In this document: in pieces, positions 1 to 64,000 of the stretch | How positions within the stretch are numbered: the stretch's first letter is position 1 | Layout of the letters: each line of letters starts with the position of its first letter | DNA from: an uncultured Verrucomicrobia subdivision 3 bacterium | GTDB lineage: Bacteria > Verrucomicrobiota > Verrucomicrobiia > Limisphaerales > DASXHY01 | Direction of reading: 5' to 3' | DNA length: 64,000 nucleotides | NCBI GenBank assembly: GCA_937890005.1 | Contig: CALBZA010000026.1 | Location: 3,841 to 67,840, forward strand | Notes under the pieces: model-generated | What the model was told of the DNA's origin: nothing | The model's database searches: none | What the model saw: only the letters and a program-made list of their open reading frames with translations | Translations under genes and position numbers: made by a program

Positions 1-630
1 TGTGACTGTTGAAGTTTCGGCGAGCTGGCCGGAGTTGCCGAACAGCACCAGGCCGTTCTGGATGATCAGGTCGCCGGGGATCGACACCAAACCCACCAGT
101 GTTTCATTGTCGAGAGTGACGCTGCCGGATCGCAGAATGGTCGGGCCGGCGAACGTGTTCGCCGCGGCAGCACCGAACCTCACGGTGCCTTCGGTTTCCA
201 GTCCGCCCGAGCCGATCACGCTGCCGAGAAAATTGAACGAAACGGGCGAGACGATGCGATTGGTGCCTTCCAGCGTGATGGTGGTGTCGATGTAGTTCAC
301 GCCCGCGGAATGAACGTTCGTAATCGAGTTGCCGCCACGCAGGGTGATCGTGCCACCGCTCGCAGTGCGGATCGTCTGCCCCGAACCGAGCATTCGGAGC
401 AAGTCGATCTTGAGACCGAAGATGTTGTTCGTGGTTGCGCCCGAAATGGCGGCGGGAATCTCGATGATGACAGGGGCGGCTTCGTTGATGGACGGAGCGC
501 CACCGGAACTCCAGTTGGCCGGATCGCTCCAAAATTTGTTTCCACTGGCACCGCTCCAGACGTGTGTTCCGGCAAAAGCCGGTTGCGCAATCGCCAATAC
601 CGCCGACAACACTGCGTAACGTATTTTCAT
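1..630 (-). CDS. autotransporter-associated beta-strand repeat protein, N-terminal part (runs off the window start)
   Basis: My own minus-strand translation from ATG 630-628 gives MKIRYAVLSAVLAIAQPAFAGTHVWSGASGNKFWSDPANWSSGGAPS..., a signal peptide followed by glycine-rich repeats. The frame stays open to position 1. It is absent from the ORF track because there is no stop in the window; track ORFs 104..694(-) and 2..295(+) are other frames. Confidence 0.7.
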   Translation of the reverse strand, partial: MKIRYAVLSAVLAIAQPAFAGTHVWSGASGNKFWSDPANWSSGGAPSINEAAPVIIEIPAAISGATTNNIFGLKIDLLRMLGSGQTIRTASGGTITLRGGNSITNVHSAGVNYIDTTITLEGTNRIVSPVSFNFLGSVIGSGGLETEGTVRFGAAAANTFAGPTILRSGSVTLDNETLVGLVSIPGDLIIQNGLVLFGNSGQLAETSTVT

Positions 631-941
631 GGTCATGTCCTTTGAATTGATGCCGGTCGTTGTAGCACCAGCACCGAACAGCGGACCATGCCACTAGCGG
701 ATTAGACCATGAGTGAGTTCTGCGTTTTAAGTTTTGAGTTTTGAATTAATGCGTTTTGAATTTCGGCATCCAGGTTCTTCAGCTTTCAGCATTTCAGCTT
801 TTCAACGAATGCACTGAAGACTGCGACCTGAAAACCTCGAATCCGTGTCTCACTGTGTTTCATCTGTGGCTCAAATCATTTTTGGCCAGCCGGCTGAACG
901 ACGCGGTGAATTGACGGGGCGCGGGATACTACTGTAGTGGT

Positions 942-3926
942 ATGTCTCATCCCGGTTTTCTGAGAAACACTCGTGACATGTCCGACATGCGCAGAAAGCC
1001 GTTTCCCGATATGCGCCCCGTCATTTCGTTCTGGAAAGACTCCCTCGCCGGGCGCGCGCTGCGCTTCACCGCGGCCATGGTCGGGCTCGTCGTTGTCATC
1101 TCCACCGCCGTGTCCTACTGGGTGGTGTTTCGGAACGCAGAGAAGGATCGCCTCGAAGCACTTGGCGAATACGCCTCCGAACGCGCCCGACGCGAGAACA
1201 TGAGTTTCAAGCTCGCCGAGGAATATCATTCCGTTCTCAAGGCCGCCTTCATCAAACGCTGGAATCAGCCCGATCCGGAAAACATGGAGGAACGTTTCGA
1301 CGCCGTTTTCGCCAAGGGCACTGACGGCGCGTGGCGCAGCCGTCGGGACCTCATTGATCCGTTGCGCGAGCCATCGACATGGATTCGAGCCGGCCGCGAA
1401 ATCACGCCGGAACTCAAGCGCATGGTCATGATCTGCCACGACCTGACCTTCCAATATTTCGATGCGTGGGCGCCACAGTTCAAAAGCCTCTACATTTCCT
1501 CCCCTTACGAATTCAACACCGGCATCGCTCCCGATCTTCCTGAATGGGTCTGGCAGATCGCACCCGATTTCGATCAAAACAACCACGTCTGGGGACTTCT
1601 CGCCAGCCGCGAACACAATCCCGACCGCCGCTCTCTCTGGACCGGCGTCTTCTACGACATCGCCGCCGGAGATACCAGCCCATCGAGCCTTTACGTCACG
1701 CTCTGCACTCCGGTTGACGTCGGCGGGCGTCACATGATCACCGCTCACCTGGACATTCAAATCTCGGAACTCCTTCAACGCGCCGTCGCTGTCGAACGTC
1801 CCGGCCTCAGTCATCTGATTTTCCGCCCGGACGGAAGAGTGATCATCGGCGGCGGCCTGATGGAACGGATCGCCCAAAGCAAAGGCGAACTGACGCTCCA
1901 GAATTCGGGAGATCCGTCGCTGCAGAGCATTTACAAACTCGCGTCTGCTCAATCGAACTTTCCCTACACGGGATACGATCCGGTCAGCGATCGGTATCTC
2001 GCCATCACGCACCTTGAACATCCCGGCTGGTTGTTTGTATCAATGGTGCCGCGCGCCGACCTTCGCGAGCAGGCGTTTCGATCGGCGCAATGGGTTCTCT
2101 GGAGCGGACTCGGTGTGCTGCTCGTTTCGCTGGCGTTGATCAGCGGAAGCTTTCGCACGCAGGTCGCCCGGCCGCTGAGCCAGCTGCTCGCCATGACCCA
2201 GCGGCTCGAAGCCGGCGAAACGGACGTGAGAATCCAGGTGAACACAACGCGCGAGGACGAGATCAGTGAACTCGCCCGTTCGTTCAACGAAATGGCGGAT
2301 CGCGTTTCCGAGCGCGATGCTGCCGTGCGTGCTTCCGAACGCCGCTGGCGTCTGCTGTTCGAACAATCGCCGTTGAGCGTCCAGTTCTTTTCGCCCGACG
2401 GCCATTCGCTCCGGGTCAACAAAGCGTGGGAACAGCTCACCGGTCTGCAACATGAAGCCATCAGCGGCTGGAATCTTCTCAAGGATGAACAGCTCAAAGC
2501 GGCGGGTTTGATGCCGCACTTCGAACGCGCGTTCAAAGGCGAGGTCGTGGCCATTCCACCCACGCTTTACGACACCGAACAGGCCCGGTTCGTGGGCGAA
2601 CACACCGGCGCCAAACTCAAATGGATCAGCGCGATTCTCTTCCCGTTGTTCGACGACGACGGGAAGCTCATCGAAGTCGTTGCCATTCACGAGGACGTCA
2701 CGGCACGGAAAGTTGCCGAGGAGGAAATCCGGAAACTGAACCAGGAGCTCGAACAGCGCGTGACGGAACGCGCCGCGGCACTGCGGGTCAGCGAGGAACG
2801 TCTGCGCATGATCCTGGAGCACACCCCCATCGCAATCGTCACGCTGGATGCCGAGACCGGACGTTTCGTGGATGCCAACGATCAGGCGCTGCTGCTGTTC
2901 GGTCTTTCACGCGAAGAGTTCCTCTCGGTCGGACCCGCCGATCTCAGTCCCGAACGTCAGCCCGATGGACGGCTTTCCAGTGAAGTGGCGATGGAAAAGA
3001 TTCGCGCCGCGAGAAACGGCGGATCGTCCGCATTCGAATGGACGCACATCAATGCCGGCGGCCAGAAGGTGCAGTGCGAAATCCGGCTCGCCCCCATGCC
3101 TTCCTCCGGACAAAACCTCGTTGTGGGCAACCTGCTCGACATCACCGCATGGAAACGCGCCGAGGAGGAATTGATGAACGCGCTGACCCGCGAGCGGGAA
3201 TTGAGCGAGCTGAAAACGAATTTCGTTTCGCTCGTCTCACACGAGTTCCGCACACCGCTCGGAGTCATCATGTCTGCCACCGATGTTCTCCAACGTTACT
3301 TCGATCGTCTGCCGGCCGAAAAACGGGCGCGGCATCTCGACATGATCTTTCGCTCAACCAGGAACCTCGCGGCGCTGATTGAAGAGGTTTTGTTGCTTGG
3401 AAAAGTTGAAGATGGCCGGATGCAGTTCACGCCAGTGCCGGTCGATCTGGAAACGTTGTGCCGGAATTTTGTCGATGAAGTCACGTCCGCCACCAATGCC
3501 TCATGCCCGATTCAATTCACGGTGCATGGATCCGTGGCGGGCGCTGTCAGCGACGAAAGTCTTCTCCGGCATACGCTGACGAACCTGCTTTCCAACGCGG
3601 TGAAATACTCCGCGCCCGGCACGCCGGTTGAGTTCAGTGTGGAACGTCAGGGCAGCGCCGCGGTGTTCACCATCCGCGATCGTGGAATTGGAATTCCAAA
3701 GGAAGATCAGGCGCGCCTGTTCACCACATTCAGCCGCGGACGAAACGTCGGAGACCGCCCCGGAACCGGGCTTGGCCTGGTCATTGTGCACCGGTGCGTC
3801 CGGTTGCATCGCGGAAAGATTCAACTCCAGAGCGAGCCGGGCACGGGCACGACGGTAATCGTGCATCTTCCCGTCTTTTCCCTGAAACCTGCGCCCGACG
3901 CTCAACTGCAATCTGCCTCGTCATGA
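942..3926 (+). CDS. membrane sensor histidine kinase (TM-HAMP-PAS-PAS-HisKA-HATPase)
   Basis: 994-aa ORF with an N-terminal TM segment (AAMVGLVVVISTAVSYWVVF), an H-box SHEFRTPLGVI, and G-boxes DRGIGI and GTGLGL. Coiled-coil/PAS-like segments lie between. The start could be 942 or the ATG at 978. Confidence 0.9.
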   Translation: MSHPGFLRNTRDMSDMRRKPFPDMRPVISFWKDSLAGRALRFTAAMVGLVVVISTAVSYWVVFRNAEKDRLEALGEYASERARRENMSFKLAEEYHSVLKAAFIKRWNQPDPENMEERFDAVFAKGTDGAWRSRRDLIDPLREPSTWIRAGREITPELKRMVMICHDLTFQYFDAWAPQFKSLYISSPYEFNTGIAPDLPEWVWQIAPDFDQNNHVWGLLASREHNPDRRSLWTGVFYDIAAGDTSPSSLYVTLCTPVDVGGRHMITAHLDIQISELLQRAVAVERPGLSHLIFRPDGRVIIGGGLMERIAQSKGELTLQNSGDPSLQSIYKLASAQSNFPYTGYDPVSDRYLAITHLEHPGWLFVSMVPRADLREQAFRSAQWVLWSGLGVLLVSLALISGSFRTQVARPLSQLLAMTQRLEAGETDVRIQVNTTREDEISELARSFNEMADRVSERDAAVRASERRWRLLFEQSPLSVQFFSPDGHSLRVNKAWEQLTGLQHEAISGWNLLKDEQLKAAGLMPHFERAFKGEVVAIPPTLYDTEQARFVGEHTGAKLKWISAILFPLFDDDGKLIEVVAIHEDVTARKVAEEEIRKLNQELEQRVTERAAALRVSEERLRMILEHTPIAIVTLDAETGRFVDANDQALLLFGLSREEFLSVGPADLSPERQPDGRLSSEVAMEKIRAARNGGSSAFEWTHINAGGQKVQCEIRLAPMPSSGQNLVVGNLLDITAWKRAEEELMNALTRERELSELKTNFVSLVSHEFRTPLGVIMSATDVLQRYFDRLPAEKRARHLDMIFRSTRNLAALIEEVLLLGKVEDGRMQFTPVPVDLETLCRNFVDEVTSATNASCPIQFTVHGSVAGAVSDESLLRHTLTNLLSNAVKYSAPGTPVEFSVERQGSAAVFTIRDRGIGIPKEDQARLFTTFSRGRNVGDRPGTGLGLVIVHRCVRLHRGKIQLQSEPGTGTTVIVHLPVFSLKPAPDAQLQSASS

Positions 3927-4561
3927 AAACTATCCTCATCATCGAAGATCAACCCGACATGCGGGAGAACATCGCCACCATTCTCGAAATGGAAAACTAC
4001 GCCGTGCTCACAGCCAATGACGGCGAACAGGGCCTCGCCATGGCGCGCGAGGAAAAGCCGGATCTGGTTCTTTGCGATGTGATGATGCCGAAGATGGATG
4101 GCCACGAAGTGCTCCGGCAGCTCCGGGAGGATCGCACGATAGCGGGGACGCCGTTCATTTTCCTGACGGCGAAGGGTGAGCGTCGCGATCAGCGCGCTGG
4201 AATGAATCTCGGCGCCGATGATTACCTGACAAAACCGGTGACAGCCACGGATCTGCTTGCGGCTGTTTCCGCAAGACTGGATCGCGAGCAGAAGCGACCG
4301 GCGGGCGAATTTCATCCTGACTTCAGCTCCCCCGCTCCGCTCGAGCGGACGTTGAATCTCACACCGCGCGAAGCGGAAGTGCTGCTCTGGGTGGCACAGG
4401 GCAAGAGCAATCCGGAAATCAGCGCGATCCTCGGCGCTGCAGAGAACACGATCAAAAAGCATCTCCAGAACATTTTCGAGAAGATGGGCGTGGACAATCG
4501 AAACGCCGCCAGTCTCCGGGCGATGGAGATTCTTTCCCAAACCGCTAAACTCAGCGCATGA
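3923..4561 (+). CDS. response regulator, NarL/LuxR family (REC + LuxR HTH)
   Basis: [16 protein letters not shown]...[13 protein letters not shown] forms the REC domain. The C-terminal [45 protein letters not shown] is a LuxR-type HTH. Its ATG overlaps the kinase stop (ATGA). Confidence 0.9.
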
Positions 4562-4698
4562 AATCGCTGACTGAACATCTCTGGTTCGAAACGCCCAATC
4601 GAAGGGATTACATCAACATCACCGACACCGTTGCGGCACTGGTTCGCAAGAGCGGCGTGCAGGAAGGCCTGTGTCTGGTGAACGCAATGCAAAACTAG
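4558..4698 (+). pseudogene. yjbQ: 5' fragment of a UPF0047/YjbQ-family gene, truncated by an insertion
   Basis: Encodes [44 protein letters not shown] followed by QN and a stop. The sequence continues seamlessly as [15 protein letters not shown]... at 15889. ATGA-coupled to the upstream response regulator. Confidence 0.8.
4682..4698. other. attL junction (host GAACGCA | ATGCA | element AAACTAG)
   Basis: Comparison with the attR junction at 15884-15900 shows a shared ATGCA. The arms differ immediately on either side. Confidence 0.65.
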
Positions 4699-4740
4699 CT
4701 ACTACCGGTTCACATTGCCGACTGGAGGGGATTTGCTGAT

Positions 4741-5016
4741 ATGAAGCCCGTGCTCAAAATTTCACTGTTCGGAGCAACGGCTCGCTGGAACACAATGCGC
4801 GGAAAGTGGATTTGCTCTGACAAAACGCTTCAGCGCCTGCTGAATCAAACAGTTCCAGATTTCAGCGTTCACACCCGATTCATGACAGACGGGGTCCAAG
4901 GAGAGGCAAAACGAGGGTTGATGAACTCGCCCTTGTGGGAGTCCGTAACCATTCTCAAGGAAGTTCCGGAAACCGCAGACAAACCTTCCGACGATCCCAA
5001 CGAACTCGACGGGTAA
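4741..5016 (+). CDS. hypothetical protein (first gene inside the element)
   Basis: 91-aa ORF with an ATG start. No recognisable motif. Confidence 0.4.
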   Translation: MKPVLKISLFGATARWNTMRGKWICSDKTLQRLLNQTVPDFSVHTRFMTDGVQGEAKRGLMNSPLWESVTILKEVPETADKPSDDPNELDG

Positions 5017-5083
5017 AATATCCTTGTCAGCGCGAACGTAAGAGTTCACAAGAGGTGCGGATTCAAATTGGGGAAAGGGAAAT

Positions 5084-5281
5084 ATGCCAAAGGAAACAGT
5101 TACGCGGAGCGCGACCATTCAAGTTGAGAAAAAGGAGATCACAGTCCAACTCGTTGAAAACCCTCGGGGAAGCTGTGTCCGATTCATTGAGAGCAATGCT
5201 GCCGGACGACGCAATTACCGGATGGTTCCGGCAAGTGGATTGTCGGAACTGACAAAAGTGCTTCAGCAGCTCTCAGCGTAG
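5084..5281 (+). CDS. PUR-alpha-like (DUF3276-like) single-repeat nucleic-acid-binding protein
   Basis: 65 aa. The segment IQVEKKEITVQLVENPRGSCVRFIESNAAGRRNYRMVPASGLSELTKVL matches the PUR repeat pattern (...f.fdlkeNpRG.flrI.E.....r..i.iP..gl.ef...l). A GGGAAAGGGAAAT SD-like stretch lies upstream. Confidence 0.5.
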   Translation: MPKETVTRSATIQVEKKEITVQLVENPRGSCVRFIESNAAGRRNYRMVPASGLSELTKVLQQLSA

Positions 5282-5318
5282 CATCACAAACGAGATTCCT
5301 CGTTTTCACATCTATCAC

Positions 5319-5366
5319 AAGGGTAGGCACCCGCGCCTTGCCCTTCCGTTCGCCCTGCCTACCCTT
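5319..5366 (+). terminator. strong hairpin after the PUR-like gene (11-bp stem AAGGGTAGGCA/TGCCTACCCTT, 26-nt loop, then TTTG)
   Basis: The inverted repeat was read directly from the sequence. The long C-rich loop is atypical for an intrinsic terminator. Confidence 0.4.
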
Positions 5367-5502
5367 TTGAATAAGTAGCGGCGCAAGTGTGCGGGAAGCC
5401 TGTTGCAGGATTACACGCTGCCGTTTGCGGGGGATACACATCACAAGGAGTTGATCCGGCGCTAACCGGAAAAAACATATTGCTGTTTCCTCCAAGATTC
5501 CT

Positions 5503-5751
5503 TTGAATCGGCCCGGTAGGAAAGGACGCGAATTGATCCAAGACGCAAAACGAAAACGGCTCGCAAAGGAGTGGCTAATCTTCATTGTGTCAGTTCTTCC
5601 CGGCACCCTGTTTGTCATCGTCGCAGCCATAGCTGAAGACGGCGCGCCGTTCTGGGCATGGACCTTAATTCCGTTTGGGCCTTACGCCCTGATCATGATT
5701 CTTCGCTCAATTGTCTGGTCTGTGAAAGTTCTGCGGTCGCGACAACAATGA
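5503..5751 (+). CDS. small membrane protein (2 predicted TM helices)
   Basis: WLIFIVSVLPGTLFVIVAAIA and WTLIPFGPYALIMILRSIVW are hydrophobic spans. The start is uncertain: TTG at 5503 or the in-frame TTG at 5533. Its stop overlaps the next ATG (ATGA). Confidence 0.45.
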   Translation: MNRPGRKGRELIQDAKRKRLAKEWLIFIVSVLPGTLFVIVAAIAEDGAPFWAWTLIPFGPYALIMILRSIVWSVKVLRSRQQ

Positions 5752-6320
5752 AGAAAGTTAAAATTCAAGATGATGCGGGACTTGCGTACTGCGTTGAGCA
5801 TGCAAGCGCCTTGATACAAGCAATTCACGATTACGCGGGACGTGATTTCACGAAGAAGTGGAAGCTTCGTTTTCCGCGGGGTTATGTTCGAACAGCACAA
5901 GAACAAAGACAACGGTTATCGTTTATTCCAGATGGCCCTTTGAAAGACAACATTGCTTATACGCTGATTCTTGCTGATACGACTCACTGGCTTCTGTGCA
6001 GAACTGATGTCACCCACACAATACAGGAACAGCTTATCAAACTTCACCTATTTCTCCTTGGCGCACTGGTTGAAAGCATTACGAAAGTCTATTTGTCTGG
6101 CAAATGTGGGAAGAGCTATAAAATCCGAACGGAATATCTAGTCACTCACCACCACATCACTCCCAAATTGAAAATCGATTTGGACTGGCTCTGGGATATG
6201 CGGAACAACATGCATTTGTTCCTCGTGCCCAATTCGGAGTATAGCTGTCCCGATTACACGGTCGCCAACTATAGTCGCGGAGTGGCGGCATTTCGTGAGC
6301 TAGTCAATGGGCTAGCCTGA
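5748..6320 (+). CDS. hypothetical 190-aa protein, AT-richer, translationally coupled to the membrane protein
   Basis: MKKVKIQDDAGLAYCVEH..., with ATG at 5748 inside track ORF 5658..6320. Contains DMRNNMHLF, which is HEPN-like but one residue short of Rx4-6H. Confidence 0.6.
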   Translation: MKKVKIQDDAGLAYCVEHASALIQAIHDYAGRDFTKKWKLRFPRGYVRTAQEQRQRLSFIPDGPLKDNIAYTLILADTTHWLLCRTDVTHTIQEQLIKLHLFLLGALVESITKVYLSGKCGKSYKIRTEYLVTHHHITPKLKIDLDWLWDMRNNMHLFLVPNSEYSCPDYTVANYSRGVAAFRELVNGLA

Positions 6321-6680
6321 GCATTCCATTTCCAAGCTGCGAAAGCGCTTCGGAAAAGGGTTCGCCCGACGTTCACAACTACAACATTCCTTGAGCTGCC
6401 TGGGCTAAAACACGCGTTTGTCTGCGCGGATCGGCCGTTCTAGCGTTTTCCCATTGGAAGTGCAGAGACTCGACTTGCACTAACAAACACACCGAACACA
6501 AGTGCTGCGTCACGGTCGTCCGCCTCCTCCTTGCCGCATTTTTCTGCCGCAGCTAGATAATGTCTGAAAGCGGGCAGCGGGCCTGATCCCCCGTTGAAGA
6601 TTCCCGGCTGGCGGTGGTTGTGTTTTTCATTATTGCCGCTTCTGCCGCTGGCCGGAATCGCTCGCGAACAAAATAATGAA

Positions 6681-7694
6681 ATGAACTACACGATTGAGCG
6701 GGACGAATCCGATTACCTCGACAGACAGTATGAGCTGGGGGCCCAAAAATTGGAGGACGAAGAAGCAGACACACGCTGCAGGTTCCAAGAAGTTGCCGTT
6801 TTCGATCCGAGCGAGGTTTCCAAGGCACTGCTGGAAAGCGAATGGGCTGACCTGCAAGGTCGTGAATCGGACGGAAGCCTTGAACAGCCCTCAAAAATAT
6901 CTAGCCCCTACATCAACGCGCCGCTGCCCCTCTTGGGAATCATGCACGGCGAGGACGTTCACCGCAGGAAAGCGTTTGAAAGGGAAGACCCACGTGATCG
7001 CAAAGCCTTCTGCAACTTCTTTCGTAGCTATGCGATTTGTTACTATGCACAGAACTTGTATCGCAAAACAGCAAAGGATGAAATGAACGGTCTGCGCTAT
7101 CCCGAGAAGACACCAACCGGCTTTAACAGGAACAATCCAAGGCATCGAGCGCTGGGCGCTGCGATGTTCGCGATGAATCGCGGCGGCGGCAGTGTTAAGC
7201 GAATCTTCGGACATTGGAACACGGCACGAGAATTCATGAAGGAGCGTCAGCTTGCCGAATGTGAGCAGGCACGTTTTCAGATTTCATTGAAGCTGCTTGG
7301 GCCGGAATACGATTTTTTGAGCCTGCGCGATCTTCGTGTGCTGATGGCTGTAAACTCGTGCATGGGTGAGGACGGATTCGGCACGATAAGCTGGCGGGTT
7401 CTATCGTGGCGCGCCGTGGGTGCAACGAACGAAGCGGGGCTAGAGTTGCTGGGCGTTAAGCCGCTTGGAAAGCATCAAGTGGAGAATGCCCTTGAGCGGC
7501 TGCAAAAGCATGGACTGATCCACCGCTTGGAAGTCAGGAAAGGGGTGGACAGTCGTGTTACCTTCGTTGCAAAAGGCACCATGTCGGAAAACGTGTTTCA
7601 CACGCTCGTTGCCGACAGAGTCTCCAAGGGCAAAGCTCGGCGTGGCGTGCTTCGGAATGGCAAACTCATTGTTCTTGGACGACTGGCGGAGTGA
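6681..7694 (+). CDS. hypothetical protein with a C-terminal winged-helix-like segment (candidate replication/regulatory protein)
   Basis: The track ORF 6594..7694 starts at a TTG; the first ATG is at 6681 (MNYTIERD...). The C-terminal LSLRDLRVLMAV...GKHQVENALERLQKHGLIHRLEVRKG looks like a wHTH. Confidence 0.5.
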   Translation: MNYTIERDESDYLDRQYELGAQKLEDEEADTRCRFQEVAVFDPSEVSKALLESEWADLQGRESDGSLEQPSKISSPYINAPLPLLGIMHGEDVHRRKAFEREDPRDRKAFCNFFRSYAICYYAQNLYRKTAKDEMNGLRYPEKTPTGFNRNNPRHRALGAAMFAMNRGGGSVKRIFGHWNTAREFMKERQLAECEQARFQISLKLLGPEYDFLSLRDLRVLMAVNSCMGEDGFGTISWRVLSWRAVGATNEAGLELLGVKPLGKHQVENALERLQKHGLIHRLEVRKGVDSRVTFVAKGTMSENVFHTLVADRVSKGKARRGVLRNGKLIVLGRLAE

Positions 7695-7720
7695 GGAACA
7701 TCCAACGCCCTGTTTCACGT

Positions 7721-7752
7721 GGTGCCTACCTGCGGTGCCTACCTGCGGTGCC
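7721..7752. repeat. 13-bp tandem repeat GGTGCCTACCTGC x2.5
   Basis: Read directly from the sequence. Lies in the intergenic region after the wHTH gene. Confidence 0.85.
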
Positions 7753-7756
7753 ATAT

Positions 7757-7780
7757 AATAAAAGCTTCAATAAAAGCTTC
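7757..7780. repeat. 12-bp tandem repeat AATAAAAGCTTC x2
   Basis: Read directly from the sequence. AT-rich, and adjacent to the 13-bp repeats. Confidence 0.85.
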
Positions 7781-7784
7781 CATA

Positions 7785-7815
7785 GCGCCCGCCGCTTTTT
7801 TGGCGGCGCGGGCGC
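7785..7815. other. GC-rich imperfect hairpin (GCGCCCGCCGC-T6G-GCGGCGCGGGCGC)
   Basis: Inverted repeat with a 2-nt bulge; the T-run sits in the loop. Confidence 0.5.
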
Positions 7816-7885
7816 TGTATGCGAAGAAGGAGAGAGAGATGTGTGTTTCCTCAGAAAAGCAGAAAACGCCAATTTGCTTAGGTGA

Positions 7886-8929
7886 ATGGAACGGAAGGAG
7901 GGAGAAGAACGAAAACACCAAATGAAAAATCTCCTTGCAGCCAAAACCAGAAAGAGCAAATTCCGCCTCATGACAAAGGAGAAAGCCAATTTGCAGCCAA
8001 ATGGAGAAGATGCTTCGTCTGAAGATGTGTTGCTTCCCACTCCCGAAGAACAACTGCAACGTCAGGAGCGCGAAAAGCGCGATGCGTTTGTGAGGCAGAT
8101 TGAGGGCTTTTTAGAGAATGATCCCGAGTTGCGTTCAATCGTGTTCCACCGGATTAAGGAAAATGCCCGTAAAAGGATTGAAACCCTCCGTAAAGGGGAA
8201 GCGATTGAAGAGATTCTCCAGATGCAAAAGCGCGAAAAGGACAACGCTAACGCGTTAGCGGTGCTTTCTCAAAGAATTCGGACAGGGACGCTCCAGGAAA
8301 AAACAAAAGCCCTCCAATCGCTCGTGGGCGAGATTGCGGACCGACAACAGAACATCGACAAAAACGAACGTGCCGCGGCGAACTCTATGAACTTGGCCGT
8401 GACGTATGCCAAAGAAATTGGAGACAGATTGCAGTTCGCAAAGGATCATTTGATTCCCGAAGGACAATACGAAAAGTGGGTTGAAGAGACATTTGACGGC
8501 ATTTTCAAACCTTCCACCGCTCGCCTCTATCGACAAATCGCCGCACCTCAGAATTGGAAAAAGATCGCAAAAAAGGTCAACACACCCCCGGGGTTGAGCC
8601 TGCGAGCGGCCCGCGCACTTCTCACGGACAAACCCGAAAAGCAGAGCAAATCCGAAATAGAAAAGACGCGCGCAAAGTTGGAAAAGAAAGCTTTGGAAAA
8701 GTTCCGCGAACTCATAGCTGGATGGCCCCCAAAGATGCTCGATGAAGTGACATTCTCCAACGCATGGTTTTGGGGAAGGCTCGACAAGGAGGCGCAAAAG
8801 CTCTGCAACCCCAGCGAAATGGCGAGGGAGTCGGCGAGGAACTTCCGTCGGTTGCTCAATGCTCAACGCCAAATGTTGAACGCCGGACAGTTTTCGCCAG
8901 CGGACCTATTGGAATCCGATTTTCATTAA
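7886..8929 (+). CDS. DUF3102-like coiled-coil protein
   Basis: 347 aa and K/E-rich. KDHLIPEGQYEKWVEETFDGIFKPSTARLYRQIA resembles the DUF3102 core (HGeW..Wle..f..s.rtA..ym). An alternative start is at 7922. Confidence 0.5.
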   Translation: MERKEGEERKHQMKNLLAAKTRKSKFRLMTKEKANLQPNGEDASSEDVLLPTPEEQLQRQEREKRDAFVRQIEGFLENDPELRSIVFHRIKENARKRIETLRKGEAIEEILQMQKREKDNANALAVLSQRIRTGTLQEKTKALQSLVGEIADRQQNIDKNERAAANSMNLAVTYAKEIGDRLQFAKDHLIPEGQYEKWVEETFDGIFKPSTARLYRQIAAPQNWKKIAKKVNTPPGLSLRAARALLTDKPEKQSKSEIEKTRAKLEKKALEKFRELIAGWPPKMLDEVTFSNAWFWGRLDKEAQKLCNPSEMARESARNFRRLLNAQRQMLNAGQFSPADLLESDFH

Positions 8930-8934
8930 ATACC

Positions 8935-9699
8935 ATGAGTTCAGAATCGAAGCCCACGGACCTACTCGGTCTCGCCCCTTACGGTGAAGCAGTAAAGTCT
9001 GCCACCGACAAGACTTTCGAAACGGCTCAGGCATTTCTCTACGCTTTGTGTCGCCCCGCAGCTGAAGAAGCGGGCTTGCTTTTCCGGGACCAGATACGCT
9101 TTTGGAGAGCGAAGAACCTAGCTCGGATCGCTGAGAAGGCTCAGGCATTCACAACTGTCACGCCTGAAGGTCTGCAATTGCAGGCTCCGCCAAGAGTTGT
9201 TCACGAGATCATCGAGCACGGTTCATGGTGCGAGCAGGAGGAGCTCCAAAGCATGTGGGCTGGACTCTTGGCCAGCTCCTGCACCAAAGATGGCGTAGAT
9301 GATTCGAGCTTACCATTCATAGACATATTAAAACGCATTACGTCAGCGGAGGCTAAACTTATAGAACATGTCTGCAAAAACTCGATCGTGGATGCCAGTC
9401 CTTCGGGTGTGCTTCGAGGCAGGTCTGTAGATTTATCCCTTGAGCAGATTCAGGCGATTACTGGATGGAAGGACAAGACTCTCGCGCAGGCTTGTATCGA
9501 ACACCTAGTTTCCCTCGGGTTGTTGAAGGAGCAACCTGCCATTTTCTTCAACGGAACACCGAAAGTTCCCTGGATTCAACCAGAACCGTTGACTCTCCAT
9601 TTCTATGTCCGTTGCTGTGGTTCCAGAATAGCCACAAAACAGTTTTTTGACGAACTAGCAAGTAAGACCGGAAAGACCGCTTTTTCGGAGGCGGAGTGA
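8935..9699 (+). CDS. Abi-alpha family (DUF4393/PF14337-like) protein
   Basis: The ATG at 8935 lies within track ORF 8764..9699. Matching segments are MSSESKPTDLLGLAPYGEAVKSATDKT..., AEEAGLLFRDQIRFWRAKNLARIAEKA, and EELQSMWAGLLASS...FIDILKRITSAEAKLIEHV. Together they fit the family pattern as I recall it. Confidence 0.6.
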   Translation: MSSESKPTDLLGLAPYGEAVKSATDKTFETAQAFLYALCRPAAEEAGLLFRDQIRFWRAKNLARIAEKAQAFTTVTPEGLQLQAPPRVVHEIIEHGSWCEQEELQSMWAGLLASSCTKDGVDDSSLPFIDILKRITSAEAKLIEHVCKNSIVDASPSGVLRGRSVDLSLEQIQAITGWKDKTLAQACIEHLVSLGLLKEQPAIFFNGTPKVPWIQPEPLTLHFYVRCCGSRIATKQFFDELASKTGKTAFSEAE

Positions 9700-9705
9700 G
9701 TAGTC

Positions 9706-9873
9706 ATGGCAGAGAAGAATTACATTACGTATCGCAAACACCTCGAATATTGTGCGCTAATATCTGCGTTTGGAACAAACAGTTCAGCCTCCCTGATGCA
9801 AACGCGTGTCGCGCGGGAAAACGTGCAGGAAGGGCGGGCAAAGGGGTACTGCAGGGCGGAAAACAAGCATTGA
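9706..9873 (+). CDS. possible 55-aa ORF downstream of Abi-alpha (below the track cut-off)
   Basis: My own translation gives MAEKNYITYRKHLEYCALISAFGTNSSASLMQTRVARENVQEGRAKGYCRAENKH. No motif found, so coding status is uncertain. Confidence 0.2.
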   Translation: MAEKNYITYRKHLEYCALISAFGTNSSASLMQTRVARENVQEGRAKGYCRAENKH

Positions 9874-9923
9874 TCACACGTTAAGGACTACGTGTAGGAG
9901 GCATCTGGCTGGATTAGATTTTA

Positions 9924-9947
9924 GATGCGTTTTTGGATGCGTTTTTG
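9924..9947. repeat. 12-bp tandem repeat GATGCGTTTTTG x2 upstream of the small serine recombinase
   Basis: Read directly from the sequence. Confidence 0.85.
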
Positions 9948-10062
9948 GAACACCCTGAACACGCTCCCCTTTGGTCTCTACAGAACACCTCACGGCAGCA
10001 GGACAAAACGACCGTTTACTTCACGACTGCCTGCCAGATACTCACTCTCGTAAAATGCGAGC

Positions 10063-10731
10063 ATGAAACATTGCGTCGCGTATTTCAGAGTATCAACAAA
10101 GCAGCAGGGAATGGACGGCCTCGGAATGGAGGCACAGCGAACAGCGGTCGCACAGTTCCTAGCATCACGGAACCTCCACTTGCTTGCGGAGTTCGCAGAG
10201 GTGGAAACAGGGAAGCGGAAGGATCGTCCAGAACTCACAAAAGCAATCGCACTGTGCAGGAAAGCAAAGGCAACGCTTGTGATCGCAAAGCTGGACCGGC
10301 TGGCACGCAATGCAGCGTTCGTGCTGAATCTCCGGGATTCCGGCGTGGACTTTGTTGCGTGCGACATGCCGGACGCAAACAAGCTCACAATCGGCATCAT
10401 GGCACTAGTGGCGGAACAGGAGCGGGATTGGATCAGCGAACGCACAAAGGCAGGACTGGCAGCGGCAAAGCGCAGGGGCACCCAGCTTGGCAATCCCCGC
10501 ATCGCAACAGCTCGCACGCTAGCAATCGCTGCAACGAAGGAGAAAACACGGGCATTCACCGACAGGCTTGCGCCGGTGATCGCAGAGATTACGGCTGCGG
10601 GTGTTACGACTCTCAAAGGAATCGCACAGTGCCTCAATGCGCGTGGATTCAAAACACCACAGGGCGCAGCATTCACAAGGCAAGCGGTTGCGAAGCAGAT
10701 GAGACGACTTCGCAAAGAACGTCAGGCATAG
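10063..10731 (+). CDS. small serine recombinase (resolvase/invertase type)
   Basis: The N-terminus MKHCVAYFRVSTKQQGMDGLGMEAQR contains the catalytic Ser motif. Also has LVIAKLDRLARN and ERDWISERTKAGL. Confidence 0.9.
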   Translation: MKHCVAYFRVSTKQQGMDGLGMEAQRTAVAQFLASRNLHLLAEFAEVETGKRKDRPELTKAIALCRKAKATLVIAKLDRLARNAAFVLNLRDSGVDFVACDMPDANKLTIGIMALVAEQERDWISERTKAGLAAAKRRGTQLGNPRIATARTLAIAATKEKTRAFTDRLAPVIAEITAAGVTTLKGIAQCLNARGFKTPQGAAFTRQAVAKQMRRLRKERQA

Positions 10732-10779
10732 CTTCTAAACCAGTTGCCGCCACTCGTTCGTCTCGCGCATTGTCGCAAC

Positions 10780-11202
10780 ATGGACGAGACGGCGGAAGAG
10801 ACGCAGGACAGGGCCGACATTCGGAAACAGGGACGCAGGGCGCAGAAGCGCAAGAACATCACACTCTCCAAGCAGTTTTCTCCCCGATTCTGGGAACAGT
10901 CCGATTCTCGCGTTGCGGTGGTCCGCGCAATTCGCCGCCGGTATGAACTTTTGAAGCAGCACGCAGGCGGCGAAGAATCCTATCAGCGCGATCTACTCTG
11001 CCAGCGCACTGCTTTCATTTCCGTGATCCTCGAAACGCAGGAGGTTGAGGCGGCTGAGGGTGGCTCACTGGACATGAGCGTCTATGTGCAGGCCATTAAC
11101 TGTTTATCGGGCCTGCTCCGCTCCTTGGGGCTGGAACGCCGGATCAGGAACGTGACAGACCTCAGCGCCTACCTTGAGAAGAAACGGAGCGCAGCGCAGT
11201 GA
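10780..11202 (+). CDS. putative terminase small subunit (assigned by position only)
   Basis: ~140-aa basic protein immediately upstream of TerL and overlapping its start. No diagnostic motif. Confidence 0.35.
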   Translation: MDETAEETQDRADIRKQGRRAQKRKNITLSKQFSPRFWEQSDSRVAVVRAIRRRYELLKQHAGGEESYQRDLLCQRTAFISVILETQEVEAAEGGSLDMSVYVQAINCLSGLLRSLGLERRIRNVTDLSAYLEKKRSAAQ

Positions 11203-12698
11203 ACATCCTCGATGCAATCAGAGACGAGAACTTGTTCCGGCCGTTTCTCGGTGATGATTTGAGCACGTGGAAGTATTGGGGAATTGCATTGCGTGCGCTT
11301 TACGGGATCCCAATCAAATCACTTAAAGGACGAGCCTTCGTGCAGCAATGCACAGGCAGGGATGCCAGTGAGCTTCCAGCAGAAGGATTTCAATCCGCGC
11401 TGTTCCTCGTAGGCAGACGGAGTGGCAAATCTCGTATCGCGGCAGTGATCGGCGGTTTTGAAGCGCTGTTCGGTGGACATGAGAAGCGGCTTGCGAAGGG
11501 TGAAACCGGAATCATCCCTATCATCAGCCCTTCAAAATTCCAGAGCGGAATCGTTTGGAAATACATCCGCGGTCTTTTTGATGTTCCACTGCTGAAACAG
11601 GAAGTGGTCAACGAATCCGAGCGTGATCAAACGATTACGCTTCAGAACGGAATCGAAATCCGAATTCTCACAGGCGATTGGCGCACTGTGCGCGGGCCGT
11701 CGGTCGTTTGCGCAATTATCGACGAGGTATGTTTTTTCGGTGTCACAGAAGAATCGAAGGTGCGCAGCGACACTGAACTGGTTCGCGCTTTGCGCCCGGC
11801 ATTGCTGACGACGAAGGGGAAGTTGATTGGCATTTCCTCGAAATATGCGCAGAAGGGGTGGGCCTATGGCACTTGGAAGAAGCAGCACGGAGCGAACAAG
11901 GGAGATGCGCAGTTCAATCCGAAATGGCGCACACTCGTTTGGGACACCGATTCCCGGACGATGAATCCCACGCTGTCGGAAGCAGAGATCGCAGCGGCAT
12001 ACGAAGAAGACCCAGCGGCAGCTCGAAGTGAATTCGGCGGCTGCTGGCGCGAAGACATTGAAGAATTTGTTCCCCGATCCATGATCGAATCGCTTGTTGC
12101 TGCAAACAGGCGAGAACTGCTTCCGCGTTCACTTTCGTATTCCGCAGGCGTGGATTTGAGCGGTGGACGCGGCGACAGCGCCGCATTGTGCATCGTTCAC
12201 AAGGAAGAGCGGCGAGTTGTGCAGGATTTCATAAAGGAGTGGCACGCACCCTTCAACCCGTATTCCGTAGTTTCGGAGATTGCGAGTGAGTTGAAGCGTT
12301 GGAATCTCCGTTCAGTGCGCGGGGACAACTACGCCGGCGACTGGCCTGTTCAGGCGTTTCGCGAACACGGAATACGTTACCTTCCAGCTGATCGCAGCAA
12401 ATCAGAACTCTATCGCGAAATGCTGCCTGTGTTGTGCGGCGGCAAAGCATCAATCGAACTGCTCGACAATGCCACACTGGTAAATCAGCTCGCATCGCTG
12501 GAGCGCAAAACACGCAGCGGGGGCAATGATGTGATTGACCACCCCCGAGGCGGAAAGGACGACGTTGCGAACGCCCTAGCTGTTGCGTGCAGTGCAGCAT
12601 CGCAAAAGCGGCTCCGAGCGGGTGGACTGTGGCGGATTGATCTGAACGCTTCCGAAGAATTTCCAAGCCGTCTTGCAATTCTCCAACAAACCCAATGA
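11199..12698 (+). CDS. terL: terminase large subunit
   Basis: Walker A-like VGRRSGKSRIAA and Walker B-like VCAIIDEVCFF. Nuclease-half motifs GVDLSGGRGDSAALCIVH and VIDHPRGGKDDVANALA. GTG start overlapping the upstream stop. Confidence 0.75.
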   Translation: MNILDAIRDENLFRPFLGDDLSTWKYWGIALRALYGIPIKSLKGRAFVQQCTGRDASELPAEGFQSALFLVGRRSGKSRIAAVIGGFEALFGGHEKRLAKGETGIIPIISPSKFQSGIVWKYIRGLFDVPLLKQEVVNESERDQTITLQNGIEIRILTGDWRTVRGPSVVCAIIDEVCFFGVTEESKVRSDTELVRALRPALLTTKGKLIGISSKYAQKGWAYGTWKKQHGANKGDAQFNPKWRTLVWDTDSRTMNPTLSEAEIAAAYEEDPAAARSEFGGCWREDIEEFVPRSMIESLVAANRRELLPRSLSYSAGVDLSGGRGDSAALCIVHKEERRVVQDFIKEWHAPFNPYSVVSEIASELKRWNLRSVRGDNYAGDWPVQAFREHGIRYLPADRSKSELYREMLPVLCGGKASIELLDNATLVNQLASLERKTRSGGNDVIDHPRGGKDDVANALAVACSAASQKRLRAGGLWRIDLNASEEFPSRLAILQQTQ

Positions 12699-12704
12699 AC
12701 GATT

Positions 12705-13175
12705 ATGAATGACAATCCTGTGATGATGAAGGTCCGAGCGTTCGAGGAACGGCACGGTTCCGAGAAGTATTCTGACGGCGCTGCGTGGTTTTACGCGGAC
12801 GGTGCGATGCGTGACATGAATCCGATCGGCATATTGATGGAGCCGCCTGACTCCGGCACCGACGAGGGGGAATACAAAATGGCCCTGCACAAACTCAAGT
12901 TCGCGCAGCTCAAACTCCAGACCGCCGTTTCGGAGTTCGACCAGCTGAACACGCGGCTGGCACACACGATTCCGATGGACCCGGATGCGGATTTGGCAGA
13001 GCTAAAGCGTCTCGCAAAAGTGGTAGAGAGCCGGAAGAAGCTTGTGACGGAGGCAGAGGAAGGCGTTGCTAATACCCGCTGGGGTCGCCGTCGAGCCGAA
13101 CTGAGGCGAGCAGACGAGGAACAGCGTCAGCGCATGGCTGACTTCAACGAGAAGCGCCGTTCCATCCGAGTGTAA
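12705..13175 (+). CDS. hypothetical coiled-coil protein
   Basis: 156-aa ORF, same strand, tightly packed after TerL. Confidence 0.5.
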   Translation: MNDNPVMMKVRAFEERHGSEKYSDGAAWFYADGAMRDMNPIGILMEPPDSGTDEGEYKMALHKLKFAQLKLQTAVSEFDQLNTRLAHTIPMDPDADLAELKRLAKVVESRKKLVTEAEEGVANTRWGRRRAELRRADEEQRQRMADFNEKRRSIRV

Positions 13176-13191
13176 CGCAATCAAATCACTT

Positions 13192-13485
13192 ATGAATACG
13201 ACTAGAGTTCAACTGCCGGACGGACGACTGCTCACCATCGAGGGTGGCACCGCAGAAACCACCGCAGCATTGCTGAGAAACCACTATCTCACGCCAGCTG
13301 CAACACAGGAACGTGAAGCCCTTGCGACTAACGAGGAACCAATGACGATGCCGAGCCTCCAAGATGCGCTTCAAAACCAGCAGCATCAACGCATTCGCAC
13401 CGTGGTGCAGAACCTTCCGCGTCCGGTTGTGAATGAAACAGACGAGCAACCGCTGGAAATGCCCCGGATGAAGTTCTCTGAGTGA
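13192..13485 (+). CDS. hypothetical protein
   Basis: 97-aa ORF with an ATG start. Confidence 0.45.
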   Translation: MNTTRVQLPDGRLLTIEGGTAETTAALLRNHYLTPAATQEREALATNEEPMTMPSLQDALQNQQHQRIRTVVQNLPRPVVNETDEQPLEMPRMKFSE

Positions 13486-13778
13486 TCTTCAGTTCCGGCG
13501 TCAATGCGATTGCCGTATTGCACGCCGTAGCTATTTTCAGAGTGCCAGCTTGTTTCTGTTTGGAGCTGGTGAGTTACCGACAGCCGTCCCTTTGACTTTC
13601 CACAATGGGACGGCGCTTTTTCCAGCTTCCTCCGTGTCCGTTTCTGCGTTCCGGCCCCAAATGCGCTGTCATGAGCGGGATCTTACTGCTTAGGTCCAAG
13701 GTGGGGCATTGGCAGGTCCAGGCAGGGTGTTTACACGTTGCCGGGGAACAGCGCACACAAGCGGAGGATTGTTCGCTG

Positions 13779-14258
13779 ATGTTCTTAAAAACCATCAATA
13801 CCGTTGCTCACGCGATGCTCATGGATGCACAAATGCCAGTGGTGCTTACAGGCACCGCAGACGGCAATGAAGCCCCTGCATCGAAGGTAAAGCAAATGAA
13901 CAAGAACACTGCGCCGAAGTTCCAAACCCCACACGAAAAAGCCAAATCAGCTCCGCGTCCCAAGCAGCCGGTGAAAGCAAGAGCGAAGAAGTCGGCGAAA
14001 TCCATCAAACCGCGGAAGGGCAAGTTGGGGCTGTTGCTCGGTCACTCGGTTGTCTCCGTGATCCGAGCAATGGGCAAGGCAGGCTGGACATACGAAACAG
14101 CCCGTGCTGCACTGGACAAGGCCGGGATTGAAGCTGCAACGCATACCGTGAAAGTTGGGCTGAAGCGGGGACGCGACGGACAGAAACGCATTGCGCCTCT
14201 CACGGAAAAACAGCTTCAGAGCCTCAAGGTGAAACCGACAACAGCACAGAAGCAATGA
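13779..14258 (+). CDS. lysine-rich basic protein, ATGA-coupled to the large serine recombinase
   Basis: The ATG at 13779 is preceded by GGAGGA. Contains a K-rich tract KAKSAPRPKQPVKARAKKSAKSIKPRKGK. Its stop overlaps the integrase ATG. The track ORF begins earlier, at 13605. Confidence 0.45.
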   Translation: MFLKTINTVAHAMLMDAQMPVVLTGTADGNEAPASKVKQMNKNTAPKFQTPHEKAKSAPRPKQPVKARAKKSAKSIKPRKGKLGLLLGHSVVSVIRAMGKAGWTYETARAALDKAGIEAATHTVKVGLKRGRDGQKRIAPLTEKQLQSLKVKPTTAQKQ

Positions 14259-15937
14259 GCAGGGGAAAACAGAAAATACTCCGTTTCGCCGCGCTGCGCC
14301 GTGTCTCTACGGAGCAGCAAGAGAAGGTTGGTGAATCGCTCCAGACACAGACAAAGGACATCGCATCAACTGTGAAAGACTTGGGTGGTGTCGTTGTCGA
14401 GTGGTATGGAGGGCAGGAACACGCAACACCGGGCCACGAGAAGCGGGAAGTCGAGCGATTGCTCCACGATGCACAGCGAAACCGGTTTGATGCCTTGATC
14501 GTGGCGCATCCGGACAGGTGGAGCCGCGATAATTCTTCCAGCCGCGCAGGACTGGAACTGTTCCGCGAGCACGGCGTGAGGTTCTTTGCTGGTGCAACGG
14601 AATACGACCTGTTCAATCCGGATCACGAGCTGTTCCTCGGGATTTCAGCCGTCGTCGGACAATTCCAAGCGCGCCAGCAAATGCTCAAGTCGATGAAAAG
14701 CCGCATCGAACGGGCAAAGGGAGGAGTTCCCACAGGGGGACGCCTCCCGTTTGGACGTGTTTTCGTGCGCAGCAAGGATAGGCGAACGGGCCATTGGGAA
14801 ATTGATCCAGCGAAGCATGAGATGGTGAGGGACTGCGCCAAGCGTTATCTGAAGGGTGAATCGCTCGTTGATCTAGCTGCCGAATATAACGTGAATGCGT
14901 CGAACCTTTGGAAGGTGCTTACGAAGGTGAGCGGCTCCAAATGGAAAGTTGAATTCAGCTCCAAGGTGCTCAATCTGCACGAGATTGTAGAACTTGATGT
15001 GCCTCCTTTGCTAGACAAGGAGACAATCGAGGCAATTTGCAGCAAAGCAGAAGCAAATCGCACCTACACGCACGGGCATATCAAACATCGGTATCTGTTC
15101 TCCCGGATGATTTTTTGCGCTCATTGCGGCTATGCGATGATGGGACAGACGAACCAGAATACAAAGCGCTACTACAGACACGCGCACACTGAACGAGATC
15201 GCGTCTGCAACGGCGCACCAAGAAAGGGATGGATCCCGGCTGATGCGATTGAGGACAACGTGATGCGCCACCTGTTTGAAACCTTCGGCAATCCGGTCGC
15301 AGTGCAGCGAGCAATCGAGGAAGCGACTCCAAACAGCGACAGGATTCAGCAAGCGGTCAAACGCAAGGGGTTCGTGGAGCAGGAACTGGAGACGATTGAG
15401 AATTCCCGGCAGCGAATTCTCAGATTGATTGTGAAGGGGACGATTGAAGAAGCAAACGCAGAGACGGAGCTTAAGAAGCTCAAAAACCGCGAACAGAAGC
15501 TAACCGACGAGCGAACACGGCTCGAAGATGAGCTTGCGCATGTTCCATCGCGGGAAGTGCTAAAATCGGCCTCAAGGAAGATCGCCGGAAAGTTCCTTCA
15601 ATACACCAGTGCCAAAACTTGGGCAAAAACTCGGCAGGCGAACGAAGCGTTCGATGCGATGAGCTTTGAGGAGAAGCGTGCGCTCTGTGAATCTGTGTTC
15701 GCCGGAAAAACAACCGACGGACGGCGCACGGGCATCTCCATAGCGTGGGACAGCACTGGAAAGAAGTGGCGCTATCGAATCGAAGGATTGTTGATAGATG
15801 CAGAAGGCCCGATCAGTGAGGGCGCATTTGTTTTCGGGGCACCGCAGGGTCAGAAAGCTCTAGTGGGTAAATTTGCATCGCAAACGCCATGCACATCACG
15901 GCAAGCGTTTACATCAATGACGCCGAGGACGGATTAA
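14255..15937 (+). CDS. large serine recombinase (integrase)
   Basis: 560 aa. The resolvase domain has [11 protein letters not shown] and [13 protein letters not shown]. It is followed by a recombinase domain, a zinc-ribbon-like CAHCGYAM...C segment and a coiled coil. The last 14 codons read across attR into yjbQ DNA in another frame. Confidence 0.9.
15884..15900. other. attR junction (element AAACGCC | ATGCA | host CATCACG)
   Basis: See attL. The single a/c difference just left of ATGCA fits host versus element arms. Confidence 0.65.
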
Positions 15938-16179
15938 TTCACGATTACGACGTCTGGCTGGAGAAACTCGCGCCCCACGCGCCGACGTCGCAGTATCATC
16001 ACAATCGCACCGGCGAGGACAATGCCGACGCGCACATGAAACGCCAGATCATGGGACGGGAAGTCGTCGTCGCGATCACCAAAGGAAAGCTCGACCTCGG
16101 ACCCTGGGAACAGATCTTCTACGGCGAATTCGACGGCCGCCGCCGAAAACGTGTTCTCGTGAAAATCATTGGCGAATAG
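15889..16179 (+). pseudogene. yjbQ: yjbQ 3' portion, copy A (96-codon ORF beginning at the internal Met)
   Basis: [96 protein letters not shown] is a typical UPF0047 C-terminal core. Confidence 0.8.
15900..16178 (+). repeat. direct repeat copy A (279 bp, 3 mismatches versus 17337..17615)
   Basis: Base-by-base comparison at a constant offset of 1437 bp. The differences are at 15903, at 15930 (gac/gat), and at the stop third base (TAG/TAA), which lies just outside the repeat. Confidence 0.9.
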
Positions 16180-16225
16180 CACTGTGTAATTTGCGGCGAG
16201 TTGCCGAATTCATCAGCCCGCGACC

Positions 16226-16242
16226 GCGACTCTGCGAGTCGC
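16226..16242 (+). other. hairpin GCGACTC-TGC-GAGTCGC downstream of copy A
   Basis: Read directly from the sequence. No T-run follows. Confidence 0.4.
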
Positions 16243-16304
16243 AGCGGGGTGGATCGCCGAATTGAATCTGAACAACCTCAACCTTTGAAAGCGAACGGTG
16301 CGCC

Positions 16305-17336
16305 ATGACACTCAAACAAATCTATAAAAAGACTTGCTCCGAATATTTTTCAATTCCAGATGAGGAAACAGAGTCTGCATTCGGCCAGCGCAAGCCGATA
16401 GGAGGAGATGTTCTGAACAGAAGCCCAGCCAAAGAAAAGTTCTACCAAGAGCATCTGCGCTACACGGAAATTGTGCCTTCTATCGAACACACAGAGATAG
16501 GTGAGGACGTCGTGTTGCGACGATTCATGGATTTGCCAAAATTCATCGACCTCATTGTCAATAAGCGACTGTTACTGCCGACTGTCAAAAAACTGCAAGA
16601 GGGAGACCCACATGAATGTGAGGCATCACCAGACTACAGCAGAATTTCAGATGATGCTTTGAAAAAAAGTATTTTGGATTTGGCAGAGGAATACGTCACA
16701 GAAGCAGACTTGAATTTATGGCGCCCGCTACAGTTTGACTTGCTTGTCCTTGGCCAACGCCAACCAGTCACCAAGAGCTCTGTGAGTGAAGTCCTAGACA
16801 AGATGTCTCAAGACGAGCTTAGGCAGGCTGCGTGGTGTGTTGAGCACAGGAGATTGCAAGATGAGCTTTGCTGCAATTGTTGGTATGATAGCGAACTGGA
16901 ATCCGATGCCATGTGGAGGCTCTATTGCGACCGTGTAGGAGTTTCCATCGCAACCACGGTAAAAACTTTGCAGAGATCGATTAAATGTGAAGTTCCAATG
17001 ATATTCAAAGACCGCATGAAACTGCATCTCGCAAAGGTGACCTACAGCGATGCTTCAACAGTTTCAGATGCCCCATCGTGGTTGATTAAGAGGTCCGCAT
17101 TCAGACATGAACATGAAGTTCGCTTTTTCATCGATTATCCATTCCCTCGAAACGAAGGTTTTGTACTAACAGTTGAACCTTTGACACTGATAGAGGAAAT
17201 GACGGTTTCTCCCTATGCACCGCGCTGGCAGGCTAACGCAATTGAAGCCATGGCCCGCCGAATTCTAGGAGACGGACTGAAAATCAAAGCATCAAAGCAT
17301 CGCAACTCACTGAAGCCGCCTTGGCCTCAACGTTAA
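16305..17336 (+). CDS. DUF2971-like protein
   Basis: 343 aa, AT-richer. Matching segments, in DUF2971 motif order, are [67 protein letters not shown] and [15 protein letters not shown]. Confidence 0.6.
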
Positions 17337-17615
17337 GGCGAGCGTTTACATCAATGACGCCGAGGATGGATTAATTCACGATTACGACGTCTGGCTGGAG
17401 AAACTCGCGCCCCACGCGCCGACGTCGCAGTATCATCACAATCGCACCGGCGAGGACAATGCCGACGCGCACATGAAACGCCAGATCATGGGACGGGAAG
17501 TCGTCGTCGCGATCACCAAAGGAAAGCTCGACCTCGGACCCTGGGAACAGATCTTCTACGGCGAATTCGACGGCCGCCGCCGAAAACGTGTTCTCGTGAA
17601 AATCATTGGCGAATA
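17337..17615 (+). repeat. direct repeat copy B
   Basis: See copy A. Confidence 0.9.
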
Positions 17616-17616
17616 A
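17341..17616 (+). pseudogene. yjbQ: yjbQ 3' portion, copy B (no start codon; probably the displaced native 3' end)
   Basis: Encodes the same peptide, [10 protein letters not shown]...KIIGE, ending in TAA. Track ORF 17371..17694(-) is its antisense shadow. Confidence 0.75.
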
Positions 17617-17642
17617 CTCGCTCCCGGAAAACGAACGTTGCT

Positions 17643-17659
17643 GCGGGTCACAGACCCGC
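17643..17659 (+). terminator. hairpin GCGGGTC-ACA-GACCCGC after yjbQ copy B
   Basis: Read directly from the sequence. A T-rich stretch appears only ~35 nt later. Confidence 0.35.
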
Positions 17660-17820
17660 GCTCCTGTGACGGTCCACTGAGCGGCGCTTTGCATTTTTTG
17701 CCCTGCTTTCCCGGCTGTTTTTTGTCCTTTCCTGAAAATAAATTCATCTAAGCCCGGCCATGATCGCGCCGATAGTAGGGAGGTCGGCTCCTGACATGGA
17801 CCGCATGGCAGTTAGATGAA

Positions 17821-20457
17821 ATGCATTTGAATATGGAAAGCCGACGGATTCTGGTCGTGGATGACAATCCCGCCATTCATCAGGATTTCCGCAAAATCCT
17901 GGGGCAGGACGTGCCCGGCCTGAATGAACTGCAATCGACCGAAGCCGCCTTGTTCGGCGACACCGACTTCGAACCCGAAGAAACCCGATACGAACTCGAC
18001 TCGGCGTTTCAGGGTGAACAAGCGCTCGAAATGGTCAGGAAAGCTGTTCAAGAAGGCCGTCCTTACGCGATGGCCTTCGTGGACATGCGGATGCCGCCCG
18101 GCTGGGATGGCGTCGAGACGACCGTGAGATTGTGGGAGGTCGATCCGCACCTTCAAATTGCGTTCTGCACGGCGTATTCCGATTACTCCTGGAAATCAGT
18201 GCGCACGAAGCTCTCCAAGGTGGACAGTTTCGTAATTCTCAAAAAACCTTTCGAGACGGTGGAAGTCCTTCAACTGGCCGACGCCTTCTCGACCAAGCGG
18301 CGTCTTTCAGTCGAAACCGAATTACATCTCCGCGAACTGCGCGAAAGCCAGGAACGCTATCACCTTTTGACCAATGCGGTACCCGCCGGGGTTTGGACTG
18401 CGAACAGCAACGGTGAAGGCGACTATGTGAACAAACAGCTGAAGGAATACTGCGGCTGGTCACACGATCACATGGGAGGCGCGGCGTGGCAGGAGCATAT
18501 TCATCCGGACGATTACCCAGCCACGATCGAGACATGGCGAAAATCGCTGGCGAGTGGCGGCGTCTTTGAAAGCGAATTCCGTTTTCGAAAGGCGAACGGT
18601 GAATATCACTGGCACCTTTCACGCGCGCAACCGTTTCGCGGCCCGGATGGCAGCATCCTCCAATGGGTCGGCACACTCACAGACATCGAGGCGCAGAAAC
18701 AGCTCGAACAAACACTGCGGGACTCCAAATCCGAACTTGAGGCTCGCGTCGCCGAACGCACGAACGCTCTCGCACGGGAACGTGATCTTCTGATGGCTCT
18801 GATGGAGCACGCGCCGGACTCGATTTATTTCAAGGACGCCTCGTTCCGTTATACGCGCATCAACAAATCCTTCGCACACCTTTTGGGACTCAACGATCCC
18901 GCCGAGGCTGTCGGCAAAACGCTTCAAGAGTGTTGTCCGCACAGCAGCAACGTGCAGGACATCGTGCACGAAGAACGAATGGCCGTGACGGGCGAACCGA
19001 TCGTGGACTGGCGCATGCCGATCCGCTCGCCGTCGGGAAAGATCGTCTGGATTTCAAACACGAAGGTTCCTCTCAGAGATCGCGAGGGCAAGTTCGTCGG
19101 CATCGTTGGAATCGCCCGCGACATCACGGAACGCAAATTGTTCGAAGAAGAACTCGCATATGAACGCGAACTGCTCCGGACACTTCTCGACAGTTCGCCG
19201 GACTTCATCTTTTTCAAGGACACGGAATCCCGGTTCCTCCGCTGCAGCCAGACGCTGGCGGAACAATTCGGCACCACGCCGGAGCAGATCATTGGAAAAA
19301 AATCCTCCGACTTCCTCGAAAGCGAACACGGCGAAGACTCCTACAATGACGAGCAGCGGATTATCGAGACCGGAGAATCAATCGTCGGAAAACTCGAACA
19401 GCTGAGACTGAAAGGCAGCAGCGAGCTCCGATGGATTCTCACGAGCAAGATGCCGCTCCGGAATGCGGAGGGAAAAATCATCGGCACGTTCGGCATTTCG
19501 AAGGACATCACCGAGATCAAGGAAAACGAGCGCGCGCGCCAGATGATGGAACTTCAGCTGCGCCAGGGACAGAAGCTCGAGGCCATCGGCCAGCTCGCCG
19601 CCGGCATCGCGCACGAGATCAACACGCCGACACAATACGTTGCCGACAACACGCGGTTCCTTCGCGATTCCTTCGCCAGCATCTTCAATGTCCTGAACGT
19701 CGGCAAGGAACTGCTTGAGGCCACCCAGAAAGGAACTGTCACTGACGTTCTCGTTCGGAACGTCGAAGCCACGATCCACTCCGCCGACCTCGACTATCTG
19801 TCAGAACAAATTCCCGCTGCGATTCGCGAAACGCTGGAAGGTGTTGAGCGCGTCACGAAAATCGTCCGTGCGATGAAGGAATTCTCGCATCCCGGCGGCA
19901 AGGACAAATCGCCCGCGGACCTGAACAAAGCGATTGAAACAACCGTCACCGTTGCACGCAACGAGTGGAAGTATGTCGCCGACATGGTGCTGGAACTGGA
20001 TCCCGCCCTGCCACAGATCCCCTGTTTCATCGGTGAATTCAACCAGATCGTGCTGAACCTCGTCGTCAACGCGGCCCATGCAATCAGCGACGTTGTGAAA
20101 CAGAAGCCGGGAACGAAAGGCACGATCACCGTCAGCACGCGACGCGATGGGGATTGCGTTGAATTGCGTGTGAGCGACACGGGAACCGGCATCCCCGAGT
20201 CCGCGCGAGGTCGAATCTTTGAACCCTTCTTCACGACGAAGAATGTCGGCAAGGGCTCCGGCCAGGGGCTTTCGATCGTTTACGGAAGCGTCGTGAACAA
20301 GCACAACGGAACAATTCATTTCGAGACCGAAACCGGCAAGGGAACGACATTCATCATCCGACTGCCGATCGCCCCGTCGTCCGAATTGAAATCAGGCCAC
20401 GTTGGACGCGCACCGGCGGTTCATCTCAACAAACTTCCCCAGCCCGCCCATTCATGA
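17821..20457 (+). CDS. hybrid sensor kinase: N-terminal REC, three PAS-like regions, HisKA-HATPase
   Basis: RILVVDDNPAIHQDF...AFVDMRMPPGWDG forms the REC domain. Repeated PAS-like blocks follow (WTANSNGEGDYVN..., IYFKDASFRYTRIN..., FIFFKDTESRFLRCS...). H-box GIAHEINTPTQYV. G-boxes DTGTGIP and GSGQGL. Confidence 0.9.
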   Translation: MHLNMESRRILVVDDNPAIHQDFRKILGQDVPGLNELQSTEAALFGDTDFEPEETRYELDSAFQGEQALEMVRKAVQEGRPYAMAFVDMRMPPGWDGVETTVRLWEVDPHLQIAFCTAYSDYSWKSVRTKLSKVDSFVILKKPFETVEVLQLADAFSTKRRLSVETELHLRELRESQERYHLLTNAVPAGVWTANSNGEGDYVNKQLKEYCGWSHDHMGGAAWQEHIHPDDYPATIETWRKSLASGGVFESEFRFRKANGEYHWHLSRAQPFRGPDGSILQWVGTLTDIEAQKQLEQTLRDSKSELEARVAERTNALARERDLLMALMEHAPDSIYFKDASFRYTRINKSFAHLLGLNDPAEAVGKTLQECCPHSSNVQDIVHEERMAVTGEPIVDWRMPIRSPSGKIVWISNTKVPLRDREGKFVGIVGIARDITERKLFEEELAYERELLRTLLDSSPDFIFFKDTESRFLRCSQTLAEQFGTTPEQIIGKKSSDFLESEHGEDSYNDEQRIIETGESIVGKLEQLRLKGSSELRWILTSKMPLRNAEGKIIGTFGISKDITEIKENERARQMMELQLRQGQKLEAIGQLAAGIAHEINTPTQYVADNTRFLRDSFASIFNVLNVGKELLEATQKGTVTDVLVRNVEATIHSADLDYLSEQIPAAIRETLEGVERVTKIVRAMKEFSHPGGKDKSPADLNKAIETTVTVARNEWKYVADMVLELDPALPQIPCFIGEFNQIVLNLVVNAAHAISDVVKQKPGTKGTITVSTRRDGDCVELRVSDTGTGIPESARGRIFEPFFTTKNVGKGSGQGLSIVYGSVVNKHNGTIHFETETGKGTTFIIRLPIAPSSELKSGHVGRAPAVHLNKLPQPAHS

Positions 20458-21650
20458 AGCAGCTTCTTTTTGTCGATGACGAACCCCGCATTCTCCAGGC
20501 GCTCCAACGCCAGCTTTACGGAATGCGGAATGAATGGAATATGCATTTTGCCGAGAGCGGCGCCAAAGCCCTCGAACTTCTCCAGTCAACTTCGGTCGAT
20601 GTGATCGTCACCGACATGATGATGGCGGGCATGGATGGTGCGCAGTTGCTGGACGAAGTGATGGTCCGGTATCCGAATACCGTGCGGATGGTCCTCTCCG
20701 GTCACGCAGATCGGGAATCCGTGCTGCGCCTGGTCGGTCCGGCGCATCAATATCTTTCCAAACCGTGCGACGCCGACGAGTTGCGCGATGCCATCAACCG
20801 CGCATTCGCGCTTCGCGACCTTCTGGCCGACCAACGCCTCAAGCAACTCGCCGCCCGGTTGCGCGCGCTGCCGGTGCTCCCAACGCTTCACATGCAGCTC
20901 ACGGATGAACTGCGGAAGGAAGAACCGTCGCTCGAGCGCGTCGGCGAAATCATCGGACAGGATCTCGCGATGACCGCGAAGATTCTGCAGCTCGTCAACT
21001 CCGCGTTCTTCGGCCTTCCCCAGCAGCTTTCCGGTCCGGCAGACGCTGTGATGTATTTGGGACTTTCGACCATTCGCGCGCTTGTGCTGTCGTTGCAGGT
21101 CTTTTCGCAATTCGATCAGAAATCCATTCCGACCTTCTCCATTGAAGGCCTCACGCAGCACTGCTGCACCACGGCGGCGTTCGCGCGCCGGATTTCCGAA
21201 GTCGAACATTCGGGAAAGAAGCACGAAGACCAGTGTTTCCTGGCCGGGATGCTGCACGATGTCGGCAAACTGGTGCTCGCGCATGGTTTGCCGGAGGAAT
21301 ACAGCCGGGTGCTGGAAACCGCGGCGGCGGAAAACATCCCTCTGCAGGAAGCCGAAATCGCTCAGTTTGGCGCGACGCACTCCGAGGTTGGTGCCTACCT
21401 GCTCGGTCTGTGGGGCCTGCCGAATCCGATCGTGGAGGCGGTTGCCCTGCATCATCACCCCGAACAGGCCAGTGGCAAAGGCTTCTCGCCGCTCGTCGCG
21501 GTGCACGTCGCAAATGTTCTCGCCACGGAAAATTCAGGCCAGACCTTGCACGACGCCTCCATCCGGATCAACATGGCGGCTCTTGAGAAACTCGGAGTTC
21601 ACGACCGGCTTCCGGCCTGGAGAGAACGCTGTTTCGATGACGGACTGTAA
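20454..21650 (+). CDS. response regulator with an HDOD output domain
   Basis: LLFVDDEPRILQAL...IVTDMMMAGMDG forms the REC domain. HDOD-like segments are LPVLPTLHMQL...GEIIGQDLAMTAKILQLVNSAFFG and GMLHDVGKLVL. ATGA overlap with the kinase. Confidence 0.85.
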   Translation: MKQLLFVDDEPRILQALQRQLYGMRNEWNMHFAESGAKALELLQSTSVDVIVTDMMMAGMDGAQLLDEVMVRYPNTVRMVLSGHADRESVLRLVGPAHQYLSKPCDADELRDAINRAFALRDLLADQRLKQLAARLRALPVLPTLHMQLTDELRKEEPSLERVGEIIGQDLAMTAKILQLVNSAFFGLPQQLSGPADAVMYLGLSTIRALVLSLQVFSQFDQKSIPTFSIEGLTQHCCTTAAFARRISEVEHSGKKHEDQCFLAGMLHDVGKLVLAHGLPEEYSRVLETAAAENIPLQEAEIAQFGATHSEVGAYLLGLWGLPNPIVEAVALHHHPEQASGKGFSPLVAVHVANVLATENSGQTLHDASIRINMAALEKLGVHDRLPAWRERCFDDGL

Positions 21651-21662
21651 TGCCTTTGATCC

Positions 21663-22817
21663 ATGAGCGACCGCATTCTTTTTGTTGACGACGATCCGCA
21701 TCTGCTTGCGGCCTGCGAACGCAGTTATCGCCGGCGCTTCAAGCTCGACACCGCCGATGGCGGCGAGGCGGGCCTGAAAAAAGTTCAGGAAAACGGCCCG
21801 TATGCCGTGGTGATTTCGGATCGCCAGATGCCGGGCATGGATGGCATCCAGTTCCTCACCCAGGTGCGCCAGCGCGAACCGGACACCGTGCGCATCATGC
21901 TCACGGGAAACGTCGATCTCGAACACGCCGTCCGCGTGGTGAACGAAGGAAACATTTTCCGTTTCCTCATCAAGCCATGTCCGCCGGACATTCTCACCAA
22001 GGCGATCGAGGATGGACTCGCGCAACATCAACTGGTGCTCGCCGAGCGGGAACTCCTGAACAAGACGCTGAGCGGAAGCGTGAAGCTGCTCACGGACATT
22101 CTCTCCATGATGGATGCGAGATCATTCGGCCACACCGAAAAGACGCGCGCGCTGATGAACGAAATCGCCGGGAAGATGTCGCTGCAAAATACGTGGGAGA
22201 TGAACATCGCCGCGATGCTCGCCCCGATCGGGCTCGTCACGCTCCCGCCCGAAACCGTCGTCAAATCCCGCGCCGGCCAGGTGCTTTCAAAACTTGAGGA
22301 ACAGATGGTCGCCTCCGCGCCCGACACCGCGGCGCGATTGCTTTCGAACATTCCCAGGCTCGAAGGCGTCGCACGCATCGCTCATTACCAGCACAAGCGT
22401 TTTGACGGCACCGGATTTCCTCCGGACGACGTGAAAGGCGATGCAATCCCCTTCGGCGCGCGGCTCCTGAAAATTGTTTCCGACCTGACGGGGATGATTG
22501 CCGAGGGAAAACTTCCGCTCGCTGCACTTTCCGAAATGCAGCATCGCGCCGGTTGGTACGATCCGAAGCTGATGGCCGAGGTGCGCGCCTGTTTCGGCGG
22601 CGCCGATGTCGATGCCGGAAAAGTGAAGGAGACCGTTGCCGTGCTTGTTCGCGACCTGAACGTCGGGATGGTGCTTCACTCCAGCGTGATGACGAAGGAC
22701 GACACGCTCGTTCTCGCCGCAGGGCATCAGATCAACGAAATGAGCCTGGAAAAAATCCAGAATTTCGAACAGCTCTCCGGCATCAAGGAACCGATCTTCG
22801 TCGAAGTCGCAAACTAA
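21663..22817 (+). CDS. response regulator with a degenerate HD-GYP-like domain
   Basis: ILFVDDDPHLL...VISDRQMPGMDG forms the REC domain. In the C-terminal domain, AAMLAPIGLV sits where LHDIGK is expected, and YQHKRFDGTGFP where HHE+xDGxGYP is expected. Confidence 0.8.
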   Translation: MSDRILFVDDDPHLLAACERSYRRRFKLDTADGGEAGLKKVQENGPYAVVISDRQMPGMDGIQFLTQVRQREPDTVRIMLTGNVDLEHAVRVVNEGNIFRFLIKPCPPDILTKAIEDGLAQHQLVLAERELLNKTLSGSVKLLTDILSMMDARSFGHTEKTRALMNEIAGKMSLQNTWEMNIAAMLAPIGLVTLPPETVVKSRAGQVLSKLEEQMVASAPDTAARLLSNIPRLEGVARIAHYQHKRFDGTGFPPDDVKGDAIPFGARLLKIVSDLTGMIAEGKLPLAALSEMQHRAGWYDPKLMAEVRACFGGADVDAGKVKETVAVLVRDLNVGMVLHSSVMTKDDTLVLAAGHQINEMSLEKIQNFEQLSGIKEPIFVEVAN

Positions 22818-22856
22818 CCAGGCTTACGCCTCTCGCCTCGCGCCCCGTTTGCCTCT

Positions 22857-23537
22857 TCAGTGGCAACACGATCCCATCGCGAGATCCGGACTGAGATACG
22901 GAATGCCGAGCGACATTCCGCGAAGGATCAGCAGGGTGGCCAGAAGGAAAACGGAAACTGGAATTGCCTTCACGAGCTTCAAACGGACTGAAACCGGAAT
23001 CAGTTTTCCCGACAGGCTGATCGCCAGCATCATGGGAACCGTGCCCGCTCCGAACGCAGCCATGAATCCAGCGCCTCCCAGAACGTCCCCCGACGTGGTG
23101 GCCCCGGCACCCGCCACGTAAACCAGTCCGCACGGCAGCAGGCCGTTCAAGCTTCCGAGCAATGTGAGTGACGCGAACGAACGGCGGCGAAGCATCCCCG
23201 CCATCCGAACCTTCAGCCAGCCCACGAGAGCGGTGACCGGTTGCCACACGGCCAGCTTGCGTGAGCTGAACAATCCGACGAGCAACAGCACGCCCAACGC
23301 GATCGATGCCCAGCGTTGCACCCCAGCGAGCCAGAAAGTTTTCCCAAGCAGTCCAAATACGATTCCCAGTGCGCAATACGTCAGCACACGTCCCAAATTG
23401 TAGGCGGCTCGCCCCGCAGCGAAACTGACCGCGCTGCCACCCGTCACCGGAAGCGCCATCGCCAGAGGACCGCACATTCCCGCGCAGTGAAGGCTGCCGA
23501 GCAGCCCAAGAATGAACGCTGCGAAGTAGTCGGTCAT
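22857..23537 (-). CDS. TauE/SafE- or DsbD_2-like membrane protein, last gene of the cbb3 cluster
   Basis: MTDYFAAFILGLLGSLHCAGMCGPLAMALP... contains the HCxxMCGP motif, and the protein has multiple TM spans. Only the 3' part of track ORF 22857..24080 is coding. ATGA overlap with ccoH. Confidence 0.75.
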   Translation of the reverse strand: MTDYFAAFILGLLGSLHCAGMCGPLAMALPVTGGSAVSFAAGRAAYNLGRVLTYCALGIVFGLLGKTFWLAGVQRWASIALGVLLLVGLFSSRKLAVWQPVTALVGWLKVRMAGMLRRRSFASLTLLGSLNGLLPCGLVYVAGAGATTSGDVLGGAGFMAAFGAGTVPMMLAISLSGKLIPVSVRLKLVKAIPVSVFLLATLLILRGMSLGIPYLSPDLAMGSCCH

Positions 23538-24004
23538 GATGGCCTTGCTTCGACGACAACCTTGCCATCGACGCGATAATCGGAGCCGTTTGCCGTCCAA
23601 TAAACCTTCACCTTCCACAATCCCGGCTGCAGCTGGGCGGCATCGATCGATTGAGTTCCATTGGCGTCCGGCTTCAGTTCGATGTTCCGATCCAGGCCTG
23701 CGGCGGACGGTCTGTAGAGATGAATCCGTCCTTGAGTCGCCCCCTGAACGTGTCCGGCCGGAACAGTTACGACGATCTTCTGCTGTTCGCCGTTGTACGC
23801 CACACCGGCTTCGTCTCCGAGTTCCTGTCCGCGCTGCATCCGGTCGATCTGGTTTTGAAAGCGGATTTCCTCCTCGTAGTAGTTGCTGCTGACGAGATCG
23901 GAATCGTTCCGGCAGGCGATCACGATCAGTGCAATCGTGCCGCTGATGAAAAGAACGAACGTGAGGATGATGCCGTAAGGCCAGAGATTGCGTTTGGTGT
24001 TCAT
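23534..24004 (-). CDS. ccoH: FixH/CcoH family protein
   Basis: 156 aa with an N-terminal TM (WPYGIILTFVLFISGTIALIVIA). Sits directly after ccoG. Confidence 0.75.
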   Translation of the reverse strand: MNTKRNLWPYGIILTFVLFISGTIALIVIACRNDSDLVSSNYYEEEIRFQNQIDRMQRGQELGDEAGVAYNGEQQKIVVTVPAGHVQGATQGRIHLYRPSAAGLDRNIELKPDANGTQSIDAAQLQPGLWKVKVYWTANGSDYRVDGKVVVEARPS

Positions 24005-24006
24005 GT

Positions 24007-25431
24007 TTATTTCGTCTTGAGTCGCGGTCCGATGAACATGGTTTTGAGCGTTTCGACCTTTTTTCCCTCGGCGTAAACACCGACCACGAGCGGCGTCTGC
24101 CCCGGCTTCATCGCTTCCGGTTCGAGTTCAATCAGCAGCGACGTCTCGGCCAGCTTTCGCGGTTCCACTTCAAATGGCTGGCTTCCCATCACGCGCAGTT
24201 CGCCTTCGATGTTCTCCAGCCTGAACTCAACAGGCATCTGCCGGGCCGTCTTGTTCACAACCTTGACCGTGTAAAGATTGCTGAAACGCCCGTCAGGCAT
24301 CTGCTGGAACAGCGCTCCGGGCGCGCGCAGCAGCGAGGTCTGCAAATCGGACCGGGTGAAGATCAAAAATGTTTCCAGGCTGATCAGCGCGAGGATGATG
24401 CCCGTGTATATCATCAGGCGCGGCGTGACCCTGAGCCGTTCACCGCGCTCGATGCCATTCAGCGACGCGTAGCGGATCAATCCCTTCGGCCGGCCGATCT
24501 TCGTCATCACGGTGTCGCAGGCGTCAATGCACGCTGTGCAGTTCACACATTCCATCTGGGTGCCGTTCCGGATGTCGATGCCCGTCGGGCAGACGGCCAC
24601 GCATTGATTGCAGGAAACACAGTCGCCCAGTCCGTCAGCCTGGCGTTGCTCGACGGTCTGGCTGCGCTTGAACGGGCCGCGCTTTTCACCCCGCTTGTAA
24701 TCGTAGGCAACAACGATGCTGTTCTCGTCCAGAAGCGCGGACTGAAACCTTCCGTACGGACAGATAAACGTGCAGGCCTGTTCGCGGAATCGCGCAAAGA
24801 TCAGATAAAACACCGCAGTGAACAGCAGCATCGCTGTCAGGCCGGTCAGGTGATTCGCCGGATTGTCGGTGATGATCCGGAAGAGCTGGTCCTTGCCGAT
24901 GATATAGGCGAGCAGCGTGTTTCCAATGATGAATGACAGCGCAAAGAAGATCGTTTGTTTTCCGACCTTCTTCACGATTTTTGAAAACGTCCACGGTGCC
25001 GCAGCCAGTGCGCGCTGTTGATGCGCATCGCCTTCAATGGCGTATTCGATCTTCCGGAAAACCATTTCCATCAGCACCGTCTGGGGACAGGTCCAGCCGC
25101 ACCAGAGCCGGCCATAGACCGCGGTGAAGATTGCAATGCCGGTGAAGAACACGAGCAATCCGACGGCGAGAATGATTCCGTCCTGCGGCCAGAACACCTG
25201 TCCGAGAATGACGAACTTGCGTTCGACCAGGTTCATCATGAGGAGCGGCTCGCCGGCAATCTTCACGAACGGTCCGATGAACATCACTGCCAGCAGCACC
25301 CAGCTCATCCACGTCCGCCAGCGGAAGAACCGGCCATCGACTTTCTTTGGATAAAGCCACTGGCGGCGGCCCTCCTTGTCGGCGGTGGAGAGTCGGTTGC
25401 GAAAATCGTCCTGGGCGGTGTTGTTCATCAC
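24007..25431 (-). CDS. ccoG: cytochrome c oxidase accessory protein CcoG/FixG (4Fe-4S)
   Basis: CVSCNQCVAVCPTGIDIR and CVNCTACIDACD ferredoxin motifs, TM segments, and a C-terminal FixG_C-like domain. Confidence 0.9.
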   Translation of the reverse strand: MMNNTAQDDFRNRLSTADKEGRRQWLYPKKVDGRFFRWRTWMSWVLLAVMFIGPFVKIAGEPLLMMNLVERKFVILGQVFWPQDGIILAVGLLVFFTGIAIFTAVYGRLWCGWTCPQTVLMEMVFRKIEYAIEGDAHQQRALAAAPWTFSKIVKKVGKQTIFFALSFIIGNTLLAYIIGKDQLFRIITDNPANHLTGLTAMLLFTAVFYLIFARFREQACTFICPYGRFQSALLDENSIVVAYDYKRGEKRGPFKRSQTVEQRQADGLGDCVSCNQCVAVCPTGIDIRNGTQMECVNCTACIDACDTVMTKIGRPKGLIRYASLNGIERGERLRVTPRLMIYTGIILALISLETFLIFTRSDLQTSLLRAPGALFQQMPDGRFSNLYTVKVVNKTARQMPVEFRLENIEGELRVMGSQPFEVEPRKLAETSLLIELEPEAMKPGQTPLVVGVYAEGKKVETLKTMFIGPRLKTK

Positions 25432-25446
25432 GAACGGATTGAGCGG

Positions 25447-26052
25447 TTATTCAAACTCGCTCGGGCCTGTCTGCACCGGCGCCTGGTTCTCGGGAAGCTT
25501 GCCCGGTTTCTCAAGCTTTGCGCCGCGCAGTGTGTAAATATAGCTCGCCACGGCAACGATCTGGTCGGGGCGAAGGTTGTTCTTCCACGTGACCATGCCC
25601 TTCTCCGGAACACCGTTCCAGATCACGAGCACGGTGTTGCCGAAGGTGGAGCCGTGAATCCAGTAATCGTCGGTCAGGTTCGGACCAACCAGCCCGCCGC
25701 CGTCGTTGCGATGGCACGGCGCGCACAAATTGGCGAAAAGCTGCCGGCCTTCTTCGAGAACGAGCGCGTCCGTCGATGGCTGCATTCCATCGATGCTCGA
25801 TTCGAATTTCGTCATCGCTGCGGCCTTGATCGCGGCGCCGACTTTCATTTCCTGCGCATATTCCGCGGCCATCTGGCCCTTGGTTGCGAGATCGCCCCTG
25901 GCGAACACGTGATAGTAACAAAGGTAGATCACGGAGAAGACGATCGTGCAGTAGAACAGGTACAGCCACCAGCGCGGCAGCTTGTTGTCCAGCTCGCGGA
26001 TTCCGTCAATCTCGTGTTCGAGCAGCAAAGAATCTTCTTGTTCTGGTTTCAT
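25447..26052 (-). CDS. ccoP: cbb3-type oxidase subunit III-like, mono-haem cytochrome c
   Basis: N-terminal IDGIRELDNKLPRWWLYLFY (FixP_N-like) and a single CAPCH haem-binding site. Confidence 0.8.
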   Translation of the reverse strand: MKPEQEDSLLLEHEIDGIRELDNKLPRWWLYLFYCTIVFSVIYLCYYHVFARGDLATKGQMAAEYAQEMKVGAAIKAAAMTKFESSIDGMQPSTDALVLEEGRQLFANLCAPCHRNDGGGLVGPNLTDDYWIHGSTFGNTVLVIWNGVPEKGMVTWKNNLRPDQIVAVASYIYTLRGAKLEKPGKLPENQAPVQTGPSEFE

Positions 26053-26057
26053 ATCAG

Positions 26058-26258
26058 TCAGTTCAGGTTCGGATGGGAATCATTCTTTTTCGCCGGCGCA
26101 TCATCCTCAAGCGGCAGGGCCTGCATCGCGGTGTAATACGACTTCTTCAGGCACAGCATCCAGATGGCCACCGCCACGAAGACGGTGACGAAGATCAGGA
26201 TGGAGATGACGCCGTAAACGCCGACGCCGCCAATGTGTGTGAGAACATTTTTGATCAT
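26058..26258 (-). CDS. ccoQ: CcoQ/FixQ-like small membrane subunit
   Basis: 66 aa with one TM (VYGVISILIFVTVFVAVAIWM). Lies between ccoNO and ccoP. Confidence 0.6.
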   Translation of the reverse strand: MIKNVLTHIGGVGVYGVISILIFVTVFVAVAIWMLCLKKSYYTAMQALPLEDDAPAKKNDSHPNLN

Positions 26259-26266
26259 GGTTCGTG

Positions 26267-28474
26267 TCAGTTGGCAGTTTCGGTTTGAGCCGGGGCCGGT
26301 TCAGCCGGCGCGGCCTTGATGTCGGTTCCGAGACGCTGCAGGTAGGCGATCAGCGCGATGATCTCGCGGTCGGCTTCGGCTTCCACCATGCCGGTCTTGA
26401 GATTGGCGACCACCTTCTGCTGTTGCTCGGCGAGCTCCTGTTGTGCCGGTCCGCGTTCGTATCCGTCCGGATACGGAACACCGATCTTGCGGAGTGCAAT
26501 GATGCGTCCGGGCAGCGCGTTCGTATCGAGCTTCTGCGTGAGCAGCCACGGATAACGCGGCATGATCGAGCCCGGCGAAGTCGAGGTCGGGTCGTCCATG
26601 TGGTTGTAGTGCCACGCGTCCGGATATTTGCCGCCGACGCGGTGCAGATCCGGTCCGGTGCGTTTCGATCCCCAGAGGAACGGATGATCGTAAATGTATT
26701 CGCCGGCCTTGGAATACTCGCCGTAACGCTCCGTTTCAGACCGCAGTGGACGCACCATTTGAGAATGGCAGCCGACGCAGCCTTCGCGGATGTAGATGTC
26801 GCGTCCGAGCAGTTCGAGCGGCGAATACGGTTTCACCGAGGAAATGGTCGGAACGTTCTGTTTGATCAGATAGAGCGGCACGATTTCGATCAGACCGCCG
26901 ACGAGAATCGCCACCGTGGTGAGCACGGTGAACAGAAGCGGCTTGGCTTCGAGCAGGCGATGCACGTGGCCGTGGTTTCCTTCAGCCGCAGGAGTCTTCG
27001 CAATCGGAGCCGCCTGCGCCTCGGTCTCAGGCTCGAACACACCGGCCTTCGCGGTCTTGTAGAGGTTGATGAGCATCAGCACGGCACCGACGATGTAGAG
27101 CAGGCCGCCAATCGCGCGCAGCTGATGCATCGGGATGATGCGAATGACGATTTCCAGGAAGTTCGCGTATTGGAGGAAGCCGTCCGAGTTGAACTGCTTC
27201 CACATCAGACCCTGCGTCACGCCGCTGACATAAACCGGCACGACGTAGAACATCATTCCCAGCAGCGCGATCCAGAAGTGGTAGTTGGCAAGCTTCGTGG
27301 ACCAGAGCTTCGTGTTGTAAAGGCGCGGGAAAATCCAGTAGAGCATCGAGAACGTCAGGAAGCCGTTCCAGCCGAGCGCTCCCGTGTGAACGTGCGCGAT
27401 GGTCCAGTCGGTGTAATGCGAGAGCGAATTGATGCTCTTGATCGCAAGCGTTGGACCTTCCAGCGTCGCCATGCCGTAAGCGGTGATGGCCACGACCATG
27501 AACTTCAGCATCGGATCCTGCCGCACCTTGTCCCAGGCGCCGCGCAGCGTGAGCAATCCATTCAGCATGCCGCCCCAGCTCGGAGCCACGAGCATCACCG
27601 AGAACACCATGCCGAGCGACTGCGCCCAGTCGGGCAGCGCGGTGTAAAGCAGATGATGCGGTCCTGCCCAGATGTAGAGAAAGATCAGCGCCCAGAAGTG
27701 AATGATCGAAAGGCGATAGCTGAACACCGGACGATTCGCCGCCTTGGGCAGGAAGTAATACATCAGGCCGAGATACGGCGTCGTGAGGAAGAACGCGACG
27801 GCGTTGTGGCCGTACCACCATTGCACCAGCGCGTCCTGCACGCCGGCGTACATCGAGTAGCTCTTGAACAGACTCGCCGGCATTTCGAGCGAGTTGAAGA
27901 TGTGCAGCACTGCAACCGTGATGACCGTGGCGATGTAGAACCAGATCGCCACATACATGTGCTTCTCACGGCGTTTGATGATCGTGCCGAAGAAGTTCAC
28001 GGCGAAGATCACCCAGACGACGGTGATCAACACGTCGATCGGCCATTCAAGCTCCGCATATTCCTTGCTGGTCGTCAAACCGAGCGGGAGCGTGATCGCG
28101 GCGCTGACAATGATCAGCTGCCAGCCCCAGAAATGCAGCCAGCTGAGCGTGTCATTGAACATCCGCGCTTTGCAGAGACGCTGAAGCGAATAGTAGATGC
28201 CGCAGAACATGCCGTTGCCGACGAAGGCGAAGATCACCGCGTTCGTATGCAGCGGACGAATTCGTCCGAACGTCGTGAACGGCAGGTCGAGGTTCAGTCC
28301 GGGCCAGAACAGCTGGCAGGCCACCAGCAGTCCGGCGCTGAATCCGACCAGTCCCCAGATGGCGGTGACGATCGCGAAGGCGCGGACGATCTTGTTATCG
28401 TATTTGAAGGTTTCTACCTGGGCCGAAGAAGCTCGCGGCTTCGATTCTCCCAGCGGAACAGATGCAGTACTCAT
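26267..28474 (-). CDS. ccoNO: fused cbb3-type cytochrome c oxidase subunits I+II (CcoN-CcoO)
   Basis: 735 aa. The haem-copper subunit I-like polytopic N-terminal part has HFW..., HHLLYT and HVHTGALGW. The C-terminal part has CVGCHSQMVRP and WHYNHMDDP, typical of CcoO. Confidence 0.9.
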   Translation of the reverse strand: MSTASVPLGESKPRASSAQVETFKYDNKIVRAFAIVTAIWGLVGFSAGLLVACQLFWPGLNLDLPFTTFGRIRPLHTNAVIFAFVGNGMFCGIYYSLQRLCKARMFNDTLSWLHFWGWQLIIVSAAITLPLGLTTSKEYAELEWPIDVLITVVWVIFAVNFFGTIIKRREKHMYVAIWFYIATVITVAVLHIFNSLEMPASLFKSYSMYAGVQDALVQWWYGHNAVAFFLTTPYLGLMYYFLPKAANRPVFSYRLSIIHFWALIFLYIWAGPHHLLYTALPDWAQSLGMVFSVMLVAPSWGGMLNGLLTLRGAWDKVRQDPMLKFMVVAITAYGMATLEGPTLAIKSINSLSHYTDWTIAHVHTGALGWNGFLTFSMLYWIFPRLYNTKLWSTKLANYHFWIALLGMMFYVVPVYVSGVTQGLMWKQFNSDGFLQYANFLEIVIRIIPMHQLRAIGGLLYIVGAVLMLINLYKTAKAGVFEPETEAQAAPIAKTPAAEGNHGHVHRLLEAKPLLFTVLTTVAILVGGLIEIVPLYLIKQNVPTISSVKPYSPLELLGRDIYIREGCVGCHSQMVRPLRSETERYGEYSKAGEYIYDHPFLWGSKRTGPDLHRVGGKYPDAWHYNHMDDPTSTSPGSIMPRYPWLLTQKLDTNALPGRIIALRKIGVPYPDGYERGPAQQELAEQQQKVVANLKTGMVEAEADREIIALIAYLQRLGTDIKAAPAEPAPAQTETAN

Positions 28475-28517
28475 GGTTTTTGCTTGGGTGCTGAAAAGGT
28501 TTCGAATCGGAAAATGT

Positions 28518-28748
28518 TCATTGAGCCGTCGGGTTTATCTCGCTGTGACTGCCGGCTTCGCGGTTGCGGGTTTCCTCCCGTCGATTGTTGCTGCGGACCA
28601 CGGCCCGCGCCGGTTCATCCGCGAGAACGCGCATGGACGGGGTCAGCGTGTCTTCGAACTGGCCCGATTTCACTGCCCAGATGAATCCACCGAGGAACAA
28701 CAATGCCATTGCCAGGCTGGCGAGAATCAGGATCAGGATAACGCTCAT
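28518..28748 (-). CDS. ccoS: cbb3 oxidase maturation protein CcoS
   Basis: MSVILILILASLAMALLFLGGFIWAVKSGQFEDTLTP is the typical CcoS N-terminus. Overlaps the ccoI stop. Confidence 0.8.
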   Translation of the reverse strand: MSVILILILASLAMALLFLGGFIWAVKSGQFEDTLTPSMRVLADEPARAVVRSNNRREETRNREAGSHSEINPTAQ

Positions 28749-31291
28749 TTCAAACCTCCCGCGGCGGTCTCAACTGCTGAATCGAATTTCAAACCACTGC
28801 GTTTCGCAGCCCAGCTCGTGGCGCCGCACGCAAAGAGAACCACCGTGAATGAACTCACCGGCATCAGGACCGCGCAAATGATCGGAGCCAGAAGTCCCGC
28901 CGCGGCGATGCTGATTCCAATCACGTTGTACGCGCTGGAGATCGCGAACCCGGCCCGCACGATCCGCGTCGCCCGCCGCGCAAAATTCAAAAACTGGAAC
29001 AGCTCCGGAACACGCTTCGCATCCAGGATCATGTCGCTCGCAGGCGAAAACGCGCCGACCTTTTCCACCACAGCGACACCGACGTCGCTTTGCTTCAGCG
29101 CACCGGCATCGTTCAAACCGTCGCCCACCATCATCACGGTTTTGCCGGATTCCTGGAGCCGCCGAATGAAGCCCAGTTTGTCGAGCGGAGTCTGGTTGAA
29201 GTTCAACTTCGCCGAACTGCCGAACAAGGAACTGAAACGTTCACGCTCGCGTTCGTTGTCGCCGCTGAGCAGCGCAATTTCGTAGCGATCGGCGAGCTTC
29301 CGCAGCATCACGTCGGCTTCTGGACGAAGCGAACTCGCGAGCAGAAAACAGCCGCGATACCGGCCATCGATGGCAACGTGCACCGCGCTCCCCAGCTCTG
29401 CCGGAATTTGCATTGCGGAAATTCCGTTTGCGGCAAACCACGCCGCCGATCCGAGCCGGATCGCATGTCCGTTCACGACACCTTCAATGCCGCAGCCGAT
29501 GGTTTCGTTGAAGTTCGAGACATCGAGCAACGTGTGCCGGCCGGCAAGTGACTCATGCAGACGTGAAGAATGCGGATGCGCCGAATGATGCGTGAGCGAG
29601 AAAATCCACGCCTGTTCATCAGCACTGAGCGGCGTACTGGATTCAATGAAGCGCACGGCGTTCACGCCCGCCGAGGTGAGCGTTCCGGTCTTGTCGAACA
29701 CGATTGCGTCCACGCGCGCCATCCGTTCAAGCACATGAATGTTCTTGAGAAACGCACTCGCCTTCGCGAACCAGCGCTGCGCGGTGCCGAGTGTGAAAGG
29801 CGCCGCGAGAGCGAGCGCGCACGGGCACGCAACAATCAGGACCGAGGTGAACGACTTGAGCCCGCGGGCGGCGTCGCCACGGAAAATCCAGAATGCCAGC
29901 GCGCCGAGCGCAACCGTGATCACGATCCCGATGAATCGCCGGCTGAAAATGTTGCTGAGCGAATCGAGCGTTTCATCCCGTTGTTTTCGGAACGTCTCGT
30001 GATTCCACAGCGAGGTGAGGTAGCTCTGCGAAACGGCTTTGACCGTTTCGACTTCGATCGCAGCGCCCACCTGCTGTCCGCCCGCATAGAGATAATCACC
30101 GGCAGCTTTGGCGACCGGTTCAGATTCGCCGGTGACGAAGCTGTAGTCGATGAATGCCGGGCCGCTGATCAGCTTCGCATCGGCGGGAATGATTTCTCCG
30201 TTGCGAACAACGATGCGATCGCTGACTTCGAGTTGAGAAATCGAAACGCATTCTTCGATCGTTTCACCGCTTTCCGCCGAACGCTTGCGCACGACCGACA
30301 ACGGGAAGAACGACTTGTAATCGCGGTCAAACGCCATTCGTTCCTGCGTCTTCTGCTGAAACGCACGTCCGCAAAGCAGGAAGAAAATCAGTCCGCACAG
30401 TGAATCGAAGTAGCCTTCGCCGGTTCGGGTGACGATCTCGTAAATGCTCTGGCCGTAGATGGCGACGAGCCCGAGCGCAATCGGAATGTCCAGTGTTGCC
30501 ACGCGCTGCCGGATGGAAAGCCACGCGGACTTCCAGTAATCGCCCGCGCTGAACGTCACGACAGGAAAGGCCAGCACCAGACTCAGCCAGCCGAACAGCG
30601 CCTTGAATGCGGGTCCGTTGAAGCTGTCCAGGCCGAAGTATTGCGGGATGCTGAACAGCATGATGTTGCCGAAGGCGAATCCCGCCAGACCGATCTGAAG
30701 CCACTGACGCCGGCGGCCCGGATTCACAGCGCGCTTTTCAAGTTCGCCGAAAGTGAGCGCCGGTTCGTAACCGATCGACGCCAGAAGCGCGACCACTTCG
30801 CTGAACCTGATCTTGTCCGGCGTAAACGTGAGCGCCACTTCGCGGCGCGGAAAATTCACGGTCGATTGTCCGATGCCCGGATGCAGTCGAAAGAGATTTT
30901 CAAGGAGCCAGACGCAGGCGACGCAATGAATCGCCGGGATATGCAGCGTCACGCGACTCTGAACGCCGTCGGTAAAATCGAGCAGCTTCTGCTGCATTGC
31001 AGGCTCGTCGAGAAACGACCATTGATCCGCGCTCGATTTGCGGCGCATCTGCACGCCGGGATGGCGTGTGAGGGAGTAAAATTGATCCAGGCCGTTTTCG
31101 GTCAGCAGATCGTGAACGACCATGCAGCCCTGACAGCAGAACGCCTTTTCCGATTTCGAAAAACTGGAGTCACGACACGGCTCGCCGCAGTGGAAGCAGC
31201 TCGGGACGCTTGTGGCGTCCGCGCGTTCCGCGGCATTCAGGGCCAGTGCGGCGAATCCCGCGGCTTGAGGTTCTGTCAGCGACTCGTTCAA
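28745..31291 (-). CDS. ccoI: copper-translocating P1B-type ATPase CcoI/FixI
   Basis: Has the CPC motif (IVACPCALALAAP), DKTGTLT, MVGDGLNDAGAL, and N-terminal Cys motifs CFHCGEPC and CCQGC. Confidence 0.9.
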   Translation of the reverse strand: MNESLTEPQAAGFAALALNAAERADATSVPSCFHCGEPCRDSSFSKSEKAFCCQGCMVVHDLLTENGLDQFYSLTRHPGVQMRRKSSADQWSFLDEPAMQQKLLDFTDGVQSRVTLHIPAIHCVACVWLLENLFRLHPGIGQSTVNFPRREVALTFTPDKIRFSEVVALLASIGYEPALTFGELEKRAVNPGRRRQWLQIGLAGFAFGNIMLFSIPQYFGLDSFNGPAFKALFGWLSLVLAFPVVTFSAGDYWKSAWLSIRQRVATLDIPIALGLVAIYGQSIYEIVTRTGEGYFDSLCGLIFFLLCGRAFQQKTQERMAFDRDYKSFFPLSVVRKRSAESGETIEECVSISQLEVSDRIVVRNGEIIPADAKLISGPAFIDYSFVTGESEPVAKAAGDYLYAGGQQVGAAIEVETVKAVSQSYLTSLWNHETFRKQRDETLDSLSNIFSRRFIGIVITVALGALAFWIFRGDAARGLKSFTSVLIVACPCALALAAPFTLGTAQRWFAKASAFLKNIHVLERMARVDAIVFDKTGTLTSAGVNAVRFIESSTPLSADEQAWIFSLTHHSAHPHSSRLHESLAGRHTLLDVSNFNETIGCGIEGVVNGHAIRLGSAAWFAANGISAMQIPAELGSAVHVAIDGRYRGCFLLASSLRPEADVMLRKLADRYEIALLSGDNERERERFSSLFGSSAKLNFNQTPLDKLGFIRRLQESGKTVMMVGDGLNDAGALKQSDVGVAVVEKVGAFSPASDMILDAKRVPELFQFLNFARRATRIVRAGFAISSAYNVIGISIAAAGLLAPIICAVLMPVSSFTVVLFACGATSWAAKRSGLKFDSAVETAAGGLK

Positions 31292-31730
31292 ATTCGATCC
31301 GGCAAAGACGGAAACGCGGCGTCATTGCCTGTCGTTTCATCAATTTGCTGATACTAACAACTCTTACTCCTTCGGCCCGGGCAAAAGCTTCCCATCCCTT
31401 GCTCAAGCGTGGACATTTTTTGACTAGTGACGGTTGGGACTGGCGCTCGCGGAGGAGGCGATGCGTGCGAAAATGCGCCGGAAGATGGCGTCCATTCGGC
31501 GGTGGGACGATTCTTTTGCGCGATTGTTTTCCTCCAAAATTTCCAACTACGAACCGGCTGAAAATTGTCTCAGTGGTTTCGGCGCACCAAATTTTGGTCG
31601 TCGCAAACCGGGACTTTCCTCCTCGGATAGCAGGTGAAACCCTTACGCGTTTCACCGCAAAACTGCCGCCTTGCCCGTGCCATGGTCGCGTCGTATAACT
31701 CCCGTGAAATTCGACCAGAAGGATTCAAAT

Positions 31731-33038
31731 ATGTCACAAACCGGGCGACAGTCCGTCAACACGAGCAACGTTCTTTCGGTGATCATGGGTGGTGGACAAG
31801 GGACGAGGCTGTTCCCGCTGACAAAGGAACGCGCCAAACCGGCAGTGCCGCTCGCGGGCAAATACCGGATCGTCGATATCCCGATTTCCAACTGCATCAA
31901 CTCCGGTCTCCGACGCGTTTACCTCCTCACTCAGTTCAATTCCGCCTCGCTGCACCGGCACATCGCACAGTCCTACAAGTTTGATCATTTCTCCGGAGGC
32001 TTCGTGGAAATCCTCGCCGCCGAGCAGACCTACACCGACGCCTCGTGGTATCAGGGAACGGCCGACGCCGTGCGGAAAAACCTGATCCACTTTCTGAACC
32101 ATGACTTCGAATATCTGCTGATTCTGAGCGGCGACCAGCTTTACCGGATGGATTACCGGCAGATCATTCATCAGCACGCGGAAAGTCAGGCAGACATCAC
32201 GATCGCAATGATTCCCGTGTCGCGTCGCGAATCGCAGGCATTTGGCATCATGCAGGTGAACGAGGATCTACGCGTCACGCGGTTCGTCGAAAAGCCCAAG
32301 GATCCCGCATTGCAGGATTCGCTGCGCCTGCCGCAGGAATGGTATCCGAAACTGGGCATCCAGGATGGACGCGAACTGTTTCTGGCTTCGATGGGCATCT
32401 ACGTGTTTTCGCGGGACGTCGTCCGAAACCTGCTGGACAATACACTCGCCGATTTCGGAAAGCACATCATCCCGAGCGCGATCGAGACGCATCGGGTGTT
32501 CGCGCACGTGTTTCAAGGCTACTGGGAGGACATCGGAACGATTCGCTCCTTCTTCGACGCCAACCTCGACGTCACATCTGAACTGCCGCGGTTCAACTTC
32601 TTCGACATGGCCGCACCGATCTTTACACGCCCTCGCTTCCTGCCGGGATCAAAGATCAATGGCGCGCACATCGACCACGCAGTCATCTCCGACGGCTGCA
32701 TTCTGAACCATGCCCGCATCAGCAACAGCATTGTGGGCGTGCGAAGCATTGTCGGGGCCGGCACGGAACTTAATCGCGTCGTTCTGCTGGGCTGCGATTA
32801 CTACGAATCTCACGAGTCCATCCGCTCGAATGAAGCCGCCGGACGTCCACGCATCGGAATCGGCACCAACACACGCATCGAGAACGCAATCATCGATAAG
32901 AACGCCCGCATCGGAAACAACGTCGTGATTACGCCTGCCGGAAAGCCTGAGAACGCCGATCATCCGCTCTATTACATTCGCGATGGCATTGTGATCATTC
33001 CGAAAAGCGGAGTTGTTCCGCACGGCACCGTCATCTAA
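31731..33038 (+). CDS. glgC: glucose-1-phosphate adenylyltransferase
   Basis: VIMGGGQGTRLFPLTKERAKPAVPLAGKYRIVDIPISNCINSG, plus a C-terminal left-handed beta-helix region. The ATG at 31731 lies inside track ORF 31671. Confidence 0.9.
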   Translation: MSQTGRQSVNTSNVLSVIMGGGQGTRLFPLTKERAKPAVPLAGKYRIVDIPISNCINSGLRRVYLLTQFNSASLHRHIAQSYKFDHFSGGFVEILAAEQTYTDASWYQGTADAVRKNLIHFLNHDFEYLLILSGDQLYRMDYRQIIHQHAESQADITIAMIPVSRRESQAFGIMQVNEDLRVTRFVEKPKDPALQDSLRLPQEWYPKLGIQDGRELFLASMGIYVFSRDVVRNLLDNTLADFGKHIIPSAIETHRVFAHVFQGYWEDIGTIRSFFDANLDVTSELPRFNFFDMAAPIFTRPRFLPGSKINGAHIDHAVISDGCILNHARISNSIVGVRSIVGAGTELNRVVLLGCDYYESHESIRSNEAAGRPRIGIGTNTRIENAIIDKNARIGNNVVITPAGKPENADHPLYYIRDGIVIIPKSGVVPHGTVI

Positions 33039-33162
33039 AGACTGCCCCGTCTTCAAACAAACAGTTGCAGGAGCGACGGCACTGTAGAGAATAGGAAGCC
33101 ATGATCATCGCCTTGAAACTCATCGTCGCCATGGTTTTCGGATACTTTATCATGCTGGCGTT

Positions 33163-33552
33163 GTGAAGCGGTTTGGCTATCTCCGCGATCCGCTGTTCCT
33201 CACGACATGTTCGCTCTACGCGCTGAACCGTTGGCTCGTCAAACCGCATGTACACAGTTCGTTTCTGCGGTTTCATTTCAACGATCTTCTGCTCATTCCC
33301 TGCGCACTGCCGCCGCTTCTGCTGTTGCAACGTCTGCTTGGACTGCGCCAATGCGATCAATCTCCGTCCGTCAGTGAAATCCTTCTCTACACAACGGTCT
33401 GGTCCCTGTTGTTTGAAGTCGTCGGACCGCATCTGGTGCGTCGCGCCACCGGCGATCTCATGGACATCGTGATGTATTTCTGCGGCGCGATCCTTGCCGG
33501 ACTGTGGTGGCACCGGCATCGGTTGGCCCGCCGGTTTGGTCATGAGCTTTGA
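33163..33552 (+). CDS. hypothetical membrane protein
   Basis: 129 aa, GTG start, several hydrophobic spans. Confidence 0.45.
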   Translation: MKRFGYLRDPLFLTTCSLYALNRWLVKPHVHSSFLRFHFNDLLLIPCALPPLLLLQRLLGLRQCDQSPSVSEILLYTTVWSLLFEVVGPHLVRRATGDLMDIVMYFCGAILAGLWWHRHRLARRFGHEL

Positions 33553-34180
33553 TCGGCTCGCGCCTCATTATCGCTGGATGGAGTTTCTTGGCTCCGGCCA
33601 AAAGCTGCATCGCTGCCGGACTCACTTTCTTTCGGAACTTCGCTTCGCCAGGCGCATCCTGATTCTCGGCGAAGGTTACGGACGTTTTCTCGCTGATTGC
33701 TGTCGCACGAATCCTGAAGCGCAGATCACGGTAGTCGATGCCAGCCAGCGAATGCTTGCGCTCGCCCAGGAGCGGCTTCATAGAAACGGTTTGTCGGCCG
33801 ACAACATCACGTTCATTCACGCTGATGCGCTGGAATGGAATACTTCCGAACGTTTCGACGCGGTTGTGACTCTCTTCTTTCTCGACTGTTTCCGACGCGA
33901 ACAATTGGAACAACTGATTCCAAAGCTCGCGTCGCTGGCTAACGCCGAAGCGACCTGGCTGATCTCAGACTTTCGCGAGCCGCCATCGGGATTTCGACGC
34001 CTCCGCGCACGGCTGATTCTCTGGAGTCTCTATACCTTCTTCCGCATCACCACCGGCATCGCTGCAGATCGAATCGTTCCGCCCGATTCGTTGCTTGAGG
34101 CCAGCGGTTTTCGACTGCATCAACGTCATTTGACCGATTGGGACCTGCTCTACTCTGATTGTTGGAAGCGCGTCATCTGA
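33542..34180 (+). CDS. class I SAM-dependent methyltransferase
   Basis: ILILGEGYGRFL (motif I-like) and AVVTLFFLDCF. The ATG at 33542 lies inside track ORF 33494. Confidence 0.7.
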   Translation: MSFDRLAPHYRWMEFLGSGQKLHRCRTHFLSELRFARRILILGEGYGRFLADCCRTNPEAQITVVDASQRMLALAQERLHRNGLSADNITFIHADALEWNTSERFDAVVTLFFLDCFRREQLEQLIPKLASLANAEATWLISDFREPPSGFRRLRARLILWSLYTFFRITTGIAADRIVPPDSLLEASGFRLHQRHLTDWDLLYSDCWKRVI

Positions 34181-34232
34181 GGCTTTGAAAAATTCCCGGG
34201 CGCGCTACATTGCCGGAAATCCGCACAAACCT

Positions 34233-35009
34233 ATGAAACACATACTGTCATCCTTTGCCCTGGCTGCTCTGGTCACCTTTACCGCATCCGCTCAGGATTG
34301 GGCGAAAGCCAGAATGGAAAAATCGCCACGTCACCTTGAGTGGATCAAAATCAAAAGCGGCGAACGTGAGGTCAGTTCCTTCATCGCCTTTCCTGAAGTA
34401 AAGGAAAAGGCAACCGCGGTGATTGTGATCCATGAGATTTTCGGACTTACCGACTGGGTTCGAGGCGTGACGGATCAACTGGCTGAAGCGGGTTACATCG
34501 CCATCGCCCCGGATTTCCTCACCGGCACACCCGGCGCAAGCGGTGGCGATGCGGCCCGCACCGCGATCCGATCATTGTCTGCAGAACAGATCACCGCCGA
34601 TCTGGAAGCTGCCGTCAAATACGCTGCGTCCCTGCCCGCCTGCAACGGGAAGGTGGTGGTCGCAGGATTCTGTTGGGGTGGAAAACAGGCGTTCGAATTC
34701 GCCACGAAGAACAAGGACATCAAAGCTTCCTTCGTCTTTTACGGCGACGCCGCTTCGGACAGTTCCATGAAAAGCATCACATGTCCCGTGTACGGTTTTT
34801 ACGGCGAGAACGATGCGCGAATCACCGCTGCGGTGCCCAAAGTGACGGAATCAATGAAAGCTGCGGAGAAGAAGTTCGAGCCGGTCACCTACGATGGCGC
34901 GGGTCACGGTTTCATGCGGGCGGGAGAAGCTCCCGATGCCAGCGAAGCGAACAAAAAAGCGCGTGAAGAAGCGTGGAAACGCTGGAAGGAGATCCTCGGG
35001 AAAATTTGA
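34233..35009 (+). CDS. dienelactone hydrolase family protein (secreted)
   Basis: Signal peptide MKHILSSFALAALVTFTASAQD, then IHEIFGL, the nucleophile elbow GFCWGG, and GAGHGF. Confidence 0.85.
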   Translation: MKHILSSFALAALVTFTASAQDWAKARMEKSPRHLEWIKIKSGEREVSSFIAFPEVKEKATAVIVIHEIFGLTDWVRGVTDQLAEAGYIAIAPDFLTGTPGASGGDAARTAIRSLSAEQITADLEAAVKYAASLPACNGKVVVAGFCWGGKQAFEFATKNKDIKASFVFYGDAASDSSMKSITCPVYGFYGENDARITAAVPKVTESMKAAEKKFEPVTYDGAGHGFMRAGEAPDASEANKKAREEAWKRWKEILGKI

Positions 35010-35036
35010 TTCGTTACGACGATCAATGACCTGCCC

Positions 35037-35063
35037 GGGCGCGGAATCCACCGCGCCCTTTTT
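35037..35063 (+). terminator. rho-independent terminator (GGGCGCGG-AATCCA-CCGCGCCC-TTTTT)
   Basis: Perfect 8-bp GC stem followed by a T-run. Confidence 0.8.
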
Positions 35064-35193
35064 GTAACTCAGACGACTTCCTTCCAACGATCCGAAAGGC
35101 TGTCACTGGAAAAAACTGCCCGGATCCCTTGCCGAGACAAGGGAGAAGAAGACAACGCGCTGAGCCGGGAGTTAACGGCTGTGAAGCCAGCCG

Positions 35194-35628
35194 TTATTTT
35201 GCCTGTGCGAACAGCATGAACACGCGCGGACCGCGAGCCGTCATCAGCTGATAACGCTCTTCATCCGGCCCGCTTGGAACAGCCAGACCGTCGCTATTCC
35301 GGTCGTTCACCGGCTGTCCGTTTACGAGAATCATGTAGTGATGAGTCTTGTTCCCGGGGATTGAATCGATGGTCGCATGCCACGCCGGACTGGTTTTGTC
35401 GCGTTGCATTGTGACCTTTTGCCAACCTGTAAAAGAGCCAACGATCTCAACTTTTTCCGGAGGTTCGGGATGTCCATCGGGCAGGCACCAGCGAAATACC
35501 TTTGAGTAAGTCTGCTGATTCTGAGGCCGCGAATGGGACATGGGAGAACGGGAGGAATGATCCGGAACCGATGTTGCACCGTTATTTACAGTCTTCTGTC
35601 CGAGTTTTTTAATGATACCACTGAACAT
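35194..35628 (-). CDS. CBM48/AMPK-beta-like glycogen-binding domain protein
   Basis: VFRWCLPDGHPEPPEKVEIVGSFTGWQKVTMQRD...HHYMILVNGQPVND matches the AMPK1_CBM pattern. Confidence 0.65.
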   Translation of the reverse strand: MFSGIIKKLGQKTVNNGATSVPDHSSRSPMSHSRPQNQQTYSKVFRWCLPDGHPEPPEKVEIVGSFTGWQKVTMQRDKTSPAWHATIDSIPGNKTHHYMILVNGQPVNDRNSDGLAVPSGPDEERYQLMTARGPRVFMLFAQAK

Positions 35629-35819
35629 AGTGCGAGCCGTAGATTATTCCACCGTCTGCGAAATGAGCAAACCGAAACACTCCTGATTGACAGAAATTAT
35701 TTCATCACACGAATGGATGATTCTCGCGTGCCTTTTTGAAGTGGAATTCAGCTGAACGTTGCAGATCGGTATATGAAAAAGCTAGCGACCCTTCCAACGA
35801 TCCGAATACTGGGCGGCTT

Positions 35820-37241
35820 ATGAACAGGCTGGGATATTTCATCGCCGCGACTGCGCTTTCATTCTCGATCTCGCAGCGCACCATCGCGGCTGCACCTGAG
35901 GGCTCGCACACTTTCCAAACGCCGCCGCCCGTCACGAACGCGACCTGGCTTTCACGACCGCTCTCACTCGCCGACGCGCTCAACACAACGCTCGCGCGCA
36001 ATGCCACAATCTCCAAAGCCAAGAGCGATCTCGAAGCGACTCACGGATTGATCGTCCAAACCCGTGCGGCGGCGATCCCCAAAATCCGGGCCAGCGGTTC
36101 ATTCACAAAGAATGATCCCGATCTCGTTGATCAATTCCCATTCAGCGGTGGCGACACCAATTCCTCCGGCTCCGTCGATCAGGCCGATGCCAACTGGAAC
36201 ACAGGCATCCGCATCATCCAGTCCATTTACGAAGGCGGACGCGTCCGATCCGCGCTCCGCGCCGCGCGTCTCACCCGGCAACAGGCGCTTCTCAACTATC
36301 AAACAACCGTTGCCGACACGCTGCTCGCAACCCGTGTCGCCTATTACGACGTTCTTCTGGCCGAACAACAAATCGTCGTGAACGAAGCTTCAGTGAACCT
36401 GCTCACACGCGAACTTGAAGATCAACGCCGGCGCTATGAAGCCGGCACGGTTCCGCGTTTCAACGTCCTTCGCGCCGAAGTCGCCGTTGCCAACCAGCGC
36501 CCTGCCCTCATCCGCGCCCGCAACGCGCATCGCATTGCCAAGAACAACCTGGCGAACCTGCTCGGATATGATCTCCCGCGCGAAGTCTGGGAGGACATTC
36601 CATTGAATCTCACGGATCGACTCGACGCCGCTCCATTTGAAATTGCCCTGCCCGATGCCATTCAACAGGCGCTTGAAAAGCGCACCGAACTGGGCGCGTT
36701 GCAAAAGGCTGAGCAGCTGCAGCAGGAGAACATCGTTCAGGCGCGTTCCGGCTATAAACCCAGCATCCAGGCGTTTGCCGGATACAGCTGGCACAATTAT
36801 CAGTTCACCAAGGATCTCAGCCGCGAACTCAACGGCTGGAACCTCGGCGCGGAATTGAACTGGAACATCTTCGATGGATTCGAAACCCGCGGCCGCGTGA
36901 TCCAGGCCCGCGCCCAGCACGAACGCGCAAAAACGGAAATCGAAGACGCCGCGCGGCGCATCGAACTGGAAGTCCGCACCGCTTACTCGTCATTCGTCGA
37001 AGCACGCGAAGTGCTGGAGTCGCAAACCAAGGTTCAGGAGGAAGCTGAGGAAGCCTTGCGCCTCGCCAAAGCCCGCACGGATGCAGGCGCGGCGACGCAG
37101 CTCGACATCCTCAATGCCGAAACCGCTCTCACCCAGGCCCGCACAACTCAGATCGAGGCGCTGCACAATTATGCTGTCGCCCGCGCCCGACTTGAACGCG
37201 CGATTGGACAGAACATTGTTGAGGAAAAGAAGCAGCCTTAA
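35820..37241 (+). CDS. TolC-family outer membrane efflux protein
   Basis: Signal peptide followed by two OEP-type repeats (LSLADALNTTLARNATI..., LPDAIQQALEKRTEL...). Confidence 0.85.
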   Translation: MNRLGYFIAATALSFSISQRTIAAAPEGSHTFQTPPPVTNATWLSRPLSLADALNTTLARNATISKAKSDLEATHGLIVQTRAAAIPKIRASGSFTKNDPDLVDQFPFSGGDTNSSGSVDQADANWNTGIRIIQSIYEGGRVRSALRAARLTRQQALLNYQTTVADTLLATRVAYYDVLLAEQQIVVNEASVNLLTRELEDQRRRYEAGTVPRFNVLRAEVAVANQRPALIRARNAHRIAKNNLANLLGYDLPREVWEDIPLNLTDRLDAAPFEIALPDAIQQALEKRTELGALQKAEQLQQENIVQARSGYKPSIQAFAGYSWHNYQFTKDLSRELNGWNLGAELNWNIFDGFETRGRVIQARAQHERAKTEIEDAARRIELEVRTAYSSFVEAREVLESQTKVQEEAEEALRLAKARTDAGAATQLDILNAETALTQARTTQIEALHNYAVARARLERAIGQNIVEEKKQP

Positions 37242-37414
37242 CCACGCTGCGTAAGCGCGAATCGGCGGTAGTTTTCAACGGACGCTCAACAGTCACAGGC
37301 CATCGCCACAGGAAGAGATTCACGCGTTTTGCGTGAATCTGACGACACTCGACCCGCTGCTTCTACAATATTCCGCGAATTTACAGTGGGCACGGCCGCT
37401 GCTAAAGGAACGGC

Positions 37415-38074
37415 ATGAACTTGCATCCGTTCACAAGGAGGCGGCAGGCATTCACACTCATCGAAGCACTCATCGTCGTGACCGTGCTGCTGTTCCTCGC
37501 GGCATTGCTGTTGCCAGCAATGCTCAGACCCAACACTGGCCGCGTAAAAGCCGTTCGCATCAGCTGCGTCAATAACCTGAAGCAGGTCGGACTCGCGCAA
37601 CTGGTTTGGGCTGGCGACAACCTCGATCGATTTCCCGCTCAAGTGCCCGCAGCAGAAGGCGGCGCGATGGAAGCCACATTGGCTGGCGATCCTCTGTTGA
37701 ACTTCGTTGTGATGTCCAACGAGCTTTCAACGCCCAAAATCCTGTTCTGCCCGAGCGTTCCCACGGTGAATCGCGCGACGAATTTCACCTTCTTCACACG
37801 GAGTAATCTCGGTTATTTCATCTCCGCCGACGCAACCACTACCAACGTTCAAACGATTCTCAGTGGAGACATCAACATCACGAACGGCCTTGCACACCAT
37901 GGCGGTTTGCTTCCGTTGAGCACCAATCATCCGGCCGGCTGGACCTCGGCGCGTCACGATCGCGCCGGCAACATCCTCCTCGCAGACGGAAGCGTGCAGC
38001 AGGTCAGCATCGCAGGCCTGCGCAACAGCATCGAAGCGTCAGAAGTTCGGACGAACCGGATCGTTTTGCCGTGA
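37415..38074 (+). CDS. prepilin-type N-terminal cleavage/methylation protein with an H-X9-DG motif
   Basis: QAFTLIEALIVVTVLLFLAALLLP is a pseudopilin N-terminus. The C-terminal HDRAGNILLADGSV gives H-X9-DG. Confidence 0.85.
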   Translation: MNLHPFTRRRQAFTLIEALIVVTVLLFLAALLLPAMLRPNTGRVKAVRISCVNNLKQVGLAQLVWAGDNLDRFPAQVPAAEGGAMEATLAGDPLLNFVVMSNELSTPKILFCPSVPTVNRATNFTFFTRSNLGYFISADATTTNVQTILSGDINITNGLAHHGGLLPLSTNHPAGWTSARHDRAGNILLADGSVQQVSIAGLRNSIEASEVRTNRIVLP

Positions 38075-38733
38075 CTATGAAGACTGGAATTCAAAGTCGA
38101 TCAACACACCAGACGGCGTTTTCGCTGATCGATCTGTTGATTGTCGTCACAGTGATACTGTTTCTGGCAGCACTGATTCTCCCAATGTTGGCCAAAGCGC
38201 GGGTGCGCAGCTCAAAAATGTCCTGCGTAAATTCTCTCAAACAGGTTTCCATCGCATACAGAATCTGGTCGGGTGACAACGGTGACCGCTTCCCGATGCA
38301 GGTTCCGGCCGTCGAAGGTGGCGGCATGGAAGCCGTTTTGAGCGGTGACGTCGTCGCCGTTTACCGATGCATGTCCAACGAATTGAGCGTGCCCAAGATT
38401 CTGATTTGCCCAAACGATTCGGATCGGGCTTCTGCAACCAATTTCGCTGCGCTCACTGTTTCGAACATCAGTTATTTCGTGGGAGCCGATGCTTCGGAAA
38501 CCAACACATTCAGTCTCCTTGCCGGCGACCGAAACATTACCAACGGCACCCGGATCGTCCGCAACACACTGAACCTGAGCACCAATTTTCCTTCGGGATG
38601 GACACAGGAGATTCACGGACGGATGGGAAATATCGCTCTGGCTGACGGAAGCGTTCTGCAGACGGCATTTTCATCTCTTCAGGGAACGATTGCGTCAACC
38701 GGACTTCAAACCAACCGCATCGTTCTTCCATAG
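38071..38733 (+). CDS. prepilin-type H-X9-DG protein, tandem paralog
   Basis: TAFSLIDLLIVVTVILFLAALILP and HGRMGNIALADGSV. Roughly half the residues are identical to the upstream gene by eye. Both end in TNRIVLP. Confidence 0.85.
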   Translation: MTMKTGIQSRSTHQTAFSLIDLLIVVTVILFLAALILPMLAKARVRSSKMSCVNSLKQVSIAYRIWSGDNGDRFPMQVPAVEGGGMEAVLSGDVVAVYRCMSNELSVPKILICPNDSDRASATNFAALTVSNISYFVGADASETNTFSLLAGDRNITNGTRIVRNTLNLSTNFPSGWTQEIHGRMGNIALADGSVLQTAFSSLQGTIASTGLQTNRIVLP

Positions 38734-38854
38734 AAAGCTTTTTTCAAAATTCTCGTGTGGGTTTGACCCCATAACTCAATTCCGCTGCACCCACCAAGAT
38801 CAGTGGCAGGGTAACCCGGAAATTGTCCGGATTTGCCCGCCTTGGCAAAGACGT

Positions 38855-40126
38855 ATGACTGACGAACCCAACAGGAACGGAACATCCGCAGCCCGGCAGC
38901 CTCTGCGGATTCTTATCGTCGAAGACTCCGAATTCGACGCCATACTGCTGGAACGCGCCCTGATTAAAGGCGGGCTCGCGGCCAAATGTCATCGGGTTCA
39001 TTCCGCAGAGGGCATGATCGCCGCGCTCGATTCCCAGTCCTGGGACGTCATCCTCGCCGACCACTCCATGCCGGCCTTCAGCGCGCCCGAAGCCCTCAAA
39101 CTCGCACAGCAACGCGGACTCGACATCCCGTTCATCATTGTTTCAGGCCATATCGAGGAGGAAACCGCGGTTTCTGCCATGAAAGCCGGCGCGCATGATT
39201 ACATTATGAAAGATCGGCTCGCCCGACTGGTTCCTGCCGTCGAACGCGAATTGCGCGAAGCGGAGATGCGGCGCATTCAGCGCAAGTGCGAGGCCGAACT
39301 GCGCCATGCCCACGACGAACTGGAAATCCGCGTGGAACGCCGCACCGCCGCCCTGCGGGAAGCCAACGTCAAATTGCACGCCGTGCTGGAAGAACGTCGG
39401 CGTCTTGAAACGGAACTGCTCGAAATTGCCGAGAACGAACGCCGTCGAATCGGTTTCGATCTCCACGACGATCTCGGCCAGAAGCTCACCGGCCTGCTAC
39501 TGCTAGCAAAAGCGCACGAACAACGTCTCACCAACGAAAATCATCCCGCTGCTCCGGATGCCGCCCACATCAGCGACTTGATCGACCAGGTGATGCATCA
39601 CACGCACAATCTCGCCCGTCATTTCAGTTCGCTCGACGCCAGCGGTGACGATCTGACCTCCGTGCTCAGGAGCCTGGCGACGAATGTGGAGAAGATGTTT
39701 GGCATTCCGTGCACGATCACATTCAAGGGCGACATCCCGATGCTCCCCGCCAACAGCACAATGCAATTTTACAAGATCGCCCAGGAAGCCATCAGCAATG
39801 CCGTGAAACACGGGAAGGCAACACGCGTCTGGCTTTCCACACACATTTCCGGGGGCAGGCTGATCATGACGGTGAAGAACGACGGCATTCCGTTCAACCT
39901 GCCTGAAGGGAAGAAAAGTCGGATGGGGCTTCGCATCATGAATTACCGGGCAAACACCATCGGCGCCACGTTCGACATCAAACCCAACCAGCGCAACGGA
40001 ACCATATGCACCTGCACGATGCCGTTGCCCCAGTCGGTGTCGGCAAAGGTGGACCATGTCTCCGTGGAACTGTTGGACCCGACCGCGTCACGCGTCATTG
40101 CTCCCGCCCTCGCGCTGAAACCGTAA
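38855..40126 (+). CDS. REC-domain histidine kinase (REC + HisKA_3 + HATPase)
   Basis: LRILIVEDSEFDAILL...VILADHSMPAFSA forms the REC domain. The HisKA_3 H-box is ERRRIGFDLHDDLGQKLTGL. The C-terminal part is ATPase-like. Confidence 0.85.
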   Translation: MTDEPNRNGTSAARQPLRILIVEDSEFDAILLERALIKGGLAAKCHRVHSAEGMIAALDSQSWDVILADHSMPAFSAPEALKLAQQRGLDIPFIIVSGHIEEETAVSAMKAGAHDYIMKDRLARLVPAVERELREAEMRRIQRKCEAELRHAHDELEIRVERRTAALREANVKLHAVLEERRRLETELLEIAENERRRIGFDLHDDLGQKLTGLLLLAKAHEQRLTNENHPAAPDAAHISDLIDQVMHHTHNLARHFSSLDASGDDLTSVLRSLATNVEKMFGIPCTITFKGDIPMLPANSTMQFYKIAQEAISNAVKHGKATRVWLSTHISGGRLIMTVKNDGIPFNLPEGKKSRMGLRIMNYRANTIGATFDIKPNQRNGTICTCTMPLPQSVSAKVDHVSVELLDPTASRVIAPALALKP

Positions 40127-40360
40127 GCGGATTCAGATGCCGACCCACCACGTACCCGTCGGTTGAAAACCTCGAAAGCCGGATTGTCCCAGAACCTTCG
40201 TTCCCTTCGTTTTCTTCTGTAAAATCTAAAAGCCCCAATTCACGCCAGAAGCCGTGCTTGACGGGCAATTCATCGATACCTACCTTTTTCGGCTCGCTGA
40301 ACTGCGAAAACTCCGGTGCATACTCATCGCCTCTGGACTTTCAGCGATTAACGGAAAGGT

Positions 40361-41686
40361 TTGTTTGTGAATGTAACCGTAGAAAATCTGGCCCCGTGCA
40401 AAAAACTCGTGCGGGTGGAAGTCGATGCAAAGCAGGTGGACGACACCTTCGATTCCATTACGAGAGATTTCCAGAAGCAGGCTTCCCTGCCCGGCTTCCG
40501 TCCAGGCAAGGCGCCGCGCGACATGGTGCTGCGCAAATACGAGAAGGACATCGAGGACGAAGCCAAGCGCAAGCTGATCGGCGATTCCTATCGCAAGGCG
40601 ATGGAGGAGCAAAAGCTCCAGGTGATCGGCTATCCCGACATCGAGGAAATCCAGTTCGGCCGCGGACAGTCGCTTCAGTTCGCCGCCACCGTTGAAACCG
40701 CCCCCGAATTCGAATTGCCCGAATACAAGGGCATTCCGGTCAAGCGCGAAGCCCGCACCGTCACCGACGAAGACGTCGAGCGCGCGATCGACACGCTCCG
40801 CCAGCAGCAGGTTGATTTCAAGGTCGTGGAACGCACTGCCCAGACCGGCGACATGGTCGTCGTGAACTACACCGGCACCTGCGATGGCAAACCGATCATC
40901 GAAACCGCCCCGACCGCCAAGGGCCTGACCGAGCAGAAGAATTTCTGGGTTGAGATGCAGCCCAACTCGTTCATCCCGGGATTCGCCGACCAGTTGCTCG
41001 GCTCCAAGGCCGGCGACAAGCGCACGGTGAATGTTGATTTCCCCGCGGATTTCGTCACGCCGCAGCTTCAGAACAAGAAGGGCGTTTACGAAGTCGAAGT
41101 GGTCGAAGTGAAGGAACGGGTTCTTCCGAACCTCGATGATGAGTTCGCCAAATCGTACGGAGCCGAAAGTCTTGAGAAGCTCCGCGAAGGCGTTCGCCGC
41201 GACCTGGAAAACGAATTGAAGTTCACGCTGAACAAGAGCGTCCGCACCCAGCTCATCCGCGCCCTGCTCGACAAGGTGAATTTCGATCTGCCGGAAACCA
41301 CCGTCGCCCAGGAGACGCGCAATGTCGTTTACGAAATCGTGAACGAAAATCAGAAGCGCGGCATCAGCCGGGAAGTCATCGAACAGCAGAAGGACGAAAT
41401 CTACAACAACGCCGCAACCGGCGCGAAGGAACGCGTCAAAGCGCAGTTCCTCATGCAGAAGATCGCTGAAAAGGAAAAGATCACCGTCTCGCAGGAGGAA
41501 GTGATCCGCCGCATCAGCCAGCTGTCGCAGATGTATCAGATTCCTCCGGAAAAGTTCGTGAAGGATCTGCAGAAGCGAAATGGCGTCGGCGAAATCTACG
41601 ATCAGATCGCCCGTGAAAAGGTGATGGATCTGCTCCAGGAACACGCAAAGATCGAGGAAGTGCCCGCGGCAGCTCCGCAGGCGTAA
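40361..41686 (+). CDS. tig: trigger factor
   Basis: NVTVENLAPCKKLVRVEV..., the LPGFRPGKAP signature, and an FKBP-like middle domain. The start is TTG 40361 or GTG 40367. Confidence 0.9.
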   Translation: MFVNVTVENLAPCKKLVRVEVDAKQVDDTFDSITRDFQKQASLPGFRPGKAPRDMVLRKYEKDIEDEAKRKLIGDSYRKAMEEQKLQVIGYPDIEEIQFGRGQSLQFAATVETAPEFELPEYKGIPVKREARTVTDEDVERAIDTLRQQQVDFKVVERTAQTGDMVVVNYTGTCDGKPIIETAPTAKGLTEQKNFWVEMQPNSFIPGFADQLLGSKAGDKRTVNVDFPADFVTPQLQNKKGVYEVEVVEVKERVLPNLDDEFAKSYGAESLEKLREGVRRDLENELKFTLNKSVRTQLIRALLDKVNFDLPETTVAQETRNVVYEIVNENQKRGISREVIEQQKDEIYNNAATGAKERVKAQFLMQKIAEKEKITVSQEEVIRRISQLSQMYQIPPEKFVKDLQKRNGVGEIYDQIAREKVMDLLQEHAKIEEVPAAAPQA

Positions 41687-41707
41687 ACTCGTTCAGGATT
41701 TTCCCAC

Positions 41708-41746
41708 GGCCGGACAGTGCAATGCTGTCCGGCCTTTTTGTTTTTT
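41708..41746 (+). terminator. rho-independent terminator (GGCCGGACAG-loop-CTGTCCGGCC-TTTTTGTTTTTT)
   Basis: 10-bp perfect stem plus a T-run after tig. Confidence 0.85.
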
Positions 41747-41920
41747 AGTCGGGCTCCCTTGTGCAGTTTTTTCAATCTCAATTGCCAATCTTCAGGGAGC
41801 ATTCGCAAAAGGCGGCATGCTAGGGTTCGGACCAATCAGCAACGATCCGGCACACCACACTCTCTCACGACAGTGAGGTCGTCGGGTCAGGTTGATCCAA
41901 ATCCAAACCCCATCGACCAC

Positions 41921-44900
41921 ATGATCCAACGAACTCCTTGCGCCGGTTGGAGCCGTCGTTATTCCAGTCTCTTTTTCGGAGCCACTCTGTCGGCAGCGCT
42001 CACATTGGCCCACCCGGCAGCAGCCGCGACCGTCATCTGGAGCGGCGCCAACACCAACGTTTCCTATGATTGGTCCGAGTCCGCCAACTGGGCCGGCGAC
42101 GCATCACCCGGGGTGACTGATGACGTAAAGTTCTTTGATGCCGGAGCTGTCGGCACCGTTTTCAGCCTGAACAACACTGTGGACGCTGTCTTCCCGGGAA
42201 CCATCGCCTCGCTGCAATACGGTCAGACCAACAATCTGCACACCACCTACATTGCCGAAGGAAAAACATTGCTGGTGAACGGTTCGGGTGGAATTCGAAT
42301 CGGCAGCACCGGCGATCCCGGCGTTGTCAAAACGCTTACGAACGTGATCACCGGACCGGGCACGCTGCGCCTGAACAATTCGTCCGCCAGCCTCGTTCTC
42401 AACCAGGGCGGCGCGGCAAACGGACGCGCAATTCTAGATATGTCCGGCCTGAATACATTCGTGATGACCGGCAGTCGCATTGGAATCGGAACAACGCTGC
42501 TCCCGAATCCCGGCAATGCCGCGCAACGGTTGTCCGGCATTCTTTTCCTGGCGCGGACGAACGAAATCTCACTTTCGCAATCAGCTTCCGCCAACACCTA
42601 CGCGACCTCCGCAGGCCAGGCACCTGCCATTGAATTGAGCCACAACCCGGGAAACAACGCCGGCATGCTGAGCGTTCTCTTCCTTGGCCAGAGCAACGCG
42701 TTCTTCATCGACAGCATCTCAGCCGGACGCACCAAAGCTTCTGCCAGCGCTGCGGGCGTCGTGATGTTCAACCCGGCCTTCATCAGCGAAAATCCTGTTG
42801 CCCACTTCCGCGGCATCGGCGGACCGTCCAGTCGCGTCACATGGTGGTCGATCGGTGACATGTGCAACTCCGCCTCCTCGGCGCAGGTTTCGGTCGGAAC
42901 CAACAATTTCACCGGCGGGACCGTGGATGCAATGGTCGATACCCTCTCGCTGGCGCGCGACACCAGCTCCTCGCACAGTGCCACCGCCACCATTTTTGGA
43001 GTGCTGACCTTCAACGCCGGAACCATCAACGCCAACACGATCTTCGCCGGAAATCAAAGCCTCGGTCCGATCGGCAGCATCACACCGCTCTCGGGCATCA
43101 TCAATGTGAACGGCGACGCCACGTTGATCGTGAACAGCAACCTCGTCCTCGGCCACACCACACAGAACAGCGTGGCTGCAACTCAAACAGTGGGAACCGT
43201 CATCGCGACCGGTGGCAGCATTTTCGCCAACCAGATCCGGGTCGGTGCAGCCAGCGCGAACAACAGCATCCGGCTCACAAACGCGACGCTCATCGTCACA
43301 AACACCCTTTCCACGAACGCGAGCGGGCTTGCGACATTCATCGCATCGGATTCCACAATCGGCCTGTCCGTTCAAGCCAACGGCTCGGCATCGGCACTGG
43401 TTCGCACCCTCACCACTGCCGGATCAGCCAATCTCATCCGCCTCGGCTCGACTCCGGTGTTGTTCAATAGCTACCCGCAGCAGATCCCGCTGATCAAATT
43501 CACAACCTGGAACGGTGAGAACAATTTCGCGCTCGACACCCTTCCGGAATGGGCGGTCGGCGCCACACTCGTGAGCAACGGCGCGAACAGTTCACTCGAC
43601 CTTCTGTTCCCAAGCGATCCTCGTCCGGTTATTACAACCCAGCCACTCAACTTCGCAGGCGGTCCCGGCAGCACGGCCTCATTCACGGTCGAAATCGATC
43701 CCAACAGTGTTCAGCCGCTCAGCTTCCAATGGTTCAAAGGAGCAACTCTTCTCAACGATGGTGCTTCCGGCAATGGCTCGACCTATGCCGGCACAACCAC
43801 CGACACGCTGACGATCAACAACGCGCAGGTGGCCGACAGCGGAGATTACTTTGTGATTGTTTCGAATGCCTATGGTTCCGCCACCAATTCGCCCGGCGCA
43901 GTCCTGACAATCAGCGATGGCGAAATCGCTCCTTCCGTCACCGGCCCCGCCAGCCAGACTGTGATTGAAGGAAACGATGCAACATTCTCCGCCTCGGTCT
44001 CGGGTCTTCCAGTCCCGACGTTGAAATGGTACCGCGATGGCGTTGAAATTCCGGGTGCAACAACGTCCACCTACACGCTCACCGATGTGAATTATCTGGC
44101 CGACAACGGCGCTGTGTTCAGCATCGTCGCCAGCAACTCCGCAGGCGTCGTCTCCAACAGCGCAGCCCTGACTGTGATCGTTCCTCCCGCAATTTCCCAG
44201 CAACCAGCCGATCTCATCGTCACCAACTCTCAATCGGCCTCCTTCACAGTCGTTGCTTCCGGCGTTCCAGACCTGTCGTATCAATGGCGGAAGAACGGCA
44301 ACCCGATCCCAAACGCAACGAACGCCACCCTGAGTTTCGCCTCGGCCGCGCCCTCTGACATGGGAGTTTATTCCGTGGTCATCACCAATGCCGCCGGCAC
44401 GCTCACCAGCTCGAATGCGACGCTCACAGTGAATTCGGTGATGTCGGTCGTCTCGGTCAATCCGGCGCTCAATGCAACGGACGTGCGTTATGACACGCCG
44501 CTGAAGATTACCTTCAGCCGACAGCCCGTGCTCAGAAACGCGGGCCGGATTCGCATCTTCGACCTGGCGAATCCATCCACTCCCGTTGACACCATCGACC
44601 TGACCTTGAACAACGGTTCCGGCGCGCAGGCCCACAGCCTTTTCCCCGGCGACGCCCAGAGCTTCAACTACTATCCCGTAATCATCAGCGGAAACACGGC
44701 GACGATTTATCCGCATGGAAACGTGATGACATCGAACAAAACGTATTACGTGACCATCGACAACGGAGTGTTCGCCGACACAACCGGCGCTTACTTCGCC
44801 GGTATCACAAACTCCAGCGACTGGCAGTTCAGCACCAAACCGACCGGTCCGGTTGATCCCCAAAACCCGGTGGTCGCCGCTGATGGAACCGGCGATTTCG

Positions 44901-46588
44901 TGACAGTTCAAGGCGCTGTCGATTCACTGCCGGTGGCTGGTGCCTCCCGTCGTACGATCCACATTCGCAACGGTGACTATTTCGAAATCGTGAACATTTC
45001 TGGCAAGACGAACATCACCCTCCGTGGCGAGAGTCGCACCGGAACAATCATTCGTTACCCGAACAATGCGAACCTTGCGCCCGGCGGCACCACGCACGCG
45101 CGCATGACGTTCAAGGTGAATGCGAATGACATCGCGCTTGAGAACCTCACCATCACCAACAGCACACCCCAGGGCGGCGGCCAGGCGGAGGCGCTGATGA
45201 TCTCCAACGGCCGGCGTTGCATCGTGTTCAACTGCGAACTCTACAGCCGTCAGGACACCATTCTGGCCAATATTTCCGCATCGCAGGCTTACTTCTATCA
45301 GACGAAGATCGTTGGCAACTTCGATTACATCTGGGGCGGTGGAAACCTGTACTTCGAAGATTGCGACATCCAGACCATCTCCGGTGCGAACAACTTCAAC
45401 ATCACCGCAGCCCGCACCGAGACGTCAGGCGCGCTGAGCGCGACAACTCCGTGGATCAATCCCAACGGCATCACCTACTCCGCGAACGGGTTCTCCTTCG
45501 TCCGATGTCGCTTCACCTCCGCCCCGGGTGCGTCTGGAATCACACTGGCCGGAAGCAATGGCACTGCGGGCGGACTTGTTTCATGGGCGTTCTGCAGCTT
45601 CGACAGTGCGACCTACACGACACCGTCCATTGCGCTCTCGAACAACTACGTCTTCTGGCAGCACCAGAACACAACGCTCGCGTCCGCGCCGCTGTCGTTT
45701 GCCAACGTTCAGACGATCGGTGTCACGAACAACGATCCACGTCTTCTCGCGGCCACCAATCTGACCACCTGGTTCTATGGCTGGACGCCAGCGCTGGCGC
45801 CGAACATTCTCACGAATCCCGCAAGCCAGGCCGTCACCGTTGGCGATGAAGCGGTGTTCACCGTCACAGCGACCGGAATTCCGGAGCCGACCTACCAATG
45901 GCTGAAGAATGGAACCAACCTGATTGGCGAAACCGGTTCCACGCTCATCATCCCAAGCGCACAGTCGGATGACGCGGGTGACTATTCGGTCGAAGTCAGC
46001 ACACCGGCCGGTTCCGTTACGAGCGCCACCGCCACCCTGACTGTGAATACCTCCGACAACACCGCGCCGGTGTTCTCCGCTCCGGCTGCGGAAAGCGTGT
46101 TCACCATCAATCCCGGCGTTTCGCTTTCAGTCACCAATGTGGCGAGCGATGCGGATCTGCCGGCACAGACGCTCACCTTCAGCCTCCTTTCGGCCCCGAC
46201 CAATGCAGTGTTGAACTCGGAAGGTGTTCTGACCTGGCGTCCGCTGCTCAGCCAGTCCGACACCACCAACGTCATTACAATCGTTGTCACGGATGACGGT
46301 TCGCCAAACCTGAGCGCGATGAACAGTTATTCGATCGTGGTGAATCCGCTGACGCTGCCGACGCTTGGTTCGATCGCAAGCAGCAGCGGCGCATTCAGTT
46401 TCACAATCGATGGACAGACGGGACCGGATTACGCCGTGCAGGTTTCCACGAACCTGGCGACTGGTGACTGGATCACCATCCTGAGCACGAACTCGCCGGC
46501 GATGCCGTTCGACTTCACGGACATCGATGTCGATGCCGATGCGCCCGTGAAATTCTACCGCGTGCTTGTCGGACCGCCGCTGCCTTGA
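41921..46588 (+). CDS. giant secreted multidomain protein: beta-strand repeats, Ig-like repeats, CE8 pectinesterase-like domain, cadherin-like domain
   Basis: Signal peptide (FFGATLSAALTLAHPAAA). Four Ig-like modules carry the DSGDYF/DMGVYS/DAGDYS motifs. The CE8 motifs are VAADGTGDFVTVQGAV, GQAEAL, SRQDT and GNFDYIWGG. The C-terminal end has a KFYRV motif. Confidence 0.85.
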   Translation: MIQRTPCAGWSRRYSSLFFGATLSAALTLAHPAAAATVIWSGANTNVSYDWSESANWAGDASPGVTDDVKFFDAGAVGTVFSLNNTVDAVFPGTIASLQYGQTNNLHTTYIAEGKTLLVNGSGGIRIGSTGDPGVVKTLTNVITGPGTLRLNNSSASLVLNQGGAANGRAILDMSGLNTFVMTGSRIGIGTTLLPNPGNAAQRLSGILFLARTNEISLSQSASANTYATSAGQAPAIELSHNPGNNAGMLSVLFLGQSNAFFIDSISAGRTKASASAAGVVMFNPAFISENPVAHFRGIGGPSSRVTWWSIGDMCNSASSAQVSVGTNNFTGGTVDAMVDTLSLARDTSSSHSATATIFGVLTFNAGTINANTIFAGNQSLGPIGSITPLSGIINVNGDATLIVNSNLVLGHTTQNSVAATQTVGTVIATGGSIFANQIRVGAASANNSIRLTNATLIVTNTLSTNASGLATFIASDSTIGLSVQANGSASALVRTLTTAGSANLIRLGSTPVLFNSYPQQIPLIKFTTWNGENNFALDTLPEWAVGATLVSNGANSSLDLLFPSDPRPVITTQPLNFAGGPGSTASFTVEIDPNSVQPLSFQWFKGATLLNDGASGNGSTYAGTTTDTLTINNAQVADSGDYFVIVSNAYGSATNSPGAVLTISDGEIAPSVTGPASQTVIEGNDATFSASVSGLPVPTLKWYRDGVEIPGATTSTYTLTDVNYLADNGAVFSIVASNSAGVVSNSAALTVIVPPAISQQPADLIVTNSQSASFTVVASGVPDLSYQWRKNGNPIPNATNATLSFASAAPSDMGVYSVVITNAAGTLTSSNATLTVNSVMSVVSVNPALNATDVRYDTPLKITFSRQPVLRNAGRIRIFDLANPSTPVDTIDLTLNNGSGAQAHSLFPGDAQSFNYYPVIISGNTATIYPHGNVMTSNKTYYVTIDNGVFADTTGAYFAGITNSSDWQFSTKPTGPVDPQNPVVAADGTGDFVTVQGAVDSLPVAGASRRTIHIRNGDYFEIVNISGKTNITLRGESRTGTIIRYPNNANLAPGGTTHARMTFKVNANDIALENLTITNSTPQGGGQAEALMISNGRRCIVFNCELYSRQDTILANISASQAYFYQTKIVGNFDYIWGGGNLYFEDCDIQTISGANNFNITAARTETSGALSATTPWINPNGITYSANGFSFVRCRFTSAPGASGITLAGSNGTAGGLVSWAFCSFDSATYTTPSIALSNNYVFWQHQNTTLASAPLSFANVQTIGVTNNDPRLLAATNLTTWFYGWTPALAPNILTNPASQAVTVGDEAVFTVTATGIPEPTYQWLKNGTNLIGETGSTLIIPSAQSDDAGDYSVEVSTPAGSVTSATATLTVNTSDNTAPVFSAPAAESVFTINPGVSLSVTNVASDADLPAQTLTFSLLSAPTNAVLNSEGVLTWRPLLSQSDTTNVITIVVTDDGSPNLSAMNSYSIVVNPLTLPTLGSIASSSGAFSFTIDGQTGPDYAVQVSTNLATGDWITILSTNSPAMPFDFTDIDVDADAPVKFYRVLVGPPLP

Positions 46589-46608
46589 TTGTTCCGAACC
46601 TTGAATAC

Positions 46609-46648
46609 AAAACCCCGGCTCACGCGATATGAGCCGGGGTTTTTCTTT
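46609..46648. terminator. bidirectional rho-independent terminator (AAAACCCCGGCTCA...TGAGCCGGGGTTTTTCTTT)
   Basis: 14-bp stem between convergent genes, with A/T runs on both sides. Confidence 0.85.
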
Positions 46649-46668
46649 GGCTGAATTCGTTCGAATTC

Positions 46669-49600
46669 CTACTTCACAGCCGCAAGTTCAGCATTGAACA
46701 GCTCGCGCGTTTTGGCCTGAAGTTCGGCCAGCTGGATTTCGCCCTTGTCCAGCTTCGCCAGCAGCGATTTCTGCGCGAAATAATCCTTGTTCACCACGCC
46801 CGCCTTGCTCTGAAGCATGCGCCACGATTTGCGGCGTTCAACCGCGAACAACACCATCTGGCGCGACACCGCGAAGTATTTCATCTTCCCGTTAATCTCC
46901 GCCTTGATGTAAACGCCGAAGTTCGGGACGTAGCTGCGATGTGACGGATTGAACACGCGACGATTGATCACGTCGTCCTGCGTGATGAAGACCAGCATGT
47001 CGTCGAGATGAATCATCTCGGAGATGTCCTCCTCCTTGATCGCCTTGATGTGCTTGCGGAAGCGCGCCTCGGTCAACGCCCAGTGCGCCACCGTGTAATT
47101 GTATTCCTCGCCAGTGCTTGCATACTTGGTCCGCCACCAGTCGCGTTCCATGGAAGGATTGCCCTTGAGATCGAACGCTTCCTGCGAGGTTTCGCCGCGG
47201 CGCGGATTGAACACGAACTCGGGCATGCCGCGCGCGTCGCGAACGAGCTTCGCCTGATCGGCGCTCATGTTGTCGGGAACGCCATGTTCCGGCTGGCAGG
47301 TGGTGTAGCACTGGAAGAACGCCGTGCCGCGATATTCGAGTCCGTCGAGCATCGCTTTGTAGAGCTTCGCGGCATTCGCCATCGAAACCTGCGCCACGAA
47401 CGGCGAACCGTGACCGCTCGTGAATGCCTCGGCCACATTCTTCTTCTCGATCAACTTGCCCTGCGATGCGACGCCGAACTGGTTCATGTCGTATCCGCCG
47501 AGCATGGTCGAACTGTCGGAGTTCTGGCCGCCGGTGTTCGAATAAACCTGCGTGTCGAGCATCAGCATCTTCACGTTCGGGCGATTCTGCAAGATCACCT
47601 TGGAAACGTTCTGGAAACCGATGTCGCCCAGCGCGCCGTCACCGCCGACCACCCAGACCTTCGGCAACTCGCGAATTTCCTGATCGGTCATGAGTGCGTC
47701 ATCGAGGTGCGTGAGGGTGAAATAACCCGCCTCGGTCATCACATCGTCATCCTGATCCAGCAGCGCGTCGCACAACCGCTCCGGCACCACCGAACGCCGG
47801 GCGTGATTCAGCATCAGCGATTCTCCGAGCAACCAGCTGATCGTCGCACCGTCCTGGAACAGCGAGTTCATCCACGGATACGGATGCGGATTCGATGGCG
47901 GCGTGGAACCATAAACGGTGTTACAACCGGTGCTCGCCCCCATGAACATCACGCTCATGCCGTTGGCGTGCCGGCCATCCACAGCCTGCAGGTCGCGATG
48001 ATTGAATGCATCCTGACGCATCACCGCGGCGATGCCCTTCACGATCTGTTCGTCCGTGATAACGCCATGCTTTGATTCGTAGGCAGCGATTCGTTTCGTG
48101 GTGTCGGCGTCGTTCTCGCCGCCGAGCTGCATGACGGTGTGAAGCACCGCGCGGCGGAAGAGCTGGTATTCCTTCTCATCGCGCTGCTTCAACGCCTGAA
48201 GCTTCGCAACACCTTCGTTCTCCAGCTTCGTCGCCTTGCCGCGGAGGCGATCGGCCTTTCGATGATAGATCGGCCGCATGTAGGCCTCGGTGACTGAAGC
48301 CAGCGCGCGGAGAATGCTCTTCTCGCCACAGCCGGCACACGCGCCGTCACCACTGACCAGCGCCTCGTAATTCCGGCGAACCATCAGGTGATTGCGCAGA
48401 GCCGCTTCGCGCGAATTCGCAGCGTCAGCATCATTGTAAAGGCCAAGGAACTTCTGCGGCGTGTCCGGCAGCAGCCGCGAGAAAATCTGCGCCGTGGTGA
48501 GATGCGAATTCAGATCCTCGGTTTCAGCCGTCATGCGCAACGCATCGTGATCGCCGCACACCTGCACGCATTCGCCACAGCCTTTGCAAAGATCGGAGAC
48601 GTAGATCGAGAACAGGCCGCCGGCACCGGGCGTTTTCTGTTCGAGCGAACGGAAGATTGCCGGAACATTCGAGTAGGCGAGCGGCAGCTTGTCGATGATG
48701 CCGGTGAACTCGGCCTTGGTCTTTTCGCTGATGTTCGAAAGCTTGCCGACTTCCTCACGAATGATGTCCTTGAACGGCAGCTTGGCGCGCGTCTTCACCG
48801 CCTCGTTCATCTTCACCCGCGCGCGTTCCTCCACGCCTTTCAGCTCGGCAATCAGTTTCGGACGTTCAACGGGGTCGGTGACGTAATAATGGGCCGCCGT
48901 CTTCAGCACGGTTGAAACTTCCTGCGCCATGTTGGGCAACGCGGTGTCCGGGCAGGCCGTGATGCACTCCATGCATTGCGTGCAGTTCTCGGCGATATAA
49001 ACCGGCGTCTCGCGACGGGCGACGTACTTCGATTGCGTCGCACCACTGCCTGCCCCCATCACGCCAAGCGATGCCAGCGCACCAGCCGGCTGGTGGTAGC
49101 CCAGTCCACTGCGGAACTCGGAATCGAACTTTCCAAGTGTCTGAAATGCGTAACGGGGCGTCTGTTCCGCGGGCGTTGGAAGACCGCCACCACAGGCGGA
49201 GCCGCATCCAGCGGTGGGAATCAACGGCACGCCGCCCACCGGTTTGATTGGCGGATTGCGCATCGACGAACGATCGGGATCGCTGAACTCGCCATACTTG
49301 ATTTCCTGGCAGCGCGAGAATCCCTGCTCCATCACCGTCATGTTCGACGCCACCACATCTTCGCCGAATCGTCCGAACTTCTTTTGATACTGTTTCTTCA
49401 CCGTCGCGAGAAATGTCTCGTCGGAGATGCCGTTGTTCTTCAAAAACGGCGACACGCGGAAGAACGCGCCGAGGAACGAATTGCCCTGCATGCGGAGCTG
49501 CAACTCGGCCTTGCTGGTGGCTTTCTTCGCGATGTCGAATCCGGGCAGGATGTAAACGCGAATATTGTTTTCGGTGACGAACTTCCTGTGCTGCGCCGGA

Positions 49601-51417
49601 ATGCGCTGCCACGCGGTTTCGGGCGTCTCACTCGATTCCCAGACGAGACAGCCGCCCTTCTTGATGCCTTCCAGCGGATTCGTGTGCGTGAATGCCTTTG
49701 GATCGCAGCAGAGCACGACATCGACGTGATTCAACTCGCAGTTCACCTTGATGCGTTCGGGAGCGACGGTGAGATAATAATTCGTCGGCGCACCCTTCTT
49801 TTCCGATCCGTATTTCGGGTTCGCCATCACGAACAGCTTCTCCTTGAGGCGTCCGTCCGCGTCGTATTCCGGATTCTGGTGCGAAATCAATTCGCCGAAT
49901 TCGCCAATGATCTCGCCGAGGTTTTTACCGGTCGTGATCATTCCCCACCCGCCGATCGAGTGAAAGCGAACCGCAATCGACTTGTCCGGCAGCAACGACG
50001 GCGTGTCTTTTGAAATCACCGCGTAAGGATGATCGATGCCGAGCGTGAAATAAGTTTCGCCGTCCGTCGAGCCTTTGCCGTCCTTGCGACGCGTCTGACC
50101 GGTCACAAACTCGTAAGCGCCCAGAATGTGTTCCGGCCGGAAATCGCGCGAGCCGATGCCATACGAACCTCTGAACAGGCGCGGCGTTTCTTCCGGCTTC
50201 AATCCCGGCAAGGTTCCGCCAAACTTCACAACCTCATTCGCCTTGCCCAGCGCCACACGAATATCGCGCGCGAGCGGATTGTCGCCCGCGAGACCTTCGT
50301 CCGTGCGTTCGAGAATGATGACATTCTTCTTGCCGCGCAGGGCATTGATCACGGCTGCTTCAGGGAACGGACGGATCACATTGATGTGAATCGAGCCCAC
50401 CTTTGCGTTGCGCTGGTCGCGCAGGTAATCGCATGCGGCCTCGATGTTGTCCGCCGCGCAACCAAGCGACACAAACACCGTGTCGGCATCGTCGCACTTG
50501 TATTGGATGAGCAGGCCGTAACGACGTCCGGTGAGCTTTCCGAACTCTTCATACGCCGCTTCAAGCATCGGCAGGATGTGCTCGTTGAAATTGTTCCGGC
50601 GAGCGACCACGCCGTTCATGTGATGTTCCTGGTTCTGCACCGGGCCGAGAAGAACCGGATTTTTCAGGTCCATCATTTCAGGCACACGCCGGCGTTTCGG
50701 TCCGAACAACTCGCGCTGGGCGGGCGTCGGGCAGTCGATTATGTCATCGACCGCGCCGAGAAATTCCCGGAGCAACTCCGCTTCAGGCGCGAAGTAGGTC
50801 CGTTCGGAATGGGTGGTGAGCATGCCGTCCTGAATGTTCATTCCCGGGTTGAGCGACAGCTCGTTCACCTTGCGGAGAATGATGGCCTGGTCGGCCGCCT
50901 GTTGTGCGTCCTTGCCCATCAACATCGTCCAGCCGGTGTCGAGCGCGGCATAGAAGTCGTCATGTCCGCAATGAACGTTCAACGCATGTTTCGTGAGCGC
51001 ACGCGCACCGACTTCGAGCACCATCGTGGAGAGCTTGCCCGGCGCATGATAATACTGCTCCATCGCGTAAACGATTCCCTGTCCGGAGGTGAAGTTCACT
51101 GTGCGCTTGCCGCTGACCGCGAATGCCGTCGCGCCGCCCTGGGCTGCGTGTTCACCTTCCGTTTCGACCGCGATCTTCGACTGCCCCCAGACATTCAGCT
51201 CACCCTGCGCGTAGGAACCCTGGTAGAGTTCGCCGCCTTCCGTCGAGGGTGTGATCGGATAAAACACGCCGCCTTCGGTGATGCGGGTTTCCACATGCTG
51301 GGCAACCAGTTGGTTGCCGTTGCAGGTGACGCGGACGCCGGGGTATTTGGGCGCACCGCTGCCGTTGTGATGCGACGTGTGAGGGATGCCTGATGGCGTG
51401 GAAGTAGGCTGATTCAT
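46669..51417 (-). CDS. pyruvate/2-oxoacid:ferredoxin oxidoreductase, single-polypeptide, extended (1582 aa)
   Basis: The N-terminal pyrimidine-binding domain has GNQLVAQHV...YPITPSTEGGE. There are two 4Fe-4S motifs, CTQCMECITACP and CKGCGECVQVCG. The TPP motif is GGDGALGDIGFQN. Confidence 0.9.
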   Translation of the reverse strand: MNQPTSTPSGIPHTSHHNGSGAPKYPGVRVTCNGNQLVAQHVETRITEGGVFYPITPSTEGGELYQGSYAQGELNVWGQSKIAVETEGEHAAQGGATAFAVSGKRTVNFTSGQGIVYAMEQYYHAPGKLSTMVLEVGARALTKHALNVHCGHDDFYAALDTGWTMLMGKDAQQAADQAIILRKVNELSLNPGMNIQDGMLTTHSERTYFAPEAELLREFLGAVDDIIDCPTPAQRELFGPKRRRVPEMMDLKNPVLLGPVQNQEHHMNGVVARRNNFNEHILPMLEAAYEEFGKLTGRRYGLLIQYKCDDADTVFVSLGCAADNIEAACDYLRDQRNAKVGSIHINVIRPFPEAAVINALRGKKNVIILERTDEGLAGDNPLARDIRVALGKANEVVKFGGTLPGLKPEETPRLFRGSYGIGSRDFRPEHILGAYEFVTGQTRRKDGKGSTDGETYFTLGIDHPYAVISKDTPSLLPDKSIAVRFHSIGGWGMITTGKNLGEIIGEFGELISHQNPEYDADGRLKEKLFVMANPKYGSEKKGAPTNYYLTVAPERIKVNCELNHVDVVLCCDPKAFTHTNPLEGIKKGGCLVWESSETPETAWQRIPAQHRKFVTENNIRVYILPGFDIAKKATSKAELQLRMQGNSFLGAFFRVSPFLKNNGISDETFLATVKKQYQKKFGRFGEDVVASNMTVMEQGFSRCQEIKYGEFSDPDRSSMRNPPIKPVGGVPLIPTAGCGSACGGGLPTPAEQTPRYAFQTLGKFDSEFRSGLGYHQPAGALASLGVMGAGSGATQSKYVARRETPVYIAENCTQCMECITACPDTALPNMAQEVSTVLKTAAHYYVTDPVERPKLIAELKGVEERARVKMNEAVKTRAKLPFKDIIREEVGKLSNISEKTKAEFTGIIDKLPLAYSNVPAIFRSLEQKTPGAGGLFSIYVSDLCKGCGECVQVCGDHDALRMTAETEDLNSHLTTAQIFSRLLPDTPQKFLGLYNDADAANSREAALRNHLMVRRNYEALVSGDGACAGCGEKSILRALASVTEAYMRPIYHRKADRLRGKATKLENEGVAKLQALKQRDEKEYQLFRRAVLHTVMQLGGENDADTTKRIAAYESKHGVITDEQIVKGIAAVMRQDAFNHRDLQAVDGRHANGMSVMFMGASTGCNTVYGSTPPSNPHPYPWMNSLFQDGATISWLLGESLMLNHARRSVVPERLCDALLDQDDDVMTEAGYFTLTHLDDALMTDQEIRELPKVWVVGGDGALGDIGFQNVSKVILQNRPNVKMLMLDTQVYSNTGGQNSDSSTMLGGYDMNQFGVASQGKLIEKKNVAEAFTSGHGSPFVAQVSMANAAKLYKAMLDGLEYRGTAFFQCYTTCQPEHGVPDNMSADQAKLVRDARGMPEFVFNPRRGETSQEAFDLKGNPSMERDWWRTKYASTGEEYNYTVAHWALTEARFRKHIKAIKEEDISEMIHLDDMLVFITQDDVINRRVFNPSHRSYVPNFGVYIKAEINGKMKYFAVSRQMVLFAVERRKSWRMLQSKAGVVNKDYFAQKSLLAKLDKGEIQLAELQAKTRELFNAELAAVK

Positions 51418-51773
51418 ATTTAATCCAAGTTAAATTGAATCGACCCGGCACGTTCCAACTCACAAGGAGTTCCGGGCCGAATGCTGAGCGTGGGCAGAGC
51501 ATAAGCCCCGACATGGATGGTGACAAAAGGAAAAATCCGGAATTGCATCACCCGGTCTCATACGGGTCTTCGTCTTCAGGAGAAAAGTTGTGAAGCAAGA
51601 ACGAGACTGGCGACCGGGAAAAAACGAGTTTGGGCATCAAAAGATCACTCCACATTTTCAAGCGAATAATTTTCCGTCCGAAAGTTTTACTTCTGGCAAA
51701 CCTGTTCAAGCCCATGCACGGTAAAGCGTGCCGCGGACCGGACATTTTTTTCGCGGGCAAAGTGCAGTTGATC

Positions 51774-52418
51774 ATGTTGAAGCAGTTGTTACCTGAGCAG
51801 GGCGAGCCCGCCGATTGGCTGGGCAGCTGGCATCCGCTCGCCGAGCAGTTGGGCTCGACGAACGGTCTTGCTGCGCTCAAGGAGGTCTCGCTTTCGATGC
51901 AGGTGCCGATTGTCGATGATCTCCAGTCGCTCCGGCGTTTTCTCGAAAGTTATCTGCTCCAGATTCTCCTGCCTCACGAACTGCCGGCCATTCAACGCGC
52001 ATTCGATCACACGGCGCGCCATGAAGTTCGCGAGCTGTTTGAATTCGATCGTCAGCTCGCCGACGAGCCGGTGCTGAAGGCCTTTGCCGAAGCGAGCCGC
52101 CGTGTCGGACAGACGGAACTGCTCAAGCTGCGCCCGCTCCGAGACGAGCGGATCATCCGCCGATATCTCGAAGCCGTGGATAAAAAGGAGGCCAATGCGT
52201 GGCACACGTTGGTGTATGGCCTGACGCTGGCTCTCTATTCCATGCCGCTGCGACAGGGACTTCTGGGCTACGGTTATCAGACCACCCGAGGTTTCATTTA
52301 CGCCGCGGCCCGTCCGCTTCAACTTTCCGAACTTCAATGCCGCAACCTTCTCGATGAACTCTGCGGCAACCTGCCGAAAACGGTCGAAGCTCTGATCGCC
52401 CAACGCGTCGCAGCGTGA
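51774..52418 (+). CDS. hypothetical protein with weak UreF-like resemblance
   Basis: The helical protein contains WHTLVYGLTLALYSMPLRQGLLGYGYQTTRGFIYAAARPLQLSELQ, which resembles the UreF C-terminal pattern. The start is uncertain; the track ORF begins at TTG 51630. Confidence 0.35.
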   Translation: MLKQLLPEQGEPADWLGSWHPLAEQLGSTNGLAALKEVSLSMQVPIVDDLQSLRRFLESYLLQILLPHELPAIQRAFDHTARHEVRELFEFDRQLADEPVLKAFAEASRRVGQTELLKLRPLRDERIIRRYLEAVDKKEANAWHTLVYGLTLALYSMPLRQGLLGYGYQTTRGFIYAAARPLQLSELQCRNLLDELCGNLPKTVEALIAQRVAA

Positions 52419-52533
52419 CGAGGGCTCGATCACACAATTAACCGTTCGATTTTCCATCCCAACTTTGAGCGGAAATTAAAGTTGGAAGTCTATTCCTGAA
52501 CGTCCAGATTCACACAAAACCGAAAGGACCCTT

Positions 52534-53334
52534 ATGCCACCAATGCACGAAATCGATTACAAGATCTACGGCAACGAAATGCAGTTCGTTGAAATTGAAC
52601 TCGACCCAATGGAAGCTGCGGTTGCTGAAGCCGGCGCCATGATGTTCATGGACGATGGCATCCAGATGGAAACCATTTTCGGCGACGGATCGCAGAAGAA
52701 CACCGGCTTCCTCGGATCGGTTCTCGGCGCCGGCAAACGCCTGCTCACAGGTGAATCGCTGTTCATGACCGTTTTCCAGAACCGCGGCAACGACAAGCGT
52801 CGCGTCGCGTTCGGTGCTCCCTATCCGGGAAAGATCATTCCGCTTCACCTCGGCGATCTCGGCGGTGAAGTGCTCGCACAAAAGGATTCGTTCCTGTGCG
52901 CAGCGAAAGGTGTGAGCGTCGGAATCGCCTTCACGAAAAAATTCGGCGCCGGCCTGTTCGGCGGTGAAGGTTTCATCCTCCAGCGCCTTCAGGGTGACGG
53001 ACTCGCTTTCATTCACGCGGGCGGCACCATTTACGAACGCGACCTCGGCATGGGCGAAATGCTGCGCGTGGACACCGGCTGTATCGTCGGATTCCAGCCC
53101 ACCGTCGATTACGACATCCAGATGGTCGGCGGAATCAAGACCGCGTTCTTCGGCGGCGAAGGTCTCTTCTTCGCAACGTTGCGTGGACCAGGACGCATCT
53201 GGCTGCAATCGCTGCCACTCAGCCGACTTGCCGGCCGCATCACGGCCGCATCGCCGCAAACCGGACGCGGCGGACGCGGCGAAGGCTCGATTCTTGGCGG
53301 CCTCGGCGGCTTGCTGGATGGCGACAACGACTGA
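52534..53334 (+). CDS. TIGR00266/AIM24 (DUF124) family protein
   Basis: [17 protein letters not shown]..., GESLFMT..., [22 protein letters not shown] and [21 protein letters not shown]. Confidence 0.85.
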
Positions 53335-53362
53335 TTCCGCATCACGGCACCTTTGAATCATG

Positions 53363-53394
53363 GGCCGCGCTCGATCAGCGCGGCCTTCTTTTTT
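53363..53394 (+). terminator. rho-independent terminator (GGCCGCGCT-CGATC-AGCGCGGCC-TTCTTTTTT)
   Basis: 9-bp stem plus a T-run. Confidence 0.8.
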
Positions 53395-53445
53395 GCGCCA
53401 GCTGCTTTCCTTGCCGGTCATTTTTCGTGCTGCTAGCTTCCGCGC

Positions 53446-54384
53446 ATGGTGGAAGCCCGAAAACTCATTCCGCTGCTGCTGCTGGCAGCCGGAACTCTTC
53501 TCTGCTCCTGCGACCGCACTTCGCAGCCCAGCTCAGTCTCCGGCACGATTGAAGTCGATGAAGTTCGGGTCGCCTCCCGCTACGGCGGCCGCGTCAAAAC
53601 ACTTGCTGTTCAGGAAGGCGATTCGCTGAAACCGGGACAGCTCATTGCCACGCTCGATGCCGCGGAGCTGCGGGCTCGACGGGATCAAGCCGCTGCACAG
53701 CTTTCCGAACTCGAAGCCGGTCCGCGTCGCGAAGAAATCGCCGCCGCAAAAGCAGAATGGGAAGCACAGGCCGCCCAGTTGGAATTCGCACGCGCCAACG
53801 CCCGCCGCGCCGAGGAACTTTTTGCCGCAAAAACCATTTCCGTCACTGAACGCGATCAGGCGGTCACCCAGGCAAATTCTCTTGAGAAGAATGTCGCCGC
53901 GGCAAAAAGCCGTTACGAACTGCTGCTCGCCGGAACGCGTCCGGAACAGATCGCGCAAGCCCGCGCCCTGCTCGCTCAATACGACGCTGAGTTGAGCGAA
54001 ATGCAGATTGTCGCACCGACCAATTCCGTGTTGGAAATTCTGAGCGTCCGCGTCGGGGATGTGCTCGCGCCGAATCAACAGATTGCAACATTGCTGCTCC
54101 CGGATCACATCTGGGTTCGCGTCTTCGTGCCGGAACCCTGGCTCGGACACATCAAAGTCGGCGATTCAGTGAAAGTGCACGTCGATGCCTTCGCGGACCG
54201 TGAGTTTTCCGGCGTTGTGGAACAAATCGGCCGCCAGGCGGAATTCACGCCGCGAAACGTGCAAACGGTGGAGGAACGCATCAAGCAAGTGTTCGGCGTA
54301 AAAGTCCGACTCGACAATTCCAGCAACGATCTCCGTGCCGGCATGTCAGCGGACGTGTCGTTTGAGCATTTGCGATCCAATTGA
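53446..54384 (+). CDS. HlyD-family membrane fusion protein
   Basis: N-terminal anchor, a barrel-sandwich segment (GTIEVDEVRVASRYGGRV), a long coiled coil, and a C-terminal beta domain. Confidence 0.85.
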   Translation: MVEARKLIPLLLLAAGTLLCSCDRTSQPSSVSGTIEVDEVRVASRYGGRVKTLAVQEGDSLKPGQLIATLDAAELRARRDQAAAQLSELEAGPRREEIAAAKAEWEAQAAQLEFARANARRAEELFAAKTISVTERDQAVTQANSLEKNVAAAKSRYELLLAGTRPEQIAQARALLAQYDAELSEMQIVAPTNSVLEILSVRVGDVLAPNQQIATLLLPDHIWVRVFVPEPWLGHIKVGDSVKVHVDAFADREFSGVVEQIGRQAEFTPRNVQTVEERIKQVFGVKVRLDNSSNDLRAGMSADVSFEHLRSN

Positions 54385-54518
54385 ATGAGGAAGGACATGA
54401 ACCATGACTTCTGACGACCGCCCGTTTTCCAACTCTGGGAATTCCGCGGCTCCTCGAGCCGCCGCCAGTGTCATAGCACCCACCCATCACAACCAATCGC
54501 GCTGACACCGATCTTTTC

Positions 54519-55454
54519 ATGCCCGCCGAACCGATGATCTCCTGCGAAAACCTGACCAAACGGTTTGGGCATTTCACCGCGGTCGATCACGTGAGCCTGA
54601 ACATTTCCAAAGGCTCGATCTTTGGATTTCTCGGGCCAAACGGGTCGGGAAAATCAACGATGATTCGAATGCTCTGCGGATTGCTGGAGCCGAGCGAGGG
54701 TTCGGCGCAAATCGGCGGATTCGATGTCGCAAAGGAACCGGCCGGGCTCAAGCGGTTGATCGGTTACATGTCGCAAAAGTTCTCGCTCTACGACGAACTG
54801 ACCGTCCACGAAAACTTGCAATTCTACGGCAGACTCTATGGTTTGCATGGCAGCGCGCTCAACGGTCGGAAGGATGAACTCGTGGAGCTCACGCATCTCG
54901 AACCTTACATGAATCGCCGCGCTGCCCTGCTCTCCGGCGGCTGGCGTCAGCGTCTGGCCATGGCCTGTTCGCTTCTGCACAAACCCTCCGTTCTCTTCCT
55001 GGATGAACCCACGGCCGGCATCGATCCCGTCGCACGCCGTGAGCTCTGGGATCTGTTGTTTGAATTTTCAAGCCACGGCATGACGCTGTTCGTCACAACG
55101 CATTACATGGATGAAGCCGAACGCTGCTCGCACGTCGGCTATATCCACATGTCGAAACTCGTCGTCTGCGGCGTGCCGGATGAACTCAAGTCAATGCCCG
55201 CCGTGACACCGCCCGGCACAAAGCGACTCGACATCACCTGCGAGCATGTGACCACAGGGCTTCAGGCGATGCGCCATTTTCCAGGAGTGCGGACAGCAAC
55301 CGTGTTCGGTCAGTCGATGCATCTTCTCGTGGATGAATCGATGTCCGAGCAATCGATTCGGACGGAACTCAATCGAGTCGGAATTCCACACGCAGACATT
55401 CGTCCGATCGGGCCGTCGTTGGAGGATGTGTTTGTGGCGTTGACCGCGAAATGA
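54519..55454 (+). CDS. ABC transporter ATP-binding protein (ABC-2 type)
   Basis: Walker A GPNGSGKST, signature LSGGWRQRL, and Walker B LFLDEPTAGID. Confidence 0.9.
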   Translation: MPAEPMISCENLTKRFGHFTAVDHVSLNISKGSIFGFLGPNGSGKSTMIRMLCGLLEPSEGSAQIGGFDVAKEPAGLKRLIGYMSQKFSLYDELTVHENLQFYGRLYGLHGSALNGRKDELVELTHLEPYMNRRAALLSGGWRQRLAMACSLLHKPSVLFLDEPTAGIDPVARRELWDLLFEFSSHGMTLFVTTHYMDEAERCSHVGYIHMSKLVVCGVPDELKSMPAVTPPGTKRLDITCEHVTTGLQAMRHFPGVRTATVFGQSMHLLVDESMSEQSIRTELNRVGIPHADIRPIGPSLEDVFVALTAK

Positions 55455-55524
55455 AAGTTTCAAATCCCAAATTCCAAGCTCCAAAGAAGTTTCAAGCTTC
55501 AAGGATCAATGTTGCTGCCTTCCC

Positions 55525-56646
55525 ATGAACTCTCCCTTCCGCGGTTTCACCGCCATCCTCTACAAGGAATTCATCGTGGTGCTCCGCGATCCGGCGACAT
55601 TGTTCTTCATGTTCTTTCCGCCGCTCATCCAGATGATCGCATTCGGTTTCGCCCTGGACATGGACGTGCGGAACCTGCCGATGTTCGTGCTGGATGAGGA
55701 TCGCACGTTGGAAAGCCGCGAAATCGTGAAACGCATGGTGAACACCCAGACGTTCAAATTCGCCGGCGACGTCGGGAGCATCGACGAGCTGGCTCTTTTG
55801 ATGCGGCAGGGAAAGGCTTCGGTCGGTCTTCAGATTCCACCCGGTTTCACGCGCGACATCACCGCGGGAAGACCGGCGCGCGTGCAGCTGATCATCGACG
55901 GCTCCAATTCAACGATTGCCTCGTCCGCGTTGAACACGTCGCTCGGAGTCGCCTTTCGTGAATCGATTCTTCAACTGCTTCCCTCAGCCGGCCGCCGCGA
56001 AATGCCGGTGGAGGTTCGTCCGCAAATTCTCTACAACCCGGCGATGCGCAGTCCGAATTTCTTCGTGCCGGGCGTGATCGGGCTGGTGCTTCAGATTGCA
56101 ACGGTGTTTGCCACATCGATGTCGCTGGTGCGCGAACGCGAACGCGGCACGATTGAACAACTCCTCGTGAGTCCGCTTTCCCGCTGGGGTTTGATGCTCG
56201 GAAAACTCACGCCCTACCTGCTGATCAGCATGATGATGTCCGCAGGCCTGTTCGCCATCATGCGCTGGGTGTTCAACGTGCCGATTGCCGGACCGGTCAC
56301 GGCGCTGATGCTGGCGTCGTTCCTCTACATTTTCGCACTGCTCAGTCTGGGACTTCTGATCTCCACCCGAGCGCAGAACCAGATGCAGGCGCTGCAAATT
56401 TCAATGATGTTCCTTCTGCCGTCCGTGTTCTTCTCGGGCTTCATTTTTCCGCGTGCGACAATGCCGTGGATTTTTCAGGCACTCGGGGCGTGTTTGCCGG
56501 CAACGTATTTCATCGAACTGATGCGGGCGATCATTCTGCGCGGTGCCAGCGTGATCGAGTTCTGGCCGCATCTGGCCATTCTGGCGGGAATGGGCGCGGC
56601 TTTGTTCACGCTCTGCGCGCTGCGATTCAAGCAGAAGATTGCGTGA
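55525..56646 (+). CDS. ABC-2 family permease
   Basis: 373 aa with an N-terminal TM, a large periplasmic loop and five C-terminal TM spans. Follows the ATPase gene. Confidence 0.85.
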   Translation: MNSPFRGFTAILYKEFIVVLRDPATLFFMFFPPLIQMIAFGFALDMDVRNLPMFVLDEDRTLESREIVKRMVNTQTFKFAGDVGSIDELALLMRQGKASVGLQIPPGFTRDITAGRPARVQLIIDGSNSTIASSALNTSLGVAFRESILQLLPSAGRREMPVEVRPQILYNPAMRSPNFFVPGVIGLVLQIATVFATSMSLVRERERGTIEQLLVSPLSRWGLMLGKLTPYLLISMMMSAGLFAIMRWVFNVPIAGPVTALMLASFLYIFALLSLGLLISTRAQNQMQALQISMMFLLPSVFFSGFIFPRATMPWIFQALGACLPATYFIELMRAIILRGASVIEFWPHLAILAGMGAALFTLCALRFKQKIA

Positions 56647-56664
56647 AGATTTTTCCAAAAAGCT

Positions 56665-56740
56665 CGAAGGACGCGAAGGCTTTTAAGAGGTTTAAACAGG
56701 AAAACCCTCAGAAATTCCTTGGCATCCTTCACGTCCTTCG
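56665..56740. repeat. long-range inverted repeat (15-bp arms CGAAGGACGCGAAGG / CCTTCACGTCCTTCG, 1 mismatch, 46-nt spacer)
   Basis: Read directly from the sequence. Lies between convergent genes. Confidence 0.7.
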
Positions 56741-56767
56741 CGTGAGGTCAAACAGAAAGCGTGTGAT

Positions 56768-58135
56768 TTACCACGGCGCCACGGCTTTCTTTCCTGCAGG
56801 CTGTTCTGATTCCGGTTTCGGATCGGATCGCATCTGCGGTACGTTTTCCCTGTCTTCGCCGGCATCCTCCGGCGGCATGTAAGTGATCAGCCGCGCGCTC
56901 CGCTTGTAGGAGAAATAAGAGTACGCCCATTGGAACAACACCGAGAGCTTGTTGCGAAAACCGATGATGAAAATCAAATGCACGAACAGCCACGCAAGCC
57001 AGGCCAGCCAGCCGGAGAACTTGAACCGTCCGATCCACGCCACCGCAGCGGTGCGGCCGATTGTCGCCATGGTTCCCTTGTCCCAGTAACGGAACGGAGG
57101 CCGCGGCGAACGTCCGACCCCGAGATCGATCTCGTCCTTGATCAATCGCGCCACATAACGTCCCATTTGCATCGCCGCCGGAGAAACGCCCGGAACCGGC
57201 TTTCCTTCTTCGTCCATCACAGAGGCCAGGTCGCCGATTGCAAACACTTCCGGATGTCCCGGCAGACTGAGATCCGGATTCACCTTCACGCGCCCCGCTT
57301 TGTCGAGCGGCACATTCAGTTTTTTCGTAAGCGGATTCGCTGCTACGCCGGCAGCCCAGATGATGTTTCCCGCGCGGATGATTTCGCCGTTGTCGAGCTC
57401 CACTTCGCCTTCGCGAAGATTTTTCACCCGCGTCGAGGTTCGCACGATCACTCCGAGTTCCTTCAACTGGCGAGTCGCGCTTTCCTGCAGGTCAGGCGGC
57501 AGATGCGACAGAACCCGCGGTGATCCCTCAATGAGAATGATGCGGGCGTGCGACGGATCGATCCGGCGAAAATCTTTTGCAAGGACCGTGCGCGACAACT
57601 CCGCAAAAGCGCCTGCGAGCTCCACACCGGTCGGACCGCCACCGATCACCACAATGGTCATAAGCCGTTCGTCGTCGGCTTTGTCGCGCGTGGTTTCGGC
57701 CTGTTCGAACGCGAGCAGAACGCGGCTTCGGATGCGGAGCGCATCGTCGAGACACTTCAAGCCCGGCGCAAATTTCTCCCATTCAGGATGCCCGAAGTAG
57801 CCGGTCTGGCTGCCCAGCGCGATCACCAGGTAGTCGTAGTCGAGAATGCCCGTTTCCAGAAAGACCTTCTTGTTCGCGAGATCGAAATCCACAACCTTGT
57901 CGAACAGCACGGTGATGTCGCGCCGGTCGGAGAAAATGGCGCGCACCGGCTGGGCGACATCGGGCGCCGAAAGCCCCGACGTGGCGACCTGATACAACAA
58001 CGGCTGGAAAAGATGATGATTGGTGCGATCGACGAGAGTGATGCGAGCGTTTGGATGACGGAAGCGCTTACAGAAATCGAGCCCGCCGAACCCTGCGCCA
58101 AGAACGACCACATGAACTGGTTTCCGCTCCGACAT
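56768..58135 (-). CDS. ndh: type II NADH dehydrogenase (NDH-2)
   Basis: The dinucleotide-binding motifs are VVVLGAGFGGL and IVVIGGGPTGVELAG. The ATG at 58135 lies inside track ORF 56768..58201. Confidence 0.9.
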   Translation of the reverse strand: MSERKPVHVVVLGAGFGGLDFCKRFRHPNARITLVDRTNHHLFQPLLYQVATSGLSAPDVAQPVRAIFSDRRDITVLFDKVVDFDLANKKVFLETGILDYDYLVIALGSQTGYFGHPEWEKFAPGLKCLDDALRIRSRVLLAFEQAETTRDKADDERLMTIVVIGGGPTGVELAGAFAELSRTVLAKDFRRIDPSHARIILIEGSPRVLSHLPPDLQESATRQLKELGVIVRTSTRVKNLREGEVELDNGEIIRAGNIIWAAGVAANPLTKKLNVPLDKAGRVKVNPDLSLPGHPEVFAIGDLASVMDEEGKPVPGVSPAAMQMGRYVARLIKDEIDLGVGRSPRPPFRYWDKGTMATIGRTAAVAWIGRFKFSGWLAWLAWLFVHLIFIIGFRNKLSVLFQWAYSYFSYKRSARLITYMPPEDAGEDRENVPQMRSDPKPESEQPAGKKAVAPW

Positions 58136-58222
58136 GGCCACAATCTGTTGTAAGTCTCCCTTTTTCGCAAATGGGCAGAACCCGCGACCCAGCCCGCACA
58201 AACGCGTCGCGATCGCGATTCC

Positions 58223-59464
58223 TTGTTTCTCTTGAGAGCTGCCGCTTCAAACTCCCGTCTCCGGCTTCGCGTCTCTCCCGCCGCGGAATCGCATCTGCGA
58301 TCCGGTCATCCGTGGCTTTTTGCCGACAGCATCCGCGAACAGAACCGTGAAGGTCATGCCGGCGAACTCGGAGTCATTTACGACCGGCAGGACCGATTTC
58401 TTGCAGTCGGTCTTTACGATCCGACATCACCCATCCGGCTGCGCGTGTTGCATGCAGGCAAACCGCAAACGATCGACCACGCCTGGTGGGAACAGCGTTT
58501 CAGACAATCGATCGATCGACGCCGCGGACTCTTTGACGAGCGAACGAACGGCTATCGTTTGATCAATGGCGAAAGCGACGGCTGGCCGGGGCTGGTGCTG
58601 GATCGCTACGACGAAACGCTTGTTCTGAAAATTTACACGGCAATCTGGCTGCGGCGGCTTGATGACGTTGTCGCGTTGATCAAACACGAGCTGAATCCCG
58701 AACGAATTGTTCTGCGCTGGAGCCGAAATATCTCGGTCGAAGTGAAAGCGGCCATGCGTTTCGATTCCTCGGATTTCCAAATTCTTCATGGCTCCGAGTG
58801 CGATGGCAGCGTGGTCTTCAAAGAAAACGGGTTGCTCTTCGAAGCCGATGTGTTGCGAGGACAGAAAACCGGTTTCTTTCTCGACCAACGCGAAAACCGC
58901 AGGCGAGTTGGAGAGCTTGCGAACGGACGCACCGTTTTGAACGCATTCAGTTTTTCGGGTGGATTTTCGCTTTACGCAGCGCGCGGCGGAGCGATGTCAG
59001 TCACCGATCTCGACATCAGCGCCCACGCGTTGAAAAGCGCGGAGCGGAACTTTAAACTGAACGCAGCCGATCCGAATGCGAGCCGCTGCCGGCATGAGTG
59101 TGTTCAAGCCGATACATTCGAGTGGCTGCAACAGAATACGAAACGGAAGTTCGACCTGATCATTCTCGATCCGCCGTCGTTTGCAAAACGCGAGGCGGAC
59201 CGCATCGGAGCCATTCGCGCTTACGAGAAGCTTGCGTTGCTCGGAATGGAACATTTGAAACGCGGCGGCATCCTGCTCTGCTGCTCCTGCTCGGCGCATG
59301 TCACCGCGCAGGAATTTTTCTCAGCGATTCGATCCGCGGCGAGAAGGTCAGGACTGCGCTTCGAAGAAATGGAGACGACCCTGCACGCGCCGGATCATCA
59401 CGCGACGTTCAAGGAAGCCGAGTATCTGAAGGGAATTTATCTCCGGTGCAGTCACGCTGGCTGA
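58223..59464 (+). CDS. RlmI/RlmK-like class I SAM-dependent rRNA methyltransferase
   Basis: PUA-like N-terminus ([11 protein letters not shown]), motif [17 protein letters not shown], and motif [13 protein letters not shown]. The start codon is uncertain (TTG). Confidence 0.8.
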
Positions 59465-59643
59465 CAAAAACCGGCGACTGTCAGAAGTGAACCCGGATGC
59501 CGGCAGCCGTTACGAAGTCGAGATGTAGGAAACGAAACTGTTCCGACCGGACGTGTTTTCAAAGGCTCCGACCATCCCCTCATTGAAGCTGAAATCTGAC
59601 CCGGCTTGAAATTTCCCGCCGCAGCCGTCACGCTTCGCCGTTC

Positions 59644-61647
59644 ATGAATCGCGTCCGTCTTCTTTCAGACCAGGTCGCCAACCAGATCGCCGCCGGCGAA
59701 GTGGTTGAGCGCCCCGCCAGTGTGGTCAAGGAACTGGTCGAGAACTCGCTCGATGCCAAAGCCAGTCGAATCGCAGTCGAAATCCAGGCCGGTGGACGCA
59801 GCCTGATACGCGTCATCGACGACGGTGTCGGAATGAGCCGCGACGATGCGCTGCTCTGCCTCGAACGCCATGCCACCAGCAAGATTCAGCGTGCGGAGGA
59901 TCTCGCCGCAATTTCCACCATGGGTTTCCGGGGCGAAGCGTTGCCCAGCATCGCCAGCGTGAGCCGGTTCACGCTTACAACCCGCGAACGCGACGGCGAT
60001 TCGCCCGAAGGCACGCAGGTCATCATCAACGGCGGCAAAATCGCCGAAGTCCGCGCCGCCGGAACCGCCACAGGCACAACCATCGAAGTCCGCCAGCTGT
60101 TCTTCAATCTTCCGGCGCGAAGGAAATTTCTTCGAACCGAAGAAACCGAGGCGGCGCACATTCAGCACTACCTGACGCTCGCGGCACTTGCGTTTCCCGA
60201 AGTGGCCTTCACCTTTGTGAAAGACACCCGGCTGGTGTGGCAATTGCCCGCGGCGAAGTCCGGCGAATCCGTTTCCGAACGCCTCGGCGGCCTGCGCGAA
60301 CGACTCGGCGCGCTGTGGGGCACCGATCAAAACCTGCTCGCAGTCGATTTCGCAACCGATCTCTCCGAAATCGCAGACGAAACAGAATCGCTCGACATGC
60401 TGCACGATCAGGCGCCACGCACGTCGCGTTTTCGGCTGTGGGGATTCATCGGCGCGCCCGGCGTATCGCGCTCAACCCGCGAAGACCAGCATCTGTTTGT
60501 GAACCGTCGCCCGGTGGAAAACCGCGGACTCAATTTCGCCCTGCTCGAGGGTTATCACACCGCGTTGATGAAAGGGCGTTACCCGGTCTGCTGTCTTTTT
60601 CTCGAAATCAATCCCGCGGCTGTGGACGTGAACATTCACCCCGCAAAACGCGAGGTGAAGTTTCATCGAGAAGCCGACGTCCGCCGACTCGTGGCCAAAG
60701 CTGTTCGGGATACGCTGCTGAAATATCATTCCGGATCGGCAGCAACACAGAATGCGCCAACAGTCTCTCCTCCTCAGAGTTCGCATCCCTCATCAGCGCC
60801 TGTTGCATCGGTTCCCGACCGGCAGACAGCATTGCCGGCCTTTTCCGCCCCGCCCGTTCCTGATCCCCGGTCGCAGCAACCCGCATTGCAGATGGGCTTC
60901 GGAAATCCCAGCGTGGCAAAACCCGAAAACACATCCCTGCCTTCCCTTTCCACTCCGACGCAATCGCCAACGGAGAGAGCATTTCCGTCCGAAACCGTTC
61001 CAGCTCCCAATAATCCGCAATCCGCAATCCCTAATCCGCAATCGCCCCGCCTTCCCCTCCTGAGCGTCCCGCTCCGGATCGTCGGCGTTGTTGGAAAACT
61101 TTATGTCGTGCTGGAGTCAGATCGCGGACTGGTTCTGCTCGACCAGCACGCTGCGCACGAACGGATTCTGTTTGAACAGATGTTGAACCGGCTCGAACTG
61201 AAGCAGCAGGCGGATTCGCAAAAACTCCTTTTGCCCGAAACGGTGGAGCTGTCGGTTCGCGACGCGGGGTTCATCCGCGATCATCTGCCGGTTCTCACGC
61301 GGCTCGGTGTCGGCCTGAGTGAATTCGGTGAGAGAACATTTCTTTTGGACGCACTGCCGCCCTTCGTGAAGGCCTCGAATCCGCGGCAGTTCGTTCTCGA
61401 ACTCGTGGACGAACTGAAGGCGGCCGGGCAGGAAGTGAATTCGCTTCGGTTGGGCGAACATGTCGTCGCCAAAACCGTCTGCCGCCACGCTGTGAAAGCC
61501 AACGATCCGCTCGCGGGACCGGAACTGGAAAATCTCGTCCGCGACCTGCGGCAGTGCGCGATGCCTTACACCTGTCCGCACGGCCGGCCGACGTTGATCG
61601 AGATGAACTTTCGGGAGCTGGAAAAAAAATTCGGCCGTTCCCAATGA
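59644..61647 (+). CDS. mutL: DNA mismatch repair protein MutL
   Basis: The N-terminus is IRLLSDQVANQIAAGEVVERPASVVKELVENSLDA. It is followed by a Pro-rich linker and a C-terminal dimerisation domain. Confidence 0.9.
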   Translation: MNRVRLLSDQVANQIAAGEVVERPASVVKELVENSLDAKASRIAVEIQAGGRSLIRVIDDGVGMSRDDALLCLERHATSKIQRAEDLAAISTMGFRGEALPSIASVSRFTLTTRERDGDSPEGTQVIINGGKIAEVRAAGTATGTTIEVRQLFFNLPARRKFLRTEETEAAHIQHYLTLAALAFPEVAFTFVKDTRLVWQLPAAKSGESVSERLGGLRERLGALWGTDQNLLAVDFATDLSEIADETESLDMLHDQAPRTSRFRLWGFIGAPGVSRSTREDQHLFVNRRPVENRGLNFALLEGYHTALMKGRYPVCCLFLEINPAAVDVNIHPAKREVKFHREADVRRLVAKAVRDTLLKYHSGSAATQNAPTVSPPQSSHPSSAPVASVPDRQTALPAFSAPPVPDPRSQQPALQMGFGNPSVAKPENTSLPSLSTPTQSPTERAFPSETVPAPNNPQSAIPNPQSPRLPLLSVPLRIVGVVGKLYVVLESDRGLVLLDQHAAHERILFEQMLNRLELKQQADSQKLLLPETVELSVRDAGFIRDHLPVLTRLGVGLSEFGERTFLLDALPPFVKASNPRQFVLELVDELKAAGQEVNSLRLGEHVVAKTVCRHAVKANDPLAGPELENLVRDLRQCAMPYTCPHGRPTLIEMNFRELEKKFGRSQ

Positions 61648-61711
61648 TGGAAACGGCCGTGATCACCGCCAGACCAGCAAGCTGGCGTTGCGGCGATGCG
61701 GGTCCCAAAAG

Positions 61712-61876
61712 CTAGACCCGCGGACGTCTCCCGGTAAGCAGGGAGACGAGAAACAGCACGAGGAACACCACGAACATGATCTTGGCGATCGTCGCGGCGA
61801 CTCCTGCGATGGCGAAGAAGCCGAGAGCTCCGGCAATCAACGCAACAATCAGGAACAGTAGTGCATAGTTCAACAT
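61712..61876 (-). CDS. DUF1328/UPF0391 small membrane protein (54 aa, below the track cut-off)
   Basis: My own translation gives [54 protein letters not shown], which is the typical family sequence. Confidence 0.6.
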
Positions 61877-61888
61877 AGTTACCTCCGG

Positions 61889-62089
61889 TTATCTGGCTGT
61901 CCGCAGCGTTCCAACCAGGCCAAGCACCGACAGAATCGCACCGCCCACCATCATCCACACGGCTTTGTCCGTGGGTGATCCGGTGAAGAAGCGCGATACG
62001 TCCGAACTGAACGAATCAGAAGCGCTGAATCCGAAGATGAGGAGAAGAATCCCCCCGACGAGGAATGCGACTGATAGTGCTTTGTTCAT
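61889..62089 (-). CDS. DUF3185-like small membrane protein
   Basis: 66 aa with two TM spans (VAFLVGGILLLIFGF and MMVGGAILSVLGLVG). Confidence 0.5.
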   Translation of the reverse strand: MNKALSVAFLVGGILLLIFGFSASDSFSSDVSRFFTGSPTDKAVWMMVGGAILSVLGLVGTLRTAR

Positions 62090-62274
62090 AGCTGGCCAAG
62101 GTTGCTGGCTGAGAGTGCAGCCAATGTTTCTGTTCTTTCTGACCAGACTCTAGGATTGAACCGCGGCGAAAGCTATGTGGGTGATGTGCCCAACGCGGGC
62201 GGGGTGTTTTTCCGAAGGTGCGAGGCACGGGACGTCAGGCGAGAGGAGTGAAGAAAGGAGAAAGGAGTTCTGCG

Positions 62275-62309
62275 CACGCATCACGCATCACGTTTCACGC
62301 ATCACGTTT
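62275..62309. repeat. heptamer tandem repeat CACGCAT/CACGTTT x5
   Basis: Read directly from the sequence. Lies just 3' of the exonuclease gene stop. Confidence 0.8.
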
Positions 62310-62315
62310 TCCCCC

Positions 62316-62852
62316 TCACGCCCAATTCACATTCACGCTCAGCTTCTTGCCGAAACGGTTGTGATAAAAGAGCTGCCGGTTTGCACAGCCGTATTCGTGA
62401 ACAAGCTTCGTGATCTTCACGTCGTAACAGCAATACTCGGCGATGTTCATCAGCTTTCCCTGCCGATACCACTCGATCGCCTGCAAACCTTCCGCCGTCT
62501 TCTCCACACCAAACGTCGCCGTGGCGATGGAATCGAGCGACAGACGATGCTGCAGCGTGTTCTGAAGGTCGATCATCATGTCCAGCGTTGGAATCTGACG
62601 CAGATCGAACGCCGTGTAGCCGTGCAGCACTTCGTAGTCGAAACGGAGATTGTTGAACCCGACCACGAGATCGGCGCGCTGAAGTTCGCGGATCAATTCG
62701 TCCACCTGTTTCTCGCCGTAAATCCGATAGTCCCCGCGCGCCGTGCTGTAGGTCACGCCGACGCTCATTCCCATGCTGCTGATTTTGTCCCAGCCGCCGA
62801 CTTCCTGAGCTGACTTCTGTGTTTCGAGATCGAAATAGACGATGTTCTTCAT
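62316..62852 (-). CDS. RNase H-like 3'-5' exonuclease domain protein
   Basis: MKNIVYFDLET contains the Exo I DxE motif. VGFNNLRFDYEVL is Exo II-like and YCCYDVKIT is Exo III-like. Confidence 0.7.
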   Translation of the reverse strand: MKNIVYFDLETQKSAQEVGGWDKISSMGMSVGVTYSTARGDYRIYGEKQVDELIRELQRADLVVGFNNLRFDYEVLHGYTAFDLRQIPTLDMMIDLQNTLQHRLSLDSIATATFGVEKTAEGLQAIEWYRQGKLMNIAEYCCYDVKITKLVHEYGCANRQLFYHNRFGKKLSVNVNWA

Positions 62853-63087
62853 CCGCGTTTTTCCAATGCGGTGCGATGATAGCCGCAAACAGGGCAGTCA
62901 AAAGTTCAAAATGTGCGGCAGCCGTTAATTTCATCAAAACATCGCGGCAGAACAGTGCAGACAAATTCGCGGTCCATGAAACAAAGCTGCGTTCCGCGCA
63001 CTTTTCAATTGAATCGTTCCCGACAAAGCCTGCATGTTCTCCCACACGCAGCCACTCAATTTACCCGCAGGATTTTGTCCGTCGTCT

Positions 63088-64000
63088 ATGGATTGGAACA
63101 CCTGGCATCAACAATACGATCAATTCCCGAACCTTCAGGCACGACTGCGCATCGTTCAGAAACTGATCACGTCCGTCCTCGACGATTCACGCGAATCCAT
63201 CCGAGTGATCAGCATCTGCGCCGGCGACGGACGCGATCTCCTCGGTGTTCTCGCGAATCATCCCCGCCGGCATCAGGTCGATGGGCTTTTGATCGACAAT
63301 GATCCCGAATGCATTCAGCGGGGAAGCGAAACTGCGCGCGAGCTGGGTTTGGACGGAAAACTCCGCTGCCTTCACGCCGATGCAACCTTCGCCCGACACT
63401 ACGCCGGAGCCGTTCCCGCCGATCTCGTTCTGCTCTCCGGTTTTCTCGGTCACCTGCCTCACGATGACGTTCCCCGGCTGATCGAGTTTCTTCCGATGTT
63501 CTGCAAACACGGCGCGTCGGTGATCTGGAACCGGCATTTGGTATTGCATGACGGGCGCAATCAGGTTCGGAACATTCGCGACTGGTTCCGCGCTGCTCAA
63601 TTTGAGGAACTCGAATTCGAGACGACAGCGCCGGACGGTTTTGCGGTCGGGCGCGTTCGGTTCCGGGGAAATGAATTGCCGCTCGATGAAAGCAAGGTGC
63701 TGTTTCATTTTGTCGGAGTCGATCGGTTGATGCGTGAAGGCGATGGTGGAAAACCCGGCACTGCCAGCGGCCACCCCTCTTCCAAATCCGCTTTGAATGA
63801 CGACCTCGGTGACGCTGAGCAAACCTTGTCGGAACGCTTCTCACAGATTGTCGCTGAACATCCCGATCGCATGGCCATTGGAACCGGCGACTGGCGGCCC
63901 ACCTACACAGAACTCGACGCGACCGCGAATCAGGTCGCGAACGCCATCGTTGCCCGCGGCGGAAAAATCGGAGATCGCGTGGCGTTGTTGATGCGGCATG
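63088..64000 (+). CDS. methyltransferase-like domain fused to an adenylation (AMP-binding) domain, N-terminal part (runs off the window end)
   Basis: My own translation gives MDWNTWHQQYDQ...IRVISICAGDGRDLL...DLVLLSGFLGHL (SAM-MTase-like). After a linker comes LSERFSQIVAEHPDRMAIGTGDWRPTYTELDATANQVANAIVARGGKIGDRVALLMRH, an A-domain start. It is absent from the track because there is no stop in the window. An alternative ATG is at 63034. Confidence 0.7.
   Translation, partial: MDWNTWHQQYDQFPNLQARLRIVQKLITSVLDDSRESIRVISICAGDGRDLLGVLANHPRRHQVDGLLIDNDPECIQRGSETARELGLDGKLRCLHADATFARHYAGAVPADLVLLSGFLGHLPHDDVPRLIEFLPMFCKHGASVIWNRHLVLHDGRNQVRNIRDWFRAAQFEELEFETTAPDGFAVGRVRFRGNELPLDESKVLFHFVGVDRLMREGDGGKPGTASGHPSSKSALNDDLGDAEQTLSERFSQIVAEHPDRMAIGTGDWRPTYTELDATANQVANAIVARGGKIGDRVALLMRH

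Follow-up and report, generated by a model that had tools for sequence, protein, structure and literature searches.

Organization of the yjbQ locus

The window analyzed here is the whole stretch of 64,000 nucleotides from an uncultured Verrucomicrobia subdivision 3 bacterium, and all coordinates refer to it. At its yjbQ gene, an integrated element (E1) separates the 5′ fragment from a 3′ end that is itself present twice, as a direct repeat bracketing a single gene (the cassette). The features are as follows.

4558..4698, forward strand: yjbQ 5′ fragment, codons 1–43, native up to the crossover at 4681–4685 (Pfam UPF0047 profile positions 1–25)
4683..15884, forward strand: E1, an integrated element (11,202 bp) of the small-prophage or satellite type (X6 contig, GC, terminase, arms)
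14255..15937, forward strand: large serine recombinase (integrase) of E1 (Pfam Resolvase 2e-14, Zn_ribbon_recom 9e-10)
15900..16178, forward strand: repeat copy A, yjbQ codons 47–139 (Pfam UPF0047 1e-28)
16180..16304, forward strand: spacer, 126 bp, host-like GC of 0.58, with a hairpin (7-bp stem) at 16226–16242
16305..17336, forward strand: cassette gene, 343 aa, GC 0.46, PDC-S31/DUF2971-like, a DarT-like candidate ADP-ribosyltransferase defense gene (PADLOC, Pfam and PHROG profiles, AF2 fold)
17330..17345, no strand: right junction J, ...CCTCAACGTTAA|GGCGAGCGT (sequence, compared with attR and the X2 empty attB)
17337..17616, forward strand: repeat copy B, yjbQ codons 47–139 plus TAA, the native 3′ end in displaced position (its stop and flank are present in the X3 empty-site contig)
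17617..17820, forward strand: native region 3′ of yjbQ, with a hairpin at 17643–17659 (the X3 contig spans 17623–18093 with 2 differences)
17821..20457: hybrid histidine kinase/response regulator gene, next after the native region

The split in yjbQ caused by E1 lies 16 bp upstream of the repeat, and the frame of the 5′ fragment continues for four codons into element DNA before a TAG stop. The common attL/attR core is AACGC (4681–4685 and 15883–15887). In a contig from run X6, position 4680 is followed directly by 15883, so that 11202 bases are skipped, with five letters that fit either side, and contigs from X1, X2, X3, and X6 run straight from the 5′ fragment into the yjbQ 3′ part. E1 has a GC content of 0.53 (vs 0.58), encodes a TerL-like protein (11199..12698; phrog_2, 1e-16) and a RepO-like/PDC-S47 protein (8764..9699), and carries arms homologous to those of loci L131–L137. 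The last 18 codons of its integrase lie past the crossover, within copy A, and the protein is 41–57% identical to the integrases of ten loci in Planctomycetota MAGs.

With E1 removed, the 5′ fragment and copy A form a complete yjbQ. As an earlier note on this DNA had proposed, copy A keeps the frame: 4558..4686 joined to 15889..16179 encodes a 139-aa YjbQ with Pfam UPF0047 matches on both parts and 94–95% amino acid identity to database YjbQ proteins. Copy A is contiguous with 15885–15899 (codons 43–46), and its TAG stop occupies 16177–16179. Copy B does lack a start codon at its 5′ edge, its sole in-frame start being an internal ATG at 17473, and it contains no E1 attB. The segment between the repeats was correctly described as a single-gene cassette, consisting of the 126-bp spacer and one ORF (16305..17336). 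Since this is the sole ORF there, the insert contains no recombinase according to the ORF list, Pfam, and PADLOC.

The repeat (15900–16178 and 17337–17615) has an offset of 1437 bp and 277/279 identity, from BLAST of L001 against the window and our own alignment. A repeat search of the window returned a single two-copy direct-repeat family with slightly wider limits (15893–16178 and 17330–17615, 98% identical, spacing 1437). The seven extra bases on the left (15893–15899) agree at alternate positions only and look like a chance match, whereas a 279-bp repeat at 99% identity cannot have arisen by chance. Both internal mismatches are synonymous, one at 15903 (A/G, GCA/GCG) and one at 15930 (C/T), the latter being the GAC/GAT change reported previously. 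The earlier count of three mismatches at a constant offset of 1437 bp therefore holds for the offset and for two of the three; the third is the stop difference, TAG in copy A and TAA in copy B (16179/17616), one base beyond the repeat end. The flanks 3′ of the two stops are unrelated, as stated before, save for one small hairpin motif: the hairpins in the spacer (16226–16242) and after copy B are members of one motif family. A role of this hairpin as a conserved yjbQ terminator was rejected, as it is absent 3′ of yjbQ in ~120 other loci.

At J (17336|17337), the stop codon of the cassette gene is immediately followed by yjbQ codon 47. Absent from J is the 17-nt stretch AACGCCATGCACATCAC, which contains the crossover of the E1 family; J lies 14–17 bp past that crossover and has neither the crossover dinucleotide nor the left half-site of the E1 attB. 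Similarity of the spacer and J to the P arms of E1, L082, L121, and L131–L137 did not exceed that of shuffled controls; a likeness of the spacer start to the E1 P-left arm, seen by eye, was discarded on the same grounds.

A candidate defense gene as cargo

The cassette gene is probably foreign cargo, judging from its GC content of 0.46 against 0.58 in the host; the spacer and repeats are host-like. Its product reached the thresholds of PADLOC PDC-S31 (4e-18, 63.5 bits) and phrog_34615 (5e-16), and scored 21.4 bits with Pfam DUF2971 (PF11185), just below the curated cut-off of 22. The designation DUF2971-like, made from the letters alone, is borne out, with a marginal score in Pfam. We found 16 homologues (41–56% identity), the nearest being only 56% identical. 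Across the 17 sequences of this family, H268-E269-x-E271 and several tyrosines are invariant, matching the ExE motif described for DUF2971 (PMC12522546). The AF2 model reached a pLDDT of 81.8, and the best six matches of a PDB fold search were all DarT, at weak scores (E-values 0.008–0.1, TM 0.26–0.44). From these matches, we infer a defense function, with the gene being a candidate DarT-like/DUF2971-like anti-phage gene of the abortive-infection type.

In the family alignment, 16/16 homologues extend 9–18 residues beyond a conserved WP motif, and the cassette protein ends two residues after it, exactly at J. The junction thus appears to truncate the gene's own C-terminus, which is likely but not certain because family members show little conservation in their C-terminal tails. 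The genomic contexts of the homologues contained no yjbQ and no common flank, and no E-family locus carried a relative of the cassette gene.

Strain variation and assembly evidence

The two cassette junctions were recovered repeatedly, from ENA and JGI assemblies as well as from Logan contigs in at least seven runs, and L001 covers the whole arrangement at 100% identity. A 4.86-kb contig of the same species from run X3, 99.4% identical to the window over 3.2 kb of left flank, carries neither insert, its yjbQ being intact and ending in TAA before the native flank; cassette words were absent from the X3 run altogether. Because this intact gene ends in the same TAA and flank, copy B, its stop, and the downstream flank represent the native arrangement, as previously surmised from the native-looking region beside copy B. 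A mosaic breakpoint at attB in X3 was considered and rejected, with identity at 99.4% on both sides and the odd loose end coming from a second small contig.

The cassette also occurs without E1: depth over all of E1 was zero in seven runs that contain pieces of the cassette (X1, X2, X4, X5, X6, X7, and X9). The cassette is thus commoner than E1, consistent with the earlier proposal that it is the older insertion, although excision of E1 would also fit. The path in L142 leads from E1 through the repeat to TAA and the native flank. Its allele pattern is that of a deletion product but may also reflect an assembler that jumped from one copy to the other; copy-A-specific SNPs missing from L142 are present in L002 of the same sample. 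We withdrew the statement that all four combinations of E1 and cassette exist, as L142 (E1 without cassette) may reflect an assembler switch in the identical stretch. The "empty" contig of X2 is subject to the same doubt, leaving X3 as the only firm empty site. L141 breaks within the repeat, and four E1-positive runs, in which coverage was thin, gave no cassette contigs. Solely the window and L001 show the sequence to the left of copy A. Both come from one study based on short reads, and on these assemblies E1 and the cassette would share one chromosome. None of the RNA, raw-read, or long-read runs contained the region. Two metagenome contigs were close to the unit length of 1437 bp, with non-overlapping ends (L002, 1431 bp; L003, 1387 bp). 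We conclude that the insertion of the cassette is real and varies among strains, and that it belongs to a broadly known kind and is not an active mobile element.

Either SNP state at 15903 and 15930 can be found in the population in a single-copy yjbQ. The A15903/C15930 allele with TAA is the single-copy gene of X3, and the G/T state was found behind the yjbQ 5′ part in X2. The TAG stop was seen solely together with the spacer. In another strain (L002), copies A and B differ at five sites, compared with 2–3 in the window. A scan across metagenomes for exact matches to one 30-mer of the repeat yielded >119 yjbQ loci at 70–86% identity. It was rejected as a means of collecting the same species, as the 30-mer is conserved in distant lineages and most loci were unrelated; it served as an outgroup and as the source of L082, L105, and L121. 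Protein searches with YjbQ gave no strain-level signal, as the protein is 90–95% identical across phyla. Because copies A and B are 99% identical, whereas the nearest other yjbQ among >100 fetched loci reached at most ~86% DNA identity, both copies are conspecific DNA.

yjbQ as a reused integration hotspot

In PVC-group bacteria, the spot occupied by the cassette, whose bracketing copies comprise the last 93 codons of yjbQ, is a landing site of several mobile elements. In 6 of the 10 loci from Planctomycetota MAGs, as in one viral contig, a relative of the E1 integrase adjoins a yjbQ fragment that is cut at the same codon. Three E1-family members carry their own full-length yjbQ, located 70 bp from attR (L133), adjoining attL (L140), or directly upstream of int (L153). 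A second, phage-type element (L154) has its yjbQ junction at codons 47–50; its relatives L155–L158 showed no yjbQ fragment, so this junction is a single example. Three further lineages (L082, L105, and L121) retain extra yjbQ fragments. In L082, a full yjbQ is followed by 273 bp, an attR-like AAATGCC-ATGCA, and a 3′ fragment; in L121, yjbQ is followed by ~650 bp with one gene, an attR-like arm, and a decaying 3′ fragment. Both share the layout of the cassette (complete yjbQ, short insert, displaced 3′ fragment). yjbQ is therefore a reused integration hotspot, as the earlier note had suggested from the window, and its codon 43 is a conserved landing site of ~9–11-kb serine-integrase, terminase-bearing elements in Verrucomicrobiota and Planctomycetota. 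This side result may outweigh the cassette itself, as it gives a handle on satellites, relics, and cargo in poorly studied PVC genomes.

The E1 family is defined by a yjbQ junction at AA(CGC) of codon 43 together with family arms. E1 shows both, whereas J lies at codon 47 and is armless; it coincides with the L154 core region in position only.

How the cassette may have arrived

We propose, with a probability of roughly 45%, that the cassette is a strain-variable relic of a hotspot insertion separate from E1 that entered by homology-dependent recombination. We infer the route and order of events as follows. A 1,158-bp segment, comprising the host-like 126-bp spacer and the low-GC defense gene, would have arrived joined to a conspecific yjbQ 3′ end and entered by single-crossover (Campbell-type) insertion of a small circle or by homology-anchored insertion. 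The sole novel joint would be J (17336|17337), formed by illegitimate joining of the 3′ end of the defense gene to yjbQ codon 47. Copy A, placed upstream, would have kept yjbQ intact and thereby regenerated the attB of the serine-integrase elements, while the native 3′ end (copy B) was pushed downstream as a fragment without a start codon. The integrase of E1 would subsequently have inserted that element into the regenerated yjbQ, at the position seen in the window assembly (16 bp upstream of the repeat); E1 could not use copy B because copy B lacks the crossover. Because the cassette has neither its own recombinase nor a usable att site, its loss, conversion, or movement today would depend solely on RecA-type recombination between the 279-bp repeats.

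As expected of Campbell-type entry, the anchor is the recipient's own, conspecific sequence, and the homologue alignment suggests one novel non-homologous joint in the unit, at J. The earlier note preferred a second, older insertion that came with a replacement yjbQ 3′ end. We see no support for an integrative element with a foreign end of this sort: recombinase and att arm are missing, J lies past the E1-family crossover and appears to cut the gene, and both repeats are conspecific. The Campbell-type entry that the note gave as its alternative fits at least as well. Several observations speak against homology-driven entry. No donor context (yjbQ, spacer, and full-length gene) and no circle were found, and the nearest homologue of the gene is distant (56%). 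The poor conservation of the C-terminal tails, the path of L142, the E1-positive runs without cassette contigs, and the single-study, short-read origin of the E1–cassette linkage also count against this account.

The main competitor, which we consider possible though unlikely, holds that the cassette is what remains of an older, collapsed site-specific element, which had a yjbQ or yjbQ 3′ end of its own and a defense gene as end cargo. Recombination between the host 5′ fragment and the element's yjbQ, plus a small attR deletion, would have removed the integrase and the remainder. Full-length yjbQ genes in L133, L140, and L153 provide a precedent, L082 and L121 look exactly as such a collapse predicts, and defense genes are common at the ends of prophages and satellites. 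Moreover, J is near the family crossover and falls on the junction core of the L154 type. Random illegitimate joining would give such a position by coincidence in roughly 1 case in 12, which hints at site-specific origins; together with the recognizable family attR in L082 and L121, which have the same topology, this weighs against the homology-driven view. However, the copies in the window are 99% identical, compared with 74–84% in L082, L105, L121, and L133; neither J nor the spacer retains an att arm or core; the collapse requires an additional deletion of attR, the 17 nt, and the tail of the gene; and the cassette gene is without a relative in the E-family loci. On this sequence evidence, homology-driven (Campbell-type) insertion is slightly favored over a collapsed older element.

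A bolder version of homology-driven entry, which we hold to be improbable, treats the 1437-bp unit as a recombinase-free, "homology-riding" defense cassette that passes between members of the species in circular form or as a DNA fragment. If so, RecA-mediated single crossover into the conserved yjbQ would always restore the gene and the attB of resident satellites, exit would proceed via the 279-bp repeats, and the unit would be a minimal mobile defense module in which a conserved gene end replaces the att site.

Duplication in situ seems quite improbable. Here, a repair or replication accident would have copied 279 bp of yjbQ and trapped a foreign segment in one step, by template switching or by capture of foreign DNA at a break, perhaps one made by an integrase at the nearby attB. 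The topology is compatible with this, and J looks illegitimate and lies near a site of double-strand cutting by serine integrases. Yet the copies differ at 2–3 sites in the window and at five in L002, at or above the whole-genome strain divergence of 0.6%; both states are population alleles, so two source alleles fit better than a fresh copy; and the TAG stop accompanies the spacer only.

An active mini-element without an integrase (CIME-like or a satellite of a satellite), moved as a 1437-bp circle by E1 or another resident recombinase, would account for the near-unit-length contigs, the immediate adjacency of E1, and the variable presence among strains. It is scarcely credible, as J lacks the E1 crossover and left half-site and resembles no att arm, the cassette occurs in seven runs without any E1, and assemblers yield contigs of about unit length at repeats. 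Equally doubtful overall is an assembly artefact from co-occurring strains, with a strong form (no duplication) and a weak form (chimeric linkage of E1 and cassette only). The 246-nt identical stretch exceeds usual k-mer sizes, and the paths of L142 and L141, the E1-positive runs without cassette contigs, and the single-study origin of the region left of copy A would all fit. Against the strong form, the TAG–spacer and gene–TAA|GGCGAGCG junctions each occur in several independent assemblies and runs, so a yjbQ fragment truly lies on each side of the cassette gene, and a 1.4-kb circle without a replication gene could not persist alone; the weak form is possible.

Comparison with known systems

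Aristaios is a validated single-gene DUF2971 abortive-infection (Abi) system of Lactococcus plasmids (PMC11381338). The cassette gene appears to resemble Aristaios and DarT in its DUF2971-like signal, ExE motif, and predicted ART/DarT-like fold, and, as in Aristaios, it is a single gene on mobile or variable DNA. It differs from both in a large N-terminal and helical extension, a Pfam score just under the cut-off, and a weak fold match (TM 0.26–0.44), and from DarT in lacking a neighboring antitoxin gene such as DarG.

An integron gene cassette would be recognizable by an attC whose core sites read RYYYAAC ... GTTRRRY and by a neighboring integron integrase. This reading was rejected by eye. 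Each heptamer of the boundary CCTCAAC|GTTAAGG is off consensus at one end position, and no IntI-like gene lies near the cassette; a 279-bp duplication is foreign to integrons as a feature.

The element e14 and phage 21 insert into icd of Escherichia coli, inside a conserved protein-coding gene. An upstream copy of the 3′ end keeps the icd frame, the native 3′ end is displaced as a pseudogene fragment, and a direct repeat brackets the insert. These elements bring their own integrase, a defined att core, and a replacement end visibly diverged from that of the host. The cassette shares the bracketing, with an upstream copy that completes the ORF and a displaced downstream copy that X3 confirms as native. 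In contrast, it contains no recombinase, lacks a shared att core or arm, and has no foreign gene end (277/279 identity, SNP states that are population alleles, other loci at most ~86%), and one of its junctions appears to cut the cargo gene.

With the E1 family (E1, L131–L140, and L153) and the relics L082 and L121, the cassette shares the target gene, to within 17 bp. However, the relics keep an attR arm and core and yjbQ copies that are 74–84% alike, whereas the cassette has neither arm nor core and its copies are 99% identical. CIMEs, cis-mobilizable elements left by decayed ICEs in Streptococcus thermophilus, are likewise small, integrase-less, and repeat-bracketed at a hotspot, with an intact integrative element in tandem. 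Their ends are functional att sites of the neighboring element's integrase, whereas the distal junction of the cassette lacks the E1 crossover and half-site.

Further counterparts are Campbell-type insertion-duplication and homology-facilitated illegitimate recombination, in which, as here, foreign DNA lies between two anchor copies, one joint is illegitimate, loss can proceed via the repeats, and no site-specific machinery is needed. Such insertions are known mostly from laboratory constructs and transformation experiments, and we know of no described natural, population-level case with a defense gene exactly on the attB of a phage or satellite. The cassette would represent a single candidate anti-phage gene that can be lodged, kept, and lost at a hotspot without a recombinase of its own, where the duplicated gene end spares both the target gene and the landing site of other elements and ordinary homologous recombination offers a route for loss or transfer.

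Results

The cassette (a 126-bp spacer plus one gene) lies in the following arrangement:
4558..4686, yjbQ 5' fragment
4683-15884, integrated element E1, splitting yjbQ
15900-16178, copy A of the yjbQ 3' repeat (codons 47-139, TAG stop)
126 bp between copy A and the cassette ORF, spacer
16305..17336, cassette ORF, the single ORF between the repeat copies
17337-17615, copy B of the yjbQ 3' repeat (codons 47-139, TAA stop)

A repeat search of the window returned one two-copy direct-repeat family (15893-16178 and 17330-17615, spacing 1437), and both BLAST and our own alignment found 277/279 identical positions between copies A and B. The direct repeat thus exists at the 1437-bp offset described in the earlier note. 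Of the three mismatches reported there, the synonymous GAC/GAT change and the differing TAG/TAA stops stand, but only two mismatches, both synonymous (15903 A/G and 15930 C/T), are internal; the stop difference (16179/17616) falls one base beyond the repeat end. The 5' fragment is in frame with copy A, and the joined reading gives a 139-aa YjbQ that is 94-95% identical to database YjbQ, with Pfam UPF0047 matching both parts. The edge of copy B has no start codon. A response-regulator gene (about 4300) and a kinase gene (about 18000) flank the locus. GC content is 0.46 in the cassette gene, 0.58 in the host and the spacer, and 0.57 in both repeats. The copies are 99% identical, against at most about 86% in DNA for every other yjbQ locus fetched; the A15903/C15930 allele with TAA is a single-copy gene in Logan run X3, and copy A of another strain (JGI contig L002, run X1) carries two more differences. 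On these grounds the repeats are two yjbQ alleles of one species, not a host gene beside a distant foreign replacement.

Within yjbQ, a 30-nt stretch (16108-16137 and 17545-17574) is conserved base for base in >119 metagenome contigs in which yjbQ is otherwise 70-86% identical, which is unusually strong DNA-level conservation for a protein-coding gene. Two hairpins (16226-16242, 47 nt past the copy A stop, and 17643-17659, 27 nt past the copy B stop) share one motif family, GCGRSTC-NCA-GASYCGC with a 7-bp stem, and are its sole occurrences in the 64 kb (0.07 expected). A search downstream of yjbQ in about 120 further loci did not recover the motif. In all runs examined, contigs of other organisms at high depth carry both motifs with a separation of 53 nt, so the hairpins may be REP-like elements.

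The ENA contig L001 matches 15673-18082 at 100% identity, crossing both junctions, and the TAG-spacer and gene-TAA/GGCGAGCG junctions are carried by JGI contigs L002 and L003 and by Logan contigs from at least 7 runs. Since both junctions recur in these contigs, a yjbQ fragment truly lies on either side of the cassette gene. A 4,863-bp contig from X3 is 99.4% identical to window positions 1500-4691 and runs on through an intact yjbQ, closed by TAA, to the native flank beyond it; the run is entirely free of cassette sequence. This is a firm same-species empty site, and because it carries the stop and flank of copy B, these are native.

Linkage of E1 and the cassette on a single chromosome is likely but short of proof. 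The 246-nt identical repeat core exceeds usual assembly k-mers, the left side of copy A is shown solely by the window and L001 (one study), and two further observations bear on the linkage. The JGI contig L142 follows a path through E1, the repeat, TAA and the native flank, its alleles changing from those of copy A at the left to the copy-B type at the right, and in four thinly covered E1-positive runs no cassette contigs were seen (about 2 expected). L142 may reflect an assembler switch between copies rather than a genuine strain with E1 and no cassette, since L002, a cassette contig of almost unit length assembled from the same JGI sample (2199352012), has copy-A-specific SNPs (16086C/16088G) that are absent from L142. 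The pair would be a worked example of the 279-bp repeat yielding a false 'deletion' contig.

E1 measures 11,202 bp and separates the yjbQ 5' fragment from copy A. In run X6, one contig passes straight from 4680 to 15883, the five letters AACGC being compatible with either side, and thereby gives both the empty integration site in yjbQ codon 43 (attB) and the exact size of E1. At its end E1 encodes a 560-aa large serine recombinase (Resolvase and Zn_ribbon_recom), whose frame extends 18 codons beyond the crossover into yjbQ. Its other products include one TerL-like and one RepO-like/PDC-S47-like protein, and E1 therefore looks like a small prophage or phage satellite. The similarity of MutL (76-78%) to Akkermansiaceae and Verrucomicrobiae MAGs identifies the host as a Verrucomicrobiota bacterium. 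Compost-type samples, among them runs X1 and X2 and the ENA ERZ7950xx study, contain it. The integrase ORF crosses the element/host end attR at 15885-15937, so that its last 18 residues are yjbQ-encoded; in excised E1 (attP) the ORF would instead end in some 18 residues of another sequence, and integration therefore alters the integrase C-terminus. E1 may also have cargo of its own for defence or replication: the ORF at 8764-9699 matches PDC-S47, a candidate defence family in PADLOC (3e-11), as well as phrog_2232, and shows weak similarity to a replication-initiator-O-like family.

Ten Planctomycetota MAG loci encode integrases related to that of E1 (41-57% identity), and in 6/10 of them the integrase adjoins a yjbQ fragment that breaks off at the codon where E1 splits the gene. 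The E1 family (4683-15884; L131-L140 and viral contig L153) spans Verrucomicrobiota here and Planctomycetota MAGs elsewhere, and comprises roughly 9-11-kb elements, each with a large serine integrase; both ends of a 9-10-kb element are visible in L132 and L133. The element-side arms are homologous among the family loci, with the crossover at AA(CGC) of codon Asn43, and E1, L132 and L135 share a conserved module (small ORF, TerL-like, small ORF). Size and terminase suggest phage satellites. Own yjbQ copies and relics were located as follows:
L133, 2991-3404, minus strand, own full-length yjbQ, 70 bp from attR
L140, 297-716, minus strand, own full-length yjbQ, beside attL
L153 (viral contig), 4556-4972, own full-length yjbQ, directly upstream of int
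L082, 7640-8637, relic: full yjbQ, 273 bp, attR-like family-type arm, 3' fragment; copies 74% identical
L121, about 1-1045, reverse strand, relic: complete yjbQ, about 650 bp with one small gene, attR-like arm, decaying 3' fragment; copies 84% identical
L105, 172-810, relic: duplicated 5' fragment (aa 1-54) before a full yjbQ

The elements in L133, L140 and L153 therefore replace the gene that they disrupt. The yjbQ of L133 has synonymous changes in the attB core (AATGCG vs AACGCC) that might protect it from integration. The L082 and L121 relics have the topology of the window, and their displaced 3' fragments begin with a family-type attR. Other element types form yjbQ junctions in L079 and L154. 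In L154 (2068-2230), a viral contig type with XRE regulators and a T4-type terminase, a yjbQ 5' fragment is joined at codon 50, ...GGCGAGTGTCT meeting CACAAAA, exactly where window copy B starts; its relative L156 (60-130) has GCGTGTCC at the homologous position. These two observations suggest a second recombination core in yjbQ. Given the E1-family junctions, the three relics and the L079 and L154 junctions, yjbQ codons 43-50 are a stretch in which elements of PVC bacteria land repeatedly.

We found no recombinase in the cassette. Its right junction J, between 17336 and 17337 (cassette arm ...GCCTTGGCCTCAACGTTAA), reads CGTTAA joined to GGCGAGCG and lacks the 17 nt holding the E1-family crossover; neither J nor the spacer resembled the family att arms above shuffled controls. 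The cassette occurs in seven runs with zero depth over the whole of E1 and is therefore independent of it. It is thus neither a current site-specific element nor a CIME-like rider of E1. All 16/16 homologues of the cassette protein extend 9-18 residues past a conserved WP motif; the window protein ends two residues past it, exactly at J, which makes J look like an illegitimate joint by which the gene was cut short.

The cassette protein matches the PADLOC candidate defence family PDC-S31 (4e-18) and phrog_34615, and scores just under the Pfam cut-off for DUF2971. H268-E269-x-E271, invariant across its family, fits the ExE motif of DUF2971, a predicted DarT-like ADP-ribosyltransferase (PMC12522546). 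A single-gene DUF2971 system, Aristaios, confers abortive-infection phage resistance in Lactococcus (PMC11381338). The AlphaFold model (pLDDT 81.8) has DarT toxins as all of its best six PDB matches, weakly. Our best guess is a candidate single-gene abortive-infection gene. Distant relatives of the protein were found on viral contigs. In L006/L007 a 50%-identical homologue adjoins a 466-aa protein (264-1664, minus strand) with DYSGMHPRLL and VHDSF motifs, which we take to resemble those of family-A DNA polymerases; this neighbour suggests that the homologue likewise lies on a mobile element.

Discussion

The history that we favour, with a probability of roughly 0.45, is that the spacer and defence gene arrived joined to a conspecific yjbQ 3' end. 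Homology-dependent recombination would have brought them in, through Campbell-type integration of a small circular molecule or through an insertion anchored by homology in which one joint was illegitimate. This would have left yjbQ and attB intact and displaced the native 3' end; E1 would then have integrated into the regenerated yjbQ, in keeping with the window's assembly. The main rival, the collapse of an older element with a yjbQ of its own, is somewhat less probable. L133, L140 and L153 carry such a gene, L082 and L121 seem to be former elements of this kind, and a collapse accounts for J lying so near the crossover, but it requires an extra deletion and leaves the 99% copy identity unexplained. 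Less likely still are an in-situ duplication-insertion, an active mini-element and an assembly artefact.

The interpretation in the earlier note is partly supported: its integration hotspot in yjbQ, its native copy B and its cassette more widespread than E1 all hold. Its element with a foreign end of its own lacks support, and the Campbell-type entry that it offered as an alternative explains the locus at least as well.

Duplication of a gene end at an integration site is known from e14/icd, and the window cassette belongs to that established type of structure. Its form, recombinase-free and bounded by conspecific repeats, is unusual, and a role in defence is plausible for its cargo.
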